From: Coriobacteriales bacterium
GTDB taxonomy: Bacteria > Actinomycetota > Coriobacteriia > Coriobacteriales > UBA8131
Assembly: GCA_031263025.1 (NCBI GenBank)
Contig: JAISGO010000016.1
Coordinates: 28,018 to 92,017, forward strand
Length of the DNA stretch: 64,000 nucleotides
Direction of reading: 5' to 3'
This document shows, in pieces, positions 1 through 64,000 of the stretch (the first letter of the stretch is position 1; the number at the start of each line of letters is the position of its first letter). The notes beneath the pieces are model-generated. The model worked only from the letters and a program-made list of their open reading frames with translations. It was not told the DNA's origin and did no database searches. The translations under genes and the position numbers were made by a program.

Positions 1-304
1 GGTGCAGGGCGAGCGCCGCCGGCACGTAGCGCACCTCGTCGACGGCGGCACGGGTGGCCTGGGTCAGGCGACGGCGGGTATAGGTGGAAAGTGCCTCCAG
101 GTAGCGCCTCGAGCCCTCGGCGTAGAGCACACCCAGGGCCAGCGAGGATTTGCCTGAGCCGGAGACCCCGGCGACGGCGACCAGCTGGCCGAGGGGGATG
201 TCCAGGTCAAGGTCGCAGAGGTTGTGCACATGGGCGCCGCGTACCTCGATCTGGTCGGGTTTTGGCGGGGTGGGGAGGGGCTTGTTGGCGGGGTGAGGGG
301 GCAT
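1..304 (-). CDS. UvrA-like ABC ATPase, N-terminal 101 codons (rest lies outside window)
   Basis: Minus-strand ATG at 304-302. Own translation [80 protein letters not shown] shows the UvrA N-terminal pattern (GA..HNL, Walker [22 protein letters not shown]). Absent from the ORF track because it is open at the window edge. Confidence 0.8.
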
Positions 305-344
305 GGCTAGATTGTAGGACAAAAACCACCGTACCTTTTGTCCC

Positions 345-1190
345 TTATACGCTAAAGGAGACCGGCTGGCTCTGGCTGGCCACGTAGGTGGCGGCGCTGC
401 TGTCAGCGAAAAGCCCGTCTAGGATGTCGGCGACCAGGTGGGGCAAGTTGTTCTCGTGGGAGAGGTGCATTGCACATACTGCTTGTAGCCTGGGGCCAGC
501 CAGCTCCTGCAGTGCCACGCCAAACTGCTCGTTGGAGAGGTGCCCATGCTCGCCGCCCACCCGCTCTTTGAGGGGCGGGGCATAACTGCCGGTGCGCAGC
601 ATCTCAGGGTCGTGGTTGGCCTCGAGCAGAAGGGCGTCGCAGCCGTCCAAGGCTGCGCGGGCGGCGGCAGTGATCAGGCCGGTGTCGGTGCAGTAGCCGA
701 TTCGGCAGCTATTCTGCCCGGCACCAGCATCTGATGTTGGGCTCTCAGGCGCGTTAGTGAAGTCGAAAACAAAACCACAAGGGTTAGCCACGTCGTGCGA
801 GGTGGCGAAGCTTTGCACCTCGAGACCAGGAAAACCGTCGATGCCGAAGCACTCGCCGACTCGGAAACGGCGCAGGTGGTAGACCGTCTTGTCATCGCTA
901 AAGTAGCGCCCGGCGCAGGCCGCCTGGGTGACCACGTCGACGAAAATGTCGGGGTAGATCCCTTGTTTGGACAGGTAGCGCAGGGCCTTGCCAAGGCCGC
1001 CCAGATGGTCGATATGCTCGTGGGTGATCAGGATGGCCTTGAGCTTGGCCAGGTTCGCGCCGACTGCGGCGGCGCGCTCGCGTAGGGTCTTGAGGTTGGT
1101 ACCACAGTCCACCATGAGGGTGGCGGCGGTGGTCTCGATGAGGGTGCAGTTGCCAGCGGAGCCGCTGGCCAGGACGTGGATTTTTGGCAT
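345..1190 (-). CDS. MBL-fold metallo-hydrolase
   Basis: 281 aa. HxHxDH zinc motif in [13 protein letters not shown]; N-terminal [14 protein letters not shown] is typical of YycJ-like MBL hydrolases. Confidence 0.8.
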
Positions 1191-1332
1191 ACCGATATGG
1201 TAGCGAAAAGCTGGGCGGATTTAGCCTGGCGTGCCTGTTGGGTTCTTAGGAAAGATAGATAGCCCAAGGTTCAGCTTTGATTCAGAAAAACGCTACAAAT
1301 AGGCAGACTCTGAAGATTTTCCCAACAAATCT

Positions 1333-1341
1333 TGTTATAAT
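1333..1341 (+). promoter_or_regulatory. Candidate extended -10 promoter (TGTTATAAT) for the 1434 gene
   Basis: TGnTATAAT match in the AT-richer intergenic region about 90 nt upstream of ATG 1434. No convincing -35. Confidence 0.3.
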
Positions 1342-1433
1342 GGAAAAGTCATCTGAACGTACCTATCCAGCGGGGGCGTGGGAGTAGGATGACGTGCGCC
1401 GCCGCAACCTCAAGTGACTTAAAGGAGGTCACG

Positions 1434-2243
1434 ATGGAAAAGGTACGCAGTAACGGGCGACGGCTCCTGGCCGTCTTGGTGTCGGTGGCGATGGCCCTGA
1501 CTTTGGTTGGCCTGGGTGGGCTGACAAGCGGCAAGAAGGCCTACGCTTACGGCGCAGCGCCGTCGATCTCGATTAAAGCGAGCACTAGCCATATCTATTC
1601 CGTAGGCGGTAGCGTGAAGGTGAGCTATTCGATCGCAAACTACAATGCAACCGATTATGACGCCGATTATCTCGAAGGAAGTTATTTGGAACTTGGCATC
1701 CTTTCTGGTAGCACCTACTATGAAGCCAACACCTCCAAAGGTTGGCAAGATGAGATGTCGATTTCTAGTGCCAATGGGTCTGTTCAAATCGTGTATCCCT
1801 ATTATGCGATCAAACCGGGCACCTACACTCTGACCCTGAATTTATATTGCACGGATGATATTAACTACACGAGCGGCTACGTTCGTTCCAACCCCATCAC
1901 CGTCAAAGTGAGCAAGGCCCCCACTTCGATCAGCGTGGCCAAGAGCACCAGCGTGAAGAAGAGTGGCAAGTACTACCGGTTGAAGAAGAAGATCACCATC
2001 AAGTATGGTAGTGGCCTGCTTGAGTCAAACGATGGGCACGTGTATGCTTACTACAAGAAGGGCTCGAAGTGGAAGAAGTTCGATTCTGCGTCCTGCTACA
2101 CTTCTTCGAGCAATAAATACAAAGAGACCTATACCCTCTACTTCTACAACGCGACCTCCAAGAAGAAGAACTACAGCTTCAAGATCAAGGTTTCCGGTAA
2201 CAGCTATATCACCGGCAAGACCAAGACCTTCAAGATGAAATAA
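1434..2243 (+). CDS. Secreted Lys/Tyr/Ser-rich protein of unknown function
   Basis: AAGGAGG 5 nt upstream of ATG 1434 (preferred over track start 1389). Signal peptide RRLLAVLVSVAMALTLVGLGGL...AYA. Visibly lower GC and a K-rich C-terminal half compared with neighbours. Confidence 0.7.
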   Translation: MEKVRSNGRRLLAVLVSVAMALTLVGLGGLTSGKKAYAYGAAPSISIKASTSHIYSVGGSVKVSYSIANYNATDYDADYLEGSYLELGILSGSTYYEANTSKGWQDEMSISSANGSVQIVYPYYAIKPGTYTLTLNLYCTDDINYTSGYVRSNPITVKVSKAPTSISVAKSTSVKKSGKYYRLKKKITIKYGSGLLESNDGHVYAYYKKGSKWKKFDSASCYTSSSNKYKETYTLYFYNATSKKKNYSFKIKVSGNSYITGKTKTFKMK

Positions 2244-2275
2244 GCAAGACTGCCGGCAGTTTCCCAGGAGCCGTC

Positions 2276-3139
2276 TTGGCAGACGTAGAGGCCCTTCCCC
2301 CAGACCGACTTGAGGCTTTTACCGCCTTGGTCTGGCGGGAGGGTCTCCGCCTTTACCGCGACCTGCCCTGGCGGCGCACCCGCGAGCCCTACCCGATTCT
2401 GCTTAGCGAGGTGATGCTGCAACAGACCCAGGTGGGGCGGGTGGAGCGCTATTGGCAGCGTTGGTTGGAGCGTTTCCCCAGTCTGGACGCGCTGGCGGCG
2501 GCTAGTTTGGGCGATGCGCTCAAAGCCTGGCAGGGCCTCGGCTACAACCGCCGGGCCAAGGCCCTCTATGAGTTGGCCAAGGTCTGTGCGCGCGACTACG
2601 TCGGTGCGCTACCTGTAGAATACGACCAGCTCCTGGCTCTGCCCGGGGTAGGGCCGGCCACCGCTGCCGGGGTCTGTGTTTTTGCTTACGACAAGCCCTG
2701 CATCTACCTTGAGACCAATGTGCGGGCGGTCTTCCTGCATCATTTCTTCCCGGAGGTAGCGCGGGTGTCCGACCGTGAGCTGATACCCCTGGTAGCGCAA
2801 AGCTGCGACCAAGATGACCCGCGCGGCTGGTACTATGCCCTGCTCGACTACGGCGCCTGGCTAAAGAAGGCCCTGCCCAACCCCTCCCGTCGTTCGCGTA
2901 ACCATCGTCGGCAGAGTCCTTTTGTGGGTTCTCTACGTCAGAAGCGGGCCGAGCTCTTGCGCTTGGTCTTGGCGGAGCCCGGCCAGGGCGGCGACGAGCT
3001 GGTCGAAAGCCTCACGGCTATAGAAGTAGCCGCCGGGCGGCCTGTGCCCGACCCCCAGCTTTGCCTTGACCTTTTGAATGAGCTGGATAAAGAAGGTTTC
3101 CTGCGCAAGTCCGAAAGCCAACGCTGGTTCATCGCCTAA
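2276..3139 (+). CDS. HhH-GPD base-excision DNA glycosylase (MutY/EndoIII-like)
   Basis: LLSEVMLQQTQV..., GLGYNRRAK and the helix-hairpin-helix LPGVGPATA. TTG start with AGGAG 5 nt upstream. No Cys cluster seen, so an Fe-S domain is apparently absent. Confidence 0.75.
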   Translation: MADVEALPPDRLEAFTALVWREGLRLYRDLPWRRTREPYPILLSEVMLQQTQVGRVERYWQRWLERFPSLDALAAASLGDALKAWQGLGYNRRAKALYELAKVCARDYVGALPVEYDQLLALPGVGPATAAGVCVFAYDKPCIYLETNVRAVFLHHFFPEVARVSDRELIPLVAQSCDQDDPRGWYYALLDYGAWLKKALPNPSRRSRNHRRQSPFVGSLRQKRAELLRLVLAEPGQGGDELVESLTAIEVAAGRPVPDPQLCLDLLNELDKEGFLRKSESQRWFIA

Positions 3140-3160
3140 GACAAGGCTACCATACTTAAG

Positions 3161-4336
3161 ATGGAGAAACTCCTTAAAGCAGACGCCGGCATCCCGGGCT
3201 GGTTGATCGCGGTCTTCGCGGTGGTGGCGGGGGTCTCGGTGGCCAACATCTACTATATCCAGCCCCTGCTCAATCTCGTCAAACTCGAGCTCGGCTTAAA
3301 TGACTTCCAGGTCTCACTGATCTCCCTCTGCAACCAGGGCGGCTATGCCATCGGGCTTTTCCTGATCATCCCCCTGGGCGACCTCCTGCAGCGCAAGGGC
3401 ATCATCTTAGTCAACCTCGGGATTGCTGTAGCGGCGGCTCTGGCGATCTCTTTTGCCCAAAGCGTTGCCCTGGTGGCTTTGGCTTGCCTGGTGCTGGGCG
3501 CCTGTTCGGTCACACCCCAACTGCTGATTCCACTGGCCGCCCAGTGCTCTAGGCCGCCGGATAAGGCCAAGAACATGGGCATCGTCTTGACTGGCCTTTT
3601 GACCGGTATCATCGGCTCGCGGGTGCTCTCTGGGGTTTTCGGCCAGGTCTTGGGTTGGCGTCACGTCTATCTGATAGTATCAGCTTTGATGTTGGCCTGT
3701 GTGCTCTTGATCGCTTTGACCTTGCCCCGAGTGGAAAGGGGTTTTGCCGGCGGCTACCGTCAGCTGATGGCCTCGCTTTTCGCTCTGCCCCGGCGTTTCC
3801 CCATCCTGGTCTCCCATGCCCTGCGCTATGCTTTCTGCTTTGGCTCCCTGCTCGCGATGTGGACCAGCCTGACCTTTAAGCTGGGCGGTGCGCCTTTTTA
3901 CGCCCCGGCGGGCATCATCGGCCTGCTTGGCCTCTGTGGCGTGGCCGGGGCCCTTACCTCCTCGGTGATCGGGCGCTGGGTGCAACGCCTGGGCCAGCGC
4001 CGTTTTAACCTCATCGGCGTCATCTTGATCATGTCCGCCTGGCTCTGTTTGCTGCTCGGTCAAGATGGCTACTCCGGCATCATCGCGGGCATCGTCTTGA
4101 TTGACGTGGGCATGCAGTTCATCCAACTGGGCAACCAGACCGCTGCTTTCGCCCTGGCTCCCGACGCGGTCAACCGGGTCAATACCATCTACATGACGAT
4201 CGGCTTTATCGGCGGGGCTTTGGGCACTTTCTGCTCCGGCGCGGCCTGGCATCTGATTGGCTGGGACGGGGTGGTGCTGGTCGGGCTCATCCTGGCCTGG
4301 GTGGCGCTCATCCTAACCCTCGCCTCGCGCAAGTAG
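3161..4336 (+). CDS. MFS transporter (12-TM type)
   Basis: 391 aa, hydrophobic throughout, with an MFS loop motif PLGDLLQRKGII between TM2 and TM3. Confidence 0.8.
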   Translation: MEKLLKADAGIPGWLIAVFAVVAGVSVANIYYIQPLLNLVKLELGLNDFQVSLISLCNQGGYAIGLFLIIPLGDLLQRKGIILVNLGIAVAAALAISFAQSVALVALACLVLGACSVTPQLLIPLAAQCSRPPDKAKNMGIVLTGLLTGIIGSRVLSGVFGQVLGWRHVYLIVSALMLACVLLIALTLPRVERGFAGGYRQLMASLFALPRRFPILVSHALRYAFCFGSLLAMWTSLTFKLGGAPFYAPAGIIGLLGLCGVAGALTSSVIGRWVQRLGQRRFNLIGVILIMSAWLCLLLGQDGYSGIIAGIVLIDVGMQFIQLGNQTAAFALAPDAVNRVNTIYMTIGFIGGALGTFCSGAAWHLIGWDGVVLVGLILAWVALILTLASRK

Positions 4337-4436
4337 GGTTGGGCGAAAGCCGCCACTTTCTGCCTTAAACCGAATAGAGGTTGAGCCACCTGCTCAGACA
4401 GGTTTCGTCGCATCGCCAAAGGGTCGATGAACGCAG

Positions 4437-4519
4437 GGGTCGCCTGCTCAGACAGGCTTTGCCGCATAAACCGCCGGACTTCCGCTGATCTTTGCGCGGC
4501 TGCAGAATTCGCATTCGAC
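4437..4519. repeat. ~82-bp dispersed repeat, copy L, enclosed by a 17-bp stem (4422-4438 / 4521-4537)
   Basis: GGGTCGCCTGCTCAGACAGGCTTTGCCGCATAAACCGCCGGACTTCCGCTGATCTTTGCGCGGCTGCAGAATTCGCATTCGAC reappears as a reverse complement at 6177-6258 with a few mismatches. A partial copy (CCTGCTCAGACAGG...) lies at 4389-4410. Confidence 0.7.
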
Positions 4520-4554
4520 TCCCTGCGTTCATCGACCTGTGCCAAACGGTGATG

Positions 4555-4563
4555 TGTTATCAT
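4555..4563 (+). promoter_or_regulatory. Candidate extended -10 promoter (TGTTATCAT) placing a TSS at or next to ATG 4572
   Basis: TGn + TATCAT; 8 nt separate the hexamer from ATG 4572, and no SD lies in between (leaderless geometry). Confidence 0.3.
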
Positions 4564-4571
4564 CGTTGGCG

Positions 4572-4619
4572 ATGAGTGATTTCGTCCATATCTCTGTTTG
4601 GCAAAACTGGCGCGTCTAG
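4572..4619 (+). CDS. Candidate 15-codon trp leader peptide MSDFVHISVWQNWRV
   Basis: Own translation, below the 60-aa cutoff of the track. Two Trp codons (4599, 4608) fall in the last six sense codons. The stop overlaps segment 2 of the alternative hairpins. Lies upstream of trpB2. Confidence 0.35.
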   Translation: MSDFVHISVWQNWRV

Positions 4620-4636
4620 CGCCACTACTCATCCCT

Positions 4637-4668
4637 GGCGCCTTTCGGCGCCCTTTCCCTCTTTTCCC
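4637..4668 (+). terminator. Candidate attenuator terminator (GGCGCC-TTTC-GGCGCC followed by CTTTCCCTCTTTTCCC)
   Basis: 6-bp all-GC stem, 4-nt loop and an interrupted T-tract, 80 nt upstream of trpB2. Competing pairings are described in the findings. Confidence 0.4.
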
Positions 4669-4747
4669 ATAGACCTATAAAACCCCTGCAGATACGGCAC
4701 ACCTCTCGTCTCTGTGCCTGTTCTGCGGCTTAGACAATAAGGAGCAG

Positions 4748-6154
4748 ATGATGACTGTCCCCTATAAGTATTACCTCAAGGAAAACGAACTGCCCGAGGC
4801 CTACCTCAACCTACGCGCCTTCATGCGCGAGGCCAGCATTGACCACGACCCGCTGCTTAACCCCGGCAGCGGGCAGCCGGTGGAGCTGGCCGACCTGGAA
4901 CCGGTCTTCTGTAGCGAGCTGGCCCGTCAAGAGCTGGACAACGTTAATCAATATATTGACATTCCCGGTGCGGTGCTCGACTTCTACCGGATGTGTCGGC
5001 CCTCGCCCCTGATCCGGGCTTACTATCTGGAGCGGGTGCTGGGCACCCCGGCCAAGATCTACTACAAGTACGAGGGCAACAATACCTCTGGTTCGCACAA
5101 GCTCAACTCGGCCATTGCCCAGGCCTACTATGCCAAGGCCCAGGGGCTTAAAGGGGTCACCACCGAGACCGGGGCCGGCCAGTGGGGTACCGCTCTGGCC
5201 ATGGCTGGGGCTTTCTTCGACCTAGGCGTGGAGGTCTACATGGTGGGTGCCTCCTATCGCCAGAAACCCTACCGCAAGGCGGTGATGGAGACCTATGGGG
5301 CGAGCATCGTGGCCTCGCCCAGCGACAGCACCCAGGTCGGGCGCAAGATGCTGGCCGACGGGGTGAGCCTGGACGGTTCGCTGGGTTGCGCCATCAGCGA
5401 GGCGATTGAGGTCGCCCTGGCCAGCGGTGGCTCCAAGCGCTACGTGCTGGGCAGCGTGCTCAACCAGGTCCTGCTGCACCAGTCCATCATCGGCCTGGAG
5501 GCCAAGGCCGCTCTGGATGACCTGGGCGAATACCCCGACGTGGTGATCGGCTGCGCTGGCGGCGGCTCCAACCTGGGTGGCATCATCAGCGCTTACATGG
5601 TCGACCGTTTGCAGGGTCAGGCCACCGGCCCGGCGGCGGCTGGACATCAGCCGCCGCGTTTTATCGCGGTGGAGCCGGCCTCTTGTCCGAGCCTGACCCG
5701 GGGGCGCTATGCCTACGACTTCTGCGACACCGGCTGTGTCACCCCGCTGGCTCGGATGTACACCCTGGGCCATGACTTCATGCCCAGCCCCAATCACGCC
5801 GGCGGCCTGCGCTTCCACGGGATGAGCCCGATCCTCTCCAAGCTCTACCACGAGGGTTATCTGGACGAGGCGAGGGCGGTGGAGCAGACTGCGGTCTTTG
5901 AGGCTGCTGAAGCCTTCGCCCGTGCCGAGGGCACCCTACCGGCTCCGGAGAGCTCACATGCCATCAAAGTGGCCATCGATGAGGCTCTGGCCTGCAAGGA
6001 GTCGGGTGAGGCCAAGACCATCCTGTTCAATCTGACCGGCAACGGTTACTTCGACCTGGCTGCCTACGCCGCCTACAACGAGGGCGGCATGGGCGACTAT
6101 ATCCCGACCGAGGCGGATTTGGAGAGGAGTTTCCAGACTATCCCGCAGGTCTAG
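4748..6154 (+). CDS. trpB2: TrpB2-type tryptophan synthase beta-like PLP enzyme
   Basis: 468 aa. YYKYEGNNTSGSHKLNSA (PLP lysine region), TETGAGQWGTALA and GCAGGGSNLGG are typical of the long stand-alone TrpB2 subfamily. AAGGAG SD 5 nt upstream. Confidence 0.85.
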   Translation: MMTVPYKYYLKENELPEAYLNLRAFMREASIDHDPLLNPGSGQPVELADLEPVFCSELARQELDNVNQYIDIPGAVLDFYRMCRPSPLIRAYYLERVLGTPAKIYYKYEGNNTSGSHKLNSAIAQAYYAKAQGLKGVTTETGAGQWGTALAMAGAFFDLGVEVYMVGASYRQKPYRKAVMETYGASIVASPSDSTQVGRKMLADGVSLDGSLGCAISEAIEVALASGGSKRYVLGSVLNQVLLHQSIIGLEAKAALDDLGEYPDVVIGCAGGGSNLGGIISAYMVDRLQGQATGPAAAGHQPPRFIAVEPASCPSLTRGRYAYDFCDTGCVTPLARMYTLGHDFMPSPNHAGGLRFHGMSPILSKLYHEGYLDEARAVEQTAVFEAAEAFARAEGTLPAPESSHAIKVAIDEALACKESGEAKTILFNLTGNGYFDLAAYAAYNEGGMGDYIPTEADLERSFQTIPQV

Positions 6155-6176
6155 CGGAGGGCCGAACGGGTGGTGG

Positions 6177-6258
6177 GTCGAATGCGAGTTCTGCAGCCGC
6201 GCAGTGATTAGCGGAAGTCCGAGGCTTCTGCGGCGAAGTCTGTCTGAGCAGGCGACCC
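6177..6258. repeat. ~82-bp dispersed repeat, copy R (inverted), enclosed by a perfect 19-bp stem (6162-6180 / 6253-6271)
   Basis: Reverse complement of the 4437-4519 element. A further partial copy (GCCTGTCTGAGCAGGCGACCCC) lies at 6329-6350. Confidence 0.7.
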
Positions 6259-6368
6259 ACCACCCGTTCGGCTTGTGTTCCGCCGCCACACATGAGGTTG
6301 CCTTAAGCCATACCCCTTATTTGGAGAAGCCTGTCTGAGCAGGCGACCCCTGTGCCTATAGGCCGGTG

Positions 6369-7103
6369 TCAGATCAGGCCCAGGGCTGCGGGGTAGACCA
6401 CCAGCAGGGTTCCGCTGGCGACCTCGATGATGGCAGGCTGTCCGATCAGCTGGTTACTCACTGCGAGGGAATAGCCGCAGTTCAAGGTGGCCCCATCGAG
6501 TTCGTATTTGAGCCCCTTGATGGATACGCCTTGGGCCGGCCCACCATAGGCGAAGACCGAGACGATGCCCTCGGTAGCGGCCGGAAGCGACAAACTGTCG
6601 TTATGGATGGCGGTGACGATCTGATCATCGGCCACAAGCCAGCCCCGGTCGCCGGCTTCGGCCAGGCTAGCCAAACAGCCCAGGTTGGCTATGGTGTGGT
6701 CGAGGCGCCCGCCGCTTCCGCCGTAGATGCAGAAGCGCCGATAGCCCCGGGCCTGGCCTTGGCGCAGGGCGGCCTTGGTGTCGGTCTGGTCCTTCTCGAC
6801 GGGTAGTTGGACGAGCGGCAAGTCCGCAGGCAGATCCTCCGCGCCTTGCTCAAACTCTGTGAGAGAGTCAAGGTCGCCAACCAGTAGGTCGGCGGAACGC
6901 CCCAGCGTTTGCAGATAGGCCCAGCCGCCGTCGACCGCGATGGTCAGGTCGTCCGGCCCGGGTAGGGGCGGGCTGGCATAGTGGACGCCGGCGCAGACCA
7001 GATAGCAGGTGCCGCTGGGGGCGGCTAAAGAGCGGGCACCGGCCGCCCCCTCTGTTCCAGATTGGCGTCCGGCGTGATGGGGAGCGCTTGCCTCTGGGCT
7101 CAT
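6369..7103 (-). CDS. thiN: Thiamine pyrophosphokinase
   Basis: DLLVGDLDS (GDxDS motif) and GGSGGRLDHTIANL are typical of TPK. The start overlaps the stop of the upstream MFS gene (ATGA at 7100-7103). Confidence 0.8.
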   Translation of the reverse strand: MSPEASAPHHAGRQSGTEGAAGARSLAAPSGTCYLVCAGVHYASPPLPGPDDLTIAVDGGWAYLQTLGRSADLLVGDLDSLTEFEQGAEDLPADLPLVQLPVEKDQTDTKAALRQGQARGYRRFCIYGGSGGRLDHTIANLGCLASLAEAGDRGWLVADDQIVTAIHNDSLSLPAATEGIVSVFAYGGPAQGVSIKGLKYELDGATLNCGYSLAVSNQLIGQPAIIEVASGTLLVVYPAALGLI

Positions 7104-8554
7104 TTTGCGCCTTTTCCGCCGCCAGGTGGCGTGCCTGTGGGAGTAGCCGGCGTGGAACGGCGTTGCATCGACAAGATGATAGTGCAGACGCTGAGTGCGC
7201 CGAAGATGATGAAGCTGATCCGGGTGGCGCCGACCAGCTGCGCGGGACTGGCCGAGGCGAAACTCTCCTGGCCCAGGGCGAGCGAGGAGACCAGGGTGAT
7301 GATGGCCAGGCTAGCGGACTGGCCGACCGCGCGCATGCTGTTGAGGGTGGAGGAGGCCACGCCGTTGTCGGCGGGGGCGACGTTGCTGAGGACGGCGGCG
7401 TTGTTGGGGCTGGCGAAGACACCGACCCCGAACCCCATCAAGACGAGTCCCACGATCAGCAGCCAGAGCGGGGTGGTCTCCCCGATGAAGCAGAAGAGCA
7501 GGATGGAGAGGGCGCAGATGACCATGCCTGCGGTGGCCAGGAGGTAGGGTGAGCGCCGCTCGGTCAGATGCCCGACGAAGGGCGAGACCAGGGCCATACA
7601 GATGGGCTGGGCAATCAGGATGAGGCCGGCCAGGCTGGTGGGGAAGCCCTGTACTACCTGGAGGTAGTTGCTCATCAGGTAGGTGAGGCCGAAGGTGGCG
7701 CCGTAGTTGAGCAGGGTGGCAAAATTGGAACAGGCGTAGTTCTTATTGTGCAGGAAGAGGTCGATCTTGAGCACCGGGCTTTGGCTATGCAGCTCGACCA
7801 GGACGAAGGCGACGAGGATGAGCAGAGCGACCACCAGTAAGAGCTTGCAGTACCAGGCCTGGGTGAAGGTGGAAAAGGCGATCATCAGCAGGGCGATGCC
7901 CACGACCAAGAGGAGCGAGCCGAGGGGGTCGAAGCGGCCCAGGCCATGGACGTTCGCACTGGCGTCTGGGCCAGGGGCCTGTTCTTGGTTATGTCGGGGC
8001 ACCACGACGAGGGCGAGCAGGAAAAAGGCAGCCTCGCAGACCGCGCAGAGGATGAAGATGGAGGTCCAGCCCAGGGCGCCGGTGAGCAAGCCGCCGAAGA
8101 CCGGCCCCGAGGCCAGCCCCAGGTAGACGCCGGTCACCATGTAGCCGAGGGCGCGGCCCATCTGCTCGCGGGGGTAGGCGGCGAGCAGGATGGGGGTGTT
8201 GGAGGAGAAGACCAGGGCGGCCGAGACGCCGCTGAGCACGCGGCAGGCCAAAAGAACCGCTGCAGACCAGGCGAAGACCGTGGCCAGTGAGGTGACGGCG
8301 AAGGCGGCCAGGCCGGCCAGGTAGACCACCCGTCGGTTGGTCAGGTCGGAGATGCGGCCGAAGGGCACGCAGAGGGCGGCCATGGCCAAGAGGAAGGCGC
8401 TCACCACCCAGCCGGCGTCGGTCGCGGTCATGGAGAACTCCGCCGACATCGCCGGGATGGCCAGGTTGACCGAGTTGGTCATGAAGGAGTTCATGAAAGA
8501 GCTGGCGCAGATCAAAAAGAGGATGGCGCGGCGTTTGGCAGGGGAGGTGGGCAT
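7100..8554 (-). CDS. MFS transporter, 14-TM DHA2 (EmrB/QacA-like) type
   Basis: 484 aa, about 14 hydrophobic segments, motif A-like FGRISDLTNRRVVY. Confidence 0.8.
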   Translation of the reverse strand: MPTSPAKRRAILFLICASSFMNSFMTNSVNLAIPAMSAEFSMTATDAGWVVSAFLLAMAALCVPFGRISDLTNRRVVYLAGLAAFAVTSLATVFAWSAAVLLACRVLSGVSAALVFSSNTPILLAAYPREQMGRALGYMVTGVYLGLASGPVFGGLLTGALGWTSIFILCAVCEAAFFLLALVVVPRHNQEQAPGPDASANVHGLGRFDPLGSLLLVVGIALLMIAFSTFTQAWYCKLLLVVALLILVAFVLVELHSQSPVLKIDLFLHNKNYACSNFATLLNYGATFGLTYLMSNYLQVVQGFPTSLAGLILIAQPICMALVSPFVGHLTERRSPYLLATAGMVICALSILLFCFIGETTPLWLLIVGLVLMGFGVGVFASPNNAAVLSNVAPADNGVASSTLNSMRAVGQSASLAIITLVSSLALGQESFASASPAQLVGATRISFIIFGALSVCTIILSMQRRSTPATPTGTPPGGGKGAK

Positions 8555-8611
8555 GGTTTTTATTGTAGTGAGTCTTAGGCGGGAGCGATTGTTCCTTCCC
8601 TGCTAAAGAAG

Positions 8612-8639
8612 AGAGGCCGGGGCGTGAGCCCCGGCCTCT
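8612..8639 (-). terminator. Intrinsic terminator downstream of the 8726-9367 gene
   Basis: 12-bp GC-rich stem AGAGGCCGGGGC/GCCCCGGCCTCT with a GTGA loop, followed on the minus strand by CTTCTTTAGC. A second long hairpin lies at 8654-8691. Confidence 0.6.
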
Positions 8640-8725
8640 TGGGAGGATGCCCCTCCTCGTCATTGCCCGGTTTATCCGGGTAATGACGAGGGCAGGACAA
8701 TCAACACCGTCCCCGTTGCCATGCC

Positions 8726-9367
8726 TTAGCTGTTGGCGACCAGGGTGTAGGTGACCCTTGTGGTGTAGGTGTCATGCGGCTGCGAGCCGTCGATGGCGGC
8801 GCCGTAACCGATGGTGTAGAAGTCGCCGTTCACGCCCGCCGGAGCGCTCGTATTCGCGAGTTCAATACCAGCACTGGTCGGAGCGAGCCAGTCACCGGTA
8901 AACTCAGCGGTCTGGCTGGCCGTGGTGCGCTTATCGCTCAGCGCGATGCCCCAGGTGTTCTTCTCGAGACTTGCGGCGGAAAGAGCCTTGCTCGCACCGG
9001 CAACCTTGCCAGTCGCGGTGGTAGCGATGGAATTCTTCGTGCCAGTTTGCGGTAGCGCGCCGGTCAAAGTCTCGCCCGACGCGGTGAGCTTATAACCAGC
9101 GGTAGCATTCGAAACGACCTGCATTTCGGCACCGGTTTTCGTGCCGACTTTAAGCGTGCTGCCAGCCGGAGTGAGGGTGCCGAAGTCAATCGCGCTGGTG
9201 TCACCGCCAGTCAGGCTGAGCGCCTCCGCGACCTTCAGCGTGATCGGCGTGGCCACCGTCGGATTCGCCGCATGCGCGGCTTTCGGTGGGGCAGCCAGGA
9301 ACAGCATGGAGCTGGCGAGGCCGATGCTCAGGACGATGCCTAAGACTTTACTTTTAACCTGTGTCAT
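8726..9367 (-). CDS. Small secreted WxL-like (YxL variant) surface protein A
   Basis: ATG 9367 (GAAAGGA SD) is preferred over 9415. Signal peptide ends AAHA. LSLTGGDTSAIDFGTL, AGYKLTAS and the C-terminal YTTRVTYTLVANS follow the layout of WxL cell-surface domains. Paralogue of 9490-10182 and of the C-terminus of the giant protein. Confidence 0.6.
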   Translation of the reverse strand: MTQVKSKVLGIVLSIGLASSMLFLAAPPKAAHAANPTVATPITLKVAEALSLTGGDTSAIDFGTLTPAGSTLKVGTKTGAEMQVVSNATAGYKLTASGETLTGALPQTGTKNSIATTATGKVAGASKALSAASLEKNTWGIALSDKRTTASQTAEFTGDWLAPTSAGIELANTSAPAGVNGDFYTIGYGAAIDGSQPHDTYTTRVTYTLVANS

Positions 9368-9426
9368 GGTCTTTTCCTTTCTGATCAGGTTAATAACAAT
9401 AACAATCGACGACATGGCTATCTGCT

Positions 9427-9468
9427 CTGCCGGTCGGACCGGAAGTCAGGGGCCAGCCCGACCGGCAG
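9427..9468 (-). promoter_or_regulatory. Intercistronic hairpin between the two WxL-like genes
   Basis: 11-bp perfect stem CTGCCGGTCGG/CCGACCGGCAG with a 20-nt loop. No T-tract, so more likely a processing or stability element than a full terminator. Confidence 0.4.
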
Positions 9469-9489
9469 GAAACAGCGGAGTGGGAACGG

Positions 9490-10182
9490 CTACACGTTGG
9501 GGACCAAGGTGTAGGTCACCGTTGCCGTGTACGCATCCGCAGCCAGGGTCGGTGAGGCAGTGAAGCCGTATTGGACCGTGGTGGGCTCAGAAGCGACCGG
9601 GCCGGCCGAGGAGTTCAGATCGGCGATGTCGGCCGCCGCGATGTCGGTCGAACCGGCTTTGTAGGAACCGCTGGTGTATTGGGTCGGAGTCGTGCTCGAA
9701 GCTGGCATCGCCAGCCAAGCGCCGCTGGTAGGGGCGGAATTGGCCTTGTTGACGCGATAGCCCCAAGCTCCCTTGTTCTGCCCGGTCAGGGCGGGTCCGT
9801 CGCCCGTGGTAGTGGAATCAGCGGTCGCGGCCAAGGTGTCTGCGTTGGGGCTAGTGCCAGTCATGGCGTTACTGCTGCCTTTGACCTGGGCGGCCAAGTG
9901 GTAGCCACCAGGGTTGTTGGTATTGACGAGGAAGGCGCTTGCAGCTTCCTTAGTGGAAGCGGTGCCGTTTGAGGGCGTCAGTGTCGCGGAGACATCGCCG
10001 CCGCCGCTGAGGCTCAGGAAGGATCCAACGGTGACTGTCACGGTCTTCTCCTGCGACGTGGCCGCAGGCGTCGCCGCATGCGCCATCTGCGGCGGTGCGG
10101 CCAGGAAGAGCGCCGAGCTGGCCAGGACCAGGGTGAGCCCGACGCTGGCGAGGGCGCGCATTGTTCTGGTTGTTGCTTTCAT
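9490..10182 (-). CDS. Small secreted WxL-like (YxL variant) surface protein B
   Basis: Signal peptide ...MAHA. FLSLSGGGDVSATL, GGYHLAAQ and the C-terminal YTATVTYTLVPNV. GAAAGG SD upstream. Confidence 0.6.
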   Translation of the reverse strand: MKATTRTMRALASVGLTLVLASSALFLAAPPQMAHAATPAATSQEKTVTVTVGSFLSLSGGGDVSATLTPSNGTASTKEAASAFLVNTNNPGGYHLAAQVKGSSNAMTGTSPNADTLAATADSTTTGDGPALTGQNKGAWGYRVNKANSAPTSGAWLAMPASSTTPTQYTSGSYKAGSTDIAAADIADLNSSAGPVASEPTTVQYGFTASPTLAADAYTATVTYTLVPNV

Positions 10183-10220
10183 GGTCTTGCCTTTCGTAAT
10201 GGTTGATATGCTTTCGGTAC

Positions 10221-10287
10221 GGGGACACCTTAAATAGCCTGACTACCGCTGACTGACAAGTGGCCTTTGCCAAGGCTATTTAAGATT
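10221..10287. repeat. Hairpin repeat GGGGACACCTTAA...ATAGCC-loop-GGCTATTTAAGAT, copy 1
   Basis: Shares both ends (GGGGACACCTTAA, ATAGCCT, AGGCTATTTAAGAT) with 52651-52727. The loop differs. Confidence 0.5.
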
Positions 10288-10412
10288 CCCTTGCAGGCTC
10301 CGCCTGCTCGGTGTCCCCGATAGGTGGGTGGGTGTCCCCGTTTTAAGGACCACGTTGTCCCGGGGCTTGCGGAAGATGCGCGGGGGCGGGCGGCGCAGCG
10401 CCAGGCGGCGGA

Positions 10413-13400
10413 TCATGGGGCCACCGTCGCCGTCAGGAGGACCTTGCCGGTGTAGGCGTCGGGGGGCAGATCCGCCAGGTTGACCCCGGTCCAGAGGGAG
10501 TGTTTGCGGGGGGCTTGGGAGTTCGGGCTGGCATGAGGGTAGGACAGGGTGACCGGCGCGGTGCTCGAAGGCTGCGCCCAGGCCGATAGCTTCTCCGCAG
10601 ACGTTCCGTAGCCGCTGTTCAGCGGGGCTTGGGTGAGCCCATAACCCCAGCTGTCCGCCGCAAGGGAGGATCCGGCGGCGGAGGGTTGGAAAGCCTTGCC
10701 GGCGTGCGTGGGATCGATCGCTTCCAGGCTCGGGCCCGCCCCGGTCGTCTGCAAGCTCAGCTGGTAGCCGGTCGGGTTGCTGGTCGCGATCGTGAGGTTC
10801 TGGGAGGTCTGGGTGAGGCCATATTGGCTTACGTTGAGGTCGATTGGTTTGGTGAAGTCCGGCCCGGCCAGGCTGAGCCAGTTCTCGCGCACGAGATTGA
10901 GCGAGGTCTTGAGCGCGCTGTCATTGCGTCCGCCGTCATAGAGGAGACCACTATCAATCACGTTCGCGACCAGGGCGTTCTCGTCCGGCGCTGCGGTGAG
11001 TTCGATGTCCGTGTAGGTGAGCGCGTACGACGACCGTGACGGATCATTAGGCTGTCCAGGCAGCCAGACCAGGGCGGCAAGCGGGTCGTTGGTGTAGCTC
11101 GGCAGGGTGATCCCGGCCGCGCTCAAAGCCGGACCGAGGGCGCTAAGCCCGCTCTGACCGCCCAGAGTCGGGTCAGTCAAGTCGGCCAGCGGCGCCAGGT
11201 AGTCCTGGGCCAGGCCGCCTGCCGGGATCGTGCCAGCGGCGGCGAAACGAACCTCTCCGCTCGAGGCCAGGGTCTCGGGCAGATAGACCGGATAAACCCG
11301 GGCCTTACTCGCGCCATCAGTCACCTTGAAGTCATAAACGGAGAGACCCTTGACGTTGCCGTTCGAAGCGTAGAGACTGCCTCCGCTGATCTGATAAGGC
11401 ACAGCCATGATGCCATAGGTCTTGCTATCGGACACCTCCGTCCAGGCGATCACCCGGCCACCGTTCTGCACCATCGGCCCAGTGTCGAAGAGCATGCTTC
11501 CGGACAGGTTCCCGCCATAGCCGATGCCGGCGCCGTTGGGTATGGGGTTCATGGTAACAGCGGGCGTTAGGCCGCCCCGGGCGATCAGGGTGCCGCCGTT
11601 TACTAGGAAGCGCTGCTTAGGCATCGTCGGCTTAGCATCTGCTGGATAAGGATAACTCGCCATGCCCCCAGTACCGACGCCGGCGCCGGAGACGCCGGCA
11701 GTAGTGGAGACGTCCCCAGCCCAGGCGACGAGGGTGCCGCCGTTGACCGTGACGCTCTCGAGGAAGCCGGGGTAGACGATGTCACCGGGCTGCTTGGGGG
11801 TGCCGAGGTTGGGGCTTAGGGCGGCGCCGGAACCGACGCCGGCTCCGGTATGGGTGGCGGCGACCGAACGGGCCAGGATCTGGCCGCCGTTTACGGTGAT
11901 GGGCCCGACTGAGACCGTAGGGGTAGCGAATGCGGCGACTCCGGAGCCGATGCCGGCACCGCTGGAGACGCCGTCGGAGGAGCCGGTGGCGACCACGGTG
12001 CCGCCGTTGAAGCTGAGGGTGCCGCTCTTGGTGGTCTCGCCGACGCCGGTGCCGATGCCGGCAGCACCCCCGGAGCCGGTCGCCGTGAGGGTCGCGGCGT
12101 CGTCTGCCGCGTTCACGCTCAAACTGGCGGGGTCGGCCACGTGGACGCCGGGTTTACCGGCGTAGCCCGTGGCCCTGAGCTGAGCGCCCTCGGCGAGATG
12201 GAGTGAGAGCTGGGCGCCGTTCAGGAGCTCGAGGCCGGGGAAGCCAGCGGCGACGTTGGCCACAGTCGGCATCAGGTTGACGCCGCCGGTGGCGACCGTT
12301 CCGCCCGTGCTGGCGGTTTTGTCCTTGACGATGGTCAGGTTGACCTGGGCGCCGGTGATCTCGATGGCATGCGCCGAATTGGCCTGGCCGTTACTATAGA
12401 TCCAACTGTTATCGCTGTTGTAAGTGGTGAGGACGAGGTCGCCGGTGACTTTGAGGACCTTACGCGTGGCGTCGGCCTGGGCGTTTGCTCTCGGGTACCA
12501 GAGGAAACCGAGAGCGAAGCCAACCGCTTGGGTATAGAAGCAAAGGATGTTGTCGCAAACAGCACCTTTGTTTCCCCCTTCGGTCTTTTTCGGGTCGGGG
12601 TCATAGGAGGCGCGGACATTGGCGACGAAGCCCGGGTCTCCGCCAAGGGCGGCGTTTCCGCTCGCGTCTTTGACCACGAAGGCAGTGAGGCTGCCGGGGG
12701 CAGCGATACCTGCTCCGTCAGCCGGAAGCCAAAGTACCGCGCTGTAGCCAGCATCAAGGTTCACATCTAAGGGGGGCGTGAAAAGGTCTTGGAAAGCAGT
12801 CGGGATACCAGGAAGCAGATTGGCCTGGCCTTGGGCGACGCCATCACTCGCTTGCGCCTTGGCAGCGCCCACCTGGAAGCTGAGGCCATCAGTGGACTTA
12901 ACTTGATTATTCACGGACAGACTCGCAGGGACATAGACGGGATAAACTAGATTACCATCGCCGTCAGTGGGGCCTGCGAAAGCGGTACCGGAACTGCCAT
13001 CCGGGGTCTGTTGGCCGAGCGAGTTGGGGCCGACCTCGCCTTTGTCATAACGCCAGCCGCAAGCGTAGACGTTACCGCCAGTGATGACGGTCTTGCCGGT
13101 GACTTTGGTGACGCCATTGAGGGCGTCATTACGTGCGGCGCCGATTCCGACTCCCCTAGGGCCACTCGTCTGTGGGTTGTAGGCGACTACGATGCCGCCG
13201 GAGATGGTGGTGTCGATAGCGTAAGTGTAAGGATTCTTCAAGGGGGCGGAGGGTATTATGCTTCCAGCACCGATGGCTGCAGCAGCACCGCCAACGTTGG
13301 CCACGGTACTCGCGAGCACCGTCCCGTTCTTGATCTCGATGTGCCCCTTAGTCTCGGCTGATTGGTCGTTCGAGGCGCCGCCGATGGCCGCCGCCTGGCC

Positions 13401-16400
13401 CTTGTTCACCCGGGCAACGACGTAGCCGGTGGTGTCGATCAGGATGCTCCCGAAGTCTTGGTTGGGGTGACTGCGATAGGTAGCGCCGCCGATTGCCGCG
13501 CCGATCAGCCCTGGGCTGTTGTTGTCCGCGACTAGGTTTGCCTGTTCGAGGATCTTGATGGAGCCGCCGAGGGTCTGCTGGTTGTTCGCCGGAACACCAG
13601 CCCCGATGGTGGCCGCGGTGTTGGCGGATTGGGGACCACCTGTGCTTGCGTTGACGGTGACCGACCCTTTGAAGGTGAGGTCGCCGGGCTGGAAAGTGGT
13701 CGCCGTCCCAGTGGCGATGTCGCTTTCGGGATAGGCGCTGGCCCCGCCGATGGCGGCGGCACTTAGCTGGGCTGAGCTTTGCAGGATGCCGTCGCCCTGG
13801 ACCACGAGCGCGGCCGGGGCGTTCACGCTGATGCCAGCATAACCGCTGTTCGTGCTGCCGGTGATAAGGGTCGGGCTGGTGGTCGAGAAGCCCGGCTTCG
13901 CCACTTCGAGGGTGAGCTTGGTGCTCGCCTGCGGCTGCGCTGCGAAGCCACCGACGTCGATGCCAGGGGCCGGCGCGCTGGACGGAATAAGGGACAGGGC
14001 GGTCTTGTCTGTGCTGAACTCGGCGCGCAGATTGACCTTGACGCCAGAGGTGATCTTGACGGCATGGTCATTGGCGTTTTTCAAGCCGGTCTTCGCCTGC
14101 ATGGCAGTCGCGCCCCCGGAGGCGCTCCAGGCGCTCGCCCAGCCCTCGGAGGTCTTGATGGTGTAGCTTCCGGGTTTCTTGATGGTGAGCACACCGGGGC
14201 CGTCTTCAGAAAGACCGATTACGTCAGATGAGGACACGTCCTGGTTAGCGGATTTGTAGGAGAGGCCGATGCTTGCCGCGCTGAAATGGTTCAGGTCTTG
14301 AGTGGCAGTGGCCCTGGTGATCGGGCGGGTGGCTGAGAAGCCCGGCTTGATCGGCTGCACCGTCACCTTGACGGTCGCGCCGATGATGTAGCCATGGCGG
14401 TCTGTGGTGGAAGCATTACCGAGCGTATAAACTTGGCCGGTAGTGGCGCCAGGCAGCCAGGCGATGGCGGCGATCTTGTCAGAAGTGGGGGCTTGGGGGT
14501 TAAAGTAAGGTGCCATCGCGTAAGGGATAGCGTCACCCAGGGTGTTGGAGCTAAGGTTGATCAGGGGTAGCGGATAGTCTGCGGCAAGGCTCGGTGTAGT
14601 GGACTTGCGCGGTATCGTCAAGGCGCCGCTTACGCCGAAGCCGTCCTGGGGGACGAAGGCGGGATAGACGGCGGTGCTGCCATCGGCGGCGACCGGCTCA
14701 GGGGCGATGGAGTGGAGGGTGCCGGAGCCGGAGGAGCTGCCGGTCCCGTATTGCCCGAGGGCGAAGACGCTGCCGCCGCTGATGGTGGTCTTGCCCTTGA
14801 CGGTGGTCGCCTGGGCGGAGCTGCCCCGGCCGATCGCGGCAGCGTCCTCGGCGCCGCTGTCCCTACCCCAGGCACCAAGGGCGATGACGGTGCCGCCTGA
14901 GATGTTGATGTCCATGTTGTAGGTGGCACCGGCGTTGCTGGAGGCACCGGAGCCGATGGCGGCGGAACTCCCGCCTTGGAATTTGTTCCCAGGTAGGGAC
15001 TCTGTGTTCGGTAGGGTCTTGGCGTAGATGGTGCCGCTCTTGATGTTGATGGTACCTCTGGATTCGCGATTGCCGTTCTGGGTCGCGCCGGTGCCGATGG
15101 CAGCGCCGGCAGGTGTCAAACCAGGGCCGTCGCCCTGATTACCGCTTTTCACCAGCACCACGCCATCGGTGTCGATGGTGATGGTGCCGGCGTCGTTGAC
15201 CCGGCTGTCAGGATAAATCGTGTCGAGTTTAGACCCGGCATCGTTCTCGGTGCCGGAGGCGCTAGAGCCAGAACCGATGGCAGCGCCGGGATAATTTCCA
15301 CAGTTATTGGCTTTTGCGAACACGCTGGCGTGTTCAAGGATGTTGATCTCGGTGGCGTTCGCCCAGGCGCCGCCGCCGATGATGGCCGCGCCCGGATAGC
15401 GTGGAGCGGACTTCGAGTCGGACTGCCAGACAGAATTCTCCGCCCAAACCGTGACCGAACCGGTGAAGGTGATCCTGCCGGAGGTCTCGGAGGCGGCTCC
15501 CCCGATGGCGGCGGCTTGGCCTGAGTCGGCCTGATAAGGCTTGCCAGGTTTCTTGGTCTGCTCTTTGCTGATCCCGTTCTTAGCTTTTAGCGTGCCTTCG
15601 CCCTTGACGGTGAGCTCCGCCGTAGGGGGGACGTGGATGCCGGCGCGGGAGCTGACGGTCTCGATGTCGGTGCGATAGCCCCAGGCGGTGAGCGTGGTAG
15701 CGCTTCCGCTGACCTCGAGGACGAGCTTGGCCTTGTCGGAAAGGTCGATGGCGGGGACCGCGGTCGTGGTCGGCTTGAGCGCGAGGCCCCCAGTCGCACT
15801 CGTCCCCTTGCTCCCGGCGCTGTCCGCGACGACCTTGAGGCTGACGCTCGCGCCGGACGCGATGGCAATCGCGTGGTCGGGCGAGGCCGTGCCGCCGCTA
15901 TATGACCAGTTGGGATCGTCGTTCGCGGTGGTGATGGTATAGCTGCCGGATTTCTTGATGACGAGGACGCCGGTGTCGCTGCCGTTGCGCTTGACCTCGA
16001 CGTTGGCGCTGTCGGTGGGGTCGGGGCTTCCCGACGCGGCCTCGAGTTTGAAACCGGCGCCCTTGAAGGGGCTGGCGGCGAAGGCGAGCGGCAGGTGGGA
16101 AGCGCTACCCCCGGCGCGACCAAGGGCAGCCAAGGCCGGCCCTGCGGCCAAAGCCAGGGTGAAGACGACGAGCGCGACGACGCACATCAAGGAGCTGCGG
16201 TTGATACTCATGCCAAGGACAGAGAGCGCTTGCTGTGGGCCTGTCTGCAGGGAGCGGCGAAGACGGGCGGCGAGGGCTGCTTTCCTGTACCTGGCGCTCC
16301 TGTCTTTGTATAGAGTGCGAGTGGCCCCGCTGGAGAGGTGGTCTTGGCTGTCCTGGGTGGGCGGCGTCTTTTGGCGCCGGTCAAGGGAGTAGTGCAAAGC

Positions 16401-16445
16401 CGCCGATGATCGGCGACTGCGCAGCGAGTCAATTTTCCTGTCCAC
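10413..16445 (-). CDS. Giant surface protein 1: N-terminal anchor, three large beta-helix-like modules, C-terminal WxL-like domain
   Basis: 2010 aa from GTG 16445 (AGGAGGG 5 nt upstream). Arg-rich ~95-aa N-terminus, then one TM (LMCVVALVVFTLALAAGPALAAL). Three modules carry DHAIAI..G..V.L, PAIDL/PGIDVGG, many AAIGGG/GAGIGSG turns, YP(V/A)(Y/F)VP and A(A/V)(I/L/V)WLPG. C-terminal ~170 aa (nt 10416-10915) contain TGYQLSLQ and end in YTGKVLLTATVAP. The alternative start ATG 16211 has no SD. Confidence 0.8.
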   Translation of the reverse strand: MDRKIDSLRSRRSSAALHYSLDRRQKTPPTQDSQDHLSSGATRTLYKDRSARYRKAALAARLRRSLQTGPQQALSVLGMSINRSSLMCVVALVVFTLALAAGPALAALGRAGGSASHLPLAFAASPFKGAGFKLEAASGSPDPTDSANVEVKRNGSDTGVLVIKKSGSYTITTANDDPNWSYSGGTASPDHAIAIASGASVSLKVVADSAGSKGTSATGGLALKPTTTAVPAIDLSDKAKLVLEVSGSATTLTAWGYRTDIETVSSRAGIHVPPTAELTVKGEGTLKAKNGISKEQTKKPGKPYQADSGQAAAIGGAASETSGRITFTGSVTVWAENSVWQSDSKSAPRYPGAAIIGGGAWANATEINILEHASVFAKANNCGNYPGAAIGSGSSASGTENDAGSKLDTIYPDSRVNDAGTITIDTDGVVLVKSGNQGDGPGLTPAGAAIGTGATQNGNRESRGTINIKSGTIYAKTLPNTESLPGNKFQGGSSAAIGSGASSNAGATYNMDINISGGTVIALGAWGRDSGAEDAAAIGRGSSAQATTVKGKTTISGGSVFALGQYGTGSSSGSGTLHSIAPEPVAADGSTAVYPAFVPQDGFGVSGALTIPRKSTTPSLAADYPLPLINLSSNTLGDAIPYAMAPYFNPQAPTSDKIAAIAWLPGATTGQVYTLGNASTTDRHGYIIGATVKVTVQPIKPGFSATRPITRATATQDLNHFSAASIGLSYKSANQDVSSSDVIGLSEDGPGVLTIKKPGSYTIKTSEGWASAWSASGGATAMQAKTGLKNANDHAVKITSGVKVNLRAEFSTDKTALSLIPSSAPAPGIDVGGFAAQPQASTKLTLEVAKPGFSTTSPTLITGSTNSGYAGISVNAPAALVVQGDGILQSSAQLSAAAIGGASAYPESDIATGTATTFQPGDLTFKGSVTVNASTGGPQSANTAATIGAGVPANNQQTLGGSIKILEQANLVADNNSPGLIGAAIGGATYRSHPNQDFGSILIDTTGYVVARVNKGQAAAIGGASNDQSAETKGHIEIKNGTVLASTVANVGGAAAAIGAGSIIPSAPLKNPYTYAIDTTISGGIVVAYNPQTSGPRGVGIGAARNDALNGVTKVTGKTVITGGNVYACGWRYDKGEVGPNSLGQQTPDGSSGTAFAGPTDGDGNLVYPVYVPASLSVNNQVKSTDGLSFQVGAAKAQASDGVAQGQANLLPGIPTAFQDLFTPPLDVNLDAGYSAVLWLPADGAGIAAPGSLTAFVVKDASGNAALGGDPGFVANVRASYDPDPKKTEGGNKGAVCDNILCFYTQAVGFALGFLWYPRANAQADATRKVLKVTGDLVLTTYNSDNSWIYSNGQANSAHAIEITGAQVNLTIVKDKTASTGGTVATGGVNLMPTVANVAAGFPGLELLNGAQLSLHLAEGAQLRATGYAGKPGVHVADPASLSVNAADDAATLTATGSGGAAGIGTGVGETTKSGTLSFNGGTVVATGSSDGVSSGAGIGSGVAAFATPTVSVGPITVNGGQILARSVAATHTGAGVGSGAALSPNLGTPKQPGDIVYPGFLESVTVNGGTLVAWAGDVSTTAGVSGAGVGTGGMASYPYPADAKPTMPKQRFLVNGGTLIARGGLTPAVTMNPIPNGAGIGYGGNLSGSMLFDTGPMVQNGGRVIAWTEVSDSKTYGIMAVPYQISGGSLYASNGNVKGLSVYDFKVTDGASKARVYPVYLPETLASSGEVRFAAAGTIPAGGLAQDYLAPLADLTDPTLGGQSGLSALGPALSAAGITLPSYTNDPLAALVWLPGQPNDPSRSSYALTYTDIELTAAPDENALVANVIDSGLLYDGGRNDSALKTSLNLVRENWLSLAGPDFTKPIDLNVSQYGLTQTSQNLTIATSNPTGYQLSLQTTGAGPSLEAIDPTHAGKAFQPSAAGSSLAADSWGYGLTQAPLNSGYGTSAEKLSAWAQPSSTAPVTLSYPHASPNSQAPRKHSLWTGVNLADLPPDAYTGKVLLTATVAP

Positions 16446-16775
16446 AGCTTCCCTCCTGTCCTGACTTTGATTGAAGAAGACATGTGGTTTCTGTCTGTTT
16501 AGATTCTAATGGTGGGATGTTTGAAATATTTCTGTAGGGTATTAGTGTGTATAAGATAAAACACCAGTGTCTGGGCGGTTCTTTCATTTGGAAGCAGAAA
16601 AAAATCAGTCGCATGTATGCGGAAATGCGTAGGAGTTCGAGAATCATTAAAAATCGCTGTTTTTTACAACTAATCGTCCCTGAATCAGGATACTAATTGT
16701 AAAAACCAGTGAATTTGTAATTAGTGAGCTATAATGAAAGCGATAAATGTTAAAAATCAAGGAATTTAAAATATA

Positions 16776-18002
16776 ATGCCTTATCAAACCCTCGCGAAGC
16801 TATTCCATCAGAACAGTTCAGCAGACCGCTATGCGGATCTTGAACGGCTTGCCGCCGAGCGGCTCGTGAGCGAGTCCTCGGTTCGTACGGGCATCATCTT
16901 GGAAGCCGGGGAGCTTTTCTTCCTGGTCACGCCCGAACTCGCCTTGCTTTCAGAGAAGACCTTGCGTAGCGAGCGGACGGTGTCCCGGGTCTGGCAGGAG
17001 CTTCCGCAGGTCGCGCAGCGGGCCTATCTGCATGATCTGATCAACGCTGAGATCTTCTACTCGAATGAGATCGAGGGTGTTCGCAGCACACGCAGGGAGA
17101 TCGCCGAAGCCTTGCGGAACGTACAGGAGGCAAAGCGGGAGCAGCGCACGCTCGGGCAAAAACGTTTCGTGGAGTTCGCAGCGCTCTATCTGGGCCTGAC
17201 CGACCAGCAAGGCGTCTACCCCGAGACCGCCCGGGACATCCGTGCGATCTATGATCAGGTGACTGCCGGAGAGATTGCGGAAAATGACCGCCCAGATGGG
17301 AAAATCTTCCGGGCTGGTTCAGTAGAGGTCGTCAGCGCGGCGAAGACGCTCCATGCCGGTGTCTTTCCGGAACAGCGTATCATCGAGGTGATAGAGGGAA
17401 TGCTTGCGCTGACCAAGGACGAGTCGATACCGCAACTCTATAGCGCCGCTCTTTCGCATTTCATCTTCGAATACGCCCACCCTTTCTACGATGGGAACGG
17501 TCGCACTGGCCGCTACTTGCTCTCGGTCTTCCTGAATGAGTCCCTCTCGCTGCCTACCGTGTTGTCCTTGTCGCGCACGATCGCCGAGCACAAGGCGGCC
17601 TATTACGCCGCTTTCGAGGAAACCGAGGATCCGCTCAACCATGCGGACGCGACTGTCTTCATCTTCCAGATGCTCACCTTGCTTAGACTTGCGCAAAGCA
17701 CCCTGCTGGACAATCTCTTGTCTAAGCAAAAGGCGCTAAAAGATGCTCAGCAAAGGATCGGCGCTCGCGCTGCTCTTGACTCGCACGCGAAAGACGCTCT
17801 TTACCTCCTGGCCCAGGACGGCCTCTTTTCCGCTTATCCCGGCGTGTCCGCCCTAGAAGTTGCCGAAACCCTGCAGGTTGGCGCGCAAACCGCGCGTAAA
17901 TACCTCGCTGGGCTCGAAGCCTGCGGCCTGGCCGAACCGATCTCGCTCAGACCCAAACGTTTTGCCTTGAGCGAAGATGGCGCGAAGCAACTTGGTCTCT
18001 GA
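16776..18002 (+). CDS. Fic family protein (class II, intramolecular inhibitory helix) with C-terminal winged-HTH-like region
   Basis: Fic motif HPFYDGNGRTGR. N-terminal inhibitory motif SNEIEG ((S/T)xxxE(G/N)). 408 aa. Confidence 0.85.
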   Translation: MPYQTLAKLFHQNSSADRYADLERLAAERLVSESSVRTGIILEAGELFFLVTPELALLSEKTLRSERTVSRVWQELPQVAQRAYLHDLINAEIFYSNEIEGVRSTRREIAEALRNVQEAKREQRTLGQKRFVEFAALYLGLTDQQGVYPETARDIRAIYDQVTAGEIAENDRPDGKIFRAGSVEVVSAAKTLHAGVFPEQRIIEVIEGMLALTKDESIPQLYSAALSHFIFEYAHPFYDGNGRTGRYLLSVFLNESLSLPTVLSLSRTIAEHKAAYYAAFEETEDPLNHADATVFIFQMLTLLRLAQSTLLDNLLSKQKALKDAQQRIGARAALDSHAKDALYLLAQDGLFSAYPGVSALEVAETLQVGAQTARKYLAGLEACGLAEPISLRPKRFALSEDGAKQLGL

Positions 18003-18014
18003 AACTGCCGTCTA

Positions 18015-18043
18015 TCGAAAACACCCTCTTAGCGCGCTATAAT
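18015..18043 (+). promoter_or_regulatory. Candidate promoter (TCGAAA-17 nt-TATAAT) for the antitoxin gene
   Basis: Perfect TATAAT at 18038-18043 and a 4/6 -35 with a 17-nt spacer, 28 nt upstream of ATG 18072. Confidence 0.3.
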
Positions 18044-18071
18044 ATGAACCAGTAAGCGAAGAGGCCAACGA

Positions 18072-18251
18072 ATGAGTCAGCAAGAAATCGAACATCTAGT
18101 GGGCGAGGTCAACGCGACCTTAGCTATTGAAGGCTTGCCTCTCAAAGAGAAAGAAAAAGACGACCTCCGCTCCATCCTCAGTGGCCAAGCCACTTACGAA
18201 TCTGTCCGAAAACGCCTCATCGCCCAATACCGTCAACCTGCCGCCAGCTGA
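18072..18251 (+). CDS. VbhA-like Fic antitoxin (59 aa)
   Basis: Own translation MSQQEIEHLVGEVNATLAIEGLPLKEKEKDDLRSILSGQATYESVRKRLIAQYRQPAAS, below the track cutoff. Contains the inhibitory motif TLAIEG ((S/T)xxxE(G/N)) in the same context as VbhA (NALASQRLEGL). The stop overlaps the next ATG (TGATGA). Confidence 0.7.
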   Translation: MSQQEIEHLVGEVNATLAIEGLPLKEKEKDDLRSILSGQATYESVRKRLIAQYRQPAAS

Positions 18252-18361
18252 TGAGTGATTATTCTTATGAATATGATCAGGACTCGAGCTATTGCTATCC
18301 CGGATCCAGCGTTCTCATCAACAAGCTCAACATAACCGTCTTGATCAGAATGGGCATTTGA
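18251..18361 (+). pseudogene. Truncated class I Fic toxin gene (only about 29 N-terminal codons retained)
   Basis: MSDYSYEYDQDSSYCYPGSSVLINKLNIT matches the usual N-terminus of VbhT-type Fic toxins (YCYPG..VL.NKL.I). Homology stops at about 18338, where the 47-bp junction repeat begins. Stop at 18359-18361. Confidence 0.6.
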
Positions 18362-18386
18362 CAAGAGAACAGATGTTCGCTATTAT
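18340..18386. repeat. 47-bp junction repeat Y, copy 1
   Basis: CTTGATCAGAATGGGCATTTGACAAGAGAACAGATGTTCGCTATTAT is identical by eye to 21026-21072. In one frame it reads LDQNGHLTREQMFAI, and that frame ends in a TGA overlapping the rhuM ATG. Confidence 0.8.
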
Positions 18387-18410
18387 TAGAAGACGAAATG
18401 AGAGAACAAC

Positions 18411-19445
18411 ATGACTAATCAACGACAAGCCGCAATAGAGCAAAGCATGATGTCCCAAGACGTTGTTTTATTCTCATCCGCAAACGGGGATGTAAGGATT
18501 GAAGTCCTTTATTCTGGAGAAACCCTTTGGCTGTCACAAAAACGTTTGGCAGAGTTATTTGATGTTGATCGCTCTGTCATTACCAAGCACCTAAAGAACA
18601 TTTTTGAATCTGGTGAATTACAGGAAAATCAAGTATGTGCAAATTTTGCACATACTGCAGAAGATGGCAAAACGTATGATACTAAGTTCTATAATCTGGA
18701 TGCCATCATCTCTGTCGGATATCGTGTGAACTCGCTGCGTGCAACGGCCTTTAGAAAATGGGCGACGGGCGTGCTCAAAGAATACATGCAGAAGGGTTTT
18801 GCGTTAGATGACGAGCGACTGGCTCAAGGCAAGACCCTGCTGGGCAAAGATTACTTCCGCGAGTTGCTCGAGCGTATTCGCTCGATTCGTGCCAGTGAAC
18901 GACGCATATACCAGCAGATAACGGACATATTCCAAGAATGCAGCATTGACTATGACCGCAATTCACCTGTTACCCATGAGTTTTTCGCAATGGTGCAAAA
19001 TAAATTCCATTATGCGATTACCGGAAAAACTGCTCCGGAGATTATAAGTACATCAGCGGATAAAAACGAACCCAATATGGGGCTCAAAACATGGAAACAC
19101 TCGCCAGACGGGCGCATATTAAGATCCGATGTCACTATCGCAAAAAATTACCTGGATGGACAACAGCTTCGCAGACTTGAACGCGCCGTATCCGGATTCT
19201 TCGATTATATCGAGGACTTAGTTGAAGACGAAAATACTTTTACCATGCAAGAGTTCGCAGATAGCGTAAACGAGTTTTTGGAATTCAGGCGTTTTAGGAT
19301 TCTACCCGATAAGGGTAGGATTTCCAAACAACAGGCAGACAAGATAGCCGTTGCGGAATATGACGAGTTCAATAAGACCCAGAAAATTCTGTCAGATTTT
19401 GATAAAAGACTACAAGCAAGCGAGAATGCAGATGCAGCCGAATAA
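18411..19445 (+). CDS. rhuM: RhuM family protein
   Basis: 344 aa. VRIEVLYSGETLWLSQKRLAELF.VDRSVITKHLKNIF, ISVGYRVNS..A..FRKWAT and IRASERR.YQQITDIF are hallmarks of RhuM-family proteins commonly found with Fic or type I R-M genes. Confidence 0.8.
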   Translation: MTNQRQAAIEQSMMSQDVVLFSSANGDVRIEVLYSGETLWLSQKRLAELFDVDRSVITKHLKNIFESGELQENQVCANFAHTAEDGKTYDTKFYNLDAIISVGYRVNSLRATAFRKWATGVLKEYMQKGFALDDERLAQGKTLLGKDYFRELLERIRSIRASERRIYQQITDIFQECSIDYDRNSPVTHEFFAMVQNKFHYAITGKTAPEIISTSADKNEPNMGLKTWKHSPDGRILRSDVTIAKNYLDGQQLRRLERAVSGFFDYIEDLVEDENTFTMQEFADSVNEFLEFRRFRILPDKGRISKQQADKIAVAEYDEFNKTQKILSDFDKRLQASENADAAE

Positions 19446-19540
19446 CGGTCAAAATATAGCTGCTGTGGCGGGGGAGGCTGAAGGACAACTATTCGAAAAA
19501 TTCGAGTAGTTCAAAAAGAAGGCAGTATCTCTATTTGTTT

Positions 19541-19684
19541 GGGAACGCTGTACCAAAAAAGCAGGAACAGCGTTCCAGAAACGGGAACGTGATTCCAAGG
19601 AACGGGAACGCTCGGTCAGAAAAACTGAGGCCGCCATCGCCTGCGGCCTCGCGATAGTTTCTACAACTTGGTAGATCTGCTTGG
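19541..19684. repeat. Junction repeat X, copy A (GGAAC-N3-GTTCC palindromes + hairpin + CTTGGTAGATCT)
   Basis: Aligns with 20886-21008. Best conserved over 19604-19684 vs 20930-21008. The hairpin GAGGCCGC/GCGGCCTC is replaced in copy B by GAGACC/GGTCTC (compensatory changes). Confidence 0.75.
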
Positions 19685-19921
19685 TATCACTACGAGTGTC
19701 ATCGAGTCGCTGTACTATGAAGGCTTGAAACGCGAGGAAATTGAGACTTTGCTCGGGCCTAAGTCGAAAACAGCCTGGGATGCCTATCGGACTTCATGAT
19801 CGATGTCCTGCAGGCACTTTACTATGACGTTAGCGACGGAGTGATCGGGCGGTGAGTATTCGCAGCCAAAGGAGTGTCCCGTTGGTGCAAATTCTAATGG
19901 CTCTGCAGTAGCGGAGCCATT

Positions 19922-20521
19922 TTGCTTGTTAAAAAGAAATTGATCATTCAAGATGCTATTGTTTGGGCTTCTGCGATAAATGTTCGCGGTGCAACACACG
20001 CTATCATGGATTGGTACCATAACCCCGGTAAGTTCCCGGATGAATATACGCCGCAAGACTTCATAGAGGGGCGCGGTCGTACCATTCGCAGGAATCCGCT
20101 ACTTGCCGAGACTATGTATTATTCAAAGGATATTGAGAGCTTCGGTACCGGCCTCAAGAAAATCGCCATGGAGTGCGTCGCTGCTGGTGTCAGGTATGCC
20201 TTTGATTGTGGCAGCGTAGGGTTTACCGCTATCTTTTATCGGCCGGAGCTGGCAAAAGACGATGCAACCGTCTCTGTCACCTCTTTGGGAACCTCTGTAA
20301 CCGATAAGGTGACAGAGGCCGTGTCAGAGAAGGTTACAGAGGAAGATAGAGCGGTTCTTTCTCTTATTGCAGAGAAGCCTGGCATCACTCAAAATCAGAT
20401 GGCTGGCTCTTTAGGCGTTAGTCGCAAGACTATCGCTAAGCGAATCAAATCCTTAAAAGACAAAAAACAGATAAAACGCATAGGCTCGGATACAAAAGGT
20501 TACTGGGAAATCATCAGCTAG
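19922..20521 (+). pseudogene. 3' fragment of an AlbA_2/HATPase_c_4-type (RecG-C-terminal-like) regulator gene
   Basis: NPGKFPDEYTPQDFIEGRGRTIRRNPLLAETMYYSKDIESFGTGLKKI, a repetitive linker (SVTDKVTEAVSEKVTEE) and a C-terminal wHTH (ITQNQMAGSLGVSRKTIAKRIKSLKDKKQIKRIGSDTKGYWEII) match only the C-terminal half of this family. The N-terminal AlbA_2 domain is missing and there is no ATG start. Confidence 0.55.
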
Positions 20522-20555
20522 TCGCGTCGGTGTCTTCACATGTTTAAGATCGCAT

Positions 20556-20620
20556 TTCCAAGAAAGCGGGAACAGTGTTCCGGAAAATGGGAACGTGGTT
20601 CCGGGAAGCGGGAACGGTTT
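20556..20620. repeat. Third array of GGAAC-N3-GTTCC palindromes
   Basis: GGAACAGTGTTCC at 20569-20581 and GGAACGTGGTTCC at 20590-20602 (21 bp apart), plus a half site at 20610. Confidence 0.5.
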
Positions 20621-20715
20621 CTTTGGTTTGACCGGAAGATGGGCTTTTACCAGTATGCTCCTGCGGGAGGATGATATCCTCCCCTACGGTGTTGGCGGCT
20701 CTGTTTTGTGAAATC

Positions 20716-20738
20716 GGCGGGCGACAGGATGTCGCCCC
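20716..20738. repeat. GC hairpin repeat GAAATCGGCGGGCGACA-GGA-TGTCGCCC, copy 1
   Basis: Same arms and left flank as 38313-38337, where the loop is TCC instead of GGA. Confidence 0.5.
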
Positions 20739-20802
20739 TACTGGATTGCCGCGTCGCTTTTGGCTCCTCGCAATGACAAACGGGGGCTGTTATTATCAGG
20801 CG

Positions 20803-20870
20803 GGAATTCCGCATTTTGCCGATTCGAAATTCCCCATATTGCCGACGGAAATTCCACGGATTGTCGACGG
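20803..20870. repeat. Three tandem 22-23-bp direct repeats (iteron-like)
   Basis: GGAATTCC-GCATT-TTGCCGA-TTC / GAAATTCC-CCATA-TTGCCGA-CG / GAAATTCC-ACGGA-TTGTCGA-CGG, starting at 20803, 20826 and 20848. Confidence 0.6.
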
Positions 20871-20885
20871 TGCCTCTAGCCGTTT

Positions 20886-21008
20886 AGGAACACTGTTCCA
20901 AGAAAGCGGGAACACGATTACGAAGAGCGGGAACGCTGCGTCGGAAAAACTGAGACCGCCATCGTTGGAGGTCTCGCAATAGCTTCTACAGCTTGGTAGA
21001 TCTACTGG
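20886..21008. repeat. Junction repeat X, copy B
   Basis: See 19541-19684. Contains GGAACACTGTTCC at 20887-20899 and the hairpin GAGACC...GGTCTC. Confidence 0.75.
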
Positions 21009-21025
21009 TCATTATTATAAACTGG

Positions 21026-21072
21026 CTTGATCAGAATGGGCATTTGACAAGAGAACAGATGTTCGCTATTAT
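21026..21072. repeat. 47-bp junction repeat Y, copy 2
   Basis: Identical by eye to 18340-18386. Here it lies immediately upstream of the BRO-like gene. Confidence 0.8.
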
Positions 21073-21078
21073 GGAGGG

Positions 21079-21779
21079 ATGGAAAAGAGAGATTCGACAA
21101 ATCAGATCAGCAATCGCCTTTTTGACGGGCGGCAGATACGCACGGTTTGGGATGCCGAGGCGGGGGAGTATTATGTGTCCATAGTGGATGCAGTTGCGGT
21201 CCTGACGGATAATGATTATCAAGGGGCCGCAAATATTGGAAAGTCTTAAAAGAGCGTTTGCGCGAGGAAGGCAATGAACTGGTAACAAATTGTTACCAGT
21301 TGAAAATGCCAGCCGCAGATGGCAAGATGCGTATGACAGACGTTGCTACTCCCAAGCAGCTTCTGCGTATCATCCAGCCAATTCCCAGCAAGAAGGCCGA
21401 GCCCTTCAAAGTGTGGCTTGCAGAGGTTGGCAATGACAGGCTAAACGAGATCCAGGATCCCGAGCTCACGATTGAGCGCGCCATGAAGGAGTACAGAGCC
21501 CTTGGCTATAGTGATGATTGGATCAACCCGCGTCTGCAATCCATCCAGATTCGTAAGGACTTGACGGACGAGTGGGATAAATCCGGAATCGAAGACGAAC
21601 TGGAATACGCGATACTCACAAACCTGATGACGAAGGAATGGTCAGGCAAAAGCGTACAAGAATACAAGGCACATAAGGGCCTGAGGAAAGAGAGCTTGCG
21701 GGATAACATGACAAACACCGAGTTGGTGTTGAACATGCTGGCAGAGACGGCGACCTCGGAAATTCATAAAGCGAGCTAA
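21079..21779 (+). pseudogene. BRO-N / antirepressor-like gene with a 1-nt frameshift
   Basis: Frame 1 (from ATG 21079) reads MEKRDSTNQISNRLFDGRQIRTVWDAEAGEYYVSIVDAVAVLTDNDYQGAA, then stops at 21247. The next frame continues KYWKVLKERLREEGNELVTNCYQLKMPAADGKMRMTDVATPKQLL...KVWLAEVGNDRLNEIQDPE. The two halves form one BRO-family protein if one A is added in the A-run at 21231-21233. Confidence 0.65.
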
Positions 21780-21862
21780 GAGGCAACTTGTGCAAAAATT
21801 GCCTAAGTTCAAGCTTATCGTTTGCCATATAGCGCGTGTTTTTTTGCATTGCATCTGCGGGT

Positions 21863-21891
21863 TTGACAAAGGGAGTAGAAGAAAGTACAAT
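21863..21891 (+). promoter_or_regulatory. Near-consensus sigma-70-type promoter TTGACA-17 nt-TACAAT
   Basis: TTGACA at 21863-21868, an exact 17-nt spacer and TACAAT at 21886-21891, in a non-coding stretch. Confidence 0.5.
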
Positions 21892-21897
21892 TCTCCC

Positions 21898-21959
21898 AGT
21901 TGGACTGGTTCGGTAACCCGGGTCCACCTTAGGCGGGGAAAGTTCCTCGCCATTTTTTT
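21898..21959 (+). ncRNA. Candidate ~60-nt small RNA (promoter to intrinsic terminator)
   Basis: Defined only by the promoter at 21863-21891 and the terminator at 21932-21959. No ORF with a start codon lies in between. Confidence 0.3.
21932..21959 (+). terminator. Intrinsic terminator GGCGGGG-AAAGTT-CCTCGCC-ATTTTTTT
   Basis: 7-bp stem (6 Watson-Crick pairs + 1 G-U) followed by A and a T7 run. Confidence 0.6.
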
Positions 21960-21996
21960 GTAGTCGATTACCTTGGCGTTTATTGATGTTTCAATT

Positions 21997-22026
21997 CAGC
22001 TCACGGACAGTGCTGCCCGTGAGCTG
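21997..22026 (-). terminator. Hairpin downstream of the EncFtn-like gene
   Basis: CAGCTCACGG...CCGTGAGCTG, a 10-bp perfect stem 38 nt after the stop at 22064. No clear T-tract. Confidence 0.45.
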
Positions 22027-22063
22027 GACCTTTGCCGGATTAGGATCAAGCGCGGCGATCCGC

Positions 22064-22390
22064 TTACTTGACCCCGAGCGCCTTGAAGTCGACGCCCATG
22101 GCCTCGGCTTTCTCCATCACCTCGCCCTGGCCTTCGAGCATGAGGTCGGTCTCGCCCGGCGCGACGTGGCGCAGGCAGGCGATCAGCTCACCCATGTGTT
22201 CGCGCTCCTCGTCGCGGATCTCCTCAAAGGTCTTCTTGACCAGCGGATCCGTGGTGGCGCGGCTGTGCGCGTCATACAGGAACATCGCCTCGAGTTCGCT
22301 CGCGATGTCGATGCGCAGGGCCTGGATCAGGTCCTCGGTCTCCATCTTCTGCGGATGTTGTCCCTCGAAAGGATTGGCAAAAGCTGGCAT
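22064..22390 (-). CDS. EncFtn-type (encapsulated-ferritin-like) small ferritin-like protein, with no encapsulin gene nearby
   Basis: 108 aa. ELEAMFLYDAHSRATTDPLVKKTFEEIRDEEREHMGELIACLRH aligns by eye with the Rhodospirillum rubrum EncFtn core as I recall it (ELEAVDWYDQRVDASTDPELTAILAHNRDEEKEHAAMTLEWLRR), including the Glu/Tyr/Glu-x-x-His metal ligands. Confidence 0.65.
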   Translation of the reverse strand: MPAFANPFEGQHPQKMETEDLIQALRIDIASELEAMFLYDAHSRATTDPLVKKTFEEIRDEEREHMGELIACLRHVAPGETDLMLEGQGEVMEKAEAMGVDFKALGVK

Positions 22391-22558
22391 GGTTCTCTCC
22401 CCTCAACCGATTGTCGATACAGAGGCGCGGTCGCTTCGACGGTCATGTCGACGCTCGCGTCCCCTCATCCAAGGAGTATAGCGGATTCGTCGCACGCGCC
22501 GGCCACCCAACCAGAGAATCATTTGTTGGGAAAGCGCAGCGGCGGATTTGAAGCCAGC

Positions 22559-23992
22559 TCAAACCGCGATGGTAAGGGGGCTGCGTTCGCGGGCGTATTC
22601 ATTGACGCGGGAGACGCGTAAATCCCACTGTACGGCCATGGCGGAGGCGAGAGCCTCGGGCATGAGCGGGTTTCGGCAGAGGGTCTCGACGATCACATCA
22701 GCGAAACCATCGAGGGTGGTGGGGTCATACCAAGAATAATCATCCACGTAGCTCATCTGCGTGCTGGGGTATTCCGAGAAGGGTTGGGCCTGGTAGAAGT
22801 AGAGGCGGTCGGTCAAGCTCTCGATCTGGTTGGCCTGGAAGAAGAAGCCGCGGCCGTTGTCGAAGAGGGGAGCGACGCGAGTAAAGGAGAGGCTGTCCAA
22901 ATCGCGGATCAGGCCGAGGTTGCGGGAGTGCCGGTCGATGTTCGCGGTGAGGAAGTCGCAGACGAGCATCTTGGCCAACTGGCGTTCAGCGTGGGGAACG
23001 CCGAGCTTCTGGCAAGCTTCGAGATAGGCGGCATAAAGGTCGCGCTGGGCCATTCCACCGAAACGGGCCATGACGTCAGCCATGGTCACGAGTTCGGTCG
23101 AAGGGTCGATGAAGCAAGGGCAGACCGAGAAAGCCTGTCCGTCGATCTCTTCGATGGTGTAAGGGACATAATCCCCCGGTTCGAGCAACCGTTCGTAAAG
23201 GAGCGTGCTCAGGTACTCGTTGTAAGGTTCCCGTCTGAGCACGTCACCGCCCTTGTAGAGGTAGCTTCGGCCTTCGCGCAACTGCCACCATTTGCTCAGA
23301 TTCCCGCCGGTAGCGGGACTGGGCGAACGGCCGGGAAGGGCGCGGCCAGCGGCCGCATTGTGAAGATGTTCGGGGGGGATGCCGGCGACCTGGCGGCCGA
23401 ACTGGTCAGTGTAGGGATTATCGAAGAAATTCAACTCCTGCCAGCTGAGGCCAGCACCAACGGGGCGGAACCAGAACTGATCGGAGAGGTTGAGGCCATA
23501 GGAACTGAAGAGCAGGTCGGCCGGATCCGTGAGGCCAAGCTGGCCGAGCATCCGAAGGAGATGGGGCCGGGCTTTCGGCATGCAGCGTGCGGCCATCCAT
23601 TCGCGGAAGTTGGCGAGATGCGGCTGGCCCCGCCAGTTGAGTGCGCCGAGTGGGGCATAACGCAGGTCATGGATCTCGCCGATCTCACCCACCCGGCGAT
23701 GCGCGGCGTCATAAACGAAGTCCAGCACCGGCTGCTCGCGGCACATCAGGGTGTAGTCACGTAGCTCGCCGGAATCCTTTACCCCGTAGCGTGGCCGGCC
23801 GTTCAGTTTGGGTCTGCCGAGTCGCGTGCGCACCGAATCGGGGTCGACCAGCCAGTTGCCTCCCAGCCGGGTCGCCTTCAGCTCGCCGGCGCCGATCAGC
23901 GCGCGAACCCGCCGCACCGAGATGCCGAGCACGGTCGCCGTATCGGCGGTGCTTAAGTATTCCGCTTGCGGTATACTTTTCTCATGATCCAT
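22559..23992 (-). CDS. HTH-fused HipA-like Ser/Thr kinase (YjjJ/HipH-like single-gene architecture)
   Basis: N-terminal excisionase/MerR-type HTH (TADTATVLGISVRRVRALIGAGELKATRLGGNWLV). HipA-like core with ATGGNLSKWWQL and the catalytic-loop-like CDFLTANIDRHSRNLGLI. No separate hipB-like gene is adjacent. Confidence 0.8.
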   Translation of the reverse strand: MDHEKSIPQAEYLSTADTATVLGISVRRVRALIGAGELKATRLGGNWLVDPDSVRTRLGRPKLNGRPRYGVKDSGELRDYTLMCREQPVLDFVYDAAHRRVGEIGEIHDLRYAPLGALNWRGQPHLANFREWMAARCMPKARPHLLRMLGQLGLTDPADLLFSSYGLNLSDQFWFRPVGAGLSWQELNFFDNPYTDQFGRQVAGIPPEHLHNAAAGRALPGRSPSPATGGNLSKWWQLREGRSYLYKGGDVLRREPYNEYLSTLLYERLLEPGDYVPYTIEEIDGQAFSVCPCFIDPSTELVTMADVMARFGGMAQRDLYAAYLEACQKLGVPHAERQLAKMLVCDFLTANIDRHSRNLGLIRDLDSLSFTRVAPLFDNGRGFFFQANQIESLTDRLYFYQAQPFSEYPSTQMSYVDDYSWYDPTTLDGFADVIVETLCRNPLMPEALASAMAVQWDLRVSRVNEYARERSPLTIAV

Positions 23993-24023
23993 TAAAAATA
24001 AGTATACCGCAAAGGGAACACTT
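23955..24023. promoter_or_regulatory. Pair of palindromic operator-like sites straddling the hipA-like start codon
   Basis: TTGCGGTATACTT (23966-23978) and AAGTATACCGCAA (24000-24012) are perfect 13-bp inverted repeats around ATG 23992-23990. Each sits in a 24-bp AAGTAT...ACTT unit. Confidence 0.45.
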
Positions 24024-24076
24024 ACAGCATCTCACTCTAAACCGAATCAAGCTATCCTGTTCCAAGAAGAATAATC

Positions 24077-24646
24077 ATGATGAACCTGCTCGAGACATTC
24101 CTGATCGCCCTCAGCCTGGCCGCCGACGCCTTCGCGGTGTCGCTCGGCAAGGGGTTGGCCACGCGACGGCTGCGGGTGCGCGATTTCGTGGCGGTGGCGC
24201 TCTGGTTCGGCGGGTTCCAGGCGCTGATGCCGCTTCTGGGCTATTTCTTGGCCGACCTCTTCGCGGTCTACGTGAGCGCGGTGGGCGGCTGGATCGCCTT
24301 CGCCCTCCTGGTGCTGATCGGCGCTAACATGATCCGCGAGGCGCTGGCGGGCAAAGTCGAGGAGGAGGATGCGAGCTTCGGACCGCGTAGCCTGGCCCCG
24401 CTCGCGGTAGCCACGAGCATCGACGCCTTCGCCGTCGGCATCTCTTTCGCACTCCTGCCCGATGTGGCGATCGGCTGGTCGGTGCTCACGATCGGCCTGG
24501 TCACCGCCGTCCTCTCGGCCGGTGGCCTCAAACTCGGCAACCTCTTCGGCGAGCGCTACAAATCCCGCGCCGAACTCGCCGGCGGCATCATCCTCATCCT
24601 GATCGGCCTCAAGACCGCCGCCGAACAGCTCGGCCTGCTGCCTTGA
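24077..24646 (+). CDS. mntP: Manganese efflux pump MntP
   Basis: 189 aa. LIALSLAADAFAVS and ATSIDAFAVGISFA are the duplicated DUF204 half-motifs characteristic of MntP. Confidence 0.85.
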   Translation: MMNLLETFLIALSLAADAFAVSLGKGLATRRLRVRDFVAVALWFGGFQALMPLLGYFLADLFAVYVSAVGGWIAFALLVLIGANMIREALAGKVEEEDASFGPRSLAPLAVATSIDAFAVGISFALLPDVAIGWSVLTIGLVTAVLSAGGLKLGNLFGERYKSRAELAGGIILILIGLKTAAEQLGLLP

Positions 24647-24742
24647 TGTAACAAAGGGACGTTTCATTTGATACATTGGCAGACGGTTCAACTTAAGGGG
24701 AGAATAAACTCAATGTATCAAATGAAACGTCCCTTTGTTACA
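24647..24742. repeat. REPIN-like doublet of the 29-bp palindromic repeat TGTATCAAAGGGACGTTTCATTTGATACA
   Basis: Copies at 24647-24675 and 24714-24742 in opposite orientation. The spacer contains GCAGACGGTTCAA. Confidence 0.8.
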
Positions 24743-24750
24743 TCCCCCTG

Positions 24751-25407
24751 TTACACCTTAGTCGCGAAGACGGAGTAAGCGCGGCCGTCAAGGAGGGGTA
24801 TTATCTTGCATTTGAAACCCACTTGGGCAGTGGTATCAAGCAGCTCGTCCGGCTCGTAGAAAGCGTAGCCGGTGCGGGTGTGTGGGTGAGTTGCGAGTTC
24901 CGCGTTGGTGTAGAGGACGTTGAGGAAATGGCCACCGGGTTCGAGGACGCGGTGGATCTCGTGCAGAGGGCGGGAGAGGTCGGGCCAGAAGTAGACGGTG
25001 TTGATGGTGAAGGCGCTAGTGAAGGTCGCGTCGGGAAAGCCCAGGTCGGCGACGTCTTGGCAGGAGAAATCCATACTCCCACCGGCGATGGCTTTACGGT
25101 TGCGCCGGCGGGCGGCGGCGATGATGTCCCGTGACAGGTCGATGCCGCTGAAGTGGTAAGATGCGCCAGGTACGTTTGACGTGCCAGACGTACCGGCTCC
25201 ACTTGCCAACTTCTCTGCCAAAAGGCCCAGCACCAGGCCGTTCCCGCAGCCGACATCGAGGACACGCCCTCCGGAGCTTGTCGGCAGAAAGCCGATCAAC
25301 GCGTCATAAAGCGCTCGGTTGCGAGCGTTCATCACCGCCGAGACCATCCACCCCGCAACCCCTTGTGGCCGACCGAAATGCCGTGATATGAACTCGTTCA
25401 TCCCCAT
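24751..25407 (-). CDS. Class I SAM-dependent methyltransferase
   Basis: Motif I VLDVGCGNG. ATG 25407 with AGGAGGG upstream is preferred over the track start 25464, which lies inside the repeat element. Confidence 0.8.
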   Translation of the reverse strand: MGMNEFISRHFGRPQGVAGWMVSAVMNARNRALYDALIGFLPTSSGGRVLDVGCGNGLVLGLLAEKLASGAGTSGTSNVPGASYHFSGIDLSRDIIAAARRRNRKAIAGGSMDFSCQDVADLGFPDATFTSAFTINTVYFWPDLSRPLHEIHRVLEPGGHFLNVLYTNAELATHPHTRTGYAFYEPDELLDTTAQVGFKCKIIPLLDGRAYSVFATKV

Positions 25408-25456
25408 GTTCCCTCCTCTCGCCATTGTAACATACGGATGATAGCGGGGATATCGA

Positions 25457-25573
25457 TGTATCAAGGGGACGTTTCATTTGATACATTGAGGTTGTTTTTA
25501 CTCTTAGATTGAACCGTCTGCTAATGTATCAAATGAAACGTCCCCTTGATACATCAAACGTCCCCTTGATACA
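25457..25573. repeat. REPIN-like doublet (inverted relative to 24647-24742) plus an extra half copy
   Basis: Copies at 25457-25485 and 25525-25553. The spacer contains TTGAACCGTCTGC, the reverse complement of the 24679-24691 spacer core. Half copy at 25554-25573. Confidence 0.8.
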
Positions 25574-25580
25574 TCGAGTG

Positions 25581-25997
25581 TTAGCGACCGTCGCCCTGAA
25601 ATCGGTCGACGAACTCCCTGGGCGTGAGGATCCAGGGCTCCTTAGGGAAGTGTTTGGTGTTGCCGGTGACGAGGACTGAGCCGATGGTTTTCGCTACGTC
25701 GTAGAACTTGCGGTCCTCTTCATCGGTGAAAGTGCGCTTCGAGATGAGCGGGGAGACGGCCATGCCGGCCTTGCAGATGCCTTGTACGAGGAAATCGACC
25801 AGGTCATCCGAGAAAGGGAACTTAGGCCGATGAAGGACGCCCGCGTACTCGGCGATGATAGCGTCGTTGTAACAAGGGGTGAGAAGGCTGTTTACCAGCA
25901 TGTTCACCACCATCTGCGGAGGCGTCGTGTCGGCGCCTTTCACTTTTGCGAAGAGCCCCGAGACCAGGACGTTCGTGTCAATAGTAGCGATCATCAC
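25581..25997 (-). CDS. vapC: PIN-domain toxin (VapC-like)
   Basis: 138 aa. N-terminal IDTNVLVSGL, with later acidic residues typical of PIN. 4-bp overlap with the upstream small gene. Confidence 0.8.
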   Translation of the reverse strand: MMIATIDTNVLVSGLFAKVKGADTTPPQMVVNMLVNSLLTPCYNDAIIAEYAGVLHRPKFPFSDDLVDFLVQGICKAGMAVSPLISKRTFTDEEDRKFYDVAKTIGSVLVTGNTKHFPKEPWILTPREFVDRFQGDGR

Positions 25998-26266
25998 CGC
26001 TCATCTCTGAACGCGGCGATCTCTGCCTCGATCTCATCAGCGCTAAGCTCAATCTCCCGACTCTCCGCGCGCAGGCGCTCGACGACATCCATCATGCGCA
26101 GCTGGTGTAAGATGCGGGCCTGGCGCTCGGGGTCGGCGCCATCGATGTCGATAATCATCTTGGTCGGTATGCCGTTGTTGGTGATGACCACGAAGTTGTC
26201 GAACTTGGCGCTGTCGCAGACCTTCTTGGTCTTGCTCGAAAGATCCTTTACGGTGAAGCTGGTCAT
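25994..26266 (-). CDS. Type II antitoxin partner of the PIN toxin
   Basis: 90 aa, AAGGAG SD, ATGA overlap with vapC. The fold family is not certain from sequence alone. Confidence 0.65.
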   Translation of the reverse strand: MTSFTVKDLSSKTKKVCDSAKFDNFVVITNNGIPTKMIIDIDGADPERQARILHQLRMMDVVERLRAESREIELSADEIEAEIAAFRDER

Positions 26267-26355
26267 GATGACTCCTTAAAAGGTATCTAATAGAGTATAC
26301 CATAGGATAGTAATTAAGATGTACAGCACCAGCTCATAGCCCACCTCCGCAAACG

Positions 26356-26364
26356 TGGCATAAT
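26356..26364 (+). promoter_or_regulatory. Candidate extended -10 (TGGCATAAT) giving a leaderless trpS mRNA
   Basis: The hexamer ends 7 nt before ATG 26372. No SD is present. Confidence 0.3.
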
Positions 26365-26371
26365 TATTCAC

Positions 26372-27397
26372 ATGAAAACATTACTCACTGGTGACCGCCC
26401 GACCGGCCAGTTACATCTCGGGCATTTCGTGGGATCGCTGCGCAACCGGGTGGCCCTGCAGGACAGCGGCGAGTACGCCTGCTTCGTCGAGATCGCCGAC
26501 GTCCAGGCGCTGACCGACAACTTCGCGAACCCCCAGAAAGTGCGCGACAACGTGACCGAGGTGGCTTGCGACTACCTCGCGGTCGGCCTCGATCCGGCCA
26601 AGACCACCATCTTCATCCAGTCGCTGGTGCCCGTCATCGCCGACCTTACTATCTACTACATGAACCTGGTCACCCTCGCCCGGGTCGAGCGCAACCCCAC
26701 CGTCAAATCCGAGCTGCGCGACAAGGACTTCGGCGCCGGCATCCCGGTCGGCTTCGCCACCTACCCGATCAGCCAGGCCGCCGACATCACCTTCTGCAAG
26801 GCCGACGTGGTCCCGGTCGGGGCCGACCAAGCGCCGATGATCGAGCAAACCCGCGAGATAGTGCGCGACTTCAACCGCATCTACGGCTGCGACGTCCTGA
26901 AGGAGCCCGAAGGCATCTACCCGGACGGCGACAAGGTGGCCCGCCTCCCCGGCATCACCGGCAACGACACCAAGATGTCCAAATCCTTGAATAATGCCAT
27001 CTTCTTAGCCGACGATCCTGATACGCTGCGCAAGAAGGTGAAGTCCATGTACACCGACCCGACCCACCTCAAGGTCGCGGACCCGGGGCACATCGAGGGC
27101 AATACCGTCTTCACCTACCTGGACGTCTTCGCCACCGCGCCTGACCAGGTGGCCGAGGTCGCCGCGCTGAAAGAACAATACCAAGCCGGCGGACTCGGCG
27201 ACGTCAAGGTCAAGGACTACCTCTTCGAGGTCCTGGACGGCCTGCTCGCCCCCATCCGCGAACGCCGCGCCACCTTCGCCGCCGACAAAGCCCAGGTGCT
27301 GGCCATGCTCCGCGACGGCACCGAACGCGCCAACGCGGTCGCCCAACAGACCTTGGCTGAGGTCAAACACGCGATGAAGATAGACTACTTCGCCTAA
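26372..27397 (+). CDS. trpS: Tryptophan--tRNA ligase
   Basis: 341 aa. HIGH-type motif TGQLHLGH and the KMSKS motif are present. Overall TrpRS pattern ([12 protein letters not shown]). Confidence 0.9.
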
Positions 27398-27411
27398 CAG
27401 CCCCCACCATC

Positions 27412-27514
27412 GGGGACACAGAGAGACCGAACGTCTCCCGCGTGAAACACTTTGTGTGTCCCCGAACCGCGATATGACTTTGACCTGGCTTCGGGGACAA
27501 GCAAGCATGTCCCC
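27412..27514. terminator. Two GGGGACA...TGTCCCC hairpins between convergent trpS and merR-like genes
   Basis: GGGGACACA (27412-27420) pairs with TGTGTCCCC (27455-27463). GGGGACA (27493-27499) pairs with TGTCCCC (27508-27514). They belong to the GGGGACAC palindrome family. Confidence 0.5.
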
Positions 27515-27546
27515 GCTCTCTAGGGCATGTCCCAGCTCTCGCCTTT

Positions 27547-28371
27547 CTACTTTTCGCCTTCGCCCGCTTGCAACCCGATCATTATCTTGGAGAGGTAACG
27601 GTCGGGGTCGGTGCAGGTAGCCTCGTTCTGGATGTAGAGCCGGTAGACGCCGCCGCGCGGGGACAGTCCCTCGGCTTTGACATAGTCCTCCAGCCGTTCG
27701 CGCAATCCCTCGCTCTCGCCGTAGTTGCCCCGGCAGTAGCCGACTAGGTACAAGCCGGCGGGTAAAAGCTGCAGACCGCGGGGGTTGAGCGAGAAGAAGC
27801 GGTCGGGACACCAGGGTCGGCTGAGGAAATCGGCGAAGTCGCGGGTGTAGCCGCCGAGCGGGAAGTCTCCTTTGTAACCCTGCTTCTCCATGGTCCGCCA
27901 GGCCTTGAGGAAGGCTGGCACGTAGGCGCCCGGCCTGTAAGGCTGGTTGACGGTGGCGAAGGCGACGTGCCGCTCGTTCAGGCGCTTGATGGTGAAGGCG
28001 TCCAGGTCGCTCACATTATCACTCTCATGGATCATGTTCTTGAGTGTCGCGACGCTCGCGCGGGCTTGCTGCAGCTTGTCGATCTGCGCGGAGATGGCAT
28101 ATTCCTGCTGGTCTAGCAGCTCGTAGCTGGCAGCGTGGTCGTCCCGCCTCGCCATGTAGAGCCGGATCAGGTCCAGCGGGACGTCAGCCGAAGCCAGGAA
28201 CTTAATGGTGGCGGCGACGTTGGCCTGCATGACCTGATAGCTGCGCCGGCCGTTCACGTCCTTGTGCTGGGGCCGGAAGATGCCGTTCTTGTCGTAATAG
28301 CGCAGGGTGCTGGCCGGGATCCCGGTCAGCTCAGAGAACTGTTTGATGCTCAGAAGCTCGCTTTTCCTCAT
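27547..28371 (-). CDS. MerR family transcriptional regulator with C-terminal GyrI-like effector domain
   Basis: N-terminal LSIKQFSELTGIPASTLRYYDKNGIFRP. 274 aa (BmrR/BltR-like size). Divergent from giant gene 2. Confidence 0.85.
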   Translation of the reverse strand: MRKSELLSIKQFSELTGIPASTLRYYDKNGIFRPQHKDVNGRRSYQVMQANVAATIKFLASADVPLDLIRLYMARRDDHAASYELLDQQEYAISAQIDKLQQARASVATLKNMIHESDNVSDLDAFTIKRLNERHVAFATVNQPYRPGAYVPAFLKAWRTMEKQGYKGDFPLGGYTRDFADFLSRPWCPDRFFSLNPRGLQLLPAGLYLVGYCRGNYGESEGLRERLEDYVKAEGLSPRGGVYRLYIQNEATCTDPDRYLSKIMIGLQAGEGEK

Positions 28372-28628
28372 CGCTACCTCCCTCTCAAAAGTTAAAGTAA
28401 GGTTAAGGAATAATAGTATAACATGCCACCCGCTCTTCCGTGAGCAGCGGGAAATTCCTGCAGAAACAACTCGGTTAAATCTTAAGCTGAACTACCTTGA
28501 ATATGCCTCTAAAGCGTAAGAAACTTCAAGTCAGCTCCACCTATAATCTAACTTCTTATGTTCTGAACTGTTGGTAAGTCCAGGATTTTGGGTTAGTGGA
28601 ATGAGGAAGAGGAAGAAGGGGGAAGGTC

Positions 28629-31600
28629 ATGAAAACGTCGAATGCCCCGAAGCGGAGTCGCTCCTTGGCGAAGCTGGTCTTGTCTGTTATCTTGATAATC
28701 TGCCTGTCCGGAAGCTTGATGTTCGCGAACGGCCTCGACCTGAGCCGTCTGGCCGGCGCCGACACCATTCAGACCAGCGCGGCTAGCGAAACGGAAACGG
28801 CGGCGGAATCCGAGTCGGTAGCTGACTTCGAAGTGACGCCGGAGTCTGAGTCCGCCGTGACTCCCGAACCTGCCGCGGATCCTGAGGAAACGTCACTTGC
28901 CGATCCGGCGGTGGACCCTGAGCCAGCGCTAGACCCCGATCCGGCGGCAGCCCCCGAGGCGGCGCAAGCGCGGGGGGGCAGGGCACAAAGAGCCGCTCCT
29001 GGCACTGGCGTCGGTTTTAGCTGGAACCCTTCAAGCGCCGCTAGTGTGAGCGGCAACATCTTAAAGGTGAACGGGGACATCACCCTCACCACCGACGACG
29101 CCACCATGCCCGCGGTGAACGGAGACCATGCCGTGGCGGTGCCCTGTGGCAAGACCGTCAAGATCTCGGTAGTCACCAACTCGGGCCAAAAGTTTCCTTC
29201 GGGCATCAACCTCGCACCTCAAAGCGGCTCCCTGCCCGGTATCGACGTGGGCGGCGATGCCACCAACTTTACCGCAAGCACCATCCTGAACCTCGACATC
29301 GCGGCTGGCGCGACCGTCACCACCATTGGCGTAGGAGCCTTTGGCGCCGGTATCCGGGTGGAATATCTGAACGCGCAGAAGACCGCCAGCCTGAACGTCA
29401 GCGGCGAGGGCACCTTGAACGCCAATGGCGGCGAATTCAACAACCGAGGAACAAGAGGGAACCCCGCCATCGGCGCTCCCAACACAACTTTGAAAACCAA
29501 CGACTCCGGCAATATCTCTATCGTCGACGCGACGGTGAACGCAAAGGGCGGAGTATATGCGCCCTCAATCGGCGTGGGCACTTCTTCCAACGACGCATCG
29601 GGAAATTTCGCTGGCAACTTCAGCGCTTCCGGCACGGCGACTATCCAGGCTTATGCGAGCGAACGCGCAGCCGCCATCGGGACCGCCGAAACCCTTGAGG
29701 CTAAAGGAGGTGCCAACTTCACTGGCGACTTCAGTTTGAGCGGTCAAGCTAAGCTCACAGCAATAACCTATAACGGCTCTACCGCGATAGGCACAGGCGG
29801 CATTCCTTGTCAAGAGTTTTCCGGAAACGTTGATATCTCCGAACAGGCCACCTTGAAGATCAATGCCCTTACTTACAATGGAGTCATTTATAGTAATAGA
29901 GGAGGCGTTGGCATCGGGAGTTCCACAAGAGCAAAAGGCCTTACCGGTACCATGACTGTGTCAGATGCCGCCACGGTGACCATTTATGCCGGATCAGGCA
30001 TCAATACTAAGGGCGGTGGACAGATCATCGTTAATGGTGGTCTCTTGGACGTTTATGGCGACGGTGGTGGAAGTGTTGGCTATGATGTCAATGCTGGTAT
30101 CATAGCCGGCGGCGGCACCAAGCCGACCCTGGTCGTCAACGGTGGCACGGTGATTGCCACCGCCGGGACAGATAATGCTGGAACGACCTGGGGACCGGGC
30201 ATCAACGGCAACGTGATCATAAATGGCGGCTCCCTCTACACTTCAGGGGCTTCCGGGGTCGGCCAGTCCGGTGGTGCGGTTGACACAGCGACTGTCGGTT
30301 CTCCTTCTATCAAAGGGACGGTCCAAAACAATGCTGGTAAAGACCTTTACCCGGTTTACGTGGACGCCGGGTATGCCACCAGCGGCACCATCGCGGTGCC
30401 TGCGGCGGTCGGCTTTATCAGTAGCGATTACACCGCGCCCTTGGGCGACTTACGCCAACCCGACCTGGGCGGCCTGCTGCCGGTGGGTTATCTGAACGAG
30501 CTGGGGATGCCACCACTACCCACCACTGACACACTGGCCGCGGTGCTCTGGCTCCCGGGAGCGGCCGGTCCAAGCTATGCCGAGTATAGCGGGGTGGTTG
30601 CTTCGGCTAACCCCACAGGCGGCATCTATGAGGTTAAAGTCGAGGACAACAACAAAGCCTTTGGCCCTGAGAACTTGAGTGGAACGGCTTTGCAGACCAA
30701 ACTCAACCTGGTGAAAGTGGAACCAGTCGTCCAGATCGGTTTCAAGTGGTCGCTCGATGGTAGCGCTTGGGCAGACAGGAACAAATACGTCTCCCAAGAC
30801 CCCAACACCCATATCGCCACCATAAACGGCTCAACAGACCAGCAAAACCCGCTTGAGCTGTGGATCAGTACCGCTAACGATCAAGCCGATTGGCTGTACG
30901 GTACCTCGGGTAACTACACTAAAGGCGGTCAAGGCCAAGCTTCGCCTGACCACGCCATCGCCATCAAAACGGGCACTTACGTTACCTTGCATGTGCTGGC
31001 TGATACGTCAGGGCAATATGGCACTACCGTCACTGGCGGCATTAACTGCAGCCCCGCTGCCGCTACAGCGGTTCCTGGCATTGATGTGGGCGGCGCGGTT
31101 ACCACGCTTAATGCCAATACCACTCTCAACCTCAATATCGCTGATACGGCTAAAGTGACCTGCGTCGCCGCACAGGAGACGATTCCTGGCGTGCGGGTCG
31201 AATATACAAGTAGCAATGCTTACGCCAACTTTAACCTAAGCGGTAAAGGGACGCTGGAAGTTAACAATAATTTTCTTAAAACTAATAGCGCCGCTGCTAT
31301 TGGTGGCAGCGGGTATGATGTGGCGAACGACTCCACACCTAGCACCTGCGGCAATATCTCCATCAAGGATACTACTGTTGTCGCTATCAACAAAACTTTT
31401 CGTGGTGCTGCCATCGGTACGGGAACAAGCCGTACGTCCAATTTTAAGGGGAATATCTCCATTTTCGGCTCTGCAAACGTAACCGCCACTGCTTTTACTG
31501 GTGTCAGCGGGACGGCTGCTGGTATTGGTACGGCAAGAGAAGATTCGGTAACCGGCGTAACAATTCAAAATAGCTTTACAGGCAGTGTCACTATCTCAGA

Positions 31601-34600
31601 TTCCGCCATCGTGAAAGCGACCGGAGGCGGTGCCGGTATCGGTATGGGCAATAGTAATTCATCAACCCCAGGTTATCTGAGCGGCGCCATCACTATAAGC
31701 GACAACGCCACAGTCATCGCTCAAGGCACGAATCGGTCTGCTGGTATCGGTACGGGTTATGGGAACAATGGTTCTAATAGCATAACCGGCAAGATCACCA
31801 TTGGGACTGGTTCAGGCGATACTTGTAAAGTGTATGCAAAGGGAGGTGATGGCGGTCCCGGTCTTGGCAGCGGAGGCGGGGGGATTAATAATAGCCCGTC
31901 TGGAGATGTTGGAGATATCGTGGTAAATGGCGGAACTTTGATTGCACAAGCTGGGGATGCCGTCGCTACTCGGTATACCTCTAATCCGCCTGCCGCCGGT
32001 ATCGGCAGTGGACCGATTATCCATATAAACAACCAGAGCCTTCCTGGTAAACCGGCAGACCTTACTATCAATGGCGGAACAGTGATTGCTATTGGCTCTG
32101 GAGTAATACCGTATAGCGCTAGCACGCCAAACCCTAACCCGCCAGGTGCTCCTTGGGCACCGGGCGTTGGCTCATCACTAAGGTCCGCAGACGGTGCTAT
32201 GACTACTGGCGGTAGCGTTACCGTGAATGGTGGCTCACTGTACACTTATGGAGCTTCCAGCGTTGGCAAGACAGATGGTAGTGTTAATACTAGTAGCAAA
32301 GCATCACCGTCTATTAGCGGTATGGTTAAGAACGCAGGCGGTAAAACCGCATATCCTGTTTATGTCCAGGATGGGTATGCCAGCGAGGGAACGATTACCG
32401 TACCGGCGCTGAGCGGTGTGACGGCTGCCGCTTATTCAGCACTCCTGTGCGATTTGGACTCGGCTAACTTGGGTGGTTTGCTTGATGCGAACTTCCAAAA
32501 GGCGCTGAGCGATGCAGGTCTGGCTTTCGCCGCCCCTGCGGCTGACCCTATTTCTGCGGTGCTCTGGTTGCCAGGTGCGGCCAACCCCTATAACACCTAT
32601 AAGAACATCACCACCAACTTGGGCGCAGGCACGCGTCAAGCGGTAGTGGAAAACGCCTATCCAGCTTACACGACCGCATATAACAATAAGCGCAACATCC
32701 TTGACGTGCAACCAATCGTGCACTTGGGCTTCAAATGGTCCGAGGACAGCGGAGCCACCAAGAACTGGTTTGACGAGAACGGCAACGTCGATCAGGATAC
32801 AATCAAGCGCGTAGCCACCATCACCGGCTCAAGCGACCCCAACCATCCCTTCGACCTCTGGGTCACCACCGCCAACGACCAGTCGGCTTGGTATTATGGC
32901 TCGCCTGGAAACTATACACCCGGCGGCAAAGGCCAGGCCTCGCCCGATCACGCCATTGCCATCAAAGCCGGCACCTTCGTGACCTTGCACGTGGTCACAG
33001 ACTCCGTTGGCACTTACGGTACTACTGCCAGCGGTGGCCTCAACTGCTCACCTACCACTTACGGCGGGAGCGCGCTTGACCTTTTGAACGGAGCTTCAAC
33101 TACTGACGTCACCGGGCTTACCCTTGACCTTGGTCAAGGTGCGACTTTGACTGCAGCTGGCCATACCTACGGTGCGGGTGTCCGGGTGGCTGACCTGAGC
33201 GCCTATGGCGGCGGCAAGGCCGCTTTGGCCATCACGGGTTCTGGTACACTGATCGCCCGTGGTGGCTTGGGTGATGACGCTTACGGTTCGGCGGGAATCG
33301 GCACGGTCGCCGCTAACGGCGCGAGCGTTGGTTATGGCAATAGCTATGCTAATTCTGCCGACTTGGGCTCTGTCAGTATCTCTGGCTCTGTTAAAGTGAG
33401 CGCCATAGGTGCGGACGACGACGACTATTATGGCGCTGCAGGCATCGGCACAGGTTTTTCTTTTAATGGACGCAGCGGAGACCTCAAGGGCGATATCGAG
33501 ATTTTCGGCGCCGCCCAAGTAAGCGCCCGTGGTGGTGCCTTCGCTTCTGGCATTGGCAGCGGCCTAAGCGATGCTGATAGCTCTGGGTCTTGGAGTGGAA
33601 GCCTTACCATAGGCAGCGATCCTCGGGATACCTGCCAGGTATTCGCCTCAGCGCCGCGGGGAGTGGGGGTTGGTTCTGGTCGAGCTTTCTCCGGTTTTTC
33701 CTCTGGTGACGTCGGAGATGTCTTGGTCAACGCCGGCCTGCTCTATGCGCGGGGTGGAGATGTGGATGATTCTGGCTCGGCGGGAATCGGCAGCGGCAGC
33801 AGCGACCAAGTGTCAACTGGCCGACCGGCTAATCTGACCGTCAGAGGGGGCGTTGTCATCGCCATCGGCGGCAGCAACGATGAGTCCGATCCCAGTCAAG
33901 CGACTGAGTGGGCCCCCGGTATCGGTTCTTCCTTAGGCGGAACCATGAACGGCGGTGGCAGCACCGTGGTAAACGGCGGTAATCTCTACACCTCCGGCGC
34001 CGCCCGTCAAAACGACGGCAGCGTCAACACGACCAGTTTCGCTTCGCCTTCGATCCAGGGTAGCGTCACGAACACGGATAGCACAGACCTTTATCCAGTC
34101 TATGTCCCCTCCAGTTACGCTACTAGCGGCACCGTCACGGTACCAACCATCGCTGGCGCGACTAAGAGTAATTATGCTGCGCCGCTTTGCAATCTTGCCG
34201 CAGCCGATTTGGGTGGGCTTATCAATAGCGGTACCCAAGCTCAGCTCACTCAGACTGGCATTGCCTTGACGGCCCCTACTACTGACCCGCTGGCGGCGGT
34301 GCTCTGGTTGCCCGGTGCGGTCAGCCCCTATCAACGCTACCAGAATATCACCCTGTCTGACAACGCGAGCGTCGGCGCTTTGACCGCGTTGGTGGAGAAC
34401 GCGGTGCCAACCTATGCAGCTGCCCAGGCTTCTGGGTCGACCAGTCAGCCTTATCAGCCAAAGCGCAATATAGTGATTGCCCCCATCATCGACCTCAGCC
34501 AGATCAAACCGGCCAGCCTCAGCGGCCTGACCAAGGTCTACGGCGACAACGACCCCTCCGACTGGATAAGCAAGGTGCAAAGCTATGCTGTAGACATTCT

Positions 34601-37600
34601 CAAGGATCAAGGTGTTTCCGATCTTGGCCTTAAAGACTTCAACATCACGGTCAGCCGAGACTCAGGCGAAGACGTTATTGCCAATGGCTATGCCATTCAT
34701 GTGGCGATTATCTATGCTGGCAGCAGCTACACTCTCAGTGGCGCACCCGCTGCTGCTAACTTCGTTATCACCCCAGCTCCCCTCAAGGTGGTATGGACCT
34801 CGCAGAACCAGCCAAACACCATTTTCTCTTATCCCTATAACGGGCAAGTACACCAGATCTTCGCTGATCTCGACAGTCTCAAGAATGGCGAGGATTTAAC
34901 CCTTGTTCCCGGTGGAGTTTTTAGCGCCACATCTGCTAATAGCTATACCGCTACGGTTTCTGCTGTTACTGCGGGCAAGAGTGCGAATCCGGGTAAGCCT
35001 TCTAACTACAGTTTTACCTCTGACAGCAAGAATTGGACCATCACCCAAGAGGAAATCGATTTTGCCCAGATCCAGGCAGGCAGCCTTAATACGCTGATCA
35101 AGGAATACGGCGAGAACGATCCCGACATCCAGGCGGTGGTGTGGACCTATGCCAGGGGCGTGCTCTCATCCGAGGGCGTGCTCGACTCTGACCTCGACCA
35201 ATTCATGATCACTGCGACGCGGACTTCTGGTGAGGACAAGGGGAGTTATCCTCTCACCATCACGGTCGACTACAACGGCTCTGACTACGACGTCAAGAAC
35301 CAGCCCGCTGACGCGAACTTCACCATCACGGCCGCGCCGCTCACGGTCGCTTGGACTTCGGATAACCAGGACAACACCCTGATGACCTATGAGTATGACG
35401 CGAAGCCACATAAGATCAACTTCGAGCTTAAGGGTCTGAAGAACGATGAGGAACTGACTCCGGATACCACGGGTACCTTCTCGGAAAAGGTGGCAGGCAG
35501 CTATATCGCCGAGGTCACCGGCATCAAAGATGGTAGCGGTGCCAAGGGGGGTAAGGCATCCAATTATAGCCTGGCCCCCTCCAAGCAAGGTTGGAGCATC
35601 GGTCAGAATGGCATTGACCTCGGCCAGATCTATCTGAGCAACCTCAGTCTGACTAAGGTCTACGGCGTTGCTGATCCCGATCTCAGTCTCGCGGTCACCC
35701 CCTACGTCCAGCGAGTCCTCACCAGCGAGGGCGTACATGCTGACGACCTGGGTGATTTCACCATCTCAGCTCAGCGTGTTCCAGGCGAAGATGCCGGCCC
35801 CTACGCTCTGACGGTGGGTGTCACTTATAACGGTAGTAACTATAGCATCGGCACTTCCACGCCTGATCCGGGTATTTTCACCATCACCCCGGCGCCGCTG
35901 ACGGTGGTCTGGACTTCCGATGATCCCTCAGGTAGCATGACCTTTCCCTATGACGGCCAAGTCCACGCCGTTTACGCAGCCCTCGACGGCCTTAAGAATG
36001 GTGAAGACCTTACTCTGAACAGAACCGGGACTTTCAAAACCAAGGTTGCCGGCAGCCATACTGCTACGGTCGCTGGTGTTACTTTGGGCACGGGCGCGAA
36101 GCCCGGCGACCCCTCCAACTACAGTTTTACCTCTGACAGCAAGAATTGGACCATCACCCAAGAGGAAATCGATTTGGCCCAGATCCAGGCAGGCAGCCTT
36201 AATATGCTGGCCAAGGAATACGGCGAGAACGACCCCGACATCCAGGCGGCGGTGTGGACCTATGCCAGGGGCGTGCTCTCATCCGAGGGCGTGCTTAACT
36301 CTGACCTCGACCAATTCATGATCTCGGCGACGCGGACTTCCGGTGAGGACAAGGGGAGTTATCCTCTCACCATCACGGTCGACTACAACGGCTCTGACTA
36401 CAACGTCAAGAACCAGCCCGCTGACGCGAACTTCGCTATCACGCCTGCACCGCTCACGGTTGTTTGGACCTCGGATAACCCCTTGCCCGGCGACCTCGCT
36501 TATGAATATGATGGCTTTTCCCATAAGATCAACCCCGGTCTCTCCGGTCTTAAGAACGGAGAGGAACTCGTCCTGACCACCGCCGGCGACCTCTCGGCAA
36601 GCATCGCCGGTGTCTATACCGCCGAGGTCACCGGAATCGGCAACGGCGACCCCGCGAAGCATGGCAAGCCTGGAAAGGTCAGCAATTATAGCTTCAGCCC
36701 CTCTAGCCAAGTCTGGAAGATCCTCCAGAACGCGGTCGACGTGGGGCGAATCGACCTTAAGGACCTGCATTTGGCCAAGGTCTATGGCGAAGATGACCCT
36801 GATTTCGCGCAAGCGGTCGCGAGCTCTGTCCGTGCTGGCCTCAGGGCTGAGGGCGTGCACATAGATGACCTAGATCTGTTCCAGATCTCGGCGGTCAGGG
36901 ATCCCGGGCAGAACGTGGGCAGGTACGACCTGCGAGTCGCGATCGACTACGCCGGAAACGATTACGCCGTGACCGGCGCTAGCGTCAACGCCGATTTCGA
37001 GATCACCCCGGCGCCTCTCACGGTGTCTTGGGTTTCGGATGGTCCGGCGAACGGTGGGATGACTTATGTCTACGATGGTCAAGAGCACCAGATCCGCGCG
37101 GTGTTCTCCGGTTTGAGATATGGCGATGGTCTGACCATGGTGCGGTCCGGAGATTTCTCAGGTATCGCCGCGGGAGATTATGACGCTCATGTCACCGACG
37201 TCTCCGATGGCGATGCGACCTGGCCTGGTTTCGCGATGAACTACGACTTCACGCCCTCCACCCAACACTGGACCATCGCGAAGGAGAAGGTCGACCTCGC
37301 GTTGATCGATCTGGCCACCTTAAAGCTCGCCAAGGTCAGAGGAGAAAGTGACCCCGACTTGAGCGCCAAAGTCAGTGATTACGTCCGCGGGGTGCTCGTT
37401 TCCGAGGGCGTACAGACCTTCGACCTGGACGACTTCCAGATCACGGCCAAGCGCGCTGCGGGCGAGAAGGTGGGAAGTTATCGCCTGACGATCGCGATCC
37501 TCTACTCCGGAAGTGACTACGACCTCATCGGTGAACCTGGAGCCGGTACGTTCAGCATCACTCCGAGCGCGGCCAAGGATAAGCCGGACAAGCCCGGCAA

Positions 37601-38222
37601 GTCGGATAAGCAAGATAAGAAAGACAAGCAGGACAAGCAGGATGAGCCAGGGTCTGGTTCTGATGTCAAGAAGCAGGATGAAGGGGCTCAGGATAAGGGC
37701 CAGGGCAATGGGCAGGACAATAGTCAGCCAAGGCTCGGTCTCGATCCCGATGTCGACGCGACGGGCGAAGACGGCACGGGGCAACCTCCGGTACCGGGGC
37801 CTTCGACTGGCACTGCCACCGATTCTGGCAATCAACAGAAACCGACCATGAGCGCCGGCGGAGGCAGCCAGGGTCTCGACCCGTTGGCGGCGTTAGGCGC
37901 CTTGCTAGGCGGAGTTGCCTTACTCTTCTTCCTCATCCTGATGGGGTTATGCTTCTGGTACCGTCCGCCTTTCAGGATTCGGCTTCCGAAGAGGCGCCTC
38001 TCCTTCGTGGTCGAACCCGACGATTACGAGAAGACGAAGCAGAACATCCTCGAGACTGGCGTGAGCGTGTACGACTGGCGTCATCGTCAGATTGCCAACT
38101 CCCGTCTGGCCGTCATCCGCATCTCGAAGCACGCGAAGGGTTATGTGGTTCGGCTCGGCGTCTACAAAAACGATGCGCCCCGCGTGTACCGACGTGCCCG
38201 TAAAACCCTGTACCAGTCTTAA
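28629..38222 (+). CDS. Giant surface protein 2: three large modules, six MBG(YGX)-like / YDG-like repeats, C-terminal TM anchor and basic tail
   Basis: 3197 aa. N-terminal signal/anchor KLVLSVILIICLSGSLMFA, then an acidic Pro-rich spacer. Modules at nt 29007-30725, 30726-32713 and 32714-34485 carry GFKWS, SPDHAIAIK.GT.VTLHV, PGIDVGG, many AAIG[TSG]G turns, NGGSLYT.GA, YPVYV and AAVLWLPGA. Then come KVYG.[ND]DP...GSYPLT...ANF.ITPAPLTV units alternating with Y.YDG..H units, a KD-rich stretch, a TM at about 37875-37961 and an 86-aa tail. No LPXTG. Confidence 0.85.
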   Translation: MKTSNAPKRSRSLAKLVLSVILIICLSGSLMFANGLDLSRLAGADTIQTSAASETETAAESESVADFEVTPESESAVTPEPAADPEETSLADPAVDPEPALDPDPAAAPEAAQARGGRAQRAAPGTGVGFSWNPSSAASVSGNILKVNGDITLTTDDATMPAVNGDHAVAVPCGKTVKISVVTNSGQKFPSGINLAPQSGSLPGIDVGGDATNFTASTILNLDIAAGATVTTIGVGAFGAGIRVEYLNAQKTASLNVSGEGTLNANGGEFNNRGTRGNPAIGAPNTTLKTNDSGNISIVDATVNAKGGVYAPSIGVGTSSNDASGNFAGNFSASGTATIQAYASERAAAIGTAETLEAKGGANFTGDFSLSGQAKLTAITYNGSTAIGTGGIPCQEFSGNVDISEQATLKINALTYNGVIYSNRGGVGIGSSTRAKGLTGTMTVSDAATVTIYAGSGINTKGGGQIIVNGGLLDVYGDGGGSVGYDVNAGIIAGGGTKPTLVVNGGTVIATAGTDNAGTTWGPGINGNVIINGGSLYTSGASGVGQSGGAVDTATVGSPSIKGTVQNNAGKDLYPVYVDAGYATSGTIAVPAAVGFISSDYTAPLGDLRQPDLGGLLPVGYLNELGMPPLPTTDTLAAVLWLPGAAGPSYAEYSGVVASANPTGGIYEVKVEDNNKAFGPENLSGTALQTKLNLVKVEPVVQIGFKWSLDGSAWADRNKYVSQDPNTHIATINGSTDQQNPLELWISTANDQADWLYGTSGNYTKGGQGQASPDHAIAIKTGTYVTLHVLADTSGQYGTTVTGGINCSPAAATAVPGIDVGGAVTTLNANTTLNLNIADTAKVTCVAAQETIPGVRVEYTSSNAYANFNLSGKGTLEVNNNFLKTNSAAAIGGSGYDVANDSTPSTCGNISIKDTTVVAINKTFRGAAIGTGTSRTSNFKGNISIFGSANVTATAFTGVSGTAAGIGTAREDSVTGVTIQNSFTGSVTISDSAIVKATGGGAGIGMGNSNSSTPGYLSGAITISDNATVIAQGTNRSAGIGTGYGNNGSNSITGKITIGTGSGDTCKVYAKGGDGGPGLGSGGGGINNSPSGDVGDIVVNGGTLIAQAGDAVATRYTSNPPAAGIGSGPIIHINNQSLPGKPADLTINGGTVIAIGSGVIPYSASTPNPNPPGAPWAPGVGSSLRSADGAMTTGGSVTVNGGSLYTYGASSVGKTDGSVNTSSKASPSISGMVKNAGGKTAYPVYVQDGYASEGTITVPALSGVTAAAYSALLCDLDSANLGGLLDANFQKALSDAGLAFAAPAADPISAVLWLPGAANPYNTYKNITTNLGAGTRQAVVENAYPAYTTAYNNKRNILDVQPIVHLGFKWSEDSGATKNWFDENGNVDQDTIKRVATITGSSDPNHPFDLWVTTANDQSAWYYGSPGNYTPGGKGQASPDHAIAIKAGTFVTLHVVTDSVGTYGTTASGGLNCSPTTYGGSALDLLNGASTTDVTGLTLDLGQGATLTAAGHTYGAGVRVADLSAYGGGKAALAITGSGTLIARGGLGDDAYGSAGIGTVAANGASVGYGNSYANSADLGSVSISGSVKVSAIGADDDDYYGAAGIGTGFSFNGRSGDLKGDIEIFGAAQVSARGGAFASGIGSGLSDADSSGSWSGSLTIGSDPRDTCQVFASAPRGVGVGSGRAFSGFSSGDVGDVLVNAGLLYARGGDVDDSGSAGIGSGSSDQVSTGRPANLTVRGGVVIAIGGSNDESDPSQATEWAPGIGSSLGGTMNGGGSTVVNGGNLYTSGAARQNDGSVNTTSFASPSIQGSVTNTDSTDLYPVYVPSSYATSGTVTVPTIAGATKSNYAAPLCNLAAADLGGLINSGTQAQLTQTGIALTAPTTDPLAAVLWLPGAVSPYQRYQNITLSDNASVGALTALVENAVPTYAAAQASGSTSQPYQPKRNIVIAPIIDLSQIKPASLSGLTKVYGDNDPSDWISKVQSYAVDILKDQGVSDLGLKDFNITVSRDSGEDVIANGYAIHVAIIYAGSSYTLSGAPAAANFVITPAPLKVVWTSQNQPNTIFSYPYNGQVHQIFADLDSLKNGEDLTLVPGGVFSATSANSYTATVSAVTAGKSANPGKPSNYSFTSDSKNWTITQEEIDFAQIQAGSLNTLIKEYGENDPDIQAVVWTYARGVLSSEGVLDSDLDQFMITATRTSGEDKGSYPLTITVDYNGSDYDVKNQPADANFTITAAPLTVAWTSDNQDNTLMTYEYDAKPHKINFELKGLKNDEELTPDTTGTFSEKVAGSYIAEVTGIKDGSGAKGGKASNYSLAPSKQGWSIGQNGIDLGQIYLSNLSLTKVYGVADPDLSLAVTPYVQRVLTSEGVHADDLGDFTISAQRVPGEDAGPYALTVGVTYNGSNYSIGTSTPDPGIFTITPAPLTVVWTSDDPSGSMTFPYDGQVHAVYAALDGLKNGEDLTLNRTGTFKTKVAGSHTATVAGVTLGTGAKPGDPSNYSFTSDSKNWTITQEEIDLAQIQAGSLNMLAKEYGENDPDIQAAVWTYARGVLSSEGVLNSDLDQFMISATRTSGEDKGSYPLTITVDYNGSDYNVKNQPADANFAITPAPLTVVWTSDNPLPGDLAYEYDGFSHKINPGLSGLKNGEELVLTTAGDLSASIAGVYTAEVTGIGNGDPAKHGKPGKVSNYSFSPSSQVWKILQNAVDVGRIDLKDLHLAKVYGEDDPDFAQAVASSVRAGLRAEGVHIDDLDLFQISAVRDPGQNVGRYDLRVAIDYAGNDYAVTGASVNADFEITPAPLTVSWVSDGPANGGMTYVYDGQEHQIRAVFSGLRYGDGLTMVRSGDFSGIAAGDYDAHVTDVSDGDATWPGFAMNYDFTPSTQHWTIAKEKVDLALIDLATLKLAKVRGESDPDLSAKVSDYVRGVLVSEGVQTFDLDDFQITAKRAAGEKVGSYRLTIAILYSGSDYDLIGEPGAGTFSITPSAAKDKPDKPGKSDKQDKKDKQDKQDEPGSGSDVKKQDEGAQDKGQGNGQDNSQPRLGLDPDVDATGEDGTGQPPVPGPSTGTATDSGNQQKPTMSAGGGSQGLDPLAALGALLGGVALLFFLILMGLCFWYRPPFRIRLPKRRLSFVVEPDDYEKTKQNILETGVSVYDWRHRQIANSRLAVIRISKHAKGYVVRLGVYKNDAPRVYRRARKTLYQS

Positions 38223-38232
38223 ACTCCCAACT

Positions 38233-38262
38233 CCCGGGGACACCCTATAGAGTGTCCCCGGG
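38233..38262. repeat. GGGGACAC palindrome (CCCGGGGACAC-loop-GTGTCCCCGGG) just after the giant gene 2 stop
   Basis: 11-bp stem with the loop CCTATAGA. The same core is found at 62257-62288 and, degenerate, at 60085-60110. Could act as a terminator, but there is no T-tract. Confidence 0.5.
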
Positions 38263-38312
38263 AGAGGATGATACCCCCCACTGCATCGCAAGCGGATTTG
38301 CTTCGCGAAATC

Positions 38313-38337
38313 GGCGGGCGACATCCTGTCGCCCGCC
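38313..38337. repeat. GC hairpin repeat GGCGGGCGACA-TCC-TGTCGCCCGCC, copy 2
   Basis: 11-bp perfect stem. Related to 20716-20738. Confidence 0.5.
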
Positions 38338-38411
38338 AGTTAAGCTAGAAGTTACCGCTTACGAGAGAGAAGGTAATAAGGAAGCGTCCCCTTGTTACCT
38401 TTTCGGCATTG

Positions 38412-39932
38412 TTATTCCGCTTCTCCCTCTTTCTCCCATAATGTCTCGGCGGCTACGGCTGGTTTGCTGAAGAGGCTGACCAAGGGGACGATCAGCAGGG
38501 AGGCCAGCATGGTGAGGGCGCCGCAGACGATGGAACTGCCGATGAGGCCGGTCGCCAGGTTCAGGAGGGTGAGGCCGATGCCGAAGCCGAAGCTGGCCCA
38601 GACTGCCGCGCGGGAGACCCGCTTGAGGTAGAGCCCCCAGACAAAGGGCCCGAGGAAGGCGCCGGCCAAGGCTCCCCAGGAGATACCCATCAGCTGGGCG
38701 ATGAAAGCAAGGGAGTTTTGGTATTGGACGATCGCGATGACTGCGGAGATAACTATGAAGACTACCAATAAGACGCGCATCCAAATCAACTGACGTCGCT
38801 CGTCCATCCGCTTGACTAGGTTGCCTTTGATTAAGTCGAGGGTGAGGGTCGAAGACGAAGTCAGCACCAGCGAGGACAGGGTGGACATCGAGGCGGAGAG
38901 GACGAGCACCACCACGATACCTACCAGGATGTCAGGTAGGCCTTGCAGCATGGTTGGGATGATGGAGTCGAAGAGGGGAGTGCCGGCGCCAACCGCCCCC
39001 GTCGCCGCGCCGTCGCTGTAGGCTATCTGCCCGGCGAAGAGGCGCCCGAAGCCGCCGAGGAAATAGCTCCCACCAGCCACGACCAGGGCGAAGGCTGTGG
39101 AGATGAAGGCGCCTTTGCGCAGTGCCGGAACGTCCTTGATGGCATAGAACTTGGAGACCATCTGGGGCATCGCCCAGGTGCCGAGGCTGGTCAGGATGAT
39201 GACCGCGACCAGGTTCGCGGCGTCGGGGCCGAAGAGGCTGGCGAAGATGCCGGCGGGCGCGCCGCTCGCCGGGTCGCTCACCTGCGCCATCTGGGCGAGC
39301 GCGCTCGCGAAGCCGCCGTGTCCGGTCAGCACTGCCCAGACCACCGCCACTATTCCCACCAACATCACGATGCCTTGTACGAAATCGTTCAGCGCCGTTG
39401 CCATGTAGCCGCCGAAGACGACGTATATGCAGGTCACGACCGCCATCGCCGCCACGCACCATTCAAAGGGGATGCCGAAGCTGGCCTGGAAGAGGCGGGA
39501 GAGGCCGTTGTAGACGCTTGCCGTGTAGGGGATCAGGAAGACGAAGACGATCAGCGCGGCGCAGATCCGGATGGCGCGGCTGTGGTAGCGTTTGCCGAGG
39601 AAGTCGGGCATGGTCTGGGCCTGCAGCCGCTGGCTCATCCGGCGCACCCGCGGCCCCAGCACCCACCAGGCGAGCAGGCTGCCGAGGATGGCGTTGCCGA
39701 TGCCGATCCAGCTCGCCGCGATCCCGAACTTCCAACCGAACTGGCCGGCGTAACCGATGAAGATGACCGCCGAGAAGTACGAGGTCCCGTAGCTGAAGGC
39801 GGAAAGCCAGGGCCCGACCTTGCGCCCGCCCAGGACGAAACCTTCCACCGAGCGGGCGACTTTGCGGCTGCCTAGCCCGATCGCGATGGCGACGCCGAAG
39901 AAAGCGACGACCAGAATTATCTTGATGAACAT
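38412..39932 (-). CDS. Sodium:solute symporter (SSS) family transporter
   Basis: Start moved to ATG 39932 (MFIKIILVVAFFGVAIAIG...). About 13 TM segments. FVLGGRKVGPWLSAFSYGTSYFSAV is typical of PanF/PutP-type SSS proteins. Substrate is not assignable. Confidence 0.8.
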   Translation of the reverse strand: MFIKIILVVAFFGVAIAIGLGSRKVARSVEGFVLGGRKVGPWLSAFSYGTSYFSAVIFIGYAGQFGWKFGIAASWIGIGNAILGSLLAWWVLGPRVRRMSQRLQAQTMPDFLGKRYHSRAIRICAALIVFVFLIPYTASVYNGLSRLFQASFGIPFEWCVAAMAVVTCIYVVFGGYMATALNDFVQGIVMLVGIVAVVWAVLTGHGGFASALAQMAQVSDPASGAPAGIFASLFGPDAANLVAVIILTSLGTWAMPQMVSKFYAIKDVPALRKGAFISTAFALVVAGGSYFLGGFGRLFAGQIAYSDGAATGAVGAGTPLFDSIIPTMLQGLPDILVGIVVVLVLSASMSTLSSLVLTSSSTLTLDLIKGNLVKRMDERRQLIWMRVLLVVFIVISAVIAIVQYQNSLAFIAQLMGISWGALAGAFLGPFVWGLYLKRVSRAAVWASFGFGIGLTLLNLATGLIGSSIVCGALTMLASLLIVPLVSLFSKPAVAAETLWEKEGEAE

Positions 39933-40228
39933 GTCGATATCCTTTGCTGCCAGAATCCTCGCATGACCTATGCACGCGGAAAATTCTTGACTCTGATGTA
40001 ATTTGATGCTGAACAAGGCCTGCGACGTGAGCGCAAGTAGGCGCAAGCCCAAAGAGGGCCGCGCTCAGGGCACATAGCTTCGACGCAGGAGGGCGCCGCC
40101 TATAAGCTATGCGCTAAAGGTATCGATAATAAGCAGGGGAATAGTTAAGCCCGGCTGCAAGGGAGCGAACCGCGCTAGCAGCCAAGCCAGGCTGCGAAGA
40201 AATGTCTCCTAGAGAAAACATGGCACGT

Positions 40229-40237
40229 ATTGTAACA
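40229..40237 (-). promoter_or_regulatory. Candidate extended -10 (TGTTACAAT on the minus strand) about 295 nt upstream of the SSS start
   Basis: Plus-strand ATTGTAACA at 40229-40237. Implies a long structured 5' leader. Confidence 0.3.
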
Positions 40238-40309
40238 AATTGTCTTAGGTAAGCGGGGGAGCGCTACAAACTGGCAGTAAGACAGAGAGAAGCGCTCCCA
40301 GATTAGGCG

Positions 40310-40873
40310 TTAGGCCTTGATCCAGTCCACCAGATCAGCAATCTTGGCCTGCACTGCTGCGTCGTCAGCTAAGCTGCCGGGCACGCTACCGCCGCCCAGG
40401 GCCAGTACTTTCTGCTCGCTGAAACCGCAGACCGCGAAAGTCTGGGCCAGCTTCTCGTCATAGGCTTGGTATTCCTCGTCTGAGCCGCCGCAGGTGGTGA
40501 CCAGGGCGAACTTCTTGCCGCCCTTGCTGGCCATGGACATGTTGGGCTTGGCTGGGTTGAAGAATGGATAGCTGCGGTCGACGAAGGTCTTGGCCTGGGC
40601 GGTGAGCTCTCCGTAGTAGATGGGGGAGAGCAGCACCAGCGCGTCGCAGCTGTCCAGCTCGGGGACGAGGGCCCCCATGTCGTCTTTCTGGATGCACTGG
40701 GCGCTGTCTTGGTGCTTGCACCAGTCGCAGCCCTGACAGTAGCGGATATCGGCTTCTTTGAAGTCGATGTAGGTGGGGTCGCTGTCGGCCAGGCCGACCA
40801 GGATGCGCTTGGCCAGGACTTCGCAGTTGCCGCCCTTGCGCGGGGTGGTGTTGATGATGATGATCTTTGCCAT
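40310..40873 (-). CDS. Flavodoxin-like FMN reductase / iron-sulfur flavoprotein-like protein
   Basis: 187 aa. KIIIINTTPRKGGNC, a Cys cluster CQGCDWCKHQDSAQC and LLSPIYYGE are typical of NADPH-dependent FMN reductase/Isf-like proteins. Confidence 0.7.
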   Translation of the reverse strand: MAKIIIINTTPRKGGNCEVLAKRILVGLADSDPTYIDFKEADIRYCQGCDWCKHQDSAQCIQKDDMGALVPELDSCDALVLLSPIYYGELTAQAKTFVDRSYPFFNPAKPNMSMASKGGKKFALVTTCGGSDEEYQAYDEKLAQTFAVCGFSEQKVLALGGGSVPGSLADDAAVQAKIADLVDWIKA

Positions 40874-40932
40874 GATGTTTCCTTTCGACCAGGCTATTCT
40901 AGTCCTTGCCGAGGTTCCGGGTCAGGGCGCGT

Positions 40933-41634
40933 TCAGTTACCGCTGTTGGAGGGGAGGAATGGCCGCAGCTGCTCGCTGAAGTCCTTAAGGTTGAGGGTCT
41001 GGATATAGATTTTGCCGCTGCCGCTGAAGTGGTTGACCAGACCTTCGCCGGTGCCGATCGAACCGAGGAAGCCGCTCTGCAGTTCGATCCGATAATCGAG
41101 GGCGGCGTCCCAGGCCACTACGTGGTTATTGTCGATGGTGAAGTCCTGGGCATCGTCCAAGGTGACCTCGGCGATGGAGCCAAAGGCATTGACCAGGATG
41201 CGGCCGCAGCCTTCGGTGGTCATGACGAAGAAACCACCCTGGCCGCCGAAGAAAGCCTTGCCCAGTGACTGGTGCTTAAGCGAATAGCCGACCGTCGGAT
41301 CCATCGCCAGGAAAGAACGGTCATTGAGGCGGTATTGCACCTGCCCGACCTCTAATACCTGGATGGCCCCGGGCGTGGCCGGTGCGATCGCCATCTGGCC
41401 GCCACTTTGGCTGACCACCTCAGTGATGAAGACCGACTCGCCGCTGGTGATGCTGCGCCCGATCGCGCTGGCGAGTTTGCCGAGCCCATTGCCTTTGGCG
41501 TTGAGCTTGGCGTTCAGCGAAAGCCCGCCCTGCATGAAGATCATCGACCCATGCGCGATATAGGTGGTTTCGCCAGGTGCGAAGGTCAGCGTGGCATAGG
41601 GGAATTGCAGGTTGCGCTCAACAGAAATATCCAT
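40933..41634 (-). CDS. AIM24 / TIGR00266 family protein
   Basis: 233 aa. LTFAPGETTYIAHGSMIFMQGG...SGESVFITE...GEGLVNHFSGSGKIYIQT follows the AIM24-family pattern. Confidence 0.75.
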   Translation of the reverse strand: MDISVERNLQFPYATLTFAPGETTYIAHGSMIFMQGGLSLNAKLNAKGNGLGKLASAIGRSITSGESVFITEVVSQSGGQMAIAPATPGAIQVLEVGQVQYRLNDRSFLAMDPTVGYSLKHQSLGKAFFGGQGGFFVMTTEGCGRILVNAFGSIAEVTLDDAQDFTIDNNHVVAWDAALDYRIELQSGFLGSIGTGEGLVNHFSGSGKIYIQTLNLKDFSEQLRPFLPSNSGN

Positions 41635-41767
41635 CTCTTTCCTCCCGATCCGAGATATCCTAAGCGTGTTGATTGTACTGTATGATGATACTTTCAGTAA
41701 GTGCCAAACCGGATTTCACAGACTCCATTAGGCGACGCTAAGTGCTTGTTATGACAGCTGCTTAGGC

Positions 41768-42574
41768 TCAGACGAATAGATAGGCGGCCTGGAGCTGCTG
41801 ACGCTTGGCTGCGGTCATACCGAGGTCATCGCCAAGGTAGGCTTCGAGCCCGCCACGCTCTTGGTCGAGGGCGTCAAGGTAGATATTGAGACGGCGGCGT
41901 TCGGGGAGGAGGATGGGGCGATAGAAAGCGAGGTCTGCGGCAGAAGTACCTTGCGCTTCGAGATGGTCGAGCACGCCTTGGAAGAAGCGGGCACTGAGCA
42001 TGTATTCGGCGGTCGCGGTAGCTATGTCGAAGCCGAGGACACGTAGCATCAGGAAAGTGCCCACACCAGCGCGGTCCTTGCCCTGGGTGCAGTGCCAGAG
42101 CAGGGGGCGGCCGGCGGCCTCGAGCGCGAGCTCGAAGAAAGCACGGTAGGCTGCAGTGGCGCGGGTACTGGTGGCGAGCAGCTGGTAGACCAGGTCAAGC
42201 TGGCCTGCGAGCTCAGCGGGGCTGGGACGGTCCGGGGAGTCCACCAGGTCGGCGCTGGTGCGGATGTGGATGCGCTCGCCGGGATGGCGCGGGTCGTCCA
42301 TGTCGCGGACCTCGTTCATATCTACGGTGGGCAAGCTATGATAGCTGGCGCCTGCGACCGGCTGGTCAGGTGAGTCCTCGAGCTCAGTCTCGCCGCGGAA
42401 GTCCACTACCGCCCAAGGGCCGAAGTCGTCGTGCAGGCGGGTCAGGTCGGCCTCGCTGGCCTGGGAGAAGTTGCCGCTGCGCATTAGCGCCTTCGGGCGC
42501 ACTTTAGCGCCGTCTGCACGAGTGATCCCGCTCAGATCGCGGAAGTTCTGGATGCCTTCAAAGGTATAGAACAT
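41768..42574 (-). CDS. Protein-tyrosine phosphatase (Y_phosphatase3-like)
   Basis: CX5R active site HCTQGKDRAG. N-terminal NFRDLSG is typical of the family. Confidence 0.8.
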   Translation of the reverse strand: MFYTFEGIQNFRDLSGITRADGAKVRPKALMRSGNFSQASEADLTRLHDDFGPWAVVDFRGETELEDSPDQPVAGASYHSLPTVDMNEVRDMDDPRHPGERIHIRTSADLVDSPDRPSPAELAGQLDLVYQLLATSTRATAAYRAFFELALEAAGRPLLWHCTQGKDRAGVGTFLMLRVLGFDIATATAEYMLSARFFQGVLDHLEAQGTSAADLAFYRPILLPERRRLNIYLDALDQERGGLEAYLGDDLGMTAAKRQQLQAAYLFV

Positions 42575-42634
42575 AGGTTTAGTTTAGCAGGTAGCGGAAA
42601 GACACAGGAAATCCTTGACAGTCCGGGCCGTCTC

Positions 42635-43354
42635 GTGTTCGGCCCGCAAAACGCGCTAGACTGGGCCTATATGGTTGCTGGTTATAAAGAACTATTCGAC
42701 GTTTTCGAAGCCGCAGCAGACGCAGGACAGGCGGCCCGCATGGCGGCGTACATGAAAGACCAGTTCGCTTTCTTAGGGATACCGACGCCTAAGCGCAAAG
42801 CCCTAGCGAGGCCCTTCATGAAGCAAGCCAAGAAAGACCCGGCCATAGATTGGGGTTTCATCGAAGCCTGCTGGGCCAAGCCCGAGCGGGAGTTCCAGTA
42901 TCTTGCCTGTGAGTACCTTAAGGCCAAACGCGATCTGTTGATCCCCGCTGACATGGCGCACATCGAGCAGATGGTGCTGCACAAGTCCTGGTGGGACAGC
43001 ATCGACGCGCTCGACGTGATTGCCGGCGGCGTCACCGTTGCCTATCCTGAGGCCAAGCAGACCGAGTTCGCCTGGAGCCTCTCCGACAACATCTGGCTGC
43101 GGCGTATGGCCATCGACCACCAGCTTCAGCGCAAGGAGACGACCGACACCGAGCTCCTCGCCCAGGTTCTGGAGAATAATTTGCCACCCACTCTGCCCCC
43201 GGACCTGCGCGACGAGTTCTTCATCAACAAAGCCGTCGGCTGGGCCCTGCGCGACTACAGCAAAACCGATCCAGGCTGGGTACGTGCTTTCATCGATAAC
43301 CACCGCGAGCAGATGGCCAGGCTTTCCATCAAGGAGGGGAGCAAGTACCTCTAA
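42635..43354 (+). CDS. DNA alkylation repair protein (AlkD/AlkC-like HEAT repeat)
   Basis: YMKDQFAFLGIPTPKRK, WWDSIDAL, WLRRMAIDHQL and NKAVGWALRDYSKTDP. The start is uncertain (GTG 42635 or ATG 42671). Confidence 0.75.
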   Translation: MFGPQNALDWAYMVAGYKELFDVFEAAADAGQAARMAAYMKDQFAFLGIPTPKRKALARPFMKQAKKDPAIDWGFIEACWAKPEREFQYLACEYLKAKRDLLIPADMAHIEQMVLHKSWWDSIDALDVIAGGVTVAYPEAKQTEFAWSLSDNIWLRRMAIDHQLQRKETTDTELLAQVLENNLPPTLPPDLRDEFFINKAVGWALRDYSKTDPGWVRAFIDNHREQMARLSIKEGSKYL

Positions 43355-43467
43355 TGTATCAAAGAATGTATCAAAGGGACGTTTAATGTATCACAGGGAC
43401 GTTTCATTTGATACATTAAGGATGGCCAATGTATCAAATGAAACGTCCCTTTGATACCTTTGATACA
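43355..43467. repeat. Cluster of TGTATCAAA-family repeats (one doublet plus partial copies)
   Basis: Full copies at 43387-43415 and 43430-43457 (opposite orientation). Partial copies at 43355, 43367 and 43458. Confidence 0.8.
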
Positions 43468-43486
43468 TCCGTAAAGGAGGGAACCT

Positions 43487-44368
43487 GTGAGCACAATCAA
43501 GCCTTTTGATATCAGGCAGAAGATCATCGCAGCCTCTACCAGTCAAGGCTGGGGAGCCCCGCACGTGTCTTTTGTTTGCCACTTGCCAGCCACGGCGCTA
43601 GGTGACTACCTGCGTGGACTCAACGGGGCCCAGCTCGACGATCGTCGACGCGACGAGCCTCGGATCGCTCTTAATACCTTGATCGTCTACCTCTTGGTAC
43701 AGGCCTTGCGCGAGAACCCCCTGCTCAACACACGCATCCACTACCATCGCTTGCTTGCCTCGGGACACCTGGAGCCCCAAGCGCATATCGACGTGAACAT
43801 GCCGGTGTTGCTCCCCTCAGGCGAGATGATGACCGTCTGCTTAGAAGCTTGTGAGAGCCGGCCGCTTGCAGATCTCCAAGTCATGGTAGATAGCCTTTCG
43901 CGGCGCATCGCCAGCACTGATATGGCGGTTCCGTTGATGCAGACCGGCCTCGATGACACCTACCAGATGCTTCGCCAAGGCAAGCTGATCGGCCCTTTAG
44001 GGCGCTTCGTAGGCCTCAAGATCGGTAAGAGCCATATGCCGGGTATCGCGCGCAAACGCAAACGCGCCTATCGCTCCCTGGAACCCAGCGAGCGCATCGA
44101 GGCCCGCGAATTGCGCAGGGGCACGGTAACGATCTCCAACCTGGGCGCTGCCATCAAAGGTATTGACGGTTACCCTGCGATGATCGACTTGGTTTCGCCA
44201 CAAGTCCTGGCCATCGGTATAGGAGCGCTCTATGAGGGTATTTTGCCGCTCTGCCTGGTATTCGACCACCGCGCCTTGGATTTTCCCGCCGTGGCGCCCT
44301 TCGTCAGGCGCGTCGCGGAACTCTTCGCTGAGCCGCAGGCGGTCAAGGGCGAAGCTGCTTCAACATGA
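43487..44368 (+). CDS. Stand-alone 2-oxoacid dehydrogenase E2-type acyltransferase catalytic domain protein
   Basis: 293 aa. C-terminal VFDHRALDFPAVAPFVRRV matches the DHRxxDG active-site region (G replaced by F). No lipoyl or subunit-binding domain. GTG start with AAAGGAGGG upstream. Confidence 0.7.
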   Translation: MSTIKPFDIRQKIIAASTSQGWGAPHVSFVCHLPATALGDYLRGLNGAQLDDRRRDEPRIALNTLIVYLLVQALRENPLLNTRIHYHRLLASGHLEPQAHIDVNMPVLLPSGEMMTVCLEACESRPLADLQVMVDSLSRRIASTDMAVPLMQTGLDDTYQMLRQGKLIGPLGRFVGLKIGKSHMPGIARKRKRAYRSLEPSERIEARELRRGTVTISNLGAAIKGIDGYPAMIDLVSPQVLAIGIGALYEGILPLCLVFDHRALDFPAVAPFVRRVAELFAEPQAVKGEAAST

Positions 44369-44837
44369 GGTAGTCCTCGCCCTTGTCGCGAAAGACCTTG
44401 AAGCCGAGCCGCCGGTAAAGCGCGTAGGCGCGGTTCTCTTTCTGTACTGACAGGGAGACTTGCCGCCAGCCCTTTGCGGTAGCTAACTTAAACAGCTCGA
44501 TGAGCAACCGCGTGCCGATGCCGAGGCCACGATACTCCGGCTCAACCGCTATGGCAAGCTCCGGCGTGTCTCCGATCTCCTCAAAGTCTACGTGGCCATA
44601 GCCGCCTGCGATCACCCGCAACCAAGCAGCGCCCGTGCATATATCGCCCTCGTATGCCGCAAGCCCGAGGTCACCCCTGCGGCCACCGAAGTTATCAAAA
44701 AAAGCCTGTAGCAACGGTTCTTCATACACGATCGCAGCTGGCGGAGCAGCCACGCCAACGGGCACATATATCGCCAAATAGGTGAAATGTGCGAGTAGCG
44801 CGACGGCGTCGTTGTCAAGTTCTCTCAGCTCAACCAT
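44343..44837 (-). CDS. GNAT family N-acetyltransferase
   Basis: AIAVEPEYRGLGIGTRLLIELF (acetyl-CoA binding motif A). The 3' end overlaps the convergent E2-like gene by 26 bp. Confidence 0.8.
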   Translation of the reverse strand: MVELRELDNDAVALLAHFTYLAIYVPVGVAAPPAAIVYEEPLLQAFFDNFGGRRGDLGLAAYEGDICTGAAWLRVIAGGYGHVDFEEIGDTPELAIAVEPEYRGLGIGTRLLIELFKLATAKGWRQVSLSVQKENRAYALYRRLGFKVFRDKGEDYLMLKQLRP

Positions 44838-44858
44838 AGGCGGATTGTATCATGGGGC

Positions 44859-44887
44859 TGTATCAAAGGGACGTTTCATTTGATACA
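44859..44887. repeat. Single TGTATCAAAGGGACGTTTCATTTGATACA repeat
   Basis: Perfect 29-bp copy between the GNAT and Fic genes. Confidence 0.8.
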
Positions 44888-44903
44888 TCGAAATGAAAGA
44901 CAA

Positions 44904-45809
44904 TCAAGTTTTTGAGGCATCTGCGTCGATCATCCACTTGCCGCGTAGGCGGAATGCGGGCAGGGTTTGACGTTTAGCTTTGTTGAGGACGACGTTCGGG
45001 CGAATGTCATTTTGGCGGGCCCAGTCGGAAACGCTGATGATGCGTCTGGTAGTGAGCTGGGCGATACGCTTGTGCAGTGATTCCTGGAGGAGCGTGGTAA
45101 AGAGCTTGGTAAATCCACTGAAATCGCCGGACTGTTCGTAGCGTGCAAACAGCGGATAGTAGTCTTTTTCCTTACCTTTGTTGCGCACGATGATTGGTGG
45201 AAGGCCGAAGCGGTGCAGTTGATGGTTAAGGAGGGCACGGCCCATGCGTCCGTTACCGTCGCGAAAAGGATGGATTGTCTCGAATTCAGCGTGGAAATGC
45301 GCGACATGGGCGAGAAGACTGTTTCCGTCCGGGAGGGTGAAAGTGTTTTCCCAGGCGTTATATTGATTAAGCAATTCCGAGACCAGCCCCGAGACGAAGT
45401 CCGGGTTGGCGCCTACGTGGGCGCCCACCCGCACCCATTCATCGCCGTGGCGGAAGCGACCGGCCCACTCTGGGTTGATGTTCTGCAGCAGTAGCGCGTG
45501 CATCTCTAAGAGCAAAGTCGTGCTCAGCGGTTCCTCGCTATGCGCATAAAGACGCTCCGTCACCTGAGCCAGGTTCTTAACCTCATAGACCTCGCGTATC
45601 ACGCTTTCGCTGGGTACGATGCCCTGCATCAAGATCGACTCCGTGTCCTCCAAAGAGAGGGAGGAGTTCTCAATCGCGTTCGAGTTGTACACCATATCCG
45701 GCAGTTCGGCGAAAACGAGTTCGCGCAAAGCGTTATCTTTACCCTTTGCGAGCTTTCGAAAGCGTTCGACTAGATGCTTGAGCTCATATGCAGATCCTTG
45801 GTCTCGCAT
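44904..45809 (-). CDS. Fic family protein (class II) with C-terminal HTH-like tail
   Basis: Fic motif HPFRDGNGRMGR. Inhibitory motif SNAIEN. C-terminal ISVSDWARQNDIRPNVVLNKAKRQTLPAFRLRGKWMI resembles an excisionase-type HTH. Confidence 0.85.
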   Translation of the reverse strand: MRDQGSAYELKHLVERFRKLAKGKDNALRELVFAELPDMVYNSNAIENSSLSLEDTESILMQGIVPSESVIREVYEVKNLAQVTERLYAHSEEPLSTTLLLEMHALLLQNINPEWAGRFRHGDEWVRVGAHVGANPDFVSGLVSELLNQYNAWENTFTLPDGNSLLAHVAHFHAEFETIHPFRDGNGRMGRALLNHQLHRFGLPPIIVRNKGKEKDYYPLFARYEQSGDFSGFTKLFTTLLQESLHKRIAQLTTRRIISVSDWARQNDIRPNVVLNKAKRQTLPAFRLRGKWMIDADASKT

Positions 45810-45900
45810 GATTCAATTATAGCAGCTAAAACGGCTTAAGCGTGAATTTATGTAAAAATAAATAATAATTCACGGTTACATCTTATCGAGCGCGCGGTCG

Positions 45901-45929
45901 TGTATCAAAGGGACGTTTCATTTGATACA
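45901..45929. repeat. Single TGTATCAAAGGGACGTTTCATTTGATACA repeat
   Basis: Perfect 29-bp copy between the Fic and AbiEii genes. Confidence 0.8.
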
Positions 45930-46019
45930 TCAGGATTTGCGACAATTAAATTGCCGCATTTGTATCATTCTTTTGTACCATGCGCTTTAGATTTCGCAAT
46001 TTCCAGAGTGCTTCAGGGT

Positions 46020-46904
46020 TCATCTTTGCTGCTGTGGCCATCTTATCTCTTTGAATAGTAGCTCGGGTCGATAGTCGGCCTGTGCGAATCGTTGAAGATA
46101 TGCTTCTTCATCTGGAGTTTGGGGCAAAACGAACGTTTCGATGAATTCATCTGCAGCATCCAACAGGTCTTGGAACCTTGGCACTTCGAGTGCGCCTCGG
46201 AGCATCGGATATAGCTGCTCTTCTAGTTCACGCTGCTTAGCTACAAAGCGTTCGGGGCGATTGGAAAAATCATTCGGAAAACATGCCGACAAGGACGCAT
46301 AGTAAAGAATCAGCTGATGGCTGATTCTAAGGTTGTCTCCGTTGCGAGTGCGCTCTCCAAAATATCGTCCAAGATTGGCTATATCATACAAATCCCGGAT
46401 CTTAACTCGATCAAAAAATGCCTTGACTTTACCTGCTGCTAGCTCTTCATTGGAGAATGTGCGGACTTGTAGTCCTGGTCGCAAAACGGTCTCTTGCATG
46501 ATCAGTGGCAGAATCGGGGATCGATTCATGAAAATACAATCGATCTTCACATGGTCTGGGCCCCAATCACCTCGGTAACGCAAGGTAAGTGTACGACCCG
46601 CATGGCCTCCATTTGAAGGTGGCACGTCATAGCCTTGGCTGCGCGCCACTTCTTCGACAGCGCGCTCAAAAGATGGCCGTTCCGTGAGCATTGCCTCTCT
46701 TTCAATTGCGCCCACATAGGACAAGTCGATATCCACCGACAGTCTGGGCACGTTAAGCATGAACAGATTGATTGCAGTTCCGCCATGCATAGCCCAACGG
46801 CCCTTTAAATCAGGGTGGCGATTCAGCTCTTCAAGCAAATCGAGCAATCTCTCAACTTTGTCAACGGTCCTTGGTTGGAAGTCGCGGGTAGTCAGATCAG
46901 CCAT
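46020..46904 (-). CDS. abiEii: AbiEii/AbiGii-family nucleotidyltransferase toxin (type IV TA)
   Basis: 294 aa. WAMHGGTAINLF...RLSVDIDLSY is the NTase core pattern of the family. Overlaps the upstream AbiEi-like gene by 13 bp. Confidence 0.8.
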   Translation of the reverse strand: MADLTTRDFQPRTVDKVERLLDLLEELNRHPDLKGRWAMHGGTAINLFMLNVPRLSVDIDLSYVGAIEREAMLTERPSFERAVEEVARSQGYDVPPSNGGHAGRTLTLRYRGDWGPDHVKIDCIFMNRSPILPLIMQETVLRPGLQVRTFSNEELAAGKVKAFFDRVKIRDLYDIANLGRYFGERTRNGDNLRISHQLILYYASLSACFPNDFSNRPERFVAKQRELEEQLYPMLRGALEVPRFQDLLDAADEFIETFVLPQTPDEEAYLQRFAQADYRPELLFKEIRWPQQQR

Positions 46905-47650
46905 GAGCGTACTTCTTCTTCGTCAACTGGTAAGTAAAGTTGCCAAGCTGCTGCACGGTATTTCTTGTCCTTAGTCCCTGGATCAAGTTGGACACGTCCA
47001 GAGTGTAACGCGCTATGATAGGTATCAAGTGTTTGTTTGTCCACTCGCCAAACATCTTGCTTGGCTTCAAGCAACCATCCGATCCTTGTCTTCGCGCTAG
47101 TCGATGCCGTTTTCGAGACGGCGTGGAGCTCGGCAAAATCAATATAGGGAAAGGTTGACAGTGAACGCAGCACTTCCTCGATACCGCCGCATAACGAGGG
47201 ACGGCTCAAACAGTCGACGATAGTCTGCTCCCGTGTCGTCACAACAGCTGCGCCAAAGGCTTTGCCGCGCACAGTTTGAGTTCTCACCCTTTTGTTCAAA
47301 GGTAAGGGTCTATAACGAACGCCGCGATATTGGAATGGAGTAAACACCGATGTGGTTCTAAAACAATATTCAGAGAAGATATTATGTGCAACGCCATGGG
47401 CCACTAACGCGGCATGATAAGAAAGAACGGCATCTGATGCTAAGGTGCTGATTATCTCAAAGGGGTCAGCGTTTGCGTCTAAGTGCTTACCGGTTTTCGA
47501 CACATATAAGCCGCGTCTTACTCGATCAATCTTTTTTGCGCCTACTGCTCTTTTCAGTAATGATTCCGTTGAAGACGCAGAGGGCGTCGCTTTTTTAGCG
47601 TCCTCTGTCGTGAATACATGATGCGTTGATATATACTCATGGAACTTCAT
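46892..47650 (-). CDS. abiEi: AbiEi-family antitoxin / transcriptional regulator
   Basis: 252 aa. N-terminal wHTH region with KIDRVRRGLYV (AbiEi_4 pattern). Operon partner of abiEii. Confidence 0.75.
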   Translation of the reverse strand: MKFHEYISTHHVFTTEDAKKATPSASSTESLLKRAVGAKKIDRVRRGLYVSKTGKHLDANADPFEIISTLASDAVLSYHAALVAHGVAHNIFSEYCFRTTSVFTPFQYRGVRYRPLPLNKRVRTQTVRGKAFGAAVVTTREQTIVDCLSRPSLCGGIEEVLRSLSTFPYIDFAELHAVSKTASTSAKTRIGWLLEAKQDVWRVDKQTLDTYHSALHSGRVQLDPGTKDKKYRAAAWQLYLPVDEEEVRSWLI

Positions 47651-47657
47651 GAGAGTT

Positions 47658-47694
47658 ATTATAGCAGTAACAGGGATATTTTATCCCTGTTACT
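47658..47694 (-). promoter_or_regulatory. abiEi promoter region: TATAAT 7 nt from the ATG plus an 11-bp inverted repeat (also a likely guaA terminator hairpin)
   Basis: Minus-strand TATAAT = plus 47658-47663. AGTAACAGGGA (47666-47676) and TCCCTGTTACT (47684-47694) form a perfect inverted repeat immediately after the guaA stop (47702). Confidence 0.45.
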
Positions 47695-47701
47695 ATATGT
47701 T

Positions 47702-49357
47702 TTATTCCCACTCAATCGTTCCTGGTGGTTTGGAGGTGATGTCGTAGATCACGCGGTTGACGCCGGAGACTTCGCCGACGATGCGGGTGGAGATGCGGGA
47801 GAGGATGCGGGAGAAGCTGAATTCCGGGTCCTGGCAGGCGTCGAGCTTGGCCCAGTCGGCGGTCATGGCGTCCTGGGATTCGACGGCGCGCACGATGATG
47901 GGATTCTGGTAGGTGCGCTCGTCGCCCATCACGCCGACCGAGCGCAGCTCGGCCGGCAGGACCGCGAAGTACTGCCAGACGCTGCCCGGCGCGTCACGTC
48001 GGCCGCTCTCCTCCGCGAGCTTGTCGTTGTAGGCGTCGATCTCCTCGCGCACGATGGCGTCAGCCTCGCGCAGCATGTCGAGGCGCTCGGCGGTGATGTC
48101 GCCGATGATACGCACGGCCAGGCCGGGGCCAGGGAAGGGCTGGCGCCAGACCAGCTCGGGCGGTAGGCCGAGGGTAAGTCCCAAACGCCGTACCTCGTCC
48201 TTGAAGAGCAGTCTGAGCGGCTCGATCAGGTTGAAATGCACTCCCTCCGGGAAGGGGATCAAGTTGTGGTGGCTCTTGATGGTGGCCGCCTTCTTCGACC
48301 CCACCGCGTTGGTGCCGCCGGCCGCGCTGCCGGACTCGATGGTGTCAGGGTAGATAGTGCCTTGTGCCAGGTACTTTATCTTGTCTCCGGTGCGCTGCTC
48401 GAGCTTCGCCGCCTCGTCGAAGAAGACCTTCCAGAACTCGGTTCCGATCAGGTGGCGTTTCTGCTCCGGTTCGCTCACTCCGGCGAGCAAGTCAAGATAA
48501 CGCTCTTCGGCGTGGACGTAGACGAAGTCGACATCGAACTGCTTGCCGAAGACCTCGCTTACCGCCTTGCCCTCATCCTTGCGCAGCATACCGTGATCGA
48601 CGAAGACGCAGGTCAGCTTGTCGCCGATGGCCCGGGAGAGCAGCGCCGCCACCACGCTCGAGTCAACCCCGCCGGAAAGGCCGCAGATCACTCGGGCGCC
48701 GCCGATCCGTTCCTTGAGCGCGGCGATCATCTGAGCGGCTAGGTCGTCGATCTTCCAGTTGGGCGTGATCCTGCAGATCTTGAAGAGGAAATTGCTTAAC
48801 ATCTCTTGCCCGTGAGTGGTGTGAGCCACTTCGGGGTGGAACTGGGTGGCATAGAGCCGCCGCTCCGGGTCCTCCATCGCTGCAATCGGGGTGGTCGCGG
48901 TCGAAGCCGTGCAGACAAAACCTTTCGGCAGCGTTCCCACGCTGTCGCGGTGGGACATCCAGACCTTTTGTCGCTCGGGCGTTCCCGTCAGCAGGGCTGA
49001 GCCAGCCTCTGCTGCACATTCCAGCCGCGTTGGCCCATATTCGCCTACGTCGGTCTGGGGTACCTCGCCGCCCAGGGCCACTGCCATCGCTTGCATGCCG
49101 TAGCAGAAGCCCAGCACCGGCACGCCCAACTCGAGCAGCCCTGGGTTGAGCCCCGGCGCGTCCTCGGCATAGACCGAGGCCGGGCCGCCGGACAAGATCA
49201 AGGCTTTGGGCCGCTTGGCCCCAAGCGCCCCGACGTCCACATCGTAGGGGACCACCTCGCTATACACACCGAGGTCTCGCACCCGCCGGGCGATCAGCTG
49301 GGCGTATTGCGCCCCGAAATCGACCACTACCACCGGGTTTGGAGTTTTGTTCTGCAT
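47702..49357 (-). CDS. guaA: GMP synthase (glutamine-hydrolysing)
   Basis: 551 aa. GATase domain (GFCYGMQ), PP-loop SGGVDSSV and the conserved C-terminal dimerisation domain ending ...PPGTIEWE. Confidence 0.95.
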   Translation of the reverse strand: MQNKTPNPVVVVDFGAQYAQLIARRVRDLGVYSEVVPYDVDVGALGAKRPKALILSGGPASVYAEDAPGLNPGLLELGVPVLGFCYGMQAMAVALGGEVPQTDVGEYGPTRLECAAEAGSALLTGTPERQKVWMSHRDSVGTLPKGFVCTASTATTPIAAMEDPERRLYATQFHPEVAHTTHGQEMLSNFLFKICRITPNWKIDDLAAQMIAALKERIGGARVICGLSGGVDSSVVAALLSRAIGDKLTCVFVDHGMLRKDEGKAVSEVFGKQFDVDFVYVHAEERYLDLLAGVSEPEQKRHLIGTEFWKVFFDEAAKLEQRTGDKIKYLAQGTIYPDTIESGSAAGGTNAVGSKKAATIKSHHNLIPFPEGVHFNLIEPLRLLFKDEVRRLGLTLGLPPELVWRQPFPGPGLAVRIIGDITAERLDMLREADAIVREEIDAYNDKLAEESGRRDAPGSVWQYFAVLPAELRSVGVMGDERTYQNPIIVRAVESQDAMTADWAKLDACQDPEFSFSRILSRISTRIVGEVSGVNRVIYDITSKPPGTIEWE

Positions 49358-49448
49358 TGGCTCCAGCTATCCCTTCATCAAACATTGCCGGACTGATTTA
49401 TTCTGAAAACTCTCAGCCCATCTTCAGTAACTTCATTATAATGAAAGC

Positions 49449-49916
49449 ATGGGAAGCACTTCTGACAACAACGCCACGGTTATCTGCCCGGTTTGCAACA
49501 CGACCGTGTCGGCGGCTGGCGACGTCTGCCCGACTTGCGGCTTCCGCTTTGCCGGAGCGACCGCGAAATTCCAGGCGGTGGAGCCGGCCGACGTCCCCGC
49601 TAACGCTGCTCCTCACGACCATTGCGAACACCCTCAGCTTACCCTGCTCAAAGGCCCCCAACAAGGCCAGGTTTTCAATCTGGGCACCTTACCCATCACT
49701 ATCGGCCGCGACCCCAAGTGCGATATCTTCCTTAACAACATGACCGTCTCGCGTAAACATGCGGTGATCGAGCGCCATGCCGACCAGATCGTCATCCGCG
49801 ACTGTGCGTCGCTTAACGGCGTTTGGGTGGACAAGAAGATCGTCGACGAGGCAGAGCTCTCGGATGGTTCCTTGGTGCAGATCGGGACCTTTGTCATGCA
49901 GTTCGGCTGCGCCTAA
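49449..49916 (+). CDS. FHA domain protein with N-terminal zinc ribbon
   Basis: CPVC...CPTC ribbon. FHA core ITIGRDPKCDIFLNNMTVSRKHAVIERHADQIVIRDCASLNGVWVD. Confidence 0.8.
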   Translation: MGSTSDNNATVICPVCNTTVSAAGDVCPTCGFRFAGATAKFQAVEPADVPANAAPHDHCEHPQLTLLKGPQQGQVFNLGTLPITIGRDPKCDIFLNNMTVSRKHAVIERHADQIVIRDCASLNGVWVDKKIVDEAELSDGSLVQIGTFVMQFGCA

Positions 49917-49919
49917 AAG

Positions 49920-50147
49920 CAGCTATTTGGCGTATTTCGGGTTTGCAGTACGGCTCGATACCCTGAGGTAACTTCGCCGTACTGCAAACGCCGAACTCCG
50001 CTCAAATATCTGCTTTTACAAGTCTTTCCAGCTATTTGGCACATTCGGGGCTCGCGCCAGCCCTCGATACCGATTAGGTAGCTTCGGTCTGCCGCTCACC
50101 CCGGCTGCACTCAAATATCTGCTTTTACGAGTTTTTCAGCTATTTGC
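49920..50147. repeat. Tandem 108-109-bp structured repeat, 2.1 copies
   Basis: Units start with CAGCTATTTGG at 49920, 50029 and 50137 (partial). Each unit ends with CTCAAATATCTGCTTTTAC. Unit 1 contains a perfect 14-bp stem (49941-49954 / 49976-49989). Confidence 0.75.
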
Positions 50148-50326
50148 TACAATAGTTCCAAGATGTTTCTCCTGAGCAAACGATACCGTCGTTAAGATCC
50201 TGCCGCAATGCGGCTACTCTCAGTCTGCTTCAAGACTTTTTACCTATCGTCTTATAATCAAGAATGGCTCGAGACCCTGTACCTATCCCGTCTCGGAGTT
50301 CTTATCCAACAAGGAGAATACCCACC

Positions 50327-51646
50327 ATGTCCGCCTCATCTGATATGCCTATATTCAACCCCGCCTTCGAGACCGCTTCGCGCGAGCAGATTCGCGCCCG
50401 TCAGTTAGAGTTACTCAAAGAGCAGATCCAGTGGATCTGGGATCATTCTGCTTACTATCGGCCCAAGCTCGAGGCCATCGGATTCGAGCCGGGCGACCTG
50501 AAGAGCCTGGACGACCTGGTCCGTCTGCCTTTCACCGACAAGAGCGCCCTGCGTGACACTTACCCCTACGGCATGTTCGCGGTGCCGATGGAGCAGGTGA
50601 TCCGGCTGCACGCGAGCAGCGGCACCACCGGCAAGCCGATCGTGGTCGGTTACAACCAGCACGACATCGAGGAGTGGCGCCTCTGCATCGAGTCGGTCAT
50701 GCAGATGGCCGGGGTGGTGCCGGGCGACCGGGTGCAGATGGCCTTCGGCTATGGCATGTTCACCGGCGGCTTCGGCCTGCACTACGGCGCCGAGGGGCTG
50801 GGTTGCATGATCATCCCGGCCGGCGCCGGCAACACTGAGCGCCACCTCATGCAGATCGCCGATTACGGTACCACCGTGCTGGTGGCCACGCCGTCCTATG
50901 CCATGCACATCTGCGAGGTAGGGGAGCAGCAGGGCTTCGACTGGGCCTCATCGACCCTGCGGGTCGGCCTCTTCGGCGGCGAGCCCTGTCCGCCGGCCCT
51001 CAAGGCCGAGATCGAGTCGCGCATGCACATCTTCTGCACCGACAATTATGGCCTGACCGAGGTGATGGGCCCGGGCGTCTCCGGTGAGTGCCTGGTCAGC
51101 CGCAATCAGCAGCACATCAACGAGGATCACTTCTTCTGGGAGGTGGTCGACCCGCAGACCGGTGAGCCGGTCGGCGAGGGCGAGATCGGCGAGCTGGTCT
51201 TGACCCCGCTCCAGAAGCAGGCCTTCCCGGTCTTACGCTACCGCACCCACGATCTCACCCGCGTCACCACCGAGCCCTGCGGCTGTGGCCGCAGCACCGC
51301 GCGCATGGACAAGATCCGCTCGCGCACCGACGACATGCTGATCATCCGCGGCACCAACTTCTTCCCCTCCCAGGTCGAAGACGTCCTGGCCCAGATCGAG
51401 GAGGTCTCGCCGATCTACCGCATCGAGGTCGACAACGAGACCGGCTTAGACCGCGTCACCCTCACCCTCGAACTCGAGAACGAGGTCTTCACCGACGACT
51501 GGCGCGAGATCGAGAAGTACCGCAAGATGATCATCCGCCGCCTCCACGACGTCCTCCAGTTCAACGTGGTCCTCAAACTGGTCAATCCCGGCCAGATCGA
51601 GCGTACCACCGGCAAAGCCAAACATGTCTTAGATCACCGCCGCTAG
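50327..51646 (+). CDS. paaK: Phenylacetate--CoA ligase family protein (PaaK-like)
   Basis: Start at ATG 50327 (AAGGAG 10 nt upstream). LPFTDKSALRDTYPYGMFAVP and RLHASSGTTGKP are signatures of the PaaK/aryl-acetate CoA ligase family. Confidence 0.85.
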   Translation: MSASSDMPIFNPAFETASREQIRARQLELLKEQIQWIWDHSAYYRPKLEAIGFEPGDLKSLDDLVRLPFTDKSALRDTYPYGMFAVPMEQVIRLHASSGTTGKPIVVGYNQHDIEEWRLCIESVMQMAGVVPGDRVQMAFGYGMFTGGFGLHYGAEGLGCMIIPAGAGNTERHLMQIADYGTTVLVATPSYAMHICEVGEQQGFDWASSTLRVGLFGGEPCPPALKAEIESRMHIFCTDNYGLTEVMGPGVSGECLVSRNQQHINEDHFFWEVVDPQTGEPVGEGEIGELVLTPLQKQAFPVLRYRTHDLTRVTTEPCGCGRSTARMDKIRSRTDDMLIIRGTNFFPSQVEDVLAQIEEVSPIYRIEVDNETGLDRVTLTLELENEVFTDDWREIEKYRKMIIRRLHDVLQFNVVLKLVNPGQIERTTGKAKHVLDHRR

Positions 51647-51649
51647 ACC

Positions 51650-52612
51650 ATGCCTAGGGGAGGGCGCATAGCCAAGACGGCCGCAGCGGACTATCCGCAG
51701 CGTTTCGCGGCCCTGCTCGAGCGCCTGCACAAGCTCAACGATTATGCCCTGATCGATGCGGCTGGCCCCGCTGCGGTCGCGCGCTTCTTACAAGGTAACC
51801 ACCTTGGGCCAGGACGCCAAGGATATGACTTCGACCAGCTCAAGCGCCTCCCCAACCTCTTCAATTACGGCGATGTCTTCTATGACGACCATTCCTATCA
51901 CGCCAAGAAGCTGAACCGCTTCTGTCCCCTTTGCCAAATCGGCCCAGACTTGCTGGTCGGCAACTACGTTGCCTATCGCGCCATCGCCGGGGCCAACCTG
52001 ATACTTAATTTCATCCCGCTCTACAAGGGCAACAACCCCGTCAAGAGTAAACTGGTACAGAGCTTCGTCTGTTACCGGCTGCCCTGCAGTGGCCCCGACC
52101 TTGAGATCATCTATAAGCCCAACCACCTGGGCGTTTTGCTCGGCGAGTCGGGGCGGCAGCGTTACCAGGTAGGCGCCCTCTTCGACCAGACCTTTGAGGT
52201 CTGGGGGCCGCCGCGACAGGGGCTGACGGTGCAGAAACTGCTCTCACCTGATGTCCAAGAGGTGCTGCTTGACCACCCGCGTAACATCGGTATCAGCGGG
52301 TCTTTGATGACGGCGACTTTCGGTGGCGCCTTCTATGGCGGCGATGAGGGGCCGGCGATCGCCGGTCAGGTCCCCGGTGAGATCCGCGACCAGATCCTCG
52401 ACAGCGTCCTGATCTTCCAGCAGCTGCTCGAGCAGCTTGATGGCTCCTACAAGGTCGTCCATGACACCGGCCTGGCTGCGGTGCCCGAACCAGGCAGCCT
52501 CAGCCTGCGCCATTATGGACGTAAGCGCTTGCTGGCCAGCATCCTCAGCTGGTTTTTGCCAATCGTGGTGATCATCGCCCTGATCGCCCTCTACTTATGG
52601 CGCAATCCCTAG
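51650..52612 (+). CDS. Hypothetical tail-anchored protein
   Basis: 320 aa. ATG lies 3 nt after the paaK stop. Single C-terminal TM (ILSWFLPIVVIIALIALYLW). No motif recognised. Confidence 0.6.
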   Translation: MPRGGRIAKTAAADYPQRFAALLERLHKLNDYALIDAAGPAAVARFLQGNHLGPGRQGYDFDQLKRLPNLFNYGDVFYDDHSYHAKKLNRFCPLCQIGPDLLVGNYVAYRAIAGANLILNFIPLYKGNNPVKSKLVQSFVCYRLPCSGPDLEIIYKPNHLGVLLGESGRQRYQVGALFDQTFEVWGPPRQGLTVQKLLSPDVQEVLLDHPRNIGISGSLMTATFGGAFYGGDEGPAIAGQVPGEIRDQILDSVLIFQQLLEQLDGSYKVVHDTGLAAVPEPGSLSLRHYGRKRLLASILSWFLPIVVIIALIALYLWRNP

Positions 52613-52650
52613 GCCAACTACCCCATCGGGAAATAGCTAAGCTACCCATA

Positions 52651-52727
52651 GGGGACACCTTAAGACAATATGAATAGCCTAGAAACGGTTTACGAATGAG
52701 TAGGCAACTCCGAGGCTATTTAAGATG
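52651..52727. repeat. Hairpin repeat GGGGACACCTTAA...GGCTATTTAAGAT, copy 2
   Basis: See 10221-10287. Confidence 0.5.
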
Positions 52728-52730
52728 CCT

Positions 52731-52846
52731 CCGTTTTTCTGTATCAAATGAAACGTCCCTTTGATACATTCCTTTGATACATTCCTTTGATACATCTCTT
52801 TGATACATCCGTTTTTCTGTATCAAATGAAACGTCCCTTTGATACA
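52731..52846. repeat. Compound array of TGTATCAAA-family repeats
   Basis: The 38-bp unit CCGTTTTTCTGTATCAAATGAAACGTCCCTTTGATACA occurs twice (52731-52768 and 52809-52846). In between, the half site CTTTGATACAT is repeated three times (starts 52771, 52784, 52797). Confidence 0.8.
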
Positions 52847-52850
52847 CCCT

Positions 52851-53924
52851 TCAAGCGCTTGGCCGTTTCTTGAAGGCCTTGGAGAAATGGATCAGGACGG
52901 TGCCGAGCACGAAGGGCAACCAGAAGGTGATGCCACGAAAAACCAAAGCGACCGCCAAGGCGGAGACCTGGGGTACGCCGTAGAGGGTCATCACCAAGGT
53001 GATCATGGCCTCGACCACGCCGAGTCCCATAGGGGTGATCGCCACCATGGTGAAGAGCACGCAGATGACGTAGCCGGCCAAAAGCGCCGGGATGTCATGC
53101 ACGCCGAAGGCGAGGCCGGTGAGGATGAAACAGCCCAGCTCAAAGATAGAGGCAAGCACGCTCAAGCAATACACCGAGGCAGTACGGCCCTTGTGGTGGG
53201 GGAGCTCCCCGGCGCCGTCGCCTAGGGCATGCGAAGCCAGTTCGGCCCAGTCTGGCAGTTCCTTCTTACGGAACTTGCGCGAGAACCAACCGGCTACCTT
53301 CTCGATCGGGGTGAGGATGCGTTGCAGGGTGCTGGGCGATTTGTATGACAGTACCACTGCTCCCACCATTGCCCCCACCAATACCACTACGACCAAGCCG
53401 GCGAGGATCATGCCGATATTGAGCCCGCCGGAGGCGCCCAGGATAACGAAGCCGACGATCATCACCACCAAAAAGCCGGTTTCGATGCTCGACTGCATAA
53501 TCAGGCAGGCGGTGGTGGCATGCCCGGGCCGTTCGCCCCGGCGGTGGGCGTCCTCGATGAAGAGGGAATTGCCAGCGATGTTCAGCGAGGGCGCGATGGT
53601 GTTCATGAAGAAAGCCCCGAAGACCAGGGGAAAACATACCCAATGGCTCATCTCACGGTTGCCTACCGCGCGGAAAGCGAAGGAATAACCGAAGGATTGG
53701 GCGAAGTACTTGCCGATCTGGCTGATGAAAGCCAGGATGAGCAGGGGCAGGTAGCCTTGCTTCATCTTGTCCACCATCTCGAAGAAAGTGTCCCCGCGGA
53801 TCAAGATAACGCCCAGGGCTAAGATGATGATCACCCCGATGATGATGTTGCGGATTGAGCCGTGCTTCCGGCGCGGCGGCTGCTCGAGCGGCGGCTCAGG
53901 TGTTTGTGTGGGGGCTTTGCTCAA
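52851..53924 (-). CDS. Lysylphosphatidylglycerol-synthase-TM-region (flippase-like, UPF0104) membrane protein
   Basis: 357 aa, about 8 TM. N-terminal basic stretch followed by IIIGVIIILALGVILI. General resemblance to the LPG_synthase_TM family. Confidence 0.6.
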   Translation of the reverse strand: MSKAPTQTPEPPLEQPPRRKHGSIRNIIIGVIIILALGVILIRGDTFFEMVDKMKQGYLPLLILAFISQIGKYFAQSFGYSFAFRAVGNREMSHWVCFPLVFGAFFMNTIAPSLNIAGNSLFIEDAHRRGERPGHATTACLIMQSSIETGFLVVMIVGFVILGASGGLNIGMILAGLVVVVLVGAMVGAVVLSYKSPSTLQRILTPIEKVAGWFSRKFRKKELPDWAELASHALGDGAGELPHHKGRTASVYCLSVLASIFELGCFILTGLAFGVHDIPALLAGYVICVLFTMVAITPMGLGVVEAMITLVMTLYGVPQVSALAVALVFRGITFWLPFVLGTVLIHFSKAFKKRPSA

Positions 53925-53953
53925 AGTCGCCTTTCGGCAGGCTTAATGGCGGC

Positions 53954-54880
53954 TTAGGCCAGGCCCTCGAGCTGGCCTTTGATACTGGTGGCGGCAACCT
54001 TGAGCTGTTCTAGCTCGTCGGGGGCCAGATTGAGTTCGACCACGCCCTCCATGCCCTGTGCGCCCAACAGGCAGGGTACGCACATGTAAAGGCCGTCCAG
54101 CCCGTATTCGCCTTCGAGCTTGGCGCAGGTGGAGATAGTGCCTTTCGTGTCTTGGAGGATGGCCGCGACCATCTGGCAGATCGAGGCCGCCGGTGCATAG
54201 AAGGCGCTACCGGTCTTGAGCAACTCGACCACCTGGCCGCCTCCCGCCACGGTCTCGGCCCGCACCTCTGTGATCTGCTCGGGGCTCAAGATCTCACTAA
54301 GTGGCTTGCCGGCCACCTTTGCGTTCGAGACCAGGGGCACCATACCTTGGCCATGGGCTCCGACCACCATCGCTTCGACGGCGCTGGGCTCGACTTGGCA
54401 GGCTTTAGCGATAGCATACTTATAACGTGCCGTGTCAAGCGCGCCGCCCATACCCATCAAGCGCGACTTGGGCAGGCCGGAGATGTGCGCGGCCAAGTTG
54501 ACCATCACGTCGAGGGGGTTGGTGACGAAGATGAAAGTCGCGTCTGGGCTGGTCGGAAGTGCTGCGTCCAGCACGGCCTTGACGATGCCGGCGTTGACGT
54601 CGATTAGGTCCTCACGGGTCATGCCTGGCTTGCGCGGCACTCCGGCGGTTACCACCACGAGGTCGCTGCCAGCGGTCTCGGCGTAGTTGCTCGTGCCCCT
54701 GACCTCTGGCCCGAACTGCTCGTGTGAGCGCATGTGCATCAAATCTAAGGCCTTGCCCTGGGGCACGCCGTCGACCACATCCACCAAAGTGACGTCGGCG
54801 AGGCCTTTGAGCAGGATCAGTTCGGCAGTGGTGGCTCCGACGTTACCGGCACCGACTACGGTCACTTTGGGATAGGCCAT
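53954..54880 (-). CDS. mdh: Malate dehydrogenase (LDH-like MDH)
   Basis: VTVVGAGNVGAT. Substrate-loop GVPRKPGMTREDL (Arg, as in MDH, rather than the Gln of LDH). GGALDTARY and VVGAHGQGMVP. Confidence 0.85.
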   Translation of the reverse strand: MAYPKVTVVGAGNVGATTAELILLKGLADVTLVDVVDGVPQGKALDLMHMRSHEQFGPEVRGTSNYAETAGSDLVVVTAGVPRKPGMTREDLIDVNAGIVKAVLDAALPTSPDATFIFVTNPLDVMVNLAAHISGLPKSRLMGMGGALDTARYKYAIAKACQVEPSAVEAMVVGAHGQGMVPLVSNAKVAGKPLSEILSPEQITEVRAETVAGGGQVVELLKTGSAFYAPAASICQMVAAILQDTKGTISTCAKLEGEYGLDGLYMCVPCLLGAQGMEGVVELNLAPDELEQLKVAATSIKGQLEGLA

Positions 54881-55086
54881 CGCAAGACTCCTTTTGACGA
54901 GGAAAAATTAAGTTTAGTTTAGCATGTCGCCAAGTGCAGCCGTTACCATACTGGAAGCAGTTCGCGATTTTGGTCGTGTTATAATCCCCAACTGGAGGTT
55001 TTTTACAAAATACCTCGTCAATCGGGACGATTTGTGCCATTTTAGACCGCTACTCGACATATATCCTCAAGCATCGCAAGCCGGTC

Positions 55087-57201
55087 GTGATCATCTTCGC
55101 AGTGCTTGCCCTGGTCGGGGCCTTCCTTTCGCGTGGGGTGGTGGTGAACAACAACCTCGTCGACTACCTGCCAGCTTCTTCGCCCTCGACCATTTCGCTT
55201 AACACCATGAACGCCGAGTTCACTACCGGCGTGCCCAACCTCCGTATCCAGCTTAACGACGTCACTATCCCTGAGGCCCTCGATTACAAGGCCAAGCTCA
55301 AGGCCCTCCCTGGTGTCAGTGACGTTACTTGGCTGGATGATAACGTCGACATCAAGGAGCCCTTAGCCACAGACGACGCCAAGACGGTGAGCGACTACTA
55401 TAAGGTCGACCAGGCCGCCTCTACTAAGGCCCGGACGGTCGGCAACGCCATGATCAGTTTGAGCCTGGCAGACGGGGACATCGTTACCACCATGCCCCAG
55501 GTCTATGACCTGATCGGCCCCGCCAACTATGCCACCGGTGACGCCGTCAACACCTACGTCATGCATGGCCTAGCAAGCTCCCAGGTCAGCCTGGCGATGT
55601 CCATCGCCGTCCCCATCATCATCATCATCTTGGTGCTCACGACCATGTCTTGGATTGAGCCCTTACTCTATTTTGCCGCCATCGGGGTGGCTATCCTGAT
55701 CAACATGGGCTCCAACATCTTCTTCCCCGACGTCTCCTTCGTGACCAGCGCGGTCTCGCCCATCCTGCAGCTTGCCATCTCGCTCGACTACGCTATCATT
55801 CTGCTCCACGGTTACCAGCACGAGCGTGAACGCGATCCCGGTGGTGGTGCCGTGCTTTGGATGAAGCGTACCTTGGGCTCCTCCCTCTCGATTATCTTCG
55901 CTTGTGCTGCCACGGTTTTCTTCGGCTTCGCCGCGCTTTGCGTGATGCAGTTCAGAATTGGTGCAGACCTCGGCCTCAACCTCCTCAAAGGCACCATTTT
56001 CTCCTTTGTCAGCGTGGCCGTTTTCCTGCCGGCTTTGACCGTGCTCTGTGACAAACTCCTCATCAAGACCCGGCATCGGCGTCTGATCCCGCCTTTCGCC
56101 AAGGCCGGCCACTACATCATCAAGGGGCGTTGGCCGGTTCTGGTCTTGGTGGTGATCCTGGTCGTGCCCTGTTTTCTGGGCATGGGCGCGACCAATTTCA
56201 CCTACGGCTCCGGGGGGATGCCCTCCGGTACCCGGGCAGCCTCCGACGATGCCGCCATCCAAGCTGACTTCGGCCAGCAGAACGCGGTGGTCTTACTGGT
56301 GCCCAAAGGCGACGTGGCCAGGGAGCGCCAACTTGGCGACGCCCTCAAGGCCCTGCCTGATGTGACCAGTGTACTTTCCTATGCTGAGACGGTGGGCAAC
56401 ACCGTCCCCCAGCAATACGTCAGCCCAGACATCTTGAAGAACTTCTACTCGGCCCACTATGCCCGGATCATCCTGGAGACTGATACGCCCAGTGAGGGGG
56501 CTGTGGCCTTTGCCACCGTGGAGCGGATCCGTGCGACTGCCAGTCAGTATTATTCCACTGTTTACTCGACCGGTCAAAGCGTCAACCTCTATGATATCGC
56601 CCAGGTCATCCACAGTGACCACTTCTGGGTCGACCTGCTCTCCATGCTCGCGATCGCCCTGGTGATCGCGGCGATCTTCCGCAGTATCGGGATGCCTATC
56701 CTGTTGGTCTTCTCGATCGAGACCGCCATCGCCATCAACATGGCGGTGCCCTATTTCGCCGGCACCTCGATCTCCTTCATCGGTTACCTGATCATTTCCA
56801 CCGTCCAGCTGGCCTCAAGCGCTGACTATGGCTTGCTCTATACCCAGCACTATTTGCGTCGACGCCGCGAGATGCCTGCCCGTGCAGCCGCCGAGGCAGC
56901 CCACGCCACCGCCTTCCAGCCGATCATCGTGTCGGCGGCGATCTTGGCCTCGGCTGGCTTCGCCCTCTATTTCACCTCCTCTATTGACATGGTCAAGGAA
57001 ATGGGTTTGCTGCTTGGCCGGGGCACCCTGATATCACTGGTGATGATCACCTGCTTCATGCCGGGGCTGCTCGAGATCCTTGACCGGCCGATCCGCTGGA
57101 CGAGTTGGCGGCCGCGTTTCTTCGGGACGAAAGGCGCTGGCCAAGGCAACATCCCTGGCAGTAGTGGGCTTGCTCTCAGCGAGGGCTTGGCAAAGAAGTG
57201 A
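55087..57201 (+). CDS. MMPL/RND-superfamily membrane transporter
   Basis: 704 aa with two 5-6-TM bundles separated by soluble loops. The start is uncertain: the frame is open from 54985 and reads YILKHRKPV before GTG 55087, but has no canonical start codon. Confidence 0.75.
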   Translation: MIIFAVLALVGAFLSRGVVVNNNLVDYLPASSPSTISLNTMNAEFTTGVPNLRIQLNDVTIPEALDYKAKLKALPGVSDVTWLDDNVDIKEPLATDDAKTVSDYYKVDQAASTKARTVGNAMISLSLADGDIVTTMPQVYDLIGPANYATGDAVNTYVMHGLASSQVSLAMSIAVPIIIIILVLTTMSWIEPLLYFAAIGVAILINMGSNIFFPDVSFVTSAVSPILQLAISLDYAIILLHGYQHERERDPGGGAVLWMKRTLGSSLSIIFACAATVFFGFAALCVMQFRIGADLGLNLLKGTIFSFVSVAVFLPALTVLCDKLLIKTRHRRLIPPFAKAGHYIIKGRWPVLVLVVILVVPCFLGMGATNFTYGSGGMPSGTRAASDDAAIQADFGQQNAVVLLVPKGDVARERQLGDALKALPDVTSVLSYAETVGNTVPQQYVSPDILKNFYSAHYARIILETDTPSEGAVAFATVERIRATASQYYSTVYSTGQSVNLYDIAQVIHSDHFWVDLLSMLAIALVIAAIFRSIGMPILLVFSIETAIAINMAVPYFAGTSISFIGYLIISTVQLASSADYGLLYTQHYLRRRREMPARAAAEAAHATAFQPIIVSAAILASAGFALYFTSSIDMVKEMGLLLGRGTLISLVMITCFMPGLLEILDRPIRWTSWRPRFFGTKGAGQGNIPGSSGLALSEGLAKK

Positions 57202-57211
57202 AAGAAGGTGC

Positions 57212-58834
57212 ATGATGTCGCATAAACGACTGATCGGACATAGGCAGGCGGGGACTTCTGCAAAAGCTGCTGCCCAAATGGCTCCTCGACATCTGCTTTG
57301 TGTATTGTTGTTGGCCCTTGTCTTGGTCTTAAGCCTGCTCTATGTGGGTAGCGGCAAAGGCCGCAACCTAGCCGATGCCCAGACCGCTCCCGCCGGCTCT
57401 GCCCAGGCTCCCCAGCCAGCCCGGCCGACCGCCCAGGCCAGTGGCCGCCAAGAGGTCGTCTACGCCAACCTCAAAAGTGACGGCAGCTTAGACCATGCCT
57501 ATTGCGTGAATAAGCTCGAGCTCAAAGGCAAAGGCGGAGCAGTGGTCGACTACGGTGATTTCTCGGCGGTACAGAACCTCACCGATTTGACTCCGCTCAG
57601 CTTGGATGCGGCTACGGCGCAGGCCCCGGCTGGCGTTACGGTCGATACCACGGCCAAGCAGCTCTATTATCAAGGCGATTTGGTGGGTACAACCCTGCCT
57701 TGGGATTTCAGGGTCACTTACCGGCTCGACGGCAAGCCGGTCAGCGCCGATCAGTTGGCTGGCGCCAGTGGGCACCTCCAGATCGAGTTCAAATCCACCA
57801 AGAGCGACTATACCAACCAAACCTTCTACAAGAACTACGTACTCCAAACCCAGGTCACCTTGGACACTGCCAAGTGCCGCAACATCAAGGCCAAGGCGGC
57901 CCAGATGGCGGTGGCCGGCAGTAACAGCGTCGCCAGTTTCACCACTCTACCCAAGAAAGACGCTGACGACAAGATCTCGGCTGACGTGACCGATTTCGAG
58001 ATGCCCGCGATCTCGATCACGGCAGTGCCCTTCAATATGGCCTTTGACGTGGACACCTCCAGCATGACCGGCGGGTTCAGCCAATTGAGCAAGGCGGTCT
58101 CGAAGCTCGATGGCTCCGGTGACAAACTGGCTGCTGCCTCTGCTAAGATCAAGTCTGCCCTAGACACCGTCGACCATAGCCTGCAAGGGACGGACTTTGA
58201 CAGCTCGGATCTGTCCAAACTACCCGGCGCGCTTAAGACCATCGCCACCAGCCTGCGCGACCAGATTGCGGCCAATCTGCCCGACCAGGGCAGCGCTAGT
58301 CAGATGGCCGCCTTGGTCAATGCCTCCAACATCGACACGCTCGCCGGCCAGCCTGGCACTGCTGCCCAGATTGCAGGCCTGATTAGCGCCCTGCCTTCTA
58401 TGAAGGCTGGTATCGACACCGCCGCCGGCTCGCTTGACACCATGGCCGCCTCCCTCCAAGGCGCTCTCGGCAAGGTTGACATCGGCTCCGAGCTCACCGC
58501 CCTCAAAAAGGGCATGCACAGTCTGGCCAGCAATTATGCGACTTTTAACACCGGTATCCAGGCCTATATGGATGGGGTCGCCGCCCTCAACCATTCCACT
58601 GCCGACCTTCCTGCTGCGGTGCAGAAGCAAGTCGATAAGTTTATGCAGAGCTACCAAGGCGGTGACTTCAAACCGACCTCTTTTCTCTCAAGCCACAACA
58701 AACATACGACCGCTTGCCAGTTCGTGATCCAGACCGCTCAGATCAAGCTGCCTAGTGCGCCGAGCGTGGCTGCGTCGGGAAGCACCGACCAGACCAGCTT
58801 CTGGCAGCGTTTACTTAGTTTGTTCGGCCTTTAA
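57212..58834 (+). CDS. Membrane-anchored YhgE/Pip-N-terminal-like coiled-coil protein
   Basis: Start ATG 57212. One N-terminal TM (LLCVLLLALVLVLSLLYV). Repeated L..G...L..G segments (SKLDGSGDKLAAASAKIKSAL, GSLDTMAASLQGALGKV, LKKGMHSLASNYATFNTGIQAYMDG) as in YhgE/Pip proteins, but without their C-terminal TM bundle. Confidence 0.55.
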   Translation: MMSHKRLIGHRQAGTSAKAAAQMAPRHLLCVLLLALVLVLSLLYVGSGKGRNLADAQTAPAGSAQAPQPARPTAQASGRQEVVYANLKSDGSLDHAYCVNKLELKGKGGAVVDYGDFSAVQNLTDLTPLSLDAATAQAPAGVTVDTTAKQLYYQGDLVGTTLPWDFRVTYRLDGKPVSADQLAGASGHLQIEFKSTKSDYTNQTFYKNYVLQTQVTLDTAKCRNIKAKAAQMAVAGSNSVASFTTLPKKDADDKISADVTDFEMPAISITAVPFNMAFDVDTSSMTGGFSQLSKAVSKLDGSGDKLAAASAKIKSALDTVDHSLQGTDFDSSDLSKLPGALKTIATSLRDQIAANLPDQGSASQMAALVNASNIDTLAGQPGTAAQIAGLISALPSMKAGIDTAAGSLDTMAASLQGALGKVDIGSELTALKKGMHSLASNYATFNTGIQAYMDGVAALNHSTADLPAAVQKQVDKFMQSYQGGDFKPTSFLSSHNKHTTACQFVIQTAQIKLPSAPSVAASGSTDQTSFWQRLLSLFGL

Positions 58835-59032
58835 AAAGGGCGATGGGCAGTTTTGCCCAACTGAAAAAGTTGTCCCTTTTGCGCTGAGAATAATTTTCAA
58901 ATGAGTATAATCGAGGCGTGCAGAACATTCTGAAAGAATTCGGCATCAAACCTAGACAAACTGGTCGGGCAGGAATCGGGCGGCACTTAGCTTCACCACG
59001 CCCACCTTTCCTCGCCGCTCAGGGGCCTGCGC

Positions 59033-60055
59033 ATGACTAAGGCTCCGCCACTGGTCAAGATCGGCCTTGCCCTTACCTTGGTCGTCCTCTTCTTTCTTTC
59101 CTTCTTCCTGGGCCGCTATTCGGTCGACCCGATCACCCTGCTGCAGGGGCTCTTCAATCATTTCTTCAATCCGGCGGCGGTCGCCTCAGGTAGCTCTGGT
59201 TATGCCCTCGATCATGTCATCTTTAATATCCGTCTGCCCCGTATCCTGCTCGTCATCTTGGTCGGGGCGGCTTTGGCCTCGGCGGGGGCGTCGCTTCAGG
59301 GGATGTTCCGCAATCCTCTGGTCTCGCCTGACCTGCTCGGAGCATCGGCCGGGGCCAGCCTCGGTGCCTGTGTTTCGATGCTGCTCGGGCTGCCCACTTG
59401 GGCCCTGCCCCTCTGCGCTTTCGCCGGCGGCCTGATCGCGGTAGCGGCGGCGGTCTGGTTCGGCCGCATGGTGCGCTACGACCCGACCCTCTCGCTGGTG
59501 CTGGGCGGCATTCTTATCTCCACCCTCTTCCAGGCCGGCGTCTCCCTGACCAAATACCTGGCCGACCCCACCGATCAACTGCCCAACCTCACTTTTTGGC
59601 TGATGGGCGGCGTCTCCCAGGTCGGTCAGCGCGACCTGGTAATCGCCATCATTCCGCTGCTGCTCGGCTTCGTGGTGCTTTTCCTGCAAAGCTGGAAACT
59701 CAACGTGATGAGCTTCGGTGATGAGGAGGCACAGGCCATGGGGGTCAACGTGCGCCGTACCCGGGTGTTAGTGATCCTTGCCTCGACTTTGCTGGCTTCG
59801 ATTAGCGTGGCCGTTTCCGGCATCATCGGTTGGATCGGCCTGGTCATCCCGCATTTTGCCCGTGCCATCGTCGGTCCCAACTACAAGGCTTTGCTACCGG
59901 CTTCGCTTCTGATCGGGGGAAGTTTTCTGCTCGTGGTAGATGACGTTGCTAGGCTGGTCTCGGCGGTGGAGGTACCGGTCGGTATCCTCACCGCCATCGT
60001 CGGGGTGCCCTTCTTCATCGTCATCTTCCGCCGCAACATGAAGGGTTGGAGCTGA
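59033..60055 (+). CDS. FecCD-family ABC transporter permease (iron-siderophore/cobalamin type)
   Basis: 340 aa, about 9-10 TM. IRLPRILL.ILVGAALA.AGA.LQG.FRNPLVSPDLLG is the FecCD signature region. Confidence 0.85.
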   Translation: MTKAPPLVKIGLALTLVVLFFLSFFLGRYSVDPITLLQGLFNHFFNPAAVASGSSGYALDHVIFNIRLPRILLVILVGAALASAGASLQGMFRNPLVSPDLLGASAGASLGACVSMLLGLPTWALPLCAFAGGLIAVAAAVWFGRMVRYDPTLSLVLGGILISTLFQAGVSLTKYLADPTDQLPNLTFWLMGGVSQVGQRDLVIAIIPLLLGFVVLFLQSWKLNVMSFGDEEAQAMGVNVRRTRVLVILASTLLASISVAVSGIIGWIGLVIPHFARAIVGPNYKALLPASLLIGGSFLLVVDDVARLVSAVEVPVGILTAIVGVPFFIVIFRRNMKGWS

Positions 60056-60999
60056 TGGTAGCACCACATCAAGTTATACAGGAAGGGGGGCACCCTATAG
60101 ACTGTCCCCCGGAGCAGCTCCCGCTCCTACGGGTCAGAGGGCTCAAAGCTGGCTACCGCAAGCATGAGATCGTGCATGGGATTGACTTCGAGCTTGACCA
60201 GGGTGAGTTCGTCTGCATCATCGGCGCCAACGGCTGCGGCAAGACCACTACGCTGAAGACCCTGCTCGGCCTCTTGCCTAAACTCGCCGGTACGGTCAAG
60301 GTGGCCGGACAGGACACCGCCGGCATGCCGGCGCGCGAGCTTGCCCGCCAGTTCGCCTATATTCCCCAGGCCTCGCCGCCGCCCTTTCCCTTTACGGTGG
60401 GCGACGTGGTCATCCTCGGCCGTACTCCCTACCTTAACCGCCTCTCACAGGTGAGCGCCGCCGATCGCGAAGCTGCCCGCACGGCCTTGGCCACCCTCGG
60501 TATCGAGGCCCTGATCGAGCGCACCTACACCCACCTCTCCGGCGGCCAGCGCCAGTTGGTCTTGATTGCCCGAGCGCTCGCCCAGTCAGCCAAGCTCCTG
60601 GTCATGGACGAACCCACCGCCTCGCTTGACTTTGGCAACCAACAAACCGTGCTCACCCGCTTGCGTGACCTCGCAGACCTTGGCACCAGCGTCTTGATGG
60701 TCACCCATGACCCGGCTCATGCTTTCTTCTGCGCCGATCGGGTGATTGTGATGGACGCTGGCCTGATCGTCGCCGACGGCGCCCCCGGCGACGTCATCAC
60801 CACCCAGACCATGCGCCAGATCTATGACATCGAGGTCGAGGTTAAGCGGGTCACGGTGGCGGACGGTCAGCGCGAGCATGTCTGTATTCCCATTCGCGGT
60901 CATCTGCGTGAGGCGCAGACCGCGGGCGAGATAGCAAGGGATAAGGTACAAAAGGCAAGCCCAGATACGGTCTTGCCCCAAGGAAAGGAGGACCGGTGA
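60055..60999 (+). CDS. ABC transporter ATP-binding protein
   Basis: Walker A GANGCGKTT, signature LSGGQRQ, Walker B LLVMDEPT. ATG 60055 overlaps the permease stop. The N-terminal 20 codons contain a degenerate GGGGACAC palindrome. Confidence 0.85.
   Translation: MVAPHQVIQEGGHPIDCPPEQLPLLRVRGLKAGYRKHEIVHGIDFELDQGEFVCIIGANGCGKTTTLKTLLGLLPKLAGTVKVAGQDTAGMPARELARQFAYIPQASPPPFPFTVGDVVILGRTPYLNRLSQVSAADREAARTALATLGIEALIERTYTHLSGGQRQLVLIARALAQSAKLLVMDEPTASLDFGNQQTVLTRLRDLADLGTSVLMVTHDPAHAFFCADRVIVMDAGLIVADGAPGDVITTQTMRQIYDIEVEVKRVTVADGQREHVCIPIRGHLREAQTAGEIARDKVQKASPDTVLPQGKEDR
60085..60110. repeat. Degenerate GGGGACAC palindrome inside the 5' end of the ABC ATPase ORF
   Basis: GGGGGGCACCCTATAGACTGTCCCCC, compared with GGGGACACCCTATAGAGTGTCCCC at 38236-38259 and 62261-62284. 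Confidence 0.4.
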
Positions 61000-62141
61000 A
61001 AGACGGTCTGAAGGCGAGGAGGGCGGCCGGACTGCTCTCGATAGTAGTGGCGTTGCTACTATGTGTTAGCTTGACCCAGCTGAGCGGCTGTGGCGGTGCA
61101 GACAGCGGGCAGGGCACAGGCGATAGCGCCAGTGGCCAGGCGGGTAGCCGGGTCATCACCGATGGCGCTGGGCGCCAGGTCACAGTACCGGCGGCGACCG
61201 ATCTGAAGAAGGTCTTCTTCACTTCCGCGACCGGCGAGATCTACCTTGACAGCCTGGCCCCGGAGCTAGCGGCTGGCCGGGGCGAGGACTATACGGCCGA
61301 TCAGCTGGCCTATCTGCCAGCCGGCGTCGACAAACTGCCCAACCTAGGGACGATCTCCGGCGGCAAACAGCTCAACCAAGAGGCCATCGTAGCCGCTGGC
61401 GTGCAGCTGATCATCGATGTCTCGGCCCAGGCGATCAGTGATAGTGACAAGACCCAGGCCGATGACCTGCAGCAGCAGACCGGCATCCCGGTGGCGGTCT
61501 ATGACGGGGAGTTCGCTAAGATCGCCCAGTGCTACACTGAGTTGGGCAGCCTGCTCGGGCGCGAGCAGCAGGCCAAGACCTTGGCTGATTATGTCACGAG
61601 CCGCCTCGACGCGGTGGAGAAGGCGGTAGCCACGGTACCGACCGATAAGAAGGTCTCGCTTTACTATGCTGAGGGCTCCAAGGGCCTTGAGACCGAGCCG
61701 GACAACTCGATGCACGCCCTGACTTTCCTCACTGCCGGCGCCGCCAACGTGGCCTCGAACATCCCGCTCGGCGGCAACAAGGGCATGAGCCCGGTCAACC
61801 TCGAACAGGTGATCAAGTGGAACCCCTCGGTGATCATCTCCACCTCCAATGCCGCTGGCGGCCCGGGCAATGCCATGCTCAAGGACGCGGACTGGGCTTC
61901 GATCAGCGCGGTCAAGAGCGGCCGGGTCTACGTGATGCCGGACGCGCCCTTCTCCTGGTGCGACCGTCCGCCTGCGGTCAACCGTATCCTCGGTGTGCAG
62001 TGGGTGGCCAACCTGCTTTACCCTAAGGCCTACAAGGTCGACATGGTCAAAGAGACGATCGACTTCTATAAGGCTTTCTATCACGTTGACCTCAGCGAAG
62101 CCAAGGCCAAGGCACTGCTCGGTAACAGCTATCAAGGATAG
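60996..62141 (+). CDS. ABC transporter substrate-binding lipoprotein (Peripla_BP_2, iron-siderophore/cobalamin type)
   Basis: Lipobox LTQLSGCGG. 381 aa. GTG start overlaps the ATPase stop. Pattern WNPSVIISTS...RVYVMPDAPFSW is typical of class III SBPs. Confidence 0.8.
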   Translation: MKDGLKARRAAGLLSIVVALLLCVSLTQLSGCGGADSGQGTGDSASGQAGSRVITDGAGRQVTVPAATDLKKVFFTSATGEIYLDSLAPELAAGRGEDYTADQLAYLPAGVDKLPNLGTISGGKQLNQEAIVAAGVQLIIDVSAQAISDSDKTQADDLQQQTGIPVAVYDGEFAKIAQCYTELGSLLGREQQAKTLADYVTSRLDAVEKAVATVPTDKKVSLYYAEGSKGLETEPDNSMHALTFLTAGAANVASNIPLGGNKGMSPVNLEQVIKWNPSVIISTSNAAGGPGNAMLKDADWASISAVKSGRVYVMPDAPFSWCDRPPAVNRILGVQWVANLLYPKAYKVDMVKETIDFYKAFYHVDLSEAKAKALLGNSYQG

Positions 62142-62191
62142 CGGCCTCAAGGCTTAAACGGCTGCTCGATAGCAGTAGCCAAACCGAGTCT

Positions 62192-62234
62192 AGCCCCCTC
62201 CTTGCCCTGATAGGCGATGAGGGGGCTGTTTTTT
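62192..62234 (+). terminator. Intrinsic terminator of the ABC operon
   Basis: AGCCCCCTC (62192-62200) pairs with GAGGGGGCT (62219-62227), followed by G and a T6 run. Confidence 0.7.
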
Positions 62235-62256
62235 CTGGCATTATCTCCTCGAGTCT

Positions 62257-62288
62257 CCTCGGGGACACCCTATAGAGTGTCCCCGAGG
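62257..62288. repeat. GGGGACAC palindrome (CCTCGGGGACAC-loop-GTGTCCCCGAGG)
   Basis: 12-bp stem with the loop CCTATAGA. Same family as 38233-38262. Confidence 0.6.
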
Positions 62289-62363
62289 ATCCTGAAAGCG
62301 CAACAAAAGATTCCAAAGAAAAACCCTTATCTTCAACTAAAATCGGTCTAATAGTTGACGTCT

Positions 62364-62489
62364 GTTACCTTGTGGCAGTGGATGGAGGGATTTCAGAGTA
62401 TACGGGGAGGTATACGATAAAATCCCTCCGCCCACTGCCACAAGGTAACAGATGGAGGGATTTCAGAGTATACGGGGAGGTATACGATG
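62364..62489 (+). promoter_or_regulatory. Structured leader of giant gene 3: 30-nt hairpin plus a 38-bp direct duplication of the RBS/start region
   Basis: Arms at 62364-62393 and 62420-62449 (28 Watson-Crick pairs + 1 G-U out of 30). GATGGAGGGATTTCAGAGTATACGGGGAGGTATACGAT lies at 62381-62418 and 62451-62488. The second copy ends in the ATG of the gene. Confidence 0.5.
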
Positions 62490-64000
62490 AAAAAAATGAA
62501 GCAAATGTCACAACTCCAGTTCATGGGTGTTTCCAAGTCAACCAAGCGTGTTCGCAAACTGCGTAGCTTGGCATTGTTCTTTCGGATTATCTTGGCCCTT
62601 GCCCTGTTTGCCTTCTTGCTCATGGTGGCATTCGATAAAGGTGGGAGTTTTTTCTCTGACGTCTTCGCCACCAACACCACGCCCTTCAAGGTCAGCGCGA
62701 CCAGCCCGAGTTCGGTCAGTAACCAGGGTGGTCAGACCGTCACCTTGACTGGAAGCGGTTTTCCTTATTCAGCGCAAGCCCCAAGCTCCATCAGCGAGGT
62801 TAAGACGCAAAGCCAAAGCTCAATCAAATCTCCAGTCAAAACAGGCTCCACACCGGAGGAGGGCAAGTCGCAAGATGAATCCAAGGCAGAGGATACCAAA
62901 CCGACCGTACCAACGGAGAAGGATGACGACGCGGTAGCGGCCAAAGCGGCCCCGGCACTTGAGGTCTTCATCGGCCAAGATGCCGCGCACGCTGTGGCCG
63001 TGAGCAATCTCAAGTTACTCTCCAGCACCCAGCTCAGCTTCAAAGTGCCCTCGGCCACGGCGGTCGGCTTGGGCAGCGCCGGCGGCAGCGCCAACATCTA
63101 TTTCAGCGCTGACGGCCTGGACAAGGTCAAGGTCGCCAGCTACGACTACCAGGCGGGCGAAGCTGCTCCTGTTTTGCGAGAGGTTAAGCCACAGGGAGCA
63201 CGCCCTTCCCCGCGTCGTGGAGACCCTCGGGCCCCGCTGGAGTCCCAGATCGGTTTTAAGTGGTCGGCTGATGGGAGCGATTGGTCTGACGGGGATTCCC
63301 ATGTCGTCCAGGACGAGACCAGCCACCTGGCGACCATCACGGGCTCGAGCAGCGCCTCGGAGCCACTGGTGCTCTATGTCACCACCGCCAACGACCAGGA
63401 GGCTTGGTCTTATGGCAATCCGGTTACGGGTAGCTATGCCAAGGGCGAGGATGGAGGCAGCGGTACGGCTTCTTCCGACCATGCAATCCTGATCAAGAGC
63501 GGGACCTACGTTGACCTGCATATTGCCGCTGACACGGCGGGAAGCTACGGTACGACGACGGTCGGGGGCGTTGATTTGGCGCCGACTTCCGATGCGGCGG
63601 CGCCTGGCCTCGACGTGGGCGGAAGTGGGACGGCCCTCTCCGCTGACACGGGACTTATCTTGGAGATTCCCAGTGGTGTGAGCTGTAGTTGCAAAGGCGG
63701 CGCCAAGGTGGCAGGCGACGGGGCGGGTAACTTCGCCAGCGCTCCCGGGATCCAGGTGGTATACCGTAGCGCCAGCGCCTCGGCGTCCCTCACGGTCAAT
63801 GGTGCCGGATTCCTCAACGCGACCGGCGGCGGCACGGCGGGCTATGCCGGCGGCGCGGGCATCGGTAGCGCCGGAACGGTCACGGCGAACAGCGTTTCTC
63901 CGGATTGTGGCTCTATCGACTTCAAGGGTGCGACGGTGGATGTCCAGGCGGGTCCTGGCGGGGCGGCGATCGGCAGTGGCGCGGGCCTCCGTCCAACCCA
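62487..64000 (+). CDS. Giant surface protein 3, N-terminal 504 codons (open at window end)
   Basis: Own translation; the frame has no stop to position 64000, so it is absent from the track. MKKMKQMSQLQFMGVSKSTKRVRKLRSLALFFRIILALALFAFLLMVAF (anchor), an IPT/TIG-like FKVSATSPSSVSNQGGQTVTLTGSGF, then the shared module start IGFKWSADGSDW...LYVTTANDQEAWSYG...SSDHAILIKSGTYVDLHIAADTAGSYGTT...PGLDVGG...GAGIGS...AAIGSG. Confidence 0.8.
   Translation, partial: MKKMKQMSQLQFMGVSKSTKRVRKLRSLALFFRIILALALFAFLLMVAFDKGGSFFSDVFATNTTPFKVSATSPSSVSNQGGQTVTLTGSGFPYSAQAPSSISEVKTQSQSSIKSPVKTGSTPEEGKSQDESKAEDTKPTVPTEKDDDAVAAKAAPALEVFIGQDAAHAVAVSNLKLLSSTQLSFKVPSATAVGLGSAGGSANIYFSADGLDKVKVASYDYQAGEAAPVLREVKPQGARPSPRRGDPRAPLESQIGFKWSADGSDWSDGDSHVVQDETSHLATITGSSSASEPLVLYVTTANDQEAWSYGNPVTGSYAKGEDGGSGTASSDHAILIKSGTYVDLHIAADTAGSYGTTTVGGVDLAPTSDAAAPGLDVGGSGTALSADTGLILEIPSGVSCSCKGGAKVAGDGAGNFASAPGIQVVYRSASASASLTVNGAGFLNATGGGTAGYAGGAGIGSAGTVTANSVSPDCGSIDFKGATVDVQAGPGGAAIGSGAGLRPT

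What the first reader, a model, noticed from the sequence alone, without database searches (positions are those of the whole stretch)
4555..4747. Leaderless 15-codon Trp-containing leader ORF with three mutually exclusive GC hairpins upstream of trpB2 (classical attenuator logic)
**Seen directly.**
- TGTTATCAT (extended -10) lies at 4555-4563.
- Eight nt later, ATG 4572 opens MSDFVHISVWQNWRV-stop (stop at 4617-4619). It has Trp codons at 4599 and 4608 and no SD, which is the geometry of a leaderless sORF. Such sORFs are common in actinobacteria (established knowledge).
- Four 6-nt GC segments follow. Segment 1 is TGGCGC at 4608-4613 and overlaps the second Trp codon. Segment 2 is GCGCCA at 4619-4624 and abuts the stop codon. 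Segment 3 is TGGCGC at 4636-4641. Segment 4 is GGCGCC at 4647-4652, followed by CTTTCCCTCTTTTCCC.

**Interpretation.** Pairings 1:2, 2:3 and 3:4 are mutually exclusive. A ribosome stalled at Trp would free segment 2 to pair with 3 (antiterminator). Translation to the stop would cover segment 2 and allow 3:4 (terminator). The downstream gene is a stand-alone TrpB2-type enzyme, for which Trp-responsive control is sensible.

**Caveats.** The stems are short and the T-tract is interrupted, so this could be coincidence in GC-rich DNA.
Basis: partly seen in the sequence, partly recalled or inferred. Interest (0 to 1): 0.6.

Follow-up and report, generated by a model that had tools for sequence, protein, structure and literature searches.

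The report
Probable leaderless tryptophan attenuator before trpB2
Upstream of a tryptophan-synthase-like gene in a termite-gut actinobacterium sits a tiny 15-codon reading frame with two tryptophan codons and competing RNA hairpins; it looks like a classic tryptophan-sensing switch that replaced the T-box riboswitch found in its relatives, but this rests on sequence analysis alone.

Summary

**For a real feature**
- The four-segment set of mutually exclusive 6-bp GC hairpins is rare: 2 loci in 64 kb, against about 0.08 clusters expected, both strands counted.
- The "extended -10, then 6-8 nt, then ATG" geometry is a genuine feature of this genome. It occurs 7 times against 2.3 expected, and four of those open long genes. 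About 9 of 36 gene starts look leaderless.
- The gene is a TrpB-like PLP enzyme.
- 116 of 164 orthologous loci carry a T-box upstream. That includes the sister sequence and 7 of 10 members of its Coriobacteriales clade.
- The window has no T-box and no residual similarity to one, so a Trp-responsive leader was lost and replaced.
- Other orthologues lacking a T-box carry clear Trp leader peptides (NWWWR, FFWWR).

**Against**
- The Trp codons are not adjacent, and the second is part of the palindrome.
- Stems are only 6 bp.
- The terminator tail is poor (discriminant -15.9, against +25 to +38 in the relatives that scored above zero).
- No close relative and no RNA data exist.

**Verdict**
This is a plausible leaderless trpL-type attenuator (about 0.45) and a new member of a known kind. 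Streptomyces TrpL1 and TrpL2 are the closest precedents. Interest is moderate.

The parts
4555..4563 (+). Extended -10 promoter element TGTTATCAT (-10 hexamer TATCAT at 4558-4563). The predicted TSS is at 4570-4572.
   Evidence: Read. The pattern TGNTANNNT-N6-8-ATG occurs 7 times in the window against 2.3 expected (P about 0.005), and 4 of the 7 open long ORFs. Orthologue promoters have the same type of -10 box: L161 TGCTATCAT and L166 TGTGTTATAAT. The TSS was not measured.
4572..4619 (+). Leaderless 15-codon ORF MSDFVHISVWQNWRV*, with Trp codons at 4599-4601 (W10) and 4608-4610 (W13) and stop TAG at 4617-4619.
   Evidence: There is no SD upstream. The ATG lies 8 nt after the -10 hexamer, as at trpS (7 nt) and other genes.
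4608..4624 (+). Hairpin 1:2 (UGGCGC-GUCUA-GCGCCA, -11.4 kcal/mol). Segment 1 contains the W13 codon, and the stop codon lies in the loop and at the first base of segment 2.
   Evidence: One search gives the energy. One search shows rarity (3 matches in the window against 0.19 expected). One search gives pair probability of about 1 in the free leader.
4619..4641 (+). Candidate antiterminator 2:3 (GCGCCA with an 11-nt loop and UGGCGC, -9.2 kcal/mol). It excludes both 1:2 and 3:4.
   Evidence: Its equilibrium probability in the free RNA is about 0.002, so it could form only kinetically, with a ribosome covering segment 1. That step is inferred.
4637..4652 (+). Hairpin 3:4 (GGCGCC-UUUC-GGCGCC, -11.6 to -12.4 kcal/mol), the candidate terminator stem.
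4653..4668 (+). Interrupted U tract CUUUCCCUCUUUUCCC. It is part of a very C-rich, G-poor stretch (4628-4707).
   Evidence: T-score is 1.71 and the discriminant is -15.9, against T-scores of 4.4-5.1 and discriminants of +25 to +38 for the orthologue terminators that scored above zero. The C-minus-G excess lies at the 99.8th percentile of all windows.
4686..4728 (+). Third hairpin, a 15-bp interrupted stem (-18.8 kcal/mol) between the attenuator and the trpB2 ribosome-binding site. Its role is unknown.
4589..4599 (+). sORF codons 6-10 (UAUCUCUGUUU), predicted to pair with the trpB2 SD and start region at 4742-4753. This is a possible translational layer.
   Evidence: Pair probabilities are 0.74-0.92 in the full-leader fold. 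The duplex energy of -12.4 is not unusual, being matched by 21% of shuffles. The evidence is weak.
4739..4744 (+). Shine-Dalgarno AAGGAG of trpB2.
   Evidence: The AAGGAGCAG motif is shared with sister locus L161.
4748..6154 (+). The regulated gene, trpB2 (TrpB-like PLP-dependent enzyme, 468 aa).
   Evidence: NF009057 at 618.7 bits and TIGR01415 at 543.5 bits.
4417..4538 (.). Left copy of a dispersed ~82-bp repeat nested in its own 17-18-bp stem. It marks the upstream boundary of the trpB2 transcription unit.
6154..6285 (.). Right, inverted copy of the same repeat, nested in a different complementary stem. It lies downstream of trpB2.
   Evidence: (long hairpin).

Best explanation
The region is most likely a ribosome-mediated (leader-peptide) tryptophan attenuator of the leaderless actinobacterial type. 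It controls the stand-alone trpB2 gene of a termite-gut Coriobacteriia genome.

**Proposed mechanism**
1. An extended -10 promoter (4555-4563) starts the transcript at or 1-2 nt before AUG 4572. 70S ribosomes then translate a 15-codon ORF without an SD.
2. When charged tRNA-Trp is plentiful, the ribosome runs to the UAG at 4617 and covers segment 2 (4619-4624). Hairpin 3:4 (4637-4652) forms and transcription is attenuated at or after the CUUUCCCUCUUUU tract.
3. If no ribosome loads, 1:2 and 3:4 both form, with the same result.
4. When tRNA-Trp is scarce, the ribosome stalls with W10 or W13 in the A site. Segment 1 is then buried while segment 2 stays free, so 2:3 forms first and blocks 3:4. 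RNA polymerase reads on into trpB2.

**Evolutionary origin**
The element replaced an ancestral Trp-specific T-box.

**Shown**
- The sequence features and their statistical rarity.
- The leaderless promoter geometry as a property of this genome.
- The loss of the T-box.

**Inferred**
- The TSS.
- Translation of the ORF.
- Stalling at the Trp codons.
- Kinetic formation of 2:3.
- Termination at a weak tail.
For: 1. All features were verified.
2. Leaderless geometry:
   - TGNTANNNT-N6-8-ATG occurs 7 times against 2.3 expected.
   - Four of these open ORFs of 164-301 aa.
   - About 9 of 36 gene starts, trpS among them, have a -10 box 5-8 nt before the ATG and no SD.
3. The hairpin chain is rare: 0.08 clusters expected per window, with only one other locus. 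Each palindrome is expected about 0.2 times.
4. Energies are 1:2 -11.4, 2:3 -9.2 and 3:4 -12.4 kcal/mol. This ordering (terminator more stable than antiterminator) is the same as in the E. coli trp attenuator, from my own knowledge.
5. Geometry:
   - The stop codon abuts segment 2.
   - W13 lies in segment 1, and W10 lies 7 nt before it.
   - Segment 3 starts 17 nt after the stop, outside a terminating ribosome.
6. Trp-responsive RNA control is the norm for this orthologue group:
   - A T-box motif lies within 600 nt upstream in 116 of 164 loci.
   - Rfam T-box hits with a UGG specifier occur in the closest Coriobacteriales loci.
   - Trp leader peptides with terminators occur in L019 (NWWWR) and L147 (FFWWR) (L147's terminator scored +38). 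L064 carries a matching NNWWWR leader peptide, but its terminator was not examined.
7. The window's TrpB2 is sister to T-box-bearing L161 (support 99/96). It sits inside a clade where 7 of 10 members have a T-box. The window itself has no T-box and no residual similarity to one.
8. Precedents:
   - S. lividans has leaderless TrpL1 (MFAHSTRNWWWTAHPAAH) and TrpL2 (MMTRTCTQLWRAA). TrpL2 has one Trp, two hairpins and no U-rich tail (PMC8079986).
   - Actinobacterial trp attenuators use self-complementary GC triples, gGCC-rGCy-GGCC (PMC1262725).
Against: 1. The candidate terminator is weak.
   - It has a 6-bp stem and the tail CUUUCCCUCUUUUCC.
   - Its discriminant is -15.9 and T-score 1.71. The T-box and leader-peptide terminators of orthologues that scored above zero give +25 to +38 and T-scores of 4.4-5.1.
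   - The few canonical terminators in this window have U runs of at least 4 directly after the stem.
2. The two Trp codons are separated (W-Q-N-W). W13 is simply the in-frame UGG of the palindrome UGGCGC, so only W10 is independent evidence.
   - About 6-9% of sORFs in orthologue leaders carry 2 or more Trp by chance.
3. The 2:3 helix is only 6 bp with an 11-nt loop. Its equilibrium probability is 0.002.
4. A ribosome stalled at W13 might also cover segment 2, depending on the footprint edge assumed.
5. Three of the nine closest orthologous loci lack a T-box and show no obvious replacement (L162, L165, L166). Losing the T-box therefore does not require a substitute.
6. Leaderless sORFs can be incidental. 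A second one, with no amino-acid bias, heads another long leader at 40221.
7. There is no conservation or expression evidence.
   - The closest TrpB2 is 76% identical and the closest neighbouring MFS protein 63%.
   - A single DNA run holds the locus and no RNA run does.
   - The contigs show no variants in the leader.
Confidence: 0.45

Rival explanations
1. Incidental leaderless sORF in a structured 5' UTR.

The promoter and leaderless translation of the 15-codon ORF are real. They would be a by-product of a transcript that happens to begin with AUG in a genome with pervasive leaderless initiation.

The GC hairpins would be a locally duplicated palindromic motif, acting as a stabiliser, a processing site or nothing at all. 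On this reading trpB2 is not regulated by Trp through this ORF.
For: - A second leaderless sORF, with no amino-acid bias, heads the SSS-transporter leader at 40221.
- The hairpin units look like a ~28-nt duplication, so exclusivity comes for free.
- W13 is part of the palindrome.
- The terminator is weak.
- L162, L165 and L166 show that trpB2 orthologues can lack any recognisable attenuator.
- Pervasive translation of leaderless sORFs is documented in mycobacteria (PMC9094748, abstract only).
Against: - It does not explain several features coinciding in the leader of a Trp gene whose relatives are almost all Trp-regulated at the RNA level. The stop codon sits in the loop of hairpin 1:2, a Trp codon sits in segment 1, another lies 7 nt upstream, and the whole hairpin chain is rare.
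- A 177-nt leader with z = -3.67 is unusually long in a genome where many genes have no leader at all.
Confidence: 0.25
2. Same sensor, different output.

Ribosome stalling on the leaderless Trp sORF would control trpB2 in one of two other ways:
- Translationally, because sORF codons 6-10 pair with the trpB2 SD and AUGs, and a stalled ribosome would free them. This is the mechanism of the mycobacterial poly-Cys LL-sORFs.
- Through Rho-dependent termination on the exceptionally C-rich, G-poor tract at 4628-4707, rather than through an intrinsic terminator.
For: - The full-leader fold pairs 4589-4599 with 4742-4753 at probability 0.74-0.92. SD and AUG unpaired probabilities are mostly 0.04-0.14, apart from U4749 (0.95) and G4753 (0.44), with a mean of 0.17 over 4742-4753.
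- RBS exposure is lower than in 95% of shuffles of the first 36 nt.
- The C-minus-G excess lies at the 99.8th percentile.
- Canonical terminators are very rare in this window: 4 in 64 kb and none on the minus strand.
- Canestrari et al. show an LL-sORF that unmasks an RBS when ribosomes stall (10.1101/834739).
- Seliverstov et al. proposed Rho for actinobacterial leader peptides without terminators (PMC1262725).
Against: - The sORF-RBS duplex energy (-12.4) is matched by 21% of shuffles and 12% of random genomic 49-mers.
- It closes a ~140-nt multiloop and is absent from the centroid structure.
- I could find no simple switch by which stalling would hide the C-rich tract from Rho. Uncoupling would, if anything, increase Rho action, which is the wrong sign.
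Confidence: 0.12
3. DNA operators rather than RNA hairpins.

TGGCGC-N5-GCGCCA (4608-4624) and GGCGCC-N4-GGCGCC (4637-4652) would be two binding sites for a dimeric transcription factor. The factor would act as a roadblock downstream of the promoter.
For: - There are two perfect 6-bp inverted repeats with similar half-sites, about 28 bp apart and rare in the window.
- Palindromes are equally DNA features.
Against: - The sites lie at about +37 to +81, which is unusual for repression.
- The spacers differ (5 against 4 nt).
- The other two TGGCGC...GCGCCA matches have different spacers, and the one examined (26121) lies in coding DNA.
- No regulator gene is adjacent: the neighbours are an MFS transporter and thiamine diphosphokinase.
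- It does not use the sORF.
Confidence: 0.1
4. Pure coincidence in GC-rich DNA left over after the T-box was lost and repeat elements were inserted. On this reading there is no promoter, no translated sORF and no function.
For: - Stems are short and the features were selected post hoc.
- The region is bounded by a dispersed repeat.
Against: - The rarity statistics.
- The fold z-score.
- The promoter matches real leaderless gene starts.
- trpB2 needs some promoter, and no other one is found in 4000-6600.
Confidence: 0.05

Closest known systems
Leaderless Trp leader peptides of Streptomyces (S. lividans TK24 TrpL1 upstream of trpE, TrpL2 upstream of trpS; PMC8079986) and the S. venezuelae and Corynebacterium trp attenuators (PMC1262725)
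   Same: - Same phylum (Actinomycetota).
- The leader ORF is transcribed without a 5' UTR and is 13-18 codons long, with Trp codons near the C-terminus followed by Arg (…LWRAA*, compared with …NWRV* here).
- Two GC-rich hairpins lie ahead of a monocistronic Trp-related gene.
- Self-complementary GC motifs are used for the competing helices.
- TrpL2 likewise has few Trp codons (one) and no U-rich tail.
   Different: - Different class (Coriobacteriia) and a different regulated gene (stand-alone trpB2).
- The Trp codons are separated (W-Q-N-W), not tandem as in TrpL1 and the Corynebacterium leaders.
- Stems are only 6 bp.
- No sequence homology was shown.
- The TSS and regulation are unmeasured here.
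E. coli trpL attenuator (classical four-segment model; Rfam Trp_leader RF00513)
   Same: - A 14-15-codon leader with Trp at codon 10 onward, followed by Arg.
- Segments 1:2, 2:3 and 3:4 are mutually exclusive.
- The stop codon lies just before segment 2.
   Different: - No SD (leaderless).
- No Rfam hit.
- A much weaker terminator: a 6-bp stem and an interrupted U tract, against a long U run.
- The Trp codons are not adjacent.
Trp-specific T-box riboswitch (RF00230) upstream of trpB2 orthologues
   Same: - It regulates the same orthologous gene and responds to the same signal, uncharged against charged tRNA-Trp.
- It uses the same output logic, terminator against antiterminator.
   Different: - Entirely different sensor: direct tRNA binding against ribosome stalling.
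- It is absent from the window.
- It is present in the sister locus L161 and in 116 of 164 orthologous loci.
Mycobacterial poly-Cys leaderless sORF attenuators ('Cys ribulon', Canestrari et al., 10.1101/834739)
   Same: - A leaderless sORF is the first cistron.
- Its regulatory codons match the pathway of the downstream gene.
- The fold hints that the sORF RNA pairs with the downstream RBS.
   Different: - Those act translationally and have at least 2 consecutive regulatory codons.
- Here the codons are separated, and the RBS pairing is not statistically supported.

Membership tests
Ribosome-mediated leader-peptide transcription attenuator (trpL type) | A short ORF upstream of a Trp-pathway gene with regulatory Trp codons near its end | tested here: met
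   The 15-codon ORF has W10 and W13 upstream of a TrpB-like enzyme. The codons are not tandem, and W13 is part of the palindrome.
Ribosome-mediated leader-peptide transcription attenuator (trpL type) | The leader ORF is translated (SD or leaderless start at the TSS) | tested here: inconclusive
   The geometry is identical to that of real leaderless genes in this genome. The TSS and translation cannot be measured, because no RNA run holds the locus.
Ribosome-mediated leader-peptide transcription attenuator (trpL type) | Mutually exclusive antiterminator and terminator helices, positioned so that ribosome location selects between them | tested here: met
   1:2, 2:3 and 3:4 exist with energies of -11.4, -9.2 and -12.4. 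The chain is rare. The spacing is compatible with ribosome footprints. This is in silico evidence only.
Ribosome-mediated leader-peptide transcription attenuator (trpL type) | A functional intrinsic terminator (GC stem plus U tract) | tested here: not met
   The discriminant is -15.9 and the T-score 1.71. Orthologue terminators that scored above zero give +25 to +38. The discriminant is E. coli-trained, and Streptomyces TrpL2 also lacks a U tract (PMC8079986). This lowers the claim but does not exclude it.
Ribosome-mediated leader-peptide transcription attenuator (trpL type) | Conservation of the ORF, the Trp codons and the pairings (covariation) in related genomes | not testable with these tools
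   The closest TrpB2 is 76% identical and carries a T-box.
Ribosome-mediated leader-peptide transcription attenuator (trpL type) | Read-through responds to Trp supply and to the Trp codons | not testable with these tools
   This needs an experiment.
T-box riboswitch (RF00230) | Stem I with a specifier loop, and the conserved T-box sequence (GGUGGNACCGCG) in an antiterminator | tested here: not met
   No T-box hit at E<=10 in 4000-6600. There is no motif, and alignment scores to T-box leaders equal those of shuffles.
Rfam Trp_leader (RF00513) and any other Rfam cis-regulatory family | A covariance-model match | tested here: not met
   Searches gave only sub-threshold chance hits (mir-610, CRISPR-DR28, Histone3) in the region.
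Leaderless sORF translational attenuator (mycobacterial Cys-ribulon type) | A leaderless sORF with consecutive regulatory codons, whose RNA pairs with and masks the downstream RBS | tested here: inconclusive
   The leaderless geometry is met. The codons are not consecutive. The predicted 11-bp sORF-RBS helix has probability 0.74-0.92, but its energy is not significant.
TRAP-mediated trp attenuation (Bacillus type) | 9-11 (G/U)AG triplets spaced by 2-3 nt in the leader | tested here: not met
   Direct reading of 4572-4747 shows only isolated GAG and UAG triplets.

The most novel reading that the evidence does not exclude
Within one Coriobacteriales clade, a Trp T-box riboswitch was wholly replaced by an unrelated leader carrying a leaderless Trp-sensing sORF attenuator. 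There is no residual sequence similarity between the two.

The output of the new element would not rely on a canonical U-tract terminator. It could be factor-assisted termination at a short GC hairpin followed by a C-rich tract, combined with RBS masking by the sORF RNA.

This would be a caught-in-the-act case of turnover between two tRNA-charging sensors at the same gene. It would also extend leaderless 'ribulon'-type control to Coriobacteriia and to tryptophan.
Probability: 0.25. Interest if true: 0.55.

Novelty: new member of a known kind. Interest (0 to 1): 0.4.

Why it matters
**What it would add if real**
- It would be the first leader-peptide attenuator described in Coriobacteriia, as far as I know. 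That class consists of gut actinobacteria with almost no experimental RNA biology.
- It would be a clean example of regulatory turnover. The same orthologous gene is controlled by a T-box in most Firmicutes and Coriobacteriales, by SD-led WWW leader peptides in Bacteroidales, and here by a leaderless W-x-x-W leader.
- It supports the idea from mycobacteria that abundant leaderless initiation makes it easy to evolve sORF-based amino-acid sensors.

**Practical points**
- It flags that annotation pipelines will miss such leaders.
- It also suggests that trpB2 in this organism is probably still a Trp-starvation-induced gene, for example for indole salvage in the termite gut.

**Limits**
The mechanism class itself is textbook, so a specialist would be only mildly surprised.

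Tried and rejected
I could not scan the rest of this genome for T-boxes, other trp genes or further copies of the leader.

**Searches for close relatives, to test conservation**
- Genome contigs gave a best hit of 72%.
- Metagenome contigs gave a best hit of 68%.
- The 5.8-billion-protein search gave 76% for TrpB2 and 63% for the neighbouring MFS protein.
- An exact look-up of the window protein found nothing.
- None of these is close enough for nucleotide-level comparison of the leader.

**Expression evidence**
- Only one DNA metagenome run (termite gut) holds the locus, and no RNA run does.
- Its contigs show the leader once, without variants.
- One low-depth contig gives a joint from 4623 to 4797, at 80% likeness with a 25-nt side. 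I treat it as spurious.

**Decayed T-box hypothesis**
- I suspected that cgttggcgatgagtga was a remnant of Stem I (cgttgatgaggaag).
- I rejected this. There is no Rfam hit, and local alignment scores equal those of shuffles.

**Other rejected leads**
- The Phascolarctobacterium 'RFWQW' and 'MWPWCR' sORFs found are out-of-frame artefacts inside an upstream membrane-protein gene.
- A TRAP-type triplet array is not present.
- I considered TGGCGC-N9-GCGCCA at 26121, upstream of trpS, as a shared operator. It lies inside the divergent gene's coding sequence and has a different spacer, so it is probably chance.
- The sORF-RBS duplex as a statistically supported feature is not significant.
- Earlier scan notes on the same sequence added no independent evidence.
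Full report
**1. The observation**

The sequence is exactly as described.
- TGTTATCAT lies at 4555-4563.
- ATG 4572 lies 8 nt later, with no Shine-Dalgarno, and opens MSDFVHISVWQNWRV*.
- The Trp codons are at 4599 and 4608, and the stop is at 4617-4619.
- The four GC segments are at 4608-4613, 4619-4624, 4636-4641 and 4647-4652, followed by CTTTCCCTCTTTTCCC.
- The gene at 4748-6154 is a TrpB-like PLP enzyme (NF009057, 618.7 bits against a cutoff of 366; TIGR01415, 543.5 bits).

The structure is more than chance.
- Each of the two palindromes is expected about 0.2 times per 64 kb.
- A chain of three mutually exclusive perfect 6-bp hairpins occurs at only two loci in the window. Dinucleotide shuffles give a mean of 0.08 clusters.
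- The leader folds with z = -3.67.

One qualification applies. All four segments share the self-complementary core GGCGCC, and the two hairpin units resemble a ~28-nt duplication. "Three mutually exclusive pairings" is therefore really "two neighbouring hairpins with the same palindromic stem". W13 (UGG of UGGCGC) comes with the palindrome.

**2. Where it comes from, and which comparisons are possible**

- The only public run holding the stretch is a termite-gut DNA metagenome. No RNA run holds it.
- The closest TrpB2 proteins are Coriobacteriales MAG proteins at 72-76% identity.
- The neighbouring MFS transporter has no relative above 63%.
- Nucleotide-level conservation and covariation therefore cannot be tested.
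- The contigs of the run show the leader once, with no variants.

**3. The promoter and leaderless start**

- About 9 of 36 gene starts in the window have a TANNNT box ending 5-8 nt before the start codon and no SD. They include trpS (TGGCATAAT, 7 nt, ATG 26372) and the MFS gene just upstream (TACCAT, 7 nt, ATG 3161).
- The stricter pattern TGNTANNNT-N6-8-ATG occurs 7 times against 2.3 expected (P about 0.005).
  - Four of these open ORFs of 164-301 aa.
  - One is internal to the MFS gene.
  - Two open short ORFs at the head of long leaders, this one and another at 40221.
- Promoters of orthologous trpB2 genes have the same type of -10 box: L161 TGCTATCAT and L166 TGTGTTATAAT.
- Earlier notes of this scan report the same geometry elsewhere in the genome. 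I confirmed it only within this window.

A TSS at 4570-4572 and leaderless translation of the sORF are therefore likely. I put this at roughly 0.7. Neither was measured.

**4. How the gene family is regulated**

- A T-box motif lies within 600 nt upstream in 116 of 164 orthologous loci.
- Rfam confirms T-boxes in Firmicutes loci and in four of the closest Coriobacteriales loci. They have a UGG (Trp) specifier and strong terminators (sequences).
- Some orthologues without a T-box carry clear Trp leader peptides followed by terminator hairpins and a U run. These are L019 (…HSNWWWRPF…) and L147 (…AFFWWRSF…) (L147 scored +38). L064 has a matching …NNWWWR… leader peptide, but I did not examine its terminator.
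- Apparent 'RFWQW' peptides in Phascolarctobacterium loci are artefacts inside a coding gene.

In a maximum-likelihood tree, the window's TrpB2 is sister to T-box-bearing L161 (support 99/96). It is nested in a Coriobacteriales clade (100/99) in which 7 of 10 members have a T-box. The window has no T-box, and its leader has no similarity to T-box leaders beyond the AAGGAGCAG at the ribosome-binding site.

The ancestral T-box was therefore lost and the leader replaced. Three of the nine closest loci (L162, L165, L166) also lack a T-box and show no obvious substitute. Loss alone does not prove replacement by another sensor.

**5. Does the attenuator logic work?**

Energies are 1:2 -11.4, 2:3 -9.2 and 3:4 -12.4 kcal/mol.
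- In the free RNA, 1:2 and 3:4 form with probability about 1 and 2:3 with probability 0.002. This is the "off" state.
- As in the classical model, the antiterminator could win only kinetically.

Assume a ribosome buries about 12-15 nt downstream of the first A-site base (established knowledge from toeprinting and profiling).
- A stall at W10 covers segment 1 and leaves segment 2 free.
- A stall at W13 covers segment 1 and reaches the edge of segment 2.
- A ribosome at the stop covers segment 2 but not segment 3.

The geometry therefore gives the right sign, with starvation leading to 2:3 and read-through. It resembles E. coli trpL: 14 codons, W10-W11-R, stop just before segment 2 (my own knowledge).

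Actinobacterial trp attenuators are reported to use self-complementary GC triples for the competing helices (PMC1262725).

**6. Weak points**

- The 3:4 hairpin with its tail CUUUCCCUCUUUUCC scores -15.9 on the d'Aubenton-Carafa-type discriminant, with a T-score of 1.71. The T-box and leader-peptide terminators of L161, L163, L002 and L147 score +25 to +38, with T-scores of 4.4-5.1.
- Canonical terminators are very rare in this window: four in 64 kb and none on the minus strand. Most termination here must be non-canonical. S. lividans TrpL2 is described as leaderless with two hairpins and no U-rich tail (PMC8079986).
- The stretch 4628-4707 is among the most C-rich and G-poor in the window (99.8th percentile). 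It looks like a Rho-loading site, but I could not devise a Rho-based switch with the right sign.
- The full-leader fold predicts that sORF codons 6-10 (4589-4599) pair with the trpB2 SD and AUGs (4742-4753) at probability 0.74-0.92. This parallels the mycobacterial poly-Cys leaderless sORFs, where stalled ribosomes unmask the downstream RBS (10.1101/834739). The duplex is not statistically unusual, however.
- Only W10 is independent of the palindrome. Also, 6-9% of random sORFs in orthologue leaders have 2 or more Trp.

**7. Verdict**

| Reading | Confidence |
|---|---|
| Leaderless trpL-type ribosome-mediated Trp attenuator that took over from a T-box | about 0.45 |
| Same sensor with a translational or factor-dependent output | about 0.12 |
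| Incidental leaderless sORF in a structured leader | about 0.25 |
| Palindromes as DNA operators | about 0.10 |
| Pure chance | about 0.05 |

The closest known systems are the leaderless TrpL1 and TrpL2 leaders of Streptomyces (PMC8079986) and the Corynebacterium and Streptomyces trp attenuators (PMC1262725). If real, this is a new member of a known kind.

Its interest lies in three things: the T-box-to-leader-peptide turnover at one orthologous gene, the new taxonomic class, and the non-canonical terminator.

**8. Surroundings**

- The trpB2 unit is bracketed by inverted copies of a ~82-bp repeat, each nested in its own and different complementary stem: 4417-4434/4521-4538 and about 6162-6180/6253-6271.
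- The same core occurs on at least six other contigs of the run, at the same depth. At least one has yet another pair of complementary flanks.
- This fits an element that inserts into hairpin loops, for example terminators, or one that carries a covarying stem.
- The left copy ends 17 nt before the promoter, which fits trpB2 being an independent transcription unit.

Noticed in passing
window 4417-4538 and 6154-6285 (partial copies near 4385-4405 and 6316-6349): A dispersed ~82-bp repeat (core TCGCCTGCTCAGACAGGCTT…GCATTCGAC) brackets trpB2 in inverted orientation. Each copy sits inside a different but perfectly complementary 15-19-bp stem.

Contigs of the same metagenome run, at the same depth, hold at least 6 more copies. 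One has a third, different complementary flank pair (…CCATTCGACACTGCT / AGCAGTGTCGAATGG…).

It looks like a MITE-like element that inserts into hairpin loops, or a structured element with a covarying stem.
   Followed up: partly
loci L001-L169 (upstream of the trpB2 orthologues): 116 of 164 orthologous trpB2 loci carry a T-box motif within 600 nt upstream. Rfam confirms Trp (UGG) specifiers, including in Coriobacteriales MAGs. Classical terminator-type T-boxes therefore do occur in this actinobacterial class.
   Followed up: partly
L019 2249-2317, L064 and L147 2208-2270: Clear SD-led Trp leader peptides lie upstream of trpB2 orthologues that lack a T-box: MRQPMAHSNWWWRPFDKKEGRA in L019, …NNWWWR… in L064 and MKNRNCIAFFWWRSFTGKLW in L147. 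L019 and L147 are followed by terminator hairpins with a U run (L147 scored +38). L064's downstream region was not examined.
   Followed up: partly
window 40237-40114 (minus strand): A second extended -10 (TGTTACAAT) lies 7 nt before an ATG (40221). That ATG opens a 35-codon ORF (MFSLGDISSQPGLAASAVRSLAAGLNYSPAYYRYL) at the head of the ~290-nt leader of the SSS-transporter gene. This is another candidate leaderless upstream ORF, with no obvious amino-acid bias.
   Followed up: partly
window, gene starts at 1190(-), 3161, 8554(-), 23992(-), 26372, 42574(-), 45809(-), 47650(-), 50264 and 44837(-): About a quarter of gene starts have a TANNNT box 5-8 nt before the start codon and no SD. Leaderless mRNAs appear to be common in this Coriobacteriia genome.
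   Followed up: yes
whole window: Only four hairpin-plus-U-tract terminators pass a standard discriminant in 64 kb (62191, 19898, 12283, 21932). All are on the + strand. Most genes must end by non-canonical or factor-dependent termination.
   Followed up: partly
window 4628-4707 (+): An exceptionally C-rich, G-poor stretch (34 C against 11 G in 80 nt, at the 99.8th percentile of the window) lies between the sORF and trpB2. It resembles a Rho-loading site.
   Followed up: partly
window 21901-21947 (+): The only Rfam hit above the gathering score in the window is DUF3800-XI RNA (39.4 bits).
   Followed up: no
window 4748-6154: The window's TrpB2 sits on a long terminal branch (0.32, against 0.14 for its sister L161). 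This suggests accelerated evolution after the change of regulatory region.
   Followed up: no
window 4623 to 4797: One low-depth contig (5.5x, 1307 nt) of the run joins 4623 to 4797, skipping 173 nt, at 80% likeness with only 25 nt on one side. It is probably another organism or chance, and was not resolved.
   Followed up: no

Follow-up and report, generated by a model that had tools for sequence, protein, structure and literature searches.

Three very long genes within a single stretch of bacterial DNA raise the question of what kind of protein is assembled from one large module used over and over, and what such a protein may do for the cell. The stretch, referred to here as the window, is 64,000 nucleotides long, and the source organism is an uncultured termite-gut-type Coriobacteriales bacterium represented by a MAG. 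A first-pass annotation had reported an undescribed module that, with two small proteins, looked like a lineage-specific surface or adhesion system. We find that the three genes encode giant, putatively cell-surface proteins in which a single predicted beta-helix module of 550-710 residues occurs seven times, three times each in genes A and B and once in gene C (Table 1). Judging by profile comparisons, the core of the module belongs to a repeat type that is already catalogued, and for this reason the proteins are better seen as a rare variant of known adhesin-like surface proteins than as a new kind of system.

Table 1. Positions of genes, modules and associated features in the window.
Feature	Position	Strand	Remarks
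Small secreted protein 2 (LBL67_02005)	8726..9415	-	gene B anchor-type domain
Small secreted protein 1, 230 aa	9490..10182	-	signal peptide (by eye) and gene B anchor-type domain
Gene B	10413..16445	-	single ORF, 2010 aa; NCBI MDR1016232.1, LBL67_02015
Gene B C-terminal anchor domain, ~155 aa	10416..10880	-	motif LSLxG..TN..GYxL...WGY...Y.G.V.LT
Module B3	10881..12521	-	last residues ...SLNLV
Module B2	12555..14279	-	
Module B1	14322..16067	-	
Divergent MerR-family regulator gene	27547..28371	-	upstream of gene A
Gene A	28629..38222	+	single ORF, 3197 aa; NCBI MDR1016247.1 'hypothetical protein', Coriobacteriales bacterium MAG, LBL67_02090
Gene A N-terminal hydrophobic segment, aa 14-34	28668..28730	+	Sec signal peptide or signal anchor, by inspection
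Module A1, aa 125-699	29001..30725	+	most degenerate copy of gene A
Module A2, aa 700-1362	30726..32714	+	reference copy
Module A3, aa 1363-1950	32715..34478	+	
Gene A stalk	34479..37565	+	about 5.5 repeats of ~186 aa, MBG_2 in each
Gene A C-terminal TM helix	37884..37958	+	by eye
Gene A 87-aa basic tail	37959..38219	+	C-terminal, after TM helix
Gene C structured leader	62361..62492	+	hairpin, then 42-nt direct repeat
Gene C, 5' part	62487..64000	+	cut by window end
Module C, first 253 residues	63240..64000	+	709 aa in full protein

Sequence comparison places the repetition in genes A and B far beyond chance. A profile of the module recovers three full-length copies in each (domain E 1e-122 to 1e-217), and blastp with A2 as the query finds A3 (E 4e-69), A1 (2e-60), C (2e-48) and the B modules (2e-14 to 1e-4). 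Motif searches give the same picture: GF[KSL]W occurs at residues 129, 704 and 1367 of protein A, with NGG[SN]LY, YPVYV and AVLWLPG present three times each; protein B has YP[VA][YF][VL] and WLP three times each, and protein C contains GFKW and SSDHAI. These results agree with the first-pass annotation that an ordered set of motifs recurs three times in A, three times in B and at least once in C, and the end that it gave for the array in gene A, 34485, is only 7 nt off. The order recurs as listed, but two motifs are less general than claimed, since exact PGIDVGG is limited to A1, A2 and B2, and LNLV at the module end to A1 and B3. The turns (x-x-I-G-x-G), previously placed every 20-25 residues, are in fact spaced by 36-39, with a median of 39.

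The modules share a three-part layout. An N-terminal entry region (GF[KS]W ... [D/N/Q]-H-A-I-x-I ... PGIDVGG), whose His is conserved in 23/23 aligned modules, leads into about 8-10 coils of ~37 residues with one A-G-I-G-x-G turn per coil, followed by a ~160-residue C-terminal cap (NGGSLY ... YPVYVP ... AVLWLPG). Pairwise identity between modules is 23-53%, and at the DNA level they are old duplicates, alignable only over the WLPG stretch (90 nt, 76%). The 45 columns conserved best across 28 modules, taken from 14 proteins, consist of G/A/I/V/L, Y-P-x-Y, W-L-P and one His, and none of them is D, E, K or R. This is not a catalytic-type pattern of conservation, and the single His may point to a functional site.

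No Pfam or NCBIfam model matches the modules at threshold, a profile check that the first-pass annotation had proposed. LRR, Cna-B, Big and Chlam_PMP give no match even at E<=10, in line with its exclusion of these families (for the GGAI / FxxN repeats of Chlam_PMP, 0/8 modules). The central ~350 residues are, by profile comparison, clearly homologous to Pfam Beta_helix_3 (PF18889) proteins. Direct hmmscan against PF18889 gives 13.1 bits for A2 and 18.1 bits for P0001 and P0016, below the gathering cut-off of 27, with no match in the other scanned modules. Aligning the module alignment to PF18889-positive segments with hhalign yields 99.1% (E 4e-19, 247 columns). The module profile matches 1707 representative proteins, in most cases along its positions ~140-430, and PF18889 is the only repeat family in 9 of the 11 core-only matches scanned (P0013 and ten more). 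Seven of these nine score above the 27-bit cut-off, up to the 173 bits of P0013, which matches the module profile at E 9.6e-31. As this core is homologous to PF18889 proteins and the repeat already figures among the stalk domains listed for fibrillar-adhesin-like proteins (PMC8286594), the term 'undescribed' was too strong for the whole module and holds only for the two caps and the composite bead, which have no existing model.

Structure prediction points to the same fold class. The AF2 model of A2, of medium confidence (pTM 0.85, mean pLDDT 69.5, with 40-65 in the C-terminal cap), consists of beta strands only, in a regular 3-4-strand rhythm. A Foldseek search with this model, also suggested beforehand, returned only right-handed parallel beta-helix proteins as neighbours, none of them significant: AlgG, tailspikes, Ag43/Hap passengers, L. 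reuteri SRRP, Awp3b and pectate-lyase-like phage proteins. The best E values were 0.2 (PDB) and 0.045 (BFVD), with TM-scores <=0.35, and no solved structure is close to the module.

The capped full module is rare, occurring in about 17-22 of 1.84 billion representative proteins, and the entry region with its invariant His is present in only 17 of the 150 top representatives. A scan for taxonomic spread, as the first-pass annotation had advised, found the full module in Coriobacteriales and Candidatus Ancillula MAGs among named carriers, and the family is lineage-restricted. The source MAG has at least eight module genes, at least five of them outside the window. Genes A, B and C sit among unrelated transport and housekeeping genes. 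The earlier view of a lineage-specific surface system can be kept for the lineage but not for the system, given these unrelated neighbours and the further paralogues elsewhere in the genome. Binding to mucin or host glycans, also raised at that stage, finds no support, the named relatives being from termite-gut-type MAGs.

Outside the modules, the three proteins differ in architecture; signal peptides and TM helices were assigned by eye throughout. Protein A begins with a signal or TM segment and an acidic Pro/Glu/Ala linker, and its three modules are followed by an MBG_2 stalk (YGX-type, PF18676, E 2.6e-29), a Lys/Asp/Gln-rich linker, a TM helix and a basic tail that matched no Pfam family. 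The stalk includes a recent 300-nt duplication (34941-35240 and 36054-36353, 91% identity). Full-length protein C (P0004/P0153, MDR1016269.1; 1299-1305 aa) has exactly one module, preceded by a TIG domain with an insertion and followed by three CarboxypepD_reg domains, LPLTG, a TM helix and an Arg-rich tail. Protein B probably starts at Met79 (16211), as in the JGI call, which gives 1932 aa, and consists of a signal peptide (by eye), three modules and the anchor domain. These architectures support the original description of secreted, anchored giants built from a repeated module, with a different anchor in each paralogue: a TM helix and basic tail in A, a shared domain in B, and in C, for which the first-pass annotation had named none, LPLTG after the CarboxypepD_reg domains. 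The regulatory contexts noted at the same time are real as well, both the divergent MerR gene and the leader upstream of gene C, which is strongly structured (z = -11.1). It comprises a hairpin with 43-nt arms (62361-62403 and 62410-62452) and a directly repeated 42-nt element (62381-62422 and 62451-62492). The GGAGG ribosome-binding site and the ATG lie in the second of these copies.

The anchor domain of gene B has homologues in the two small proteins encoded downstream and in the C-termini of at least eight other giant proteins. The window, L001, L002 and L011 each contain large together with small anchor-domain proteins, and the domain is also found with small partner proteins in Saccharibacteria. 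The related contig L011 additionally encodes a TM-helix protein that has a signal peptide and two beta domains, and a small sortase-signal protein. The domain had been called 'WxL-like', a label that failed every sequence test applied. The WxL model PF13731 has no match at E<=10 in the gene B C-terminus or the two small proteins, tblastn of plasmids found no WxL gene similar to the domain, and in place of the dual Trp-x-Leu motif it has GYxL and YT(L/A) and, in its centre, WGY. The sole family signal, which is sub-threshold, is a weak resemblance to the C-terminal domain of CPR Pam pilins. Small protein 2 matches NCBIfam NF058581 (CPR_Pam_pilin_C) with E 2.8e-4 and 21 bits against a cut-off of 55. 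The same model is matched by 4 of 12 anchor-domain members and by the Saccharibacteria homologue P0158, all at 17-21 bits against the 55-bit cut-off (best about 21 bits, E 1.2e-4). In a low-confidence monomer model (pLDDT 53), the first Foldseek matches are FimA-type pilins, at a non-significant E of 0.06-0.3.

On our reading, the modules are stiff beta-helix beads exposed at the cell surface, where they would serve as adhesins or spacers, with a different C-terminal anchor in each of the three proteins; their exposure, rigidity, adhesion and class of ligand are what we infer. The reading that we prefer, with a probability of roughly 0.55, is that self-contained capped beads form the outer adhesin part of the proteins, with divergent binding faces and gene-specific anchors. 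A Sec signal at the N-terminus would export each protein, and one to three beads, most likely right-handed, would follow one another head to tail, fixed to the Gram-positive envelope by a TM helix in A, an LPLTG sortase signal in C and, in B, a ~155-aa docking domain common to the small partners. Because the beads lie distal to stalk domains in A (MBG_2) and C (CarboxypepD_reg), they may correspond to the outer, rigid rod of a fibrillar-adhesin-like protein. The fold would be held by the Gly/Ala/Ile/Val positions that face inward, and diverged outward-facing positions might provide long binding faces for a polymeric gut ligand, such as plant-fibre polysaccharide, a protist surface or the gut wall.

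Alternatively, the beads may be a pure spacer or stalk that lends length and rigidity, with binding left to the TIG-inserted N-terminal region of relatives, to MBG repeats or to partner proteins. The purely structural conservation of the module would suit this role, as would the classification of Beta_helix_3 as a stalk that was never found together with a known adhesive domain (PMC8286594). A ~350-450-aa region without a family precedes the beads in P0006, P0007, P0009, P0010 and P0067, and in the first four of these, where the beads sit between this N-terminal region (~450 aa) and the anchor, their position fits a spacer as well as a binding head. We nonetheless consider a pure spacer rather unlikely, as no folded part lies further out than the beads in genes A, C and P0001, where conventional stalk domains already stand between beads and anchor. 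In A and B, moreover, a linker alone precedes the beads, which leaves no other binder within those proteins.

We regard it as improbable that the beads are polysaccharide-active enzymes, that is, cell-displayed lyase, hydrolase or epimerase beta-helices attacking gut plant fibre after the model of pectate lyases or tailspike depolymerases. The fold class, the invariant His and a lignocellulose-digesting habitat (inferred from MAG names) would be compatible with such activity, and the best Foldseek neighbours, although at E >=0.045 and low TM-scores they are not significant, include AlgG epimerase, Lam55A, PL6 lyases and tailspike depolymerases. Yet no Pfam or NCBIfam enzyme family matched even at E<=10. 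Beta-helix lyases and hydrolases rely on Asp/Glu/Lys/Arg-type residues, and the module conservation is structural, with no such residue conserved in the 28 modules, which makes an enzyme role unlikely; to our knowledge, the homologous Beta_helix_3 proteins are not enzymes either. We give slightly less credence again to self-association (Ag43-type, cell-cell) or a protective coat in place of foreign-ligand binding. Two points could be taken to favour it: passenger domains (Ag43, TibA, Hap) turn up as weak Foldseek matches, and one genome carries many paralogues. Those matches, however, are not significant, the modules have no sequence relation to autotransporter repeats, and strong divergence among paralogues speaks against homotypic zippers.

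Beads of this kind can be compared with several known systems. Beta_helix_3 proteins, which we read as giant surface proteins, mostly from Firmicutes and often with Flg_new/List_Bact_rpt repeats, share with the modules a coil grammar (I-T-I-x-G-G-x-V-x-A-x-G-G-x-x-G-A-G-I-G-x-G) and the context of long secreted multidomain proteins; P0027, P0083, P0086, P0123 and P0126 also have a YP.Y...WLP-type C-terminal cap. The modules differ in scoring 13-18 bits against 27, in their longer coils (~37 aa), and in being discrete capped beads in tandem rather than one long repeat run. Gene B and its two small neighbours repeat the layout of the WxL/Csc clusters known from lactobacilli, enterococci and Listeria (PMC9772566, PMC10599100), in which a large protein ending in a given domain is combined with small proteins made of that domain only, and some large WxL proteins have a beta-helical adhesin domain (PMC9772566). 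In architecture only, the two-beta-domain TM protein of L011 resembles WxLIP (DUF916-DUF3324-TM) and its small sortase-signal protein resembles CscD; no WxLIP-like gene (signal peptide, two beta domains, TM) was found in the window, and where WxL domains have their two W-x-L motifs, the gene B domain has G-Y-x-L and Y-T-(L/A).

The most interesting lead is the gene B anchor domain, with its weak Pam pilin likeness and its recurrence in Saccharibacteria. Its matches run nearly end to end along the Pam pilin model (3-147/148 NF058581 positions), and a beta strand lies right before the domain, where Pam's donated linker sits (bioRxiv 10.64898/2026.03.03.709456); the window has no gene for a PapD-like chaperone. 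In Pam and chaperone-usher-type pilins, an incomplete Ig-like fold is completed by a strand that the neighbouring subunit donates. As whole proteins, A, B and C parallel the fibrillar adhesins (Monzon, Lafita and Bateman 2021, PMC8286594), with which they share a signal peptide (by eye here), repeated stalk domains (MBG_2/CarboxypepD_reg), anchoring by LPXTG or TM helix, great length and a grouping into paralogue families. No recognised adhesive Pfam domain is present in A, B, C or their segments, and the candidate 'head' would instead be a beta-helix whose type has until now counted as stalk.

Genes A and B, two of the three giant genes, are uninterrupted open reading frames in a window of ~60% G+C, and the third, gene C, is cut by the window end. 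The ordered motif set described in the first-pass annotation recurs in all three. When module A2, the second of three in gene A, is compared with the three proteins by blastp, the other copies in A are matched at E 4e-69 and 2e-60, the copy in gene C at 2e-48, and those in gene B at 2e-14 to 1e-4. A profile built from the module copies finds three full-length modules each in A and B (domain E 1e-122 to 1e-217) and exactly one in C. The third module of A ends at 34478, at most 7 nt from the end at 34485 proposed earlier. Turns had been reported every 20-25 residues, but the x-x-I-G-x-G spacing measures 36-39 (median 39), and PGIDVGG and LNLV, both named as module motifs, are present in their exact forms in some copies and absent from others. 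At the DNA level the copies are ancient duplicates, and Tandem Repeats Finder detects no tandem repeats in gene A.

Coordinates of the giant genes and associated features in the window and on related contigs
Feature	Sequence	Position (nt)	Strand	Description
Small secreted protein 2	window	8726-9415	-	downstream of gene B; homologous to its anchor domain
Small secreted protein 1	window	9490-10182	-	immediately downstream of gene B; homologous to its anchor domain
Giant + small pairing	window	8726-10880	-	anchor domain of gene B and small proteins 1 and 2
Gene B	window	10413-16445	-	2010-aa ORF
Low-G+C stretch	window	~16776-24000		between genes B and A
DUF3800-XI RNA	window	21901-21947		
Gene A	window	28629-38222	+	3197-aa ORF
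Stalk duplication	window	34941-35240 and 36054-36353	+	300-nt internal duplication, gene A
Basic tail	window	37959-38219	+	87 residues, gene A
Leader with 42-nt repeat	window	62142-62492	+	upstream of gene C
Gene C, 5' part	window	62487 to window end	+	third giant ORF, start only
Split TIG/IPT domain	window	62487-63239	+	N-terminal, gene C; insertion of ~70 aa
Giant + small pairing	L001	2882-3853		
Giant + small pairing	L011	1-12175		
Giant + small pairing	L002	7000-10612		Candidatus Saccharibacteria MAG
296-aa protein	L002	5644-6534		adjoins sortase gene

Alignments divide the module into three parts: an entry region of ~130 residues with GF[KS]W, [D/N/Q]-H-A-I-x-I-x-x-G-x-x-V-x-L and PGIDVGG in order; ~8-10 coils of the form G-x-I-x-I-x-x-x-A-x-V-x-A-x-G-x-x-x-A-G-I-G-x-G; and a cap with NGGSLY-x-x-G, YPVYVP and A-V-L-W-L-P-G in order. 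An AlphaFold2 model of A2, built from an 8-sequence alignment (pTM 0.85, mean pLDDT 69.5), contains beta strands only, regularly arranged as three or four short ones in every ~37 residues, and its confidence drops over the final ~160 residues. Identity between these beads is 23-53%. When 28 modules (14 proteins) are aligned, the 45 columns with the best conservation comprise Gly/Ala/Ile/Val/Leu, Y-P-x-Y, W-L-P and a single His, found in 23 of the 23 modules aligned at that position; no column of conserved Asp, Glu, Lys or Arg was found among them.

Scanned as whole proteins against Pfam and NCBIfam, A and B gave no matches, not even to the MBG_2 domain of gene A, which is absent from an hmmscan of the 3197-aa whole and scores E 2.6e-29 on the isolated segment. 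For Gly-rich giants, whole-protein scans yield false negatives, and modules were therefore rescanned singly. These scans gave no Pfam or NCBIfam match above threshold; the sole family signal was Beta_helix_3 (PF18889), which scored 13-18 bits, short of its 27-bit cut-off. PDB sequence searches with A2 and with the module profile found no relative, and Foldseek searches of PDB and BFVD with the module model returned generic beta-helix proteins only, none significant (best E 0.2 and 0.045, respectively), including AlgG, phage tailspikes, Ag43/Hap passengers, the L. reuteri SRRP, Candida Awp3b and pectate-lyase-like phage proteins. An exhaustive profile search of 1.84 billion representatives yielded 1707 proteins at E<=1e-3, most of them covering only profile positions ~140-430. 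PF18889 is the only repeat family in nine of the eleven core-only matches scanned (up to 173 bits), and an hhalign comparison of the module alignment with PF18889-positive segments gave 99.1% probability (E 4e-19, 247 columns). The solenoid core is therefore clearly related to Beta_helix_3-type helices, as a divergent member. The capped bead itself is covered by no existing model. The repeated module is real and its proteins lack annotation, but as objects they are of a familiar kind, giant surface proteins of Gram-positive type whose beta-helix repeat is already catalogued. What is new is the packaging as capped beads, an entry region that is lineage-restricted and has an invariant His, the distal placement of a 'stalk' repeat and the large paralogue family in one genome.

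From N to C terminus, gene A encodes a hydrophobic segment, an acidic linker, three beads, ~5.5 MBG_2-containing repeats, a Lys/Asp/Gln-rich linker, a transmembrane (TM) helix and a basic tail. This 87-aa tail matches no Pfam family, is presumably cytoplasmic and has predicted-looking secondary structure; such a tail is unusual for a surface-protein anchor. The full-length gene C product (P0004) consists of a TIG domain interrupted by an insertion, a single bead, three CarboxypepD_reg domains, and an LPLTG motif, TM helix and Arg-rich tail that together are a sortase signal. Gene B encodes a signal peptide, three beads and a ~155-aa C-terminal domain, its anchor domain. Beads are thus distal to conventional stalk domains in A and C, and in four relatives (P0006, P0007, P0009 and P0010) they lie between an N-terminal region of no assigned family and an anchor. 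A LamG-like identity for this N-terminal region found no support in Pfam, which gave only a split TIG domain. The TIG/IPT insertion, short in gene C, reaches ~350 aa in those four proteins and in P0067, where it belongs to no recognisable family, and is a candidate ligand-binding head. The MBG_2 stalk of gene A carries a recent internal duplication (91% identity, copies 1113 nt apart), and stalk length is evolving faster than the beads.

In public records, the three proteins (LBL67_02090, LBL67_02015 and MDR1016269.1) are a 'hypothetical protein' or a 'carboxypeptidase-like regulatory domain-containing protein' of a Coriobacteriales bacterium MAG. At least five further module proteins (P0005, P0006, P0009, P0010/P0154 and P0067) are encoded in this MAG, for a total of at least eight genes and ~18 modules. 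Two other MAGs contain named relatives, a second one of Coriobacteriales (LBM21) and one of Candidatus Ancillula sp. (LBM13), Ancillula being a lineage of termite-gut flagellate symbionts (PMC11707648), and several relatives lie on contigs of one JGI metagenome, 3300042599. From the MAG names of these relatives, we infer a termite-gut origin for the window. Of the 150 top-ranked representatives, only 17 have the N-terminal entry region and 22 the C-terminal cap. The exhaustive HMM search was used in place of a word-indexed homologue search, which was swamped by Gly-rich words and gave one match with A2 and none with a caps-only alignment. Preset patterns run against 185,579 GTDB species genomes gave 14 matches, none confirmed; YPVY.P...A..WLP hit six GTDB loci, about the chance expectation, and hmmsearch of their six-frame translations found no relative. 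Scanning JGI metagenome contigs produced no confirmed copies, although the relative P0001 fits the pattern, so this collection is incomplete for the purpose. Both the GTDB and the JGI contig collections are evidently incomplete for this lineage.

We favor a reading, with a probability of roughly 0.55, in which the module is a rigid, surface-exposed beta-helix bead of fibrillar-adhesin-like proteins whose outward faces bind a polymeric ligand. Exported by Sec and anchored at the C-terminus, the tandem beads would make up an outer rod, with the fold held by the conserved inward-facing small and aliphatic residues, and the diverged outward-facing residues would form long binding faces. Monzon et al. 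list Beta_helix_3 as a stalk domain of fibrillar-adhesin-like proteins and never found it with a known adhesive domain (PMC8286594). That the beads are likewise a pure spacer seems unlikely to us; in genes A and C it is the MBG_2 and CarboxypepD_reg domains that lie on the anchor side, and Beta_helix_3 helices can evidently take the distal 'head' position, so that their classification as mere stalks may need revision. A polysaccharide-active enzyme is still less probable, since charged residues are not conserved and no enzyme family gives a signal, and it is the invariant His that keeps this idea alive. Self-association or a coat is the least probable of these roles.

If the beads are indeed adhesive, the capped Beta_helix_3-type bead would be a small family amenable to modelling, and at least eight 'hypothetical' giant genes in one termite-gut-type Coriobacteriales genome, together with their Candidatus Ancillula relatives, would become recognisable surface-adhesin candidates. 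These could provide handles on bacterial attachment to wood particles, protists or the gut wall.

The proposal that A, B and C form one surface system did not hold. Their neighbours (a MerR regulator, an SSF symporter, an MFS transporter, a FecCD-type ABC transporter, MMPL, a tyrosine phosphatase and an island with Fic, RhuM and HipA-like genes) are unrelated, so a joint operon was rejected and the three giant genes are dispersed paralogues. The MerR-family gene divergent from gene A was confirmed, as was a structured leader upstream of gene C, where 345 nt fold far more strongly than shuffled controls (z = -11.1); upstream of gene B the structure is only mild (z = -2.5). Three hairpins are present in the gene C leader, a terminator-like one for the ABC operon upstream, a second one and one with 43-nt arms, the last followed by a 42-nt direct repeat. 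This repeat duplicates the GGAGG ribosome-binding site and start region, with ATA in copy 1 and ATG in copy 2, the copy bearing the ribosome-binding site and start codon of gene C. The arrangement suggests that alternative pairing may control translation. The leader matches no Rfam family, and the only Rfam hit in the window is a DUF3800-XI RNA. This RNA lies in the low-G+C stretch (0.46-0.49 at 18-22 kb vs ~0.6 elsewhere), which also carries Fic/DOC, RhuM-family and HipA-like/HTH genes and resembles a mobile or defence island.

The anchor domain of gene B recurs at the C-termini of at least eight other beta-helix giants (P0006, P0008, P0009, P0010, P0016, P0054, P0068 and P0117) and in two-domain proteins of 338 and 372 aa on contig L011. 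A giant ending in this domain is followed by a small domain-only protein in the window and in three other places, the Coriobacteriales-type contigs L001 and L011 and a Candidatus Saccharibacteria MAG (L002). In the Saccharibacteria MAG, a 980-aa protein with Beta_helix/NosD, Big_7 and fn3 domains and then the anchor domain (E 3e-12) is followed by the homologue P0158, with a sortase gene nearby. The 296-aa protein adjoining a sortase gene on that contig (MAG GCA_009777625.1) combines a short beta-helix-like repeat region with an NPATG-type sorting signal, like LPLTGDD of gene C and TPQTGDD of P0001. The anchor domain had been called WxL-like, but it does not match PF13731 at E<=10, lacks a W-x-L pair and shows no similarity to plasmid WxL genes by tblastn, and WxL membership was rejected. 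PDB sequence searches with its profile and with a 380-aa protein of L011 gave nothing meaningful. Four of the 12 aligned members, and P0158, match NCBIfam CPR_Pam_pilin_C end to end, at a sub-threshold 17-21 bits against a cut-off of 55, and a poor monomer model (pLDDT 53) places FimA pilins first in Foldseek at non-significant E. That this is a docking domain of strand-complemented, pilin type is therefore a lead and not an established result.

It is a doubtful extension that this domain is akin to the Pam pilin C-terminus, and perhaps to WxL, and that the giants are cargo or tip subunits of an unrecognised Actinomycetota fibre or docking system, with a sortase substrate and a two-domain, chaperone-like membrane-anchored protein among its components. 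We found no chaperone-like or WxLIP-like gene in the window. Were the extension correct, it would tie the Pam pili, supposedly exclusive to CPR, to Firmicutes WxL clusters, and a docking or pilin-like domain common to Actinomycetota and Saccharibacteria would make the kinship of three surface-display systems testable. The 380-aa protein of contig L011 has a signal peptide, two beta-rich domains and a TM helix; a 194-aa CarboxypepD_reg protein from that contig carries an LAHTG sortase signal. In architecture this corresponds to the parts list of WxL/Csc clusters, with their small WxL, large WxL, WxLIP (DUF916-DUF3324-TM) and LPXTG proteins (PMC9772566, PMC10599100), and to that of the Pam operon of CPR bacteria, with its pilins and membrane-anchored PapD-like chaperones (bioRxiv 10.64898/2026.03.03.709456).
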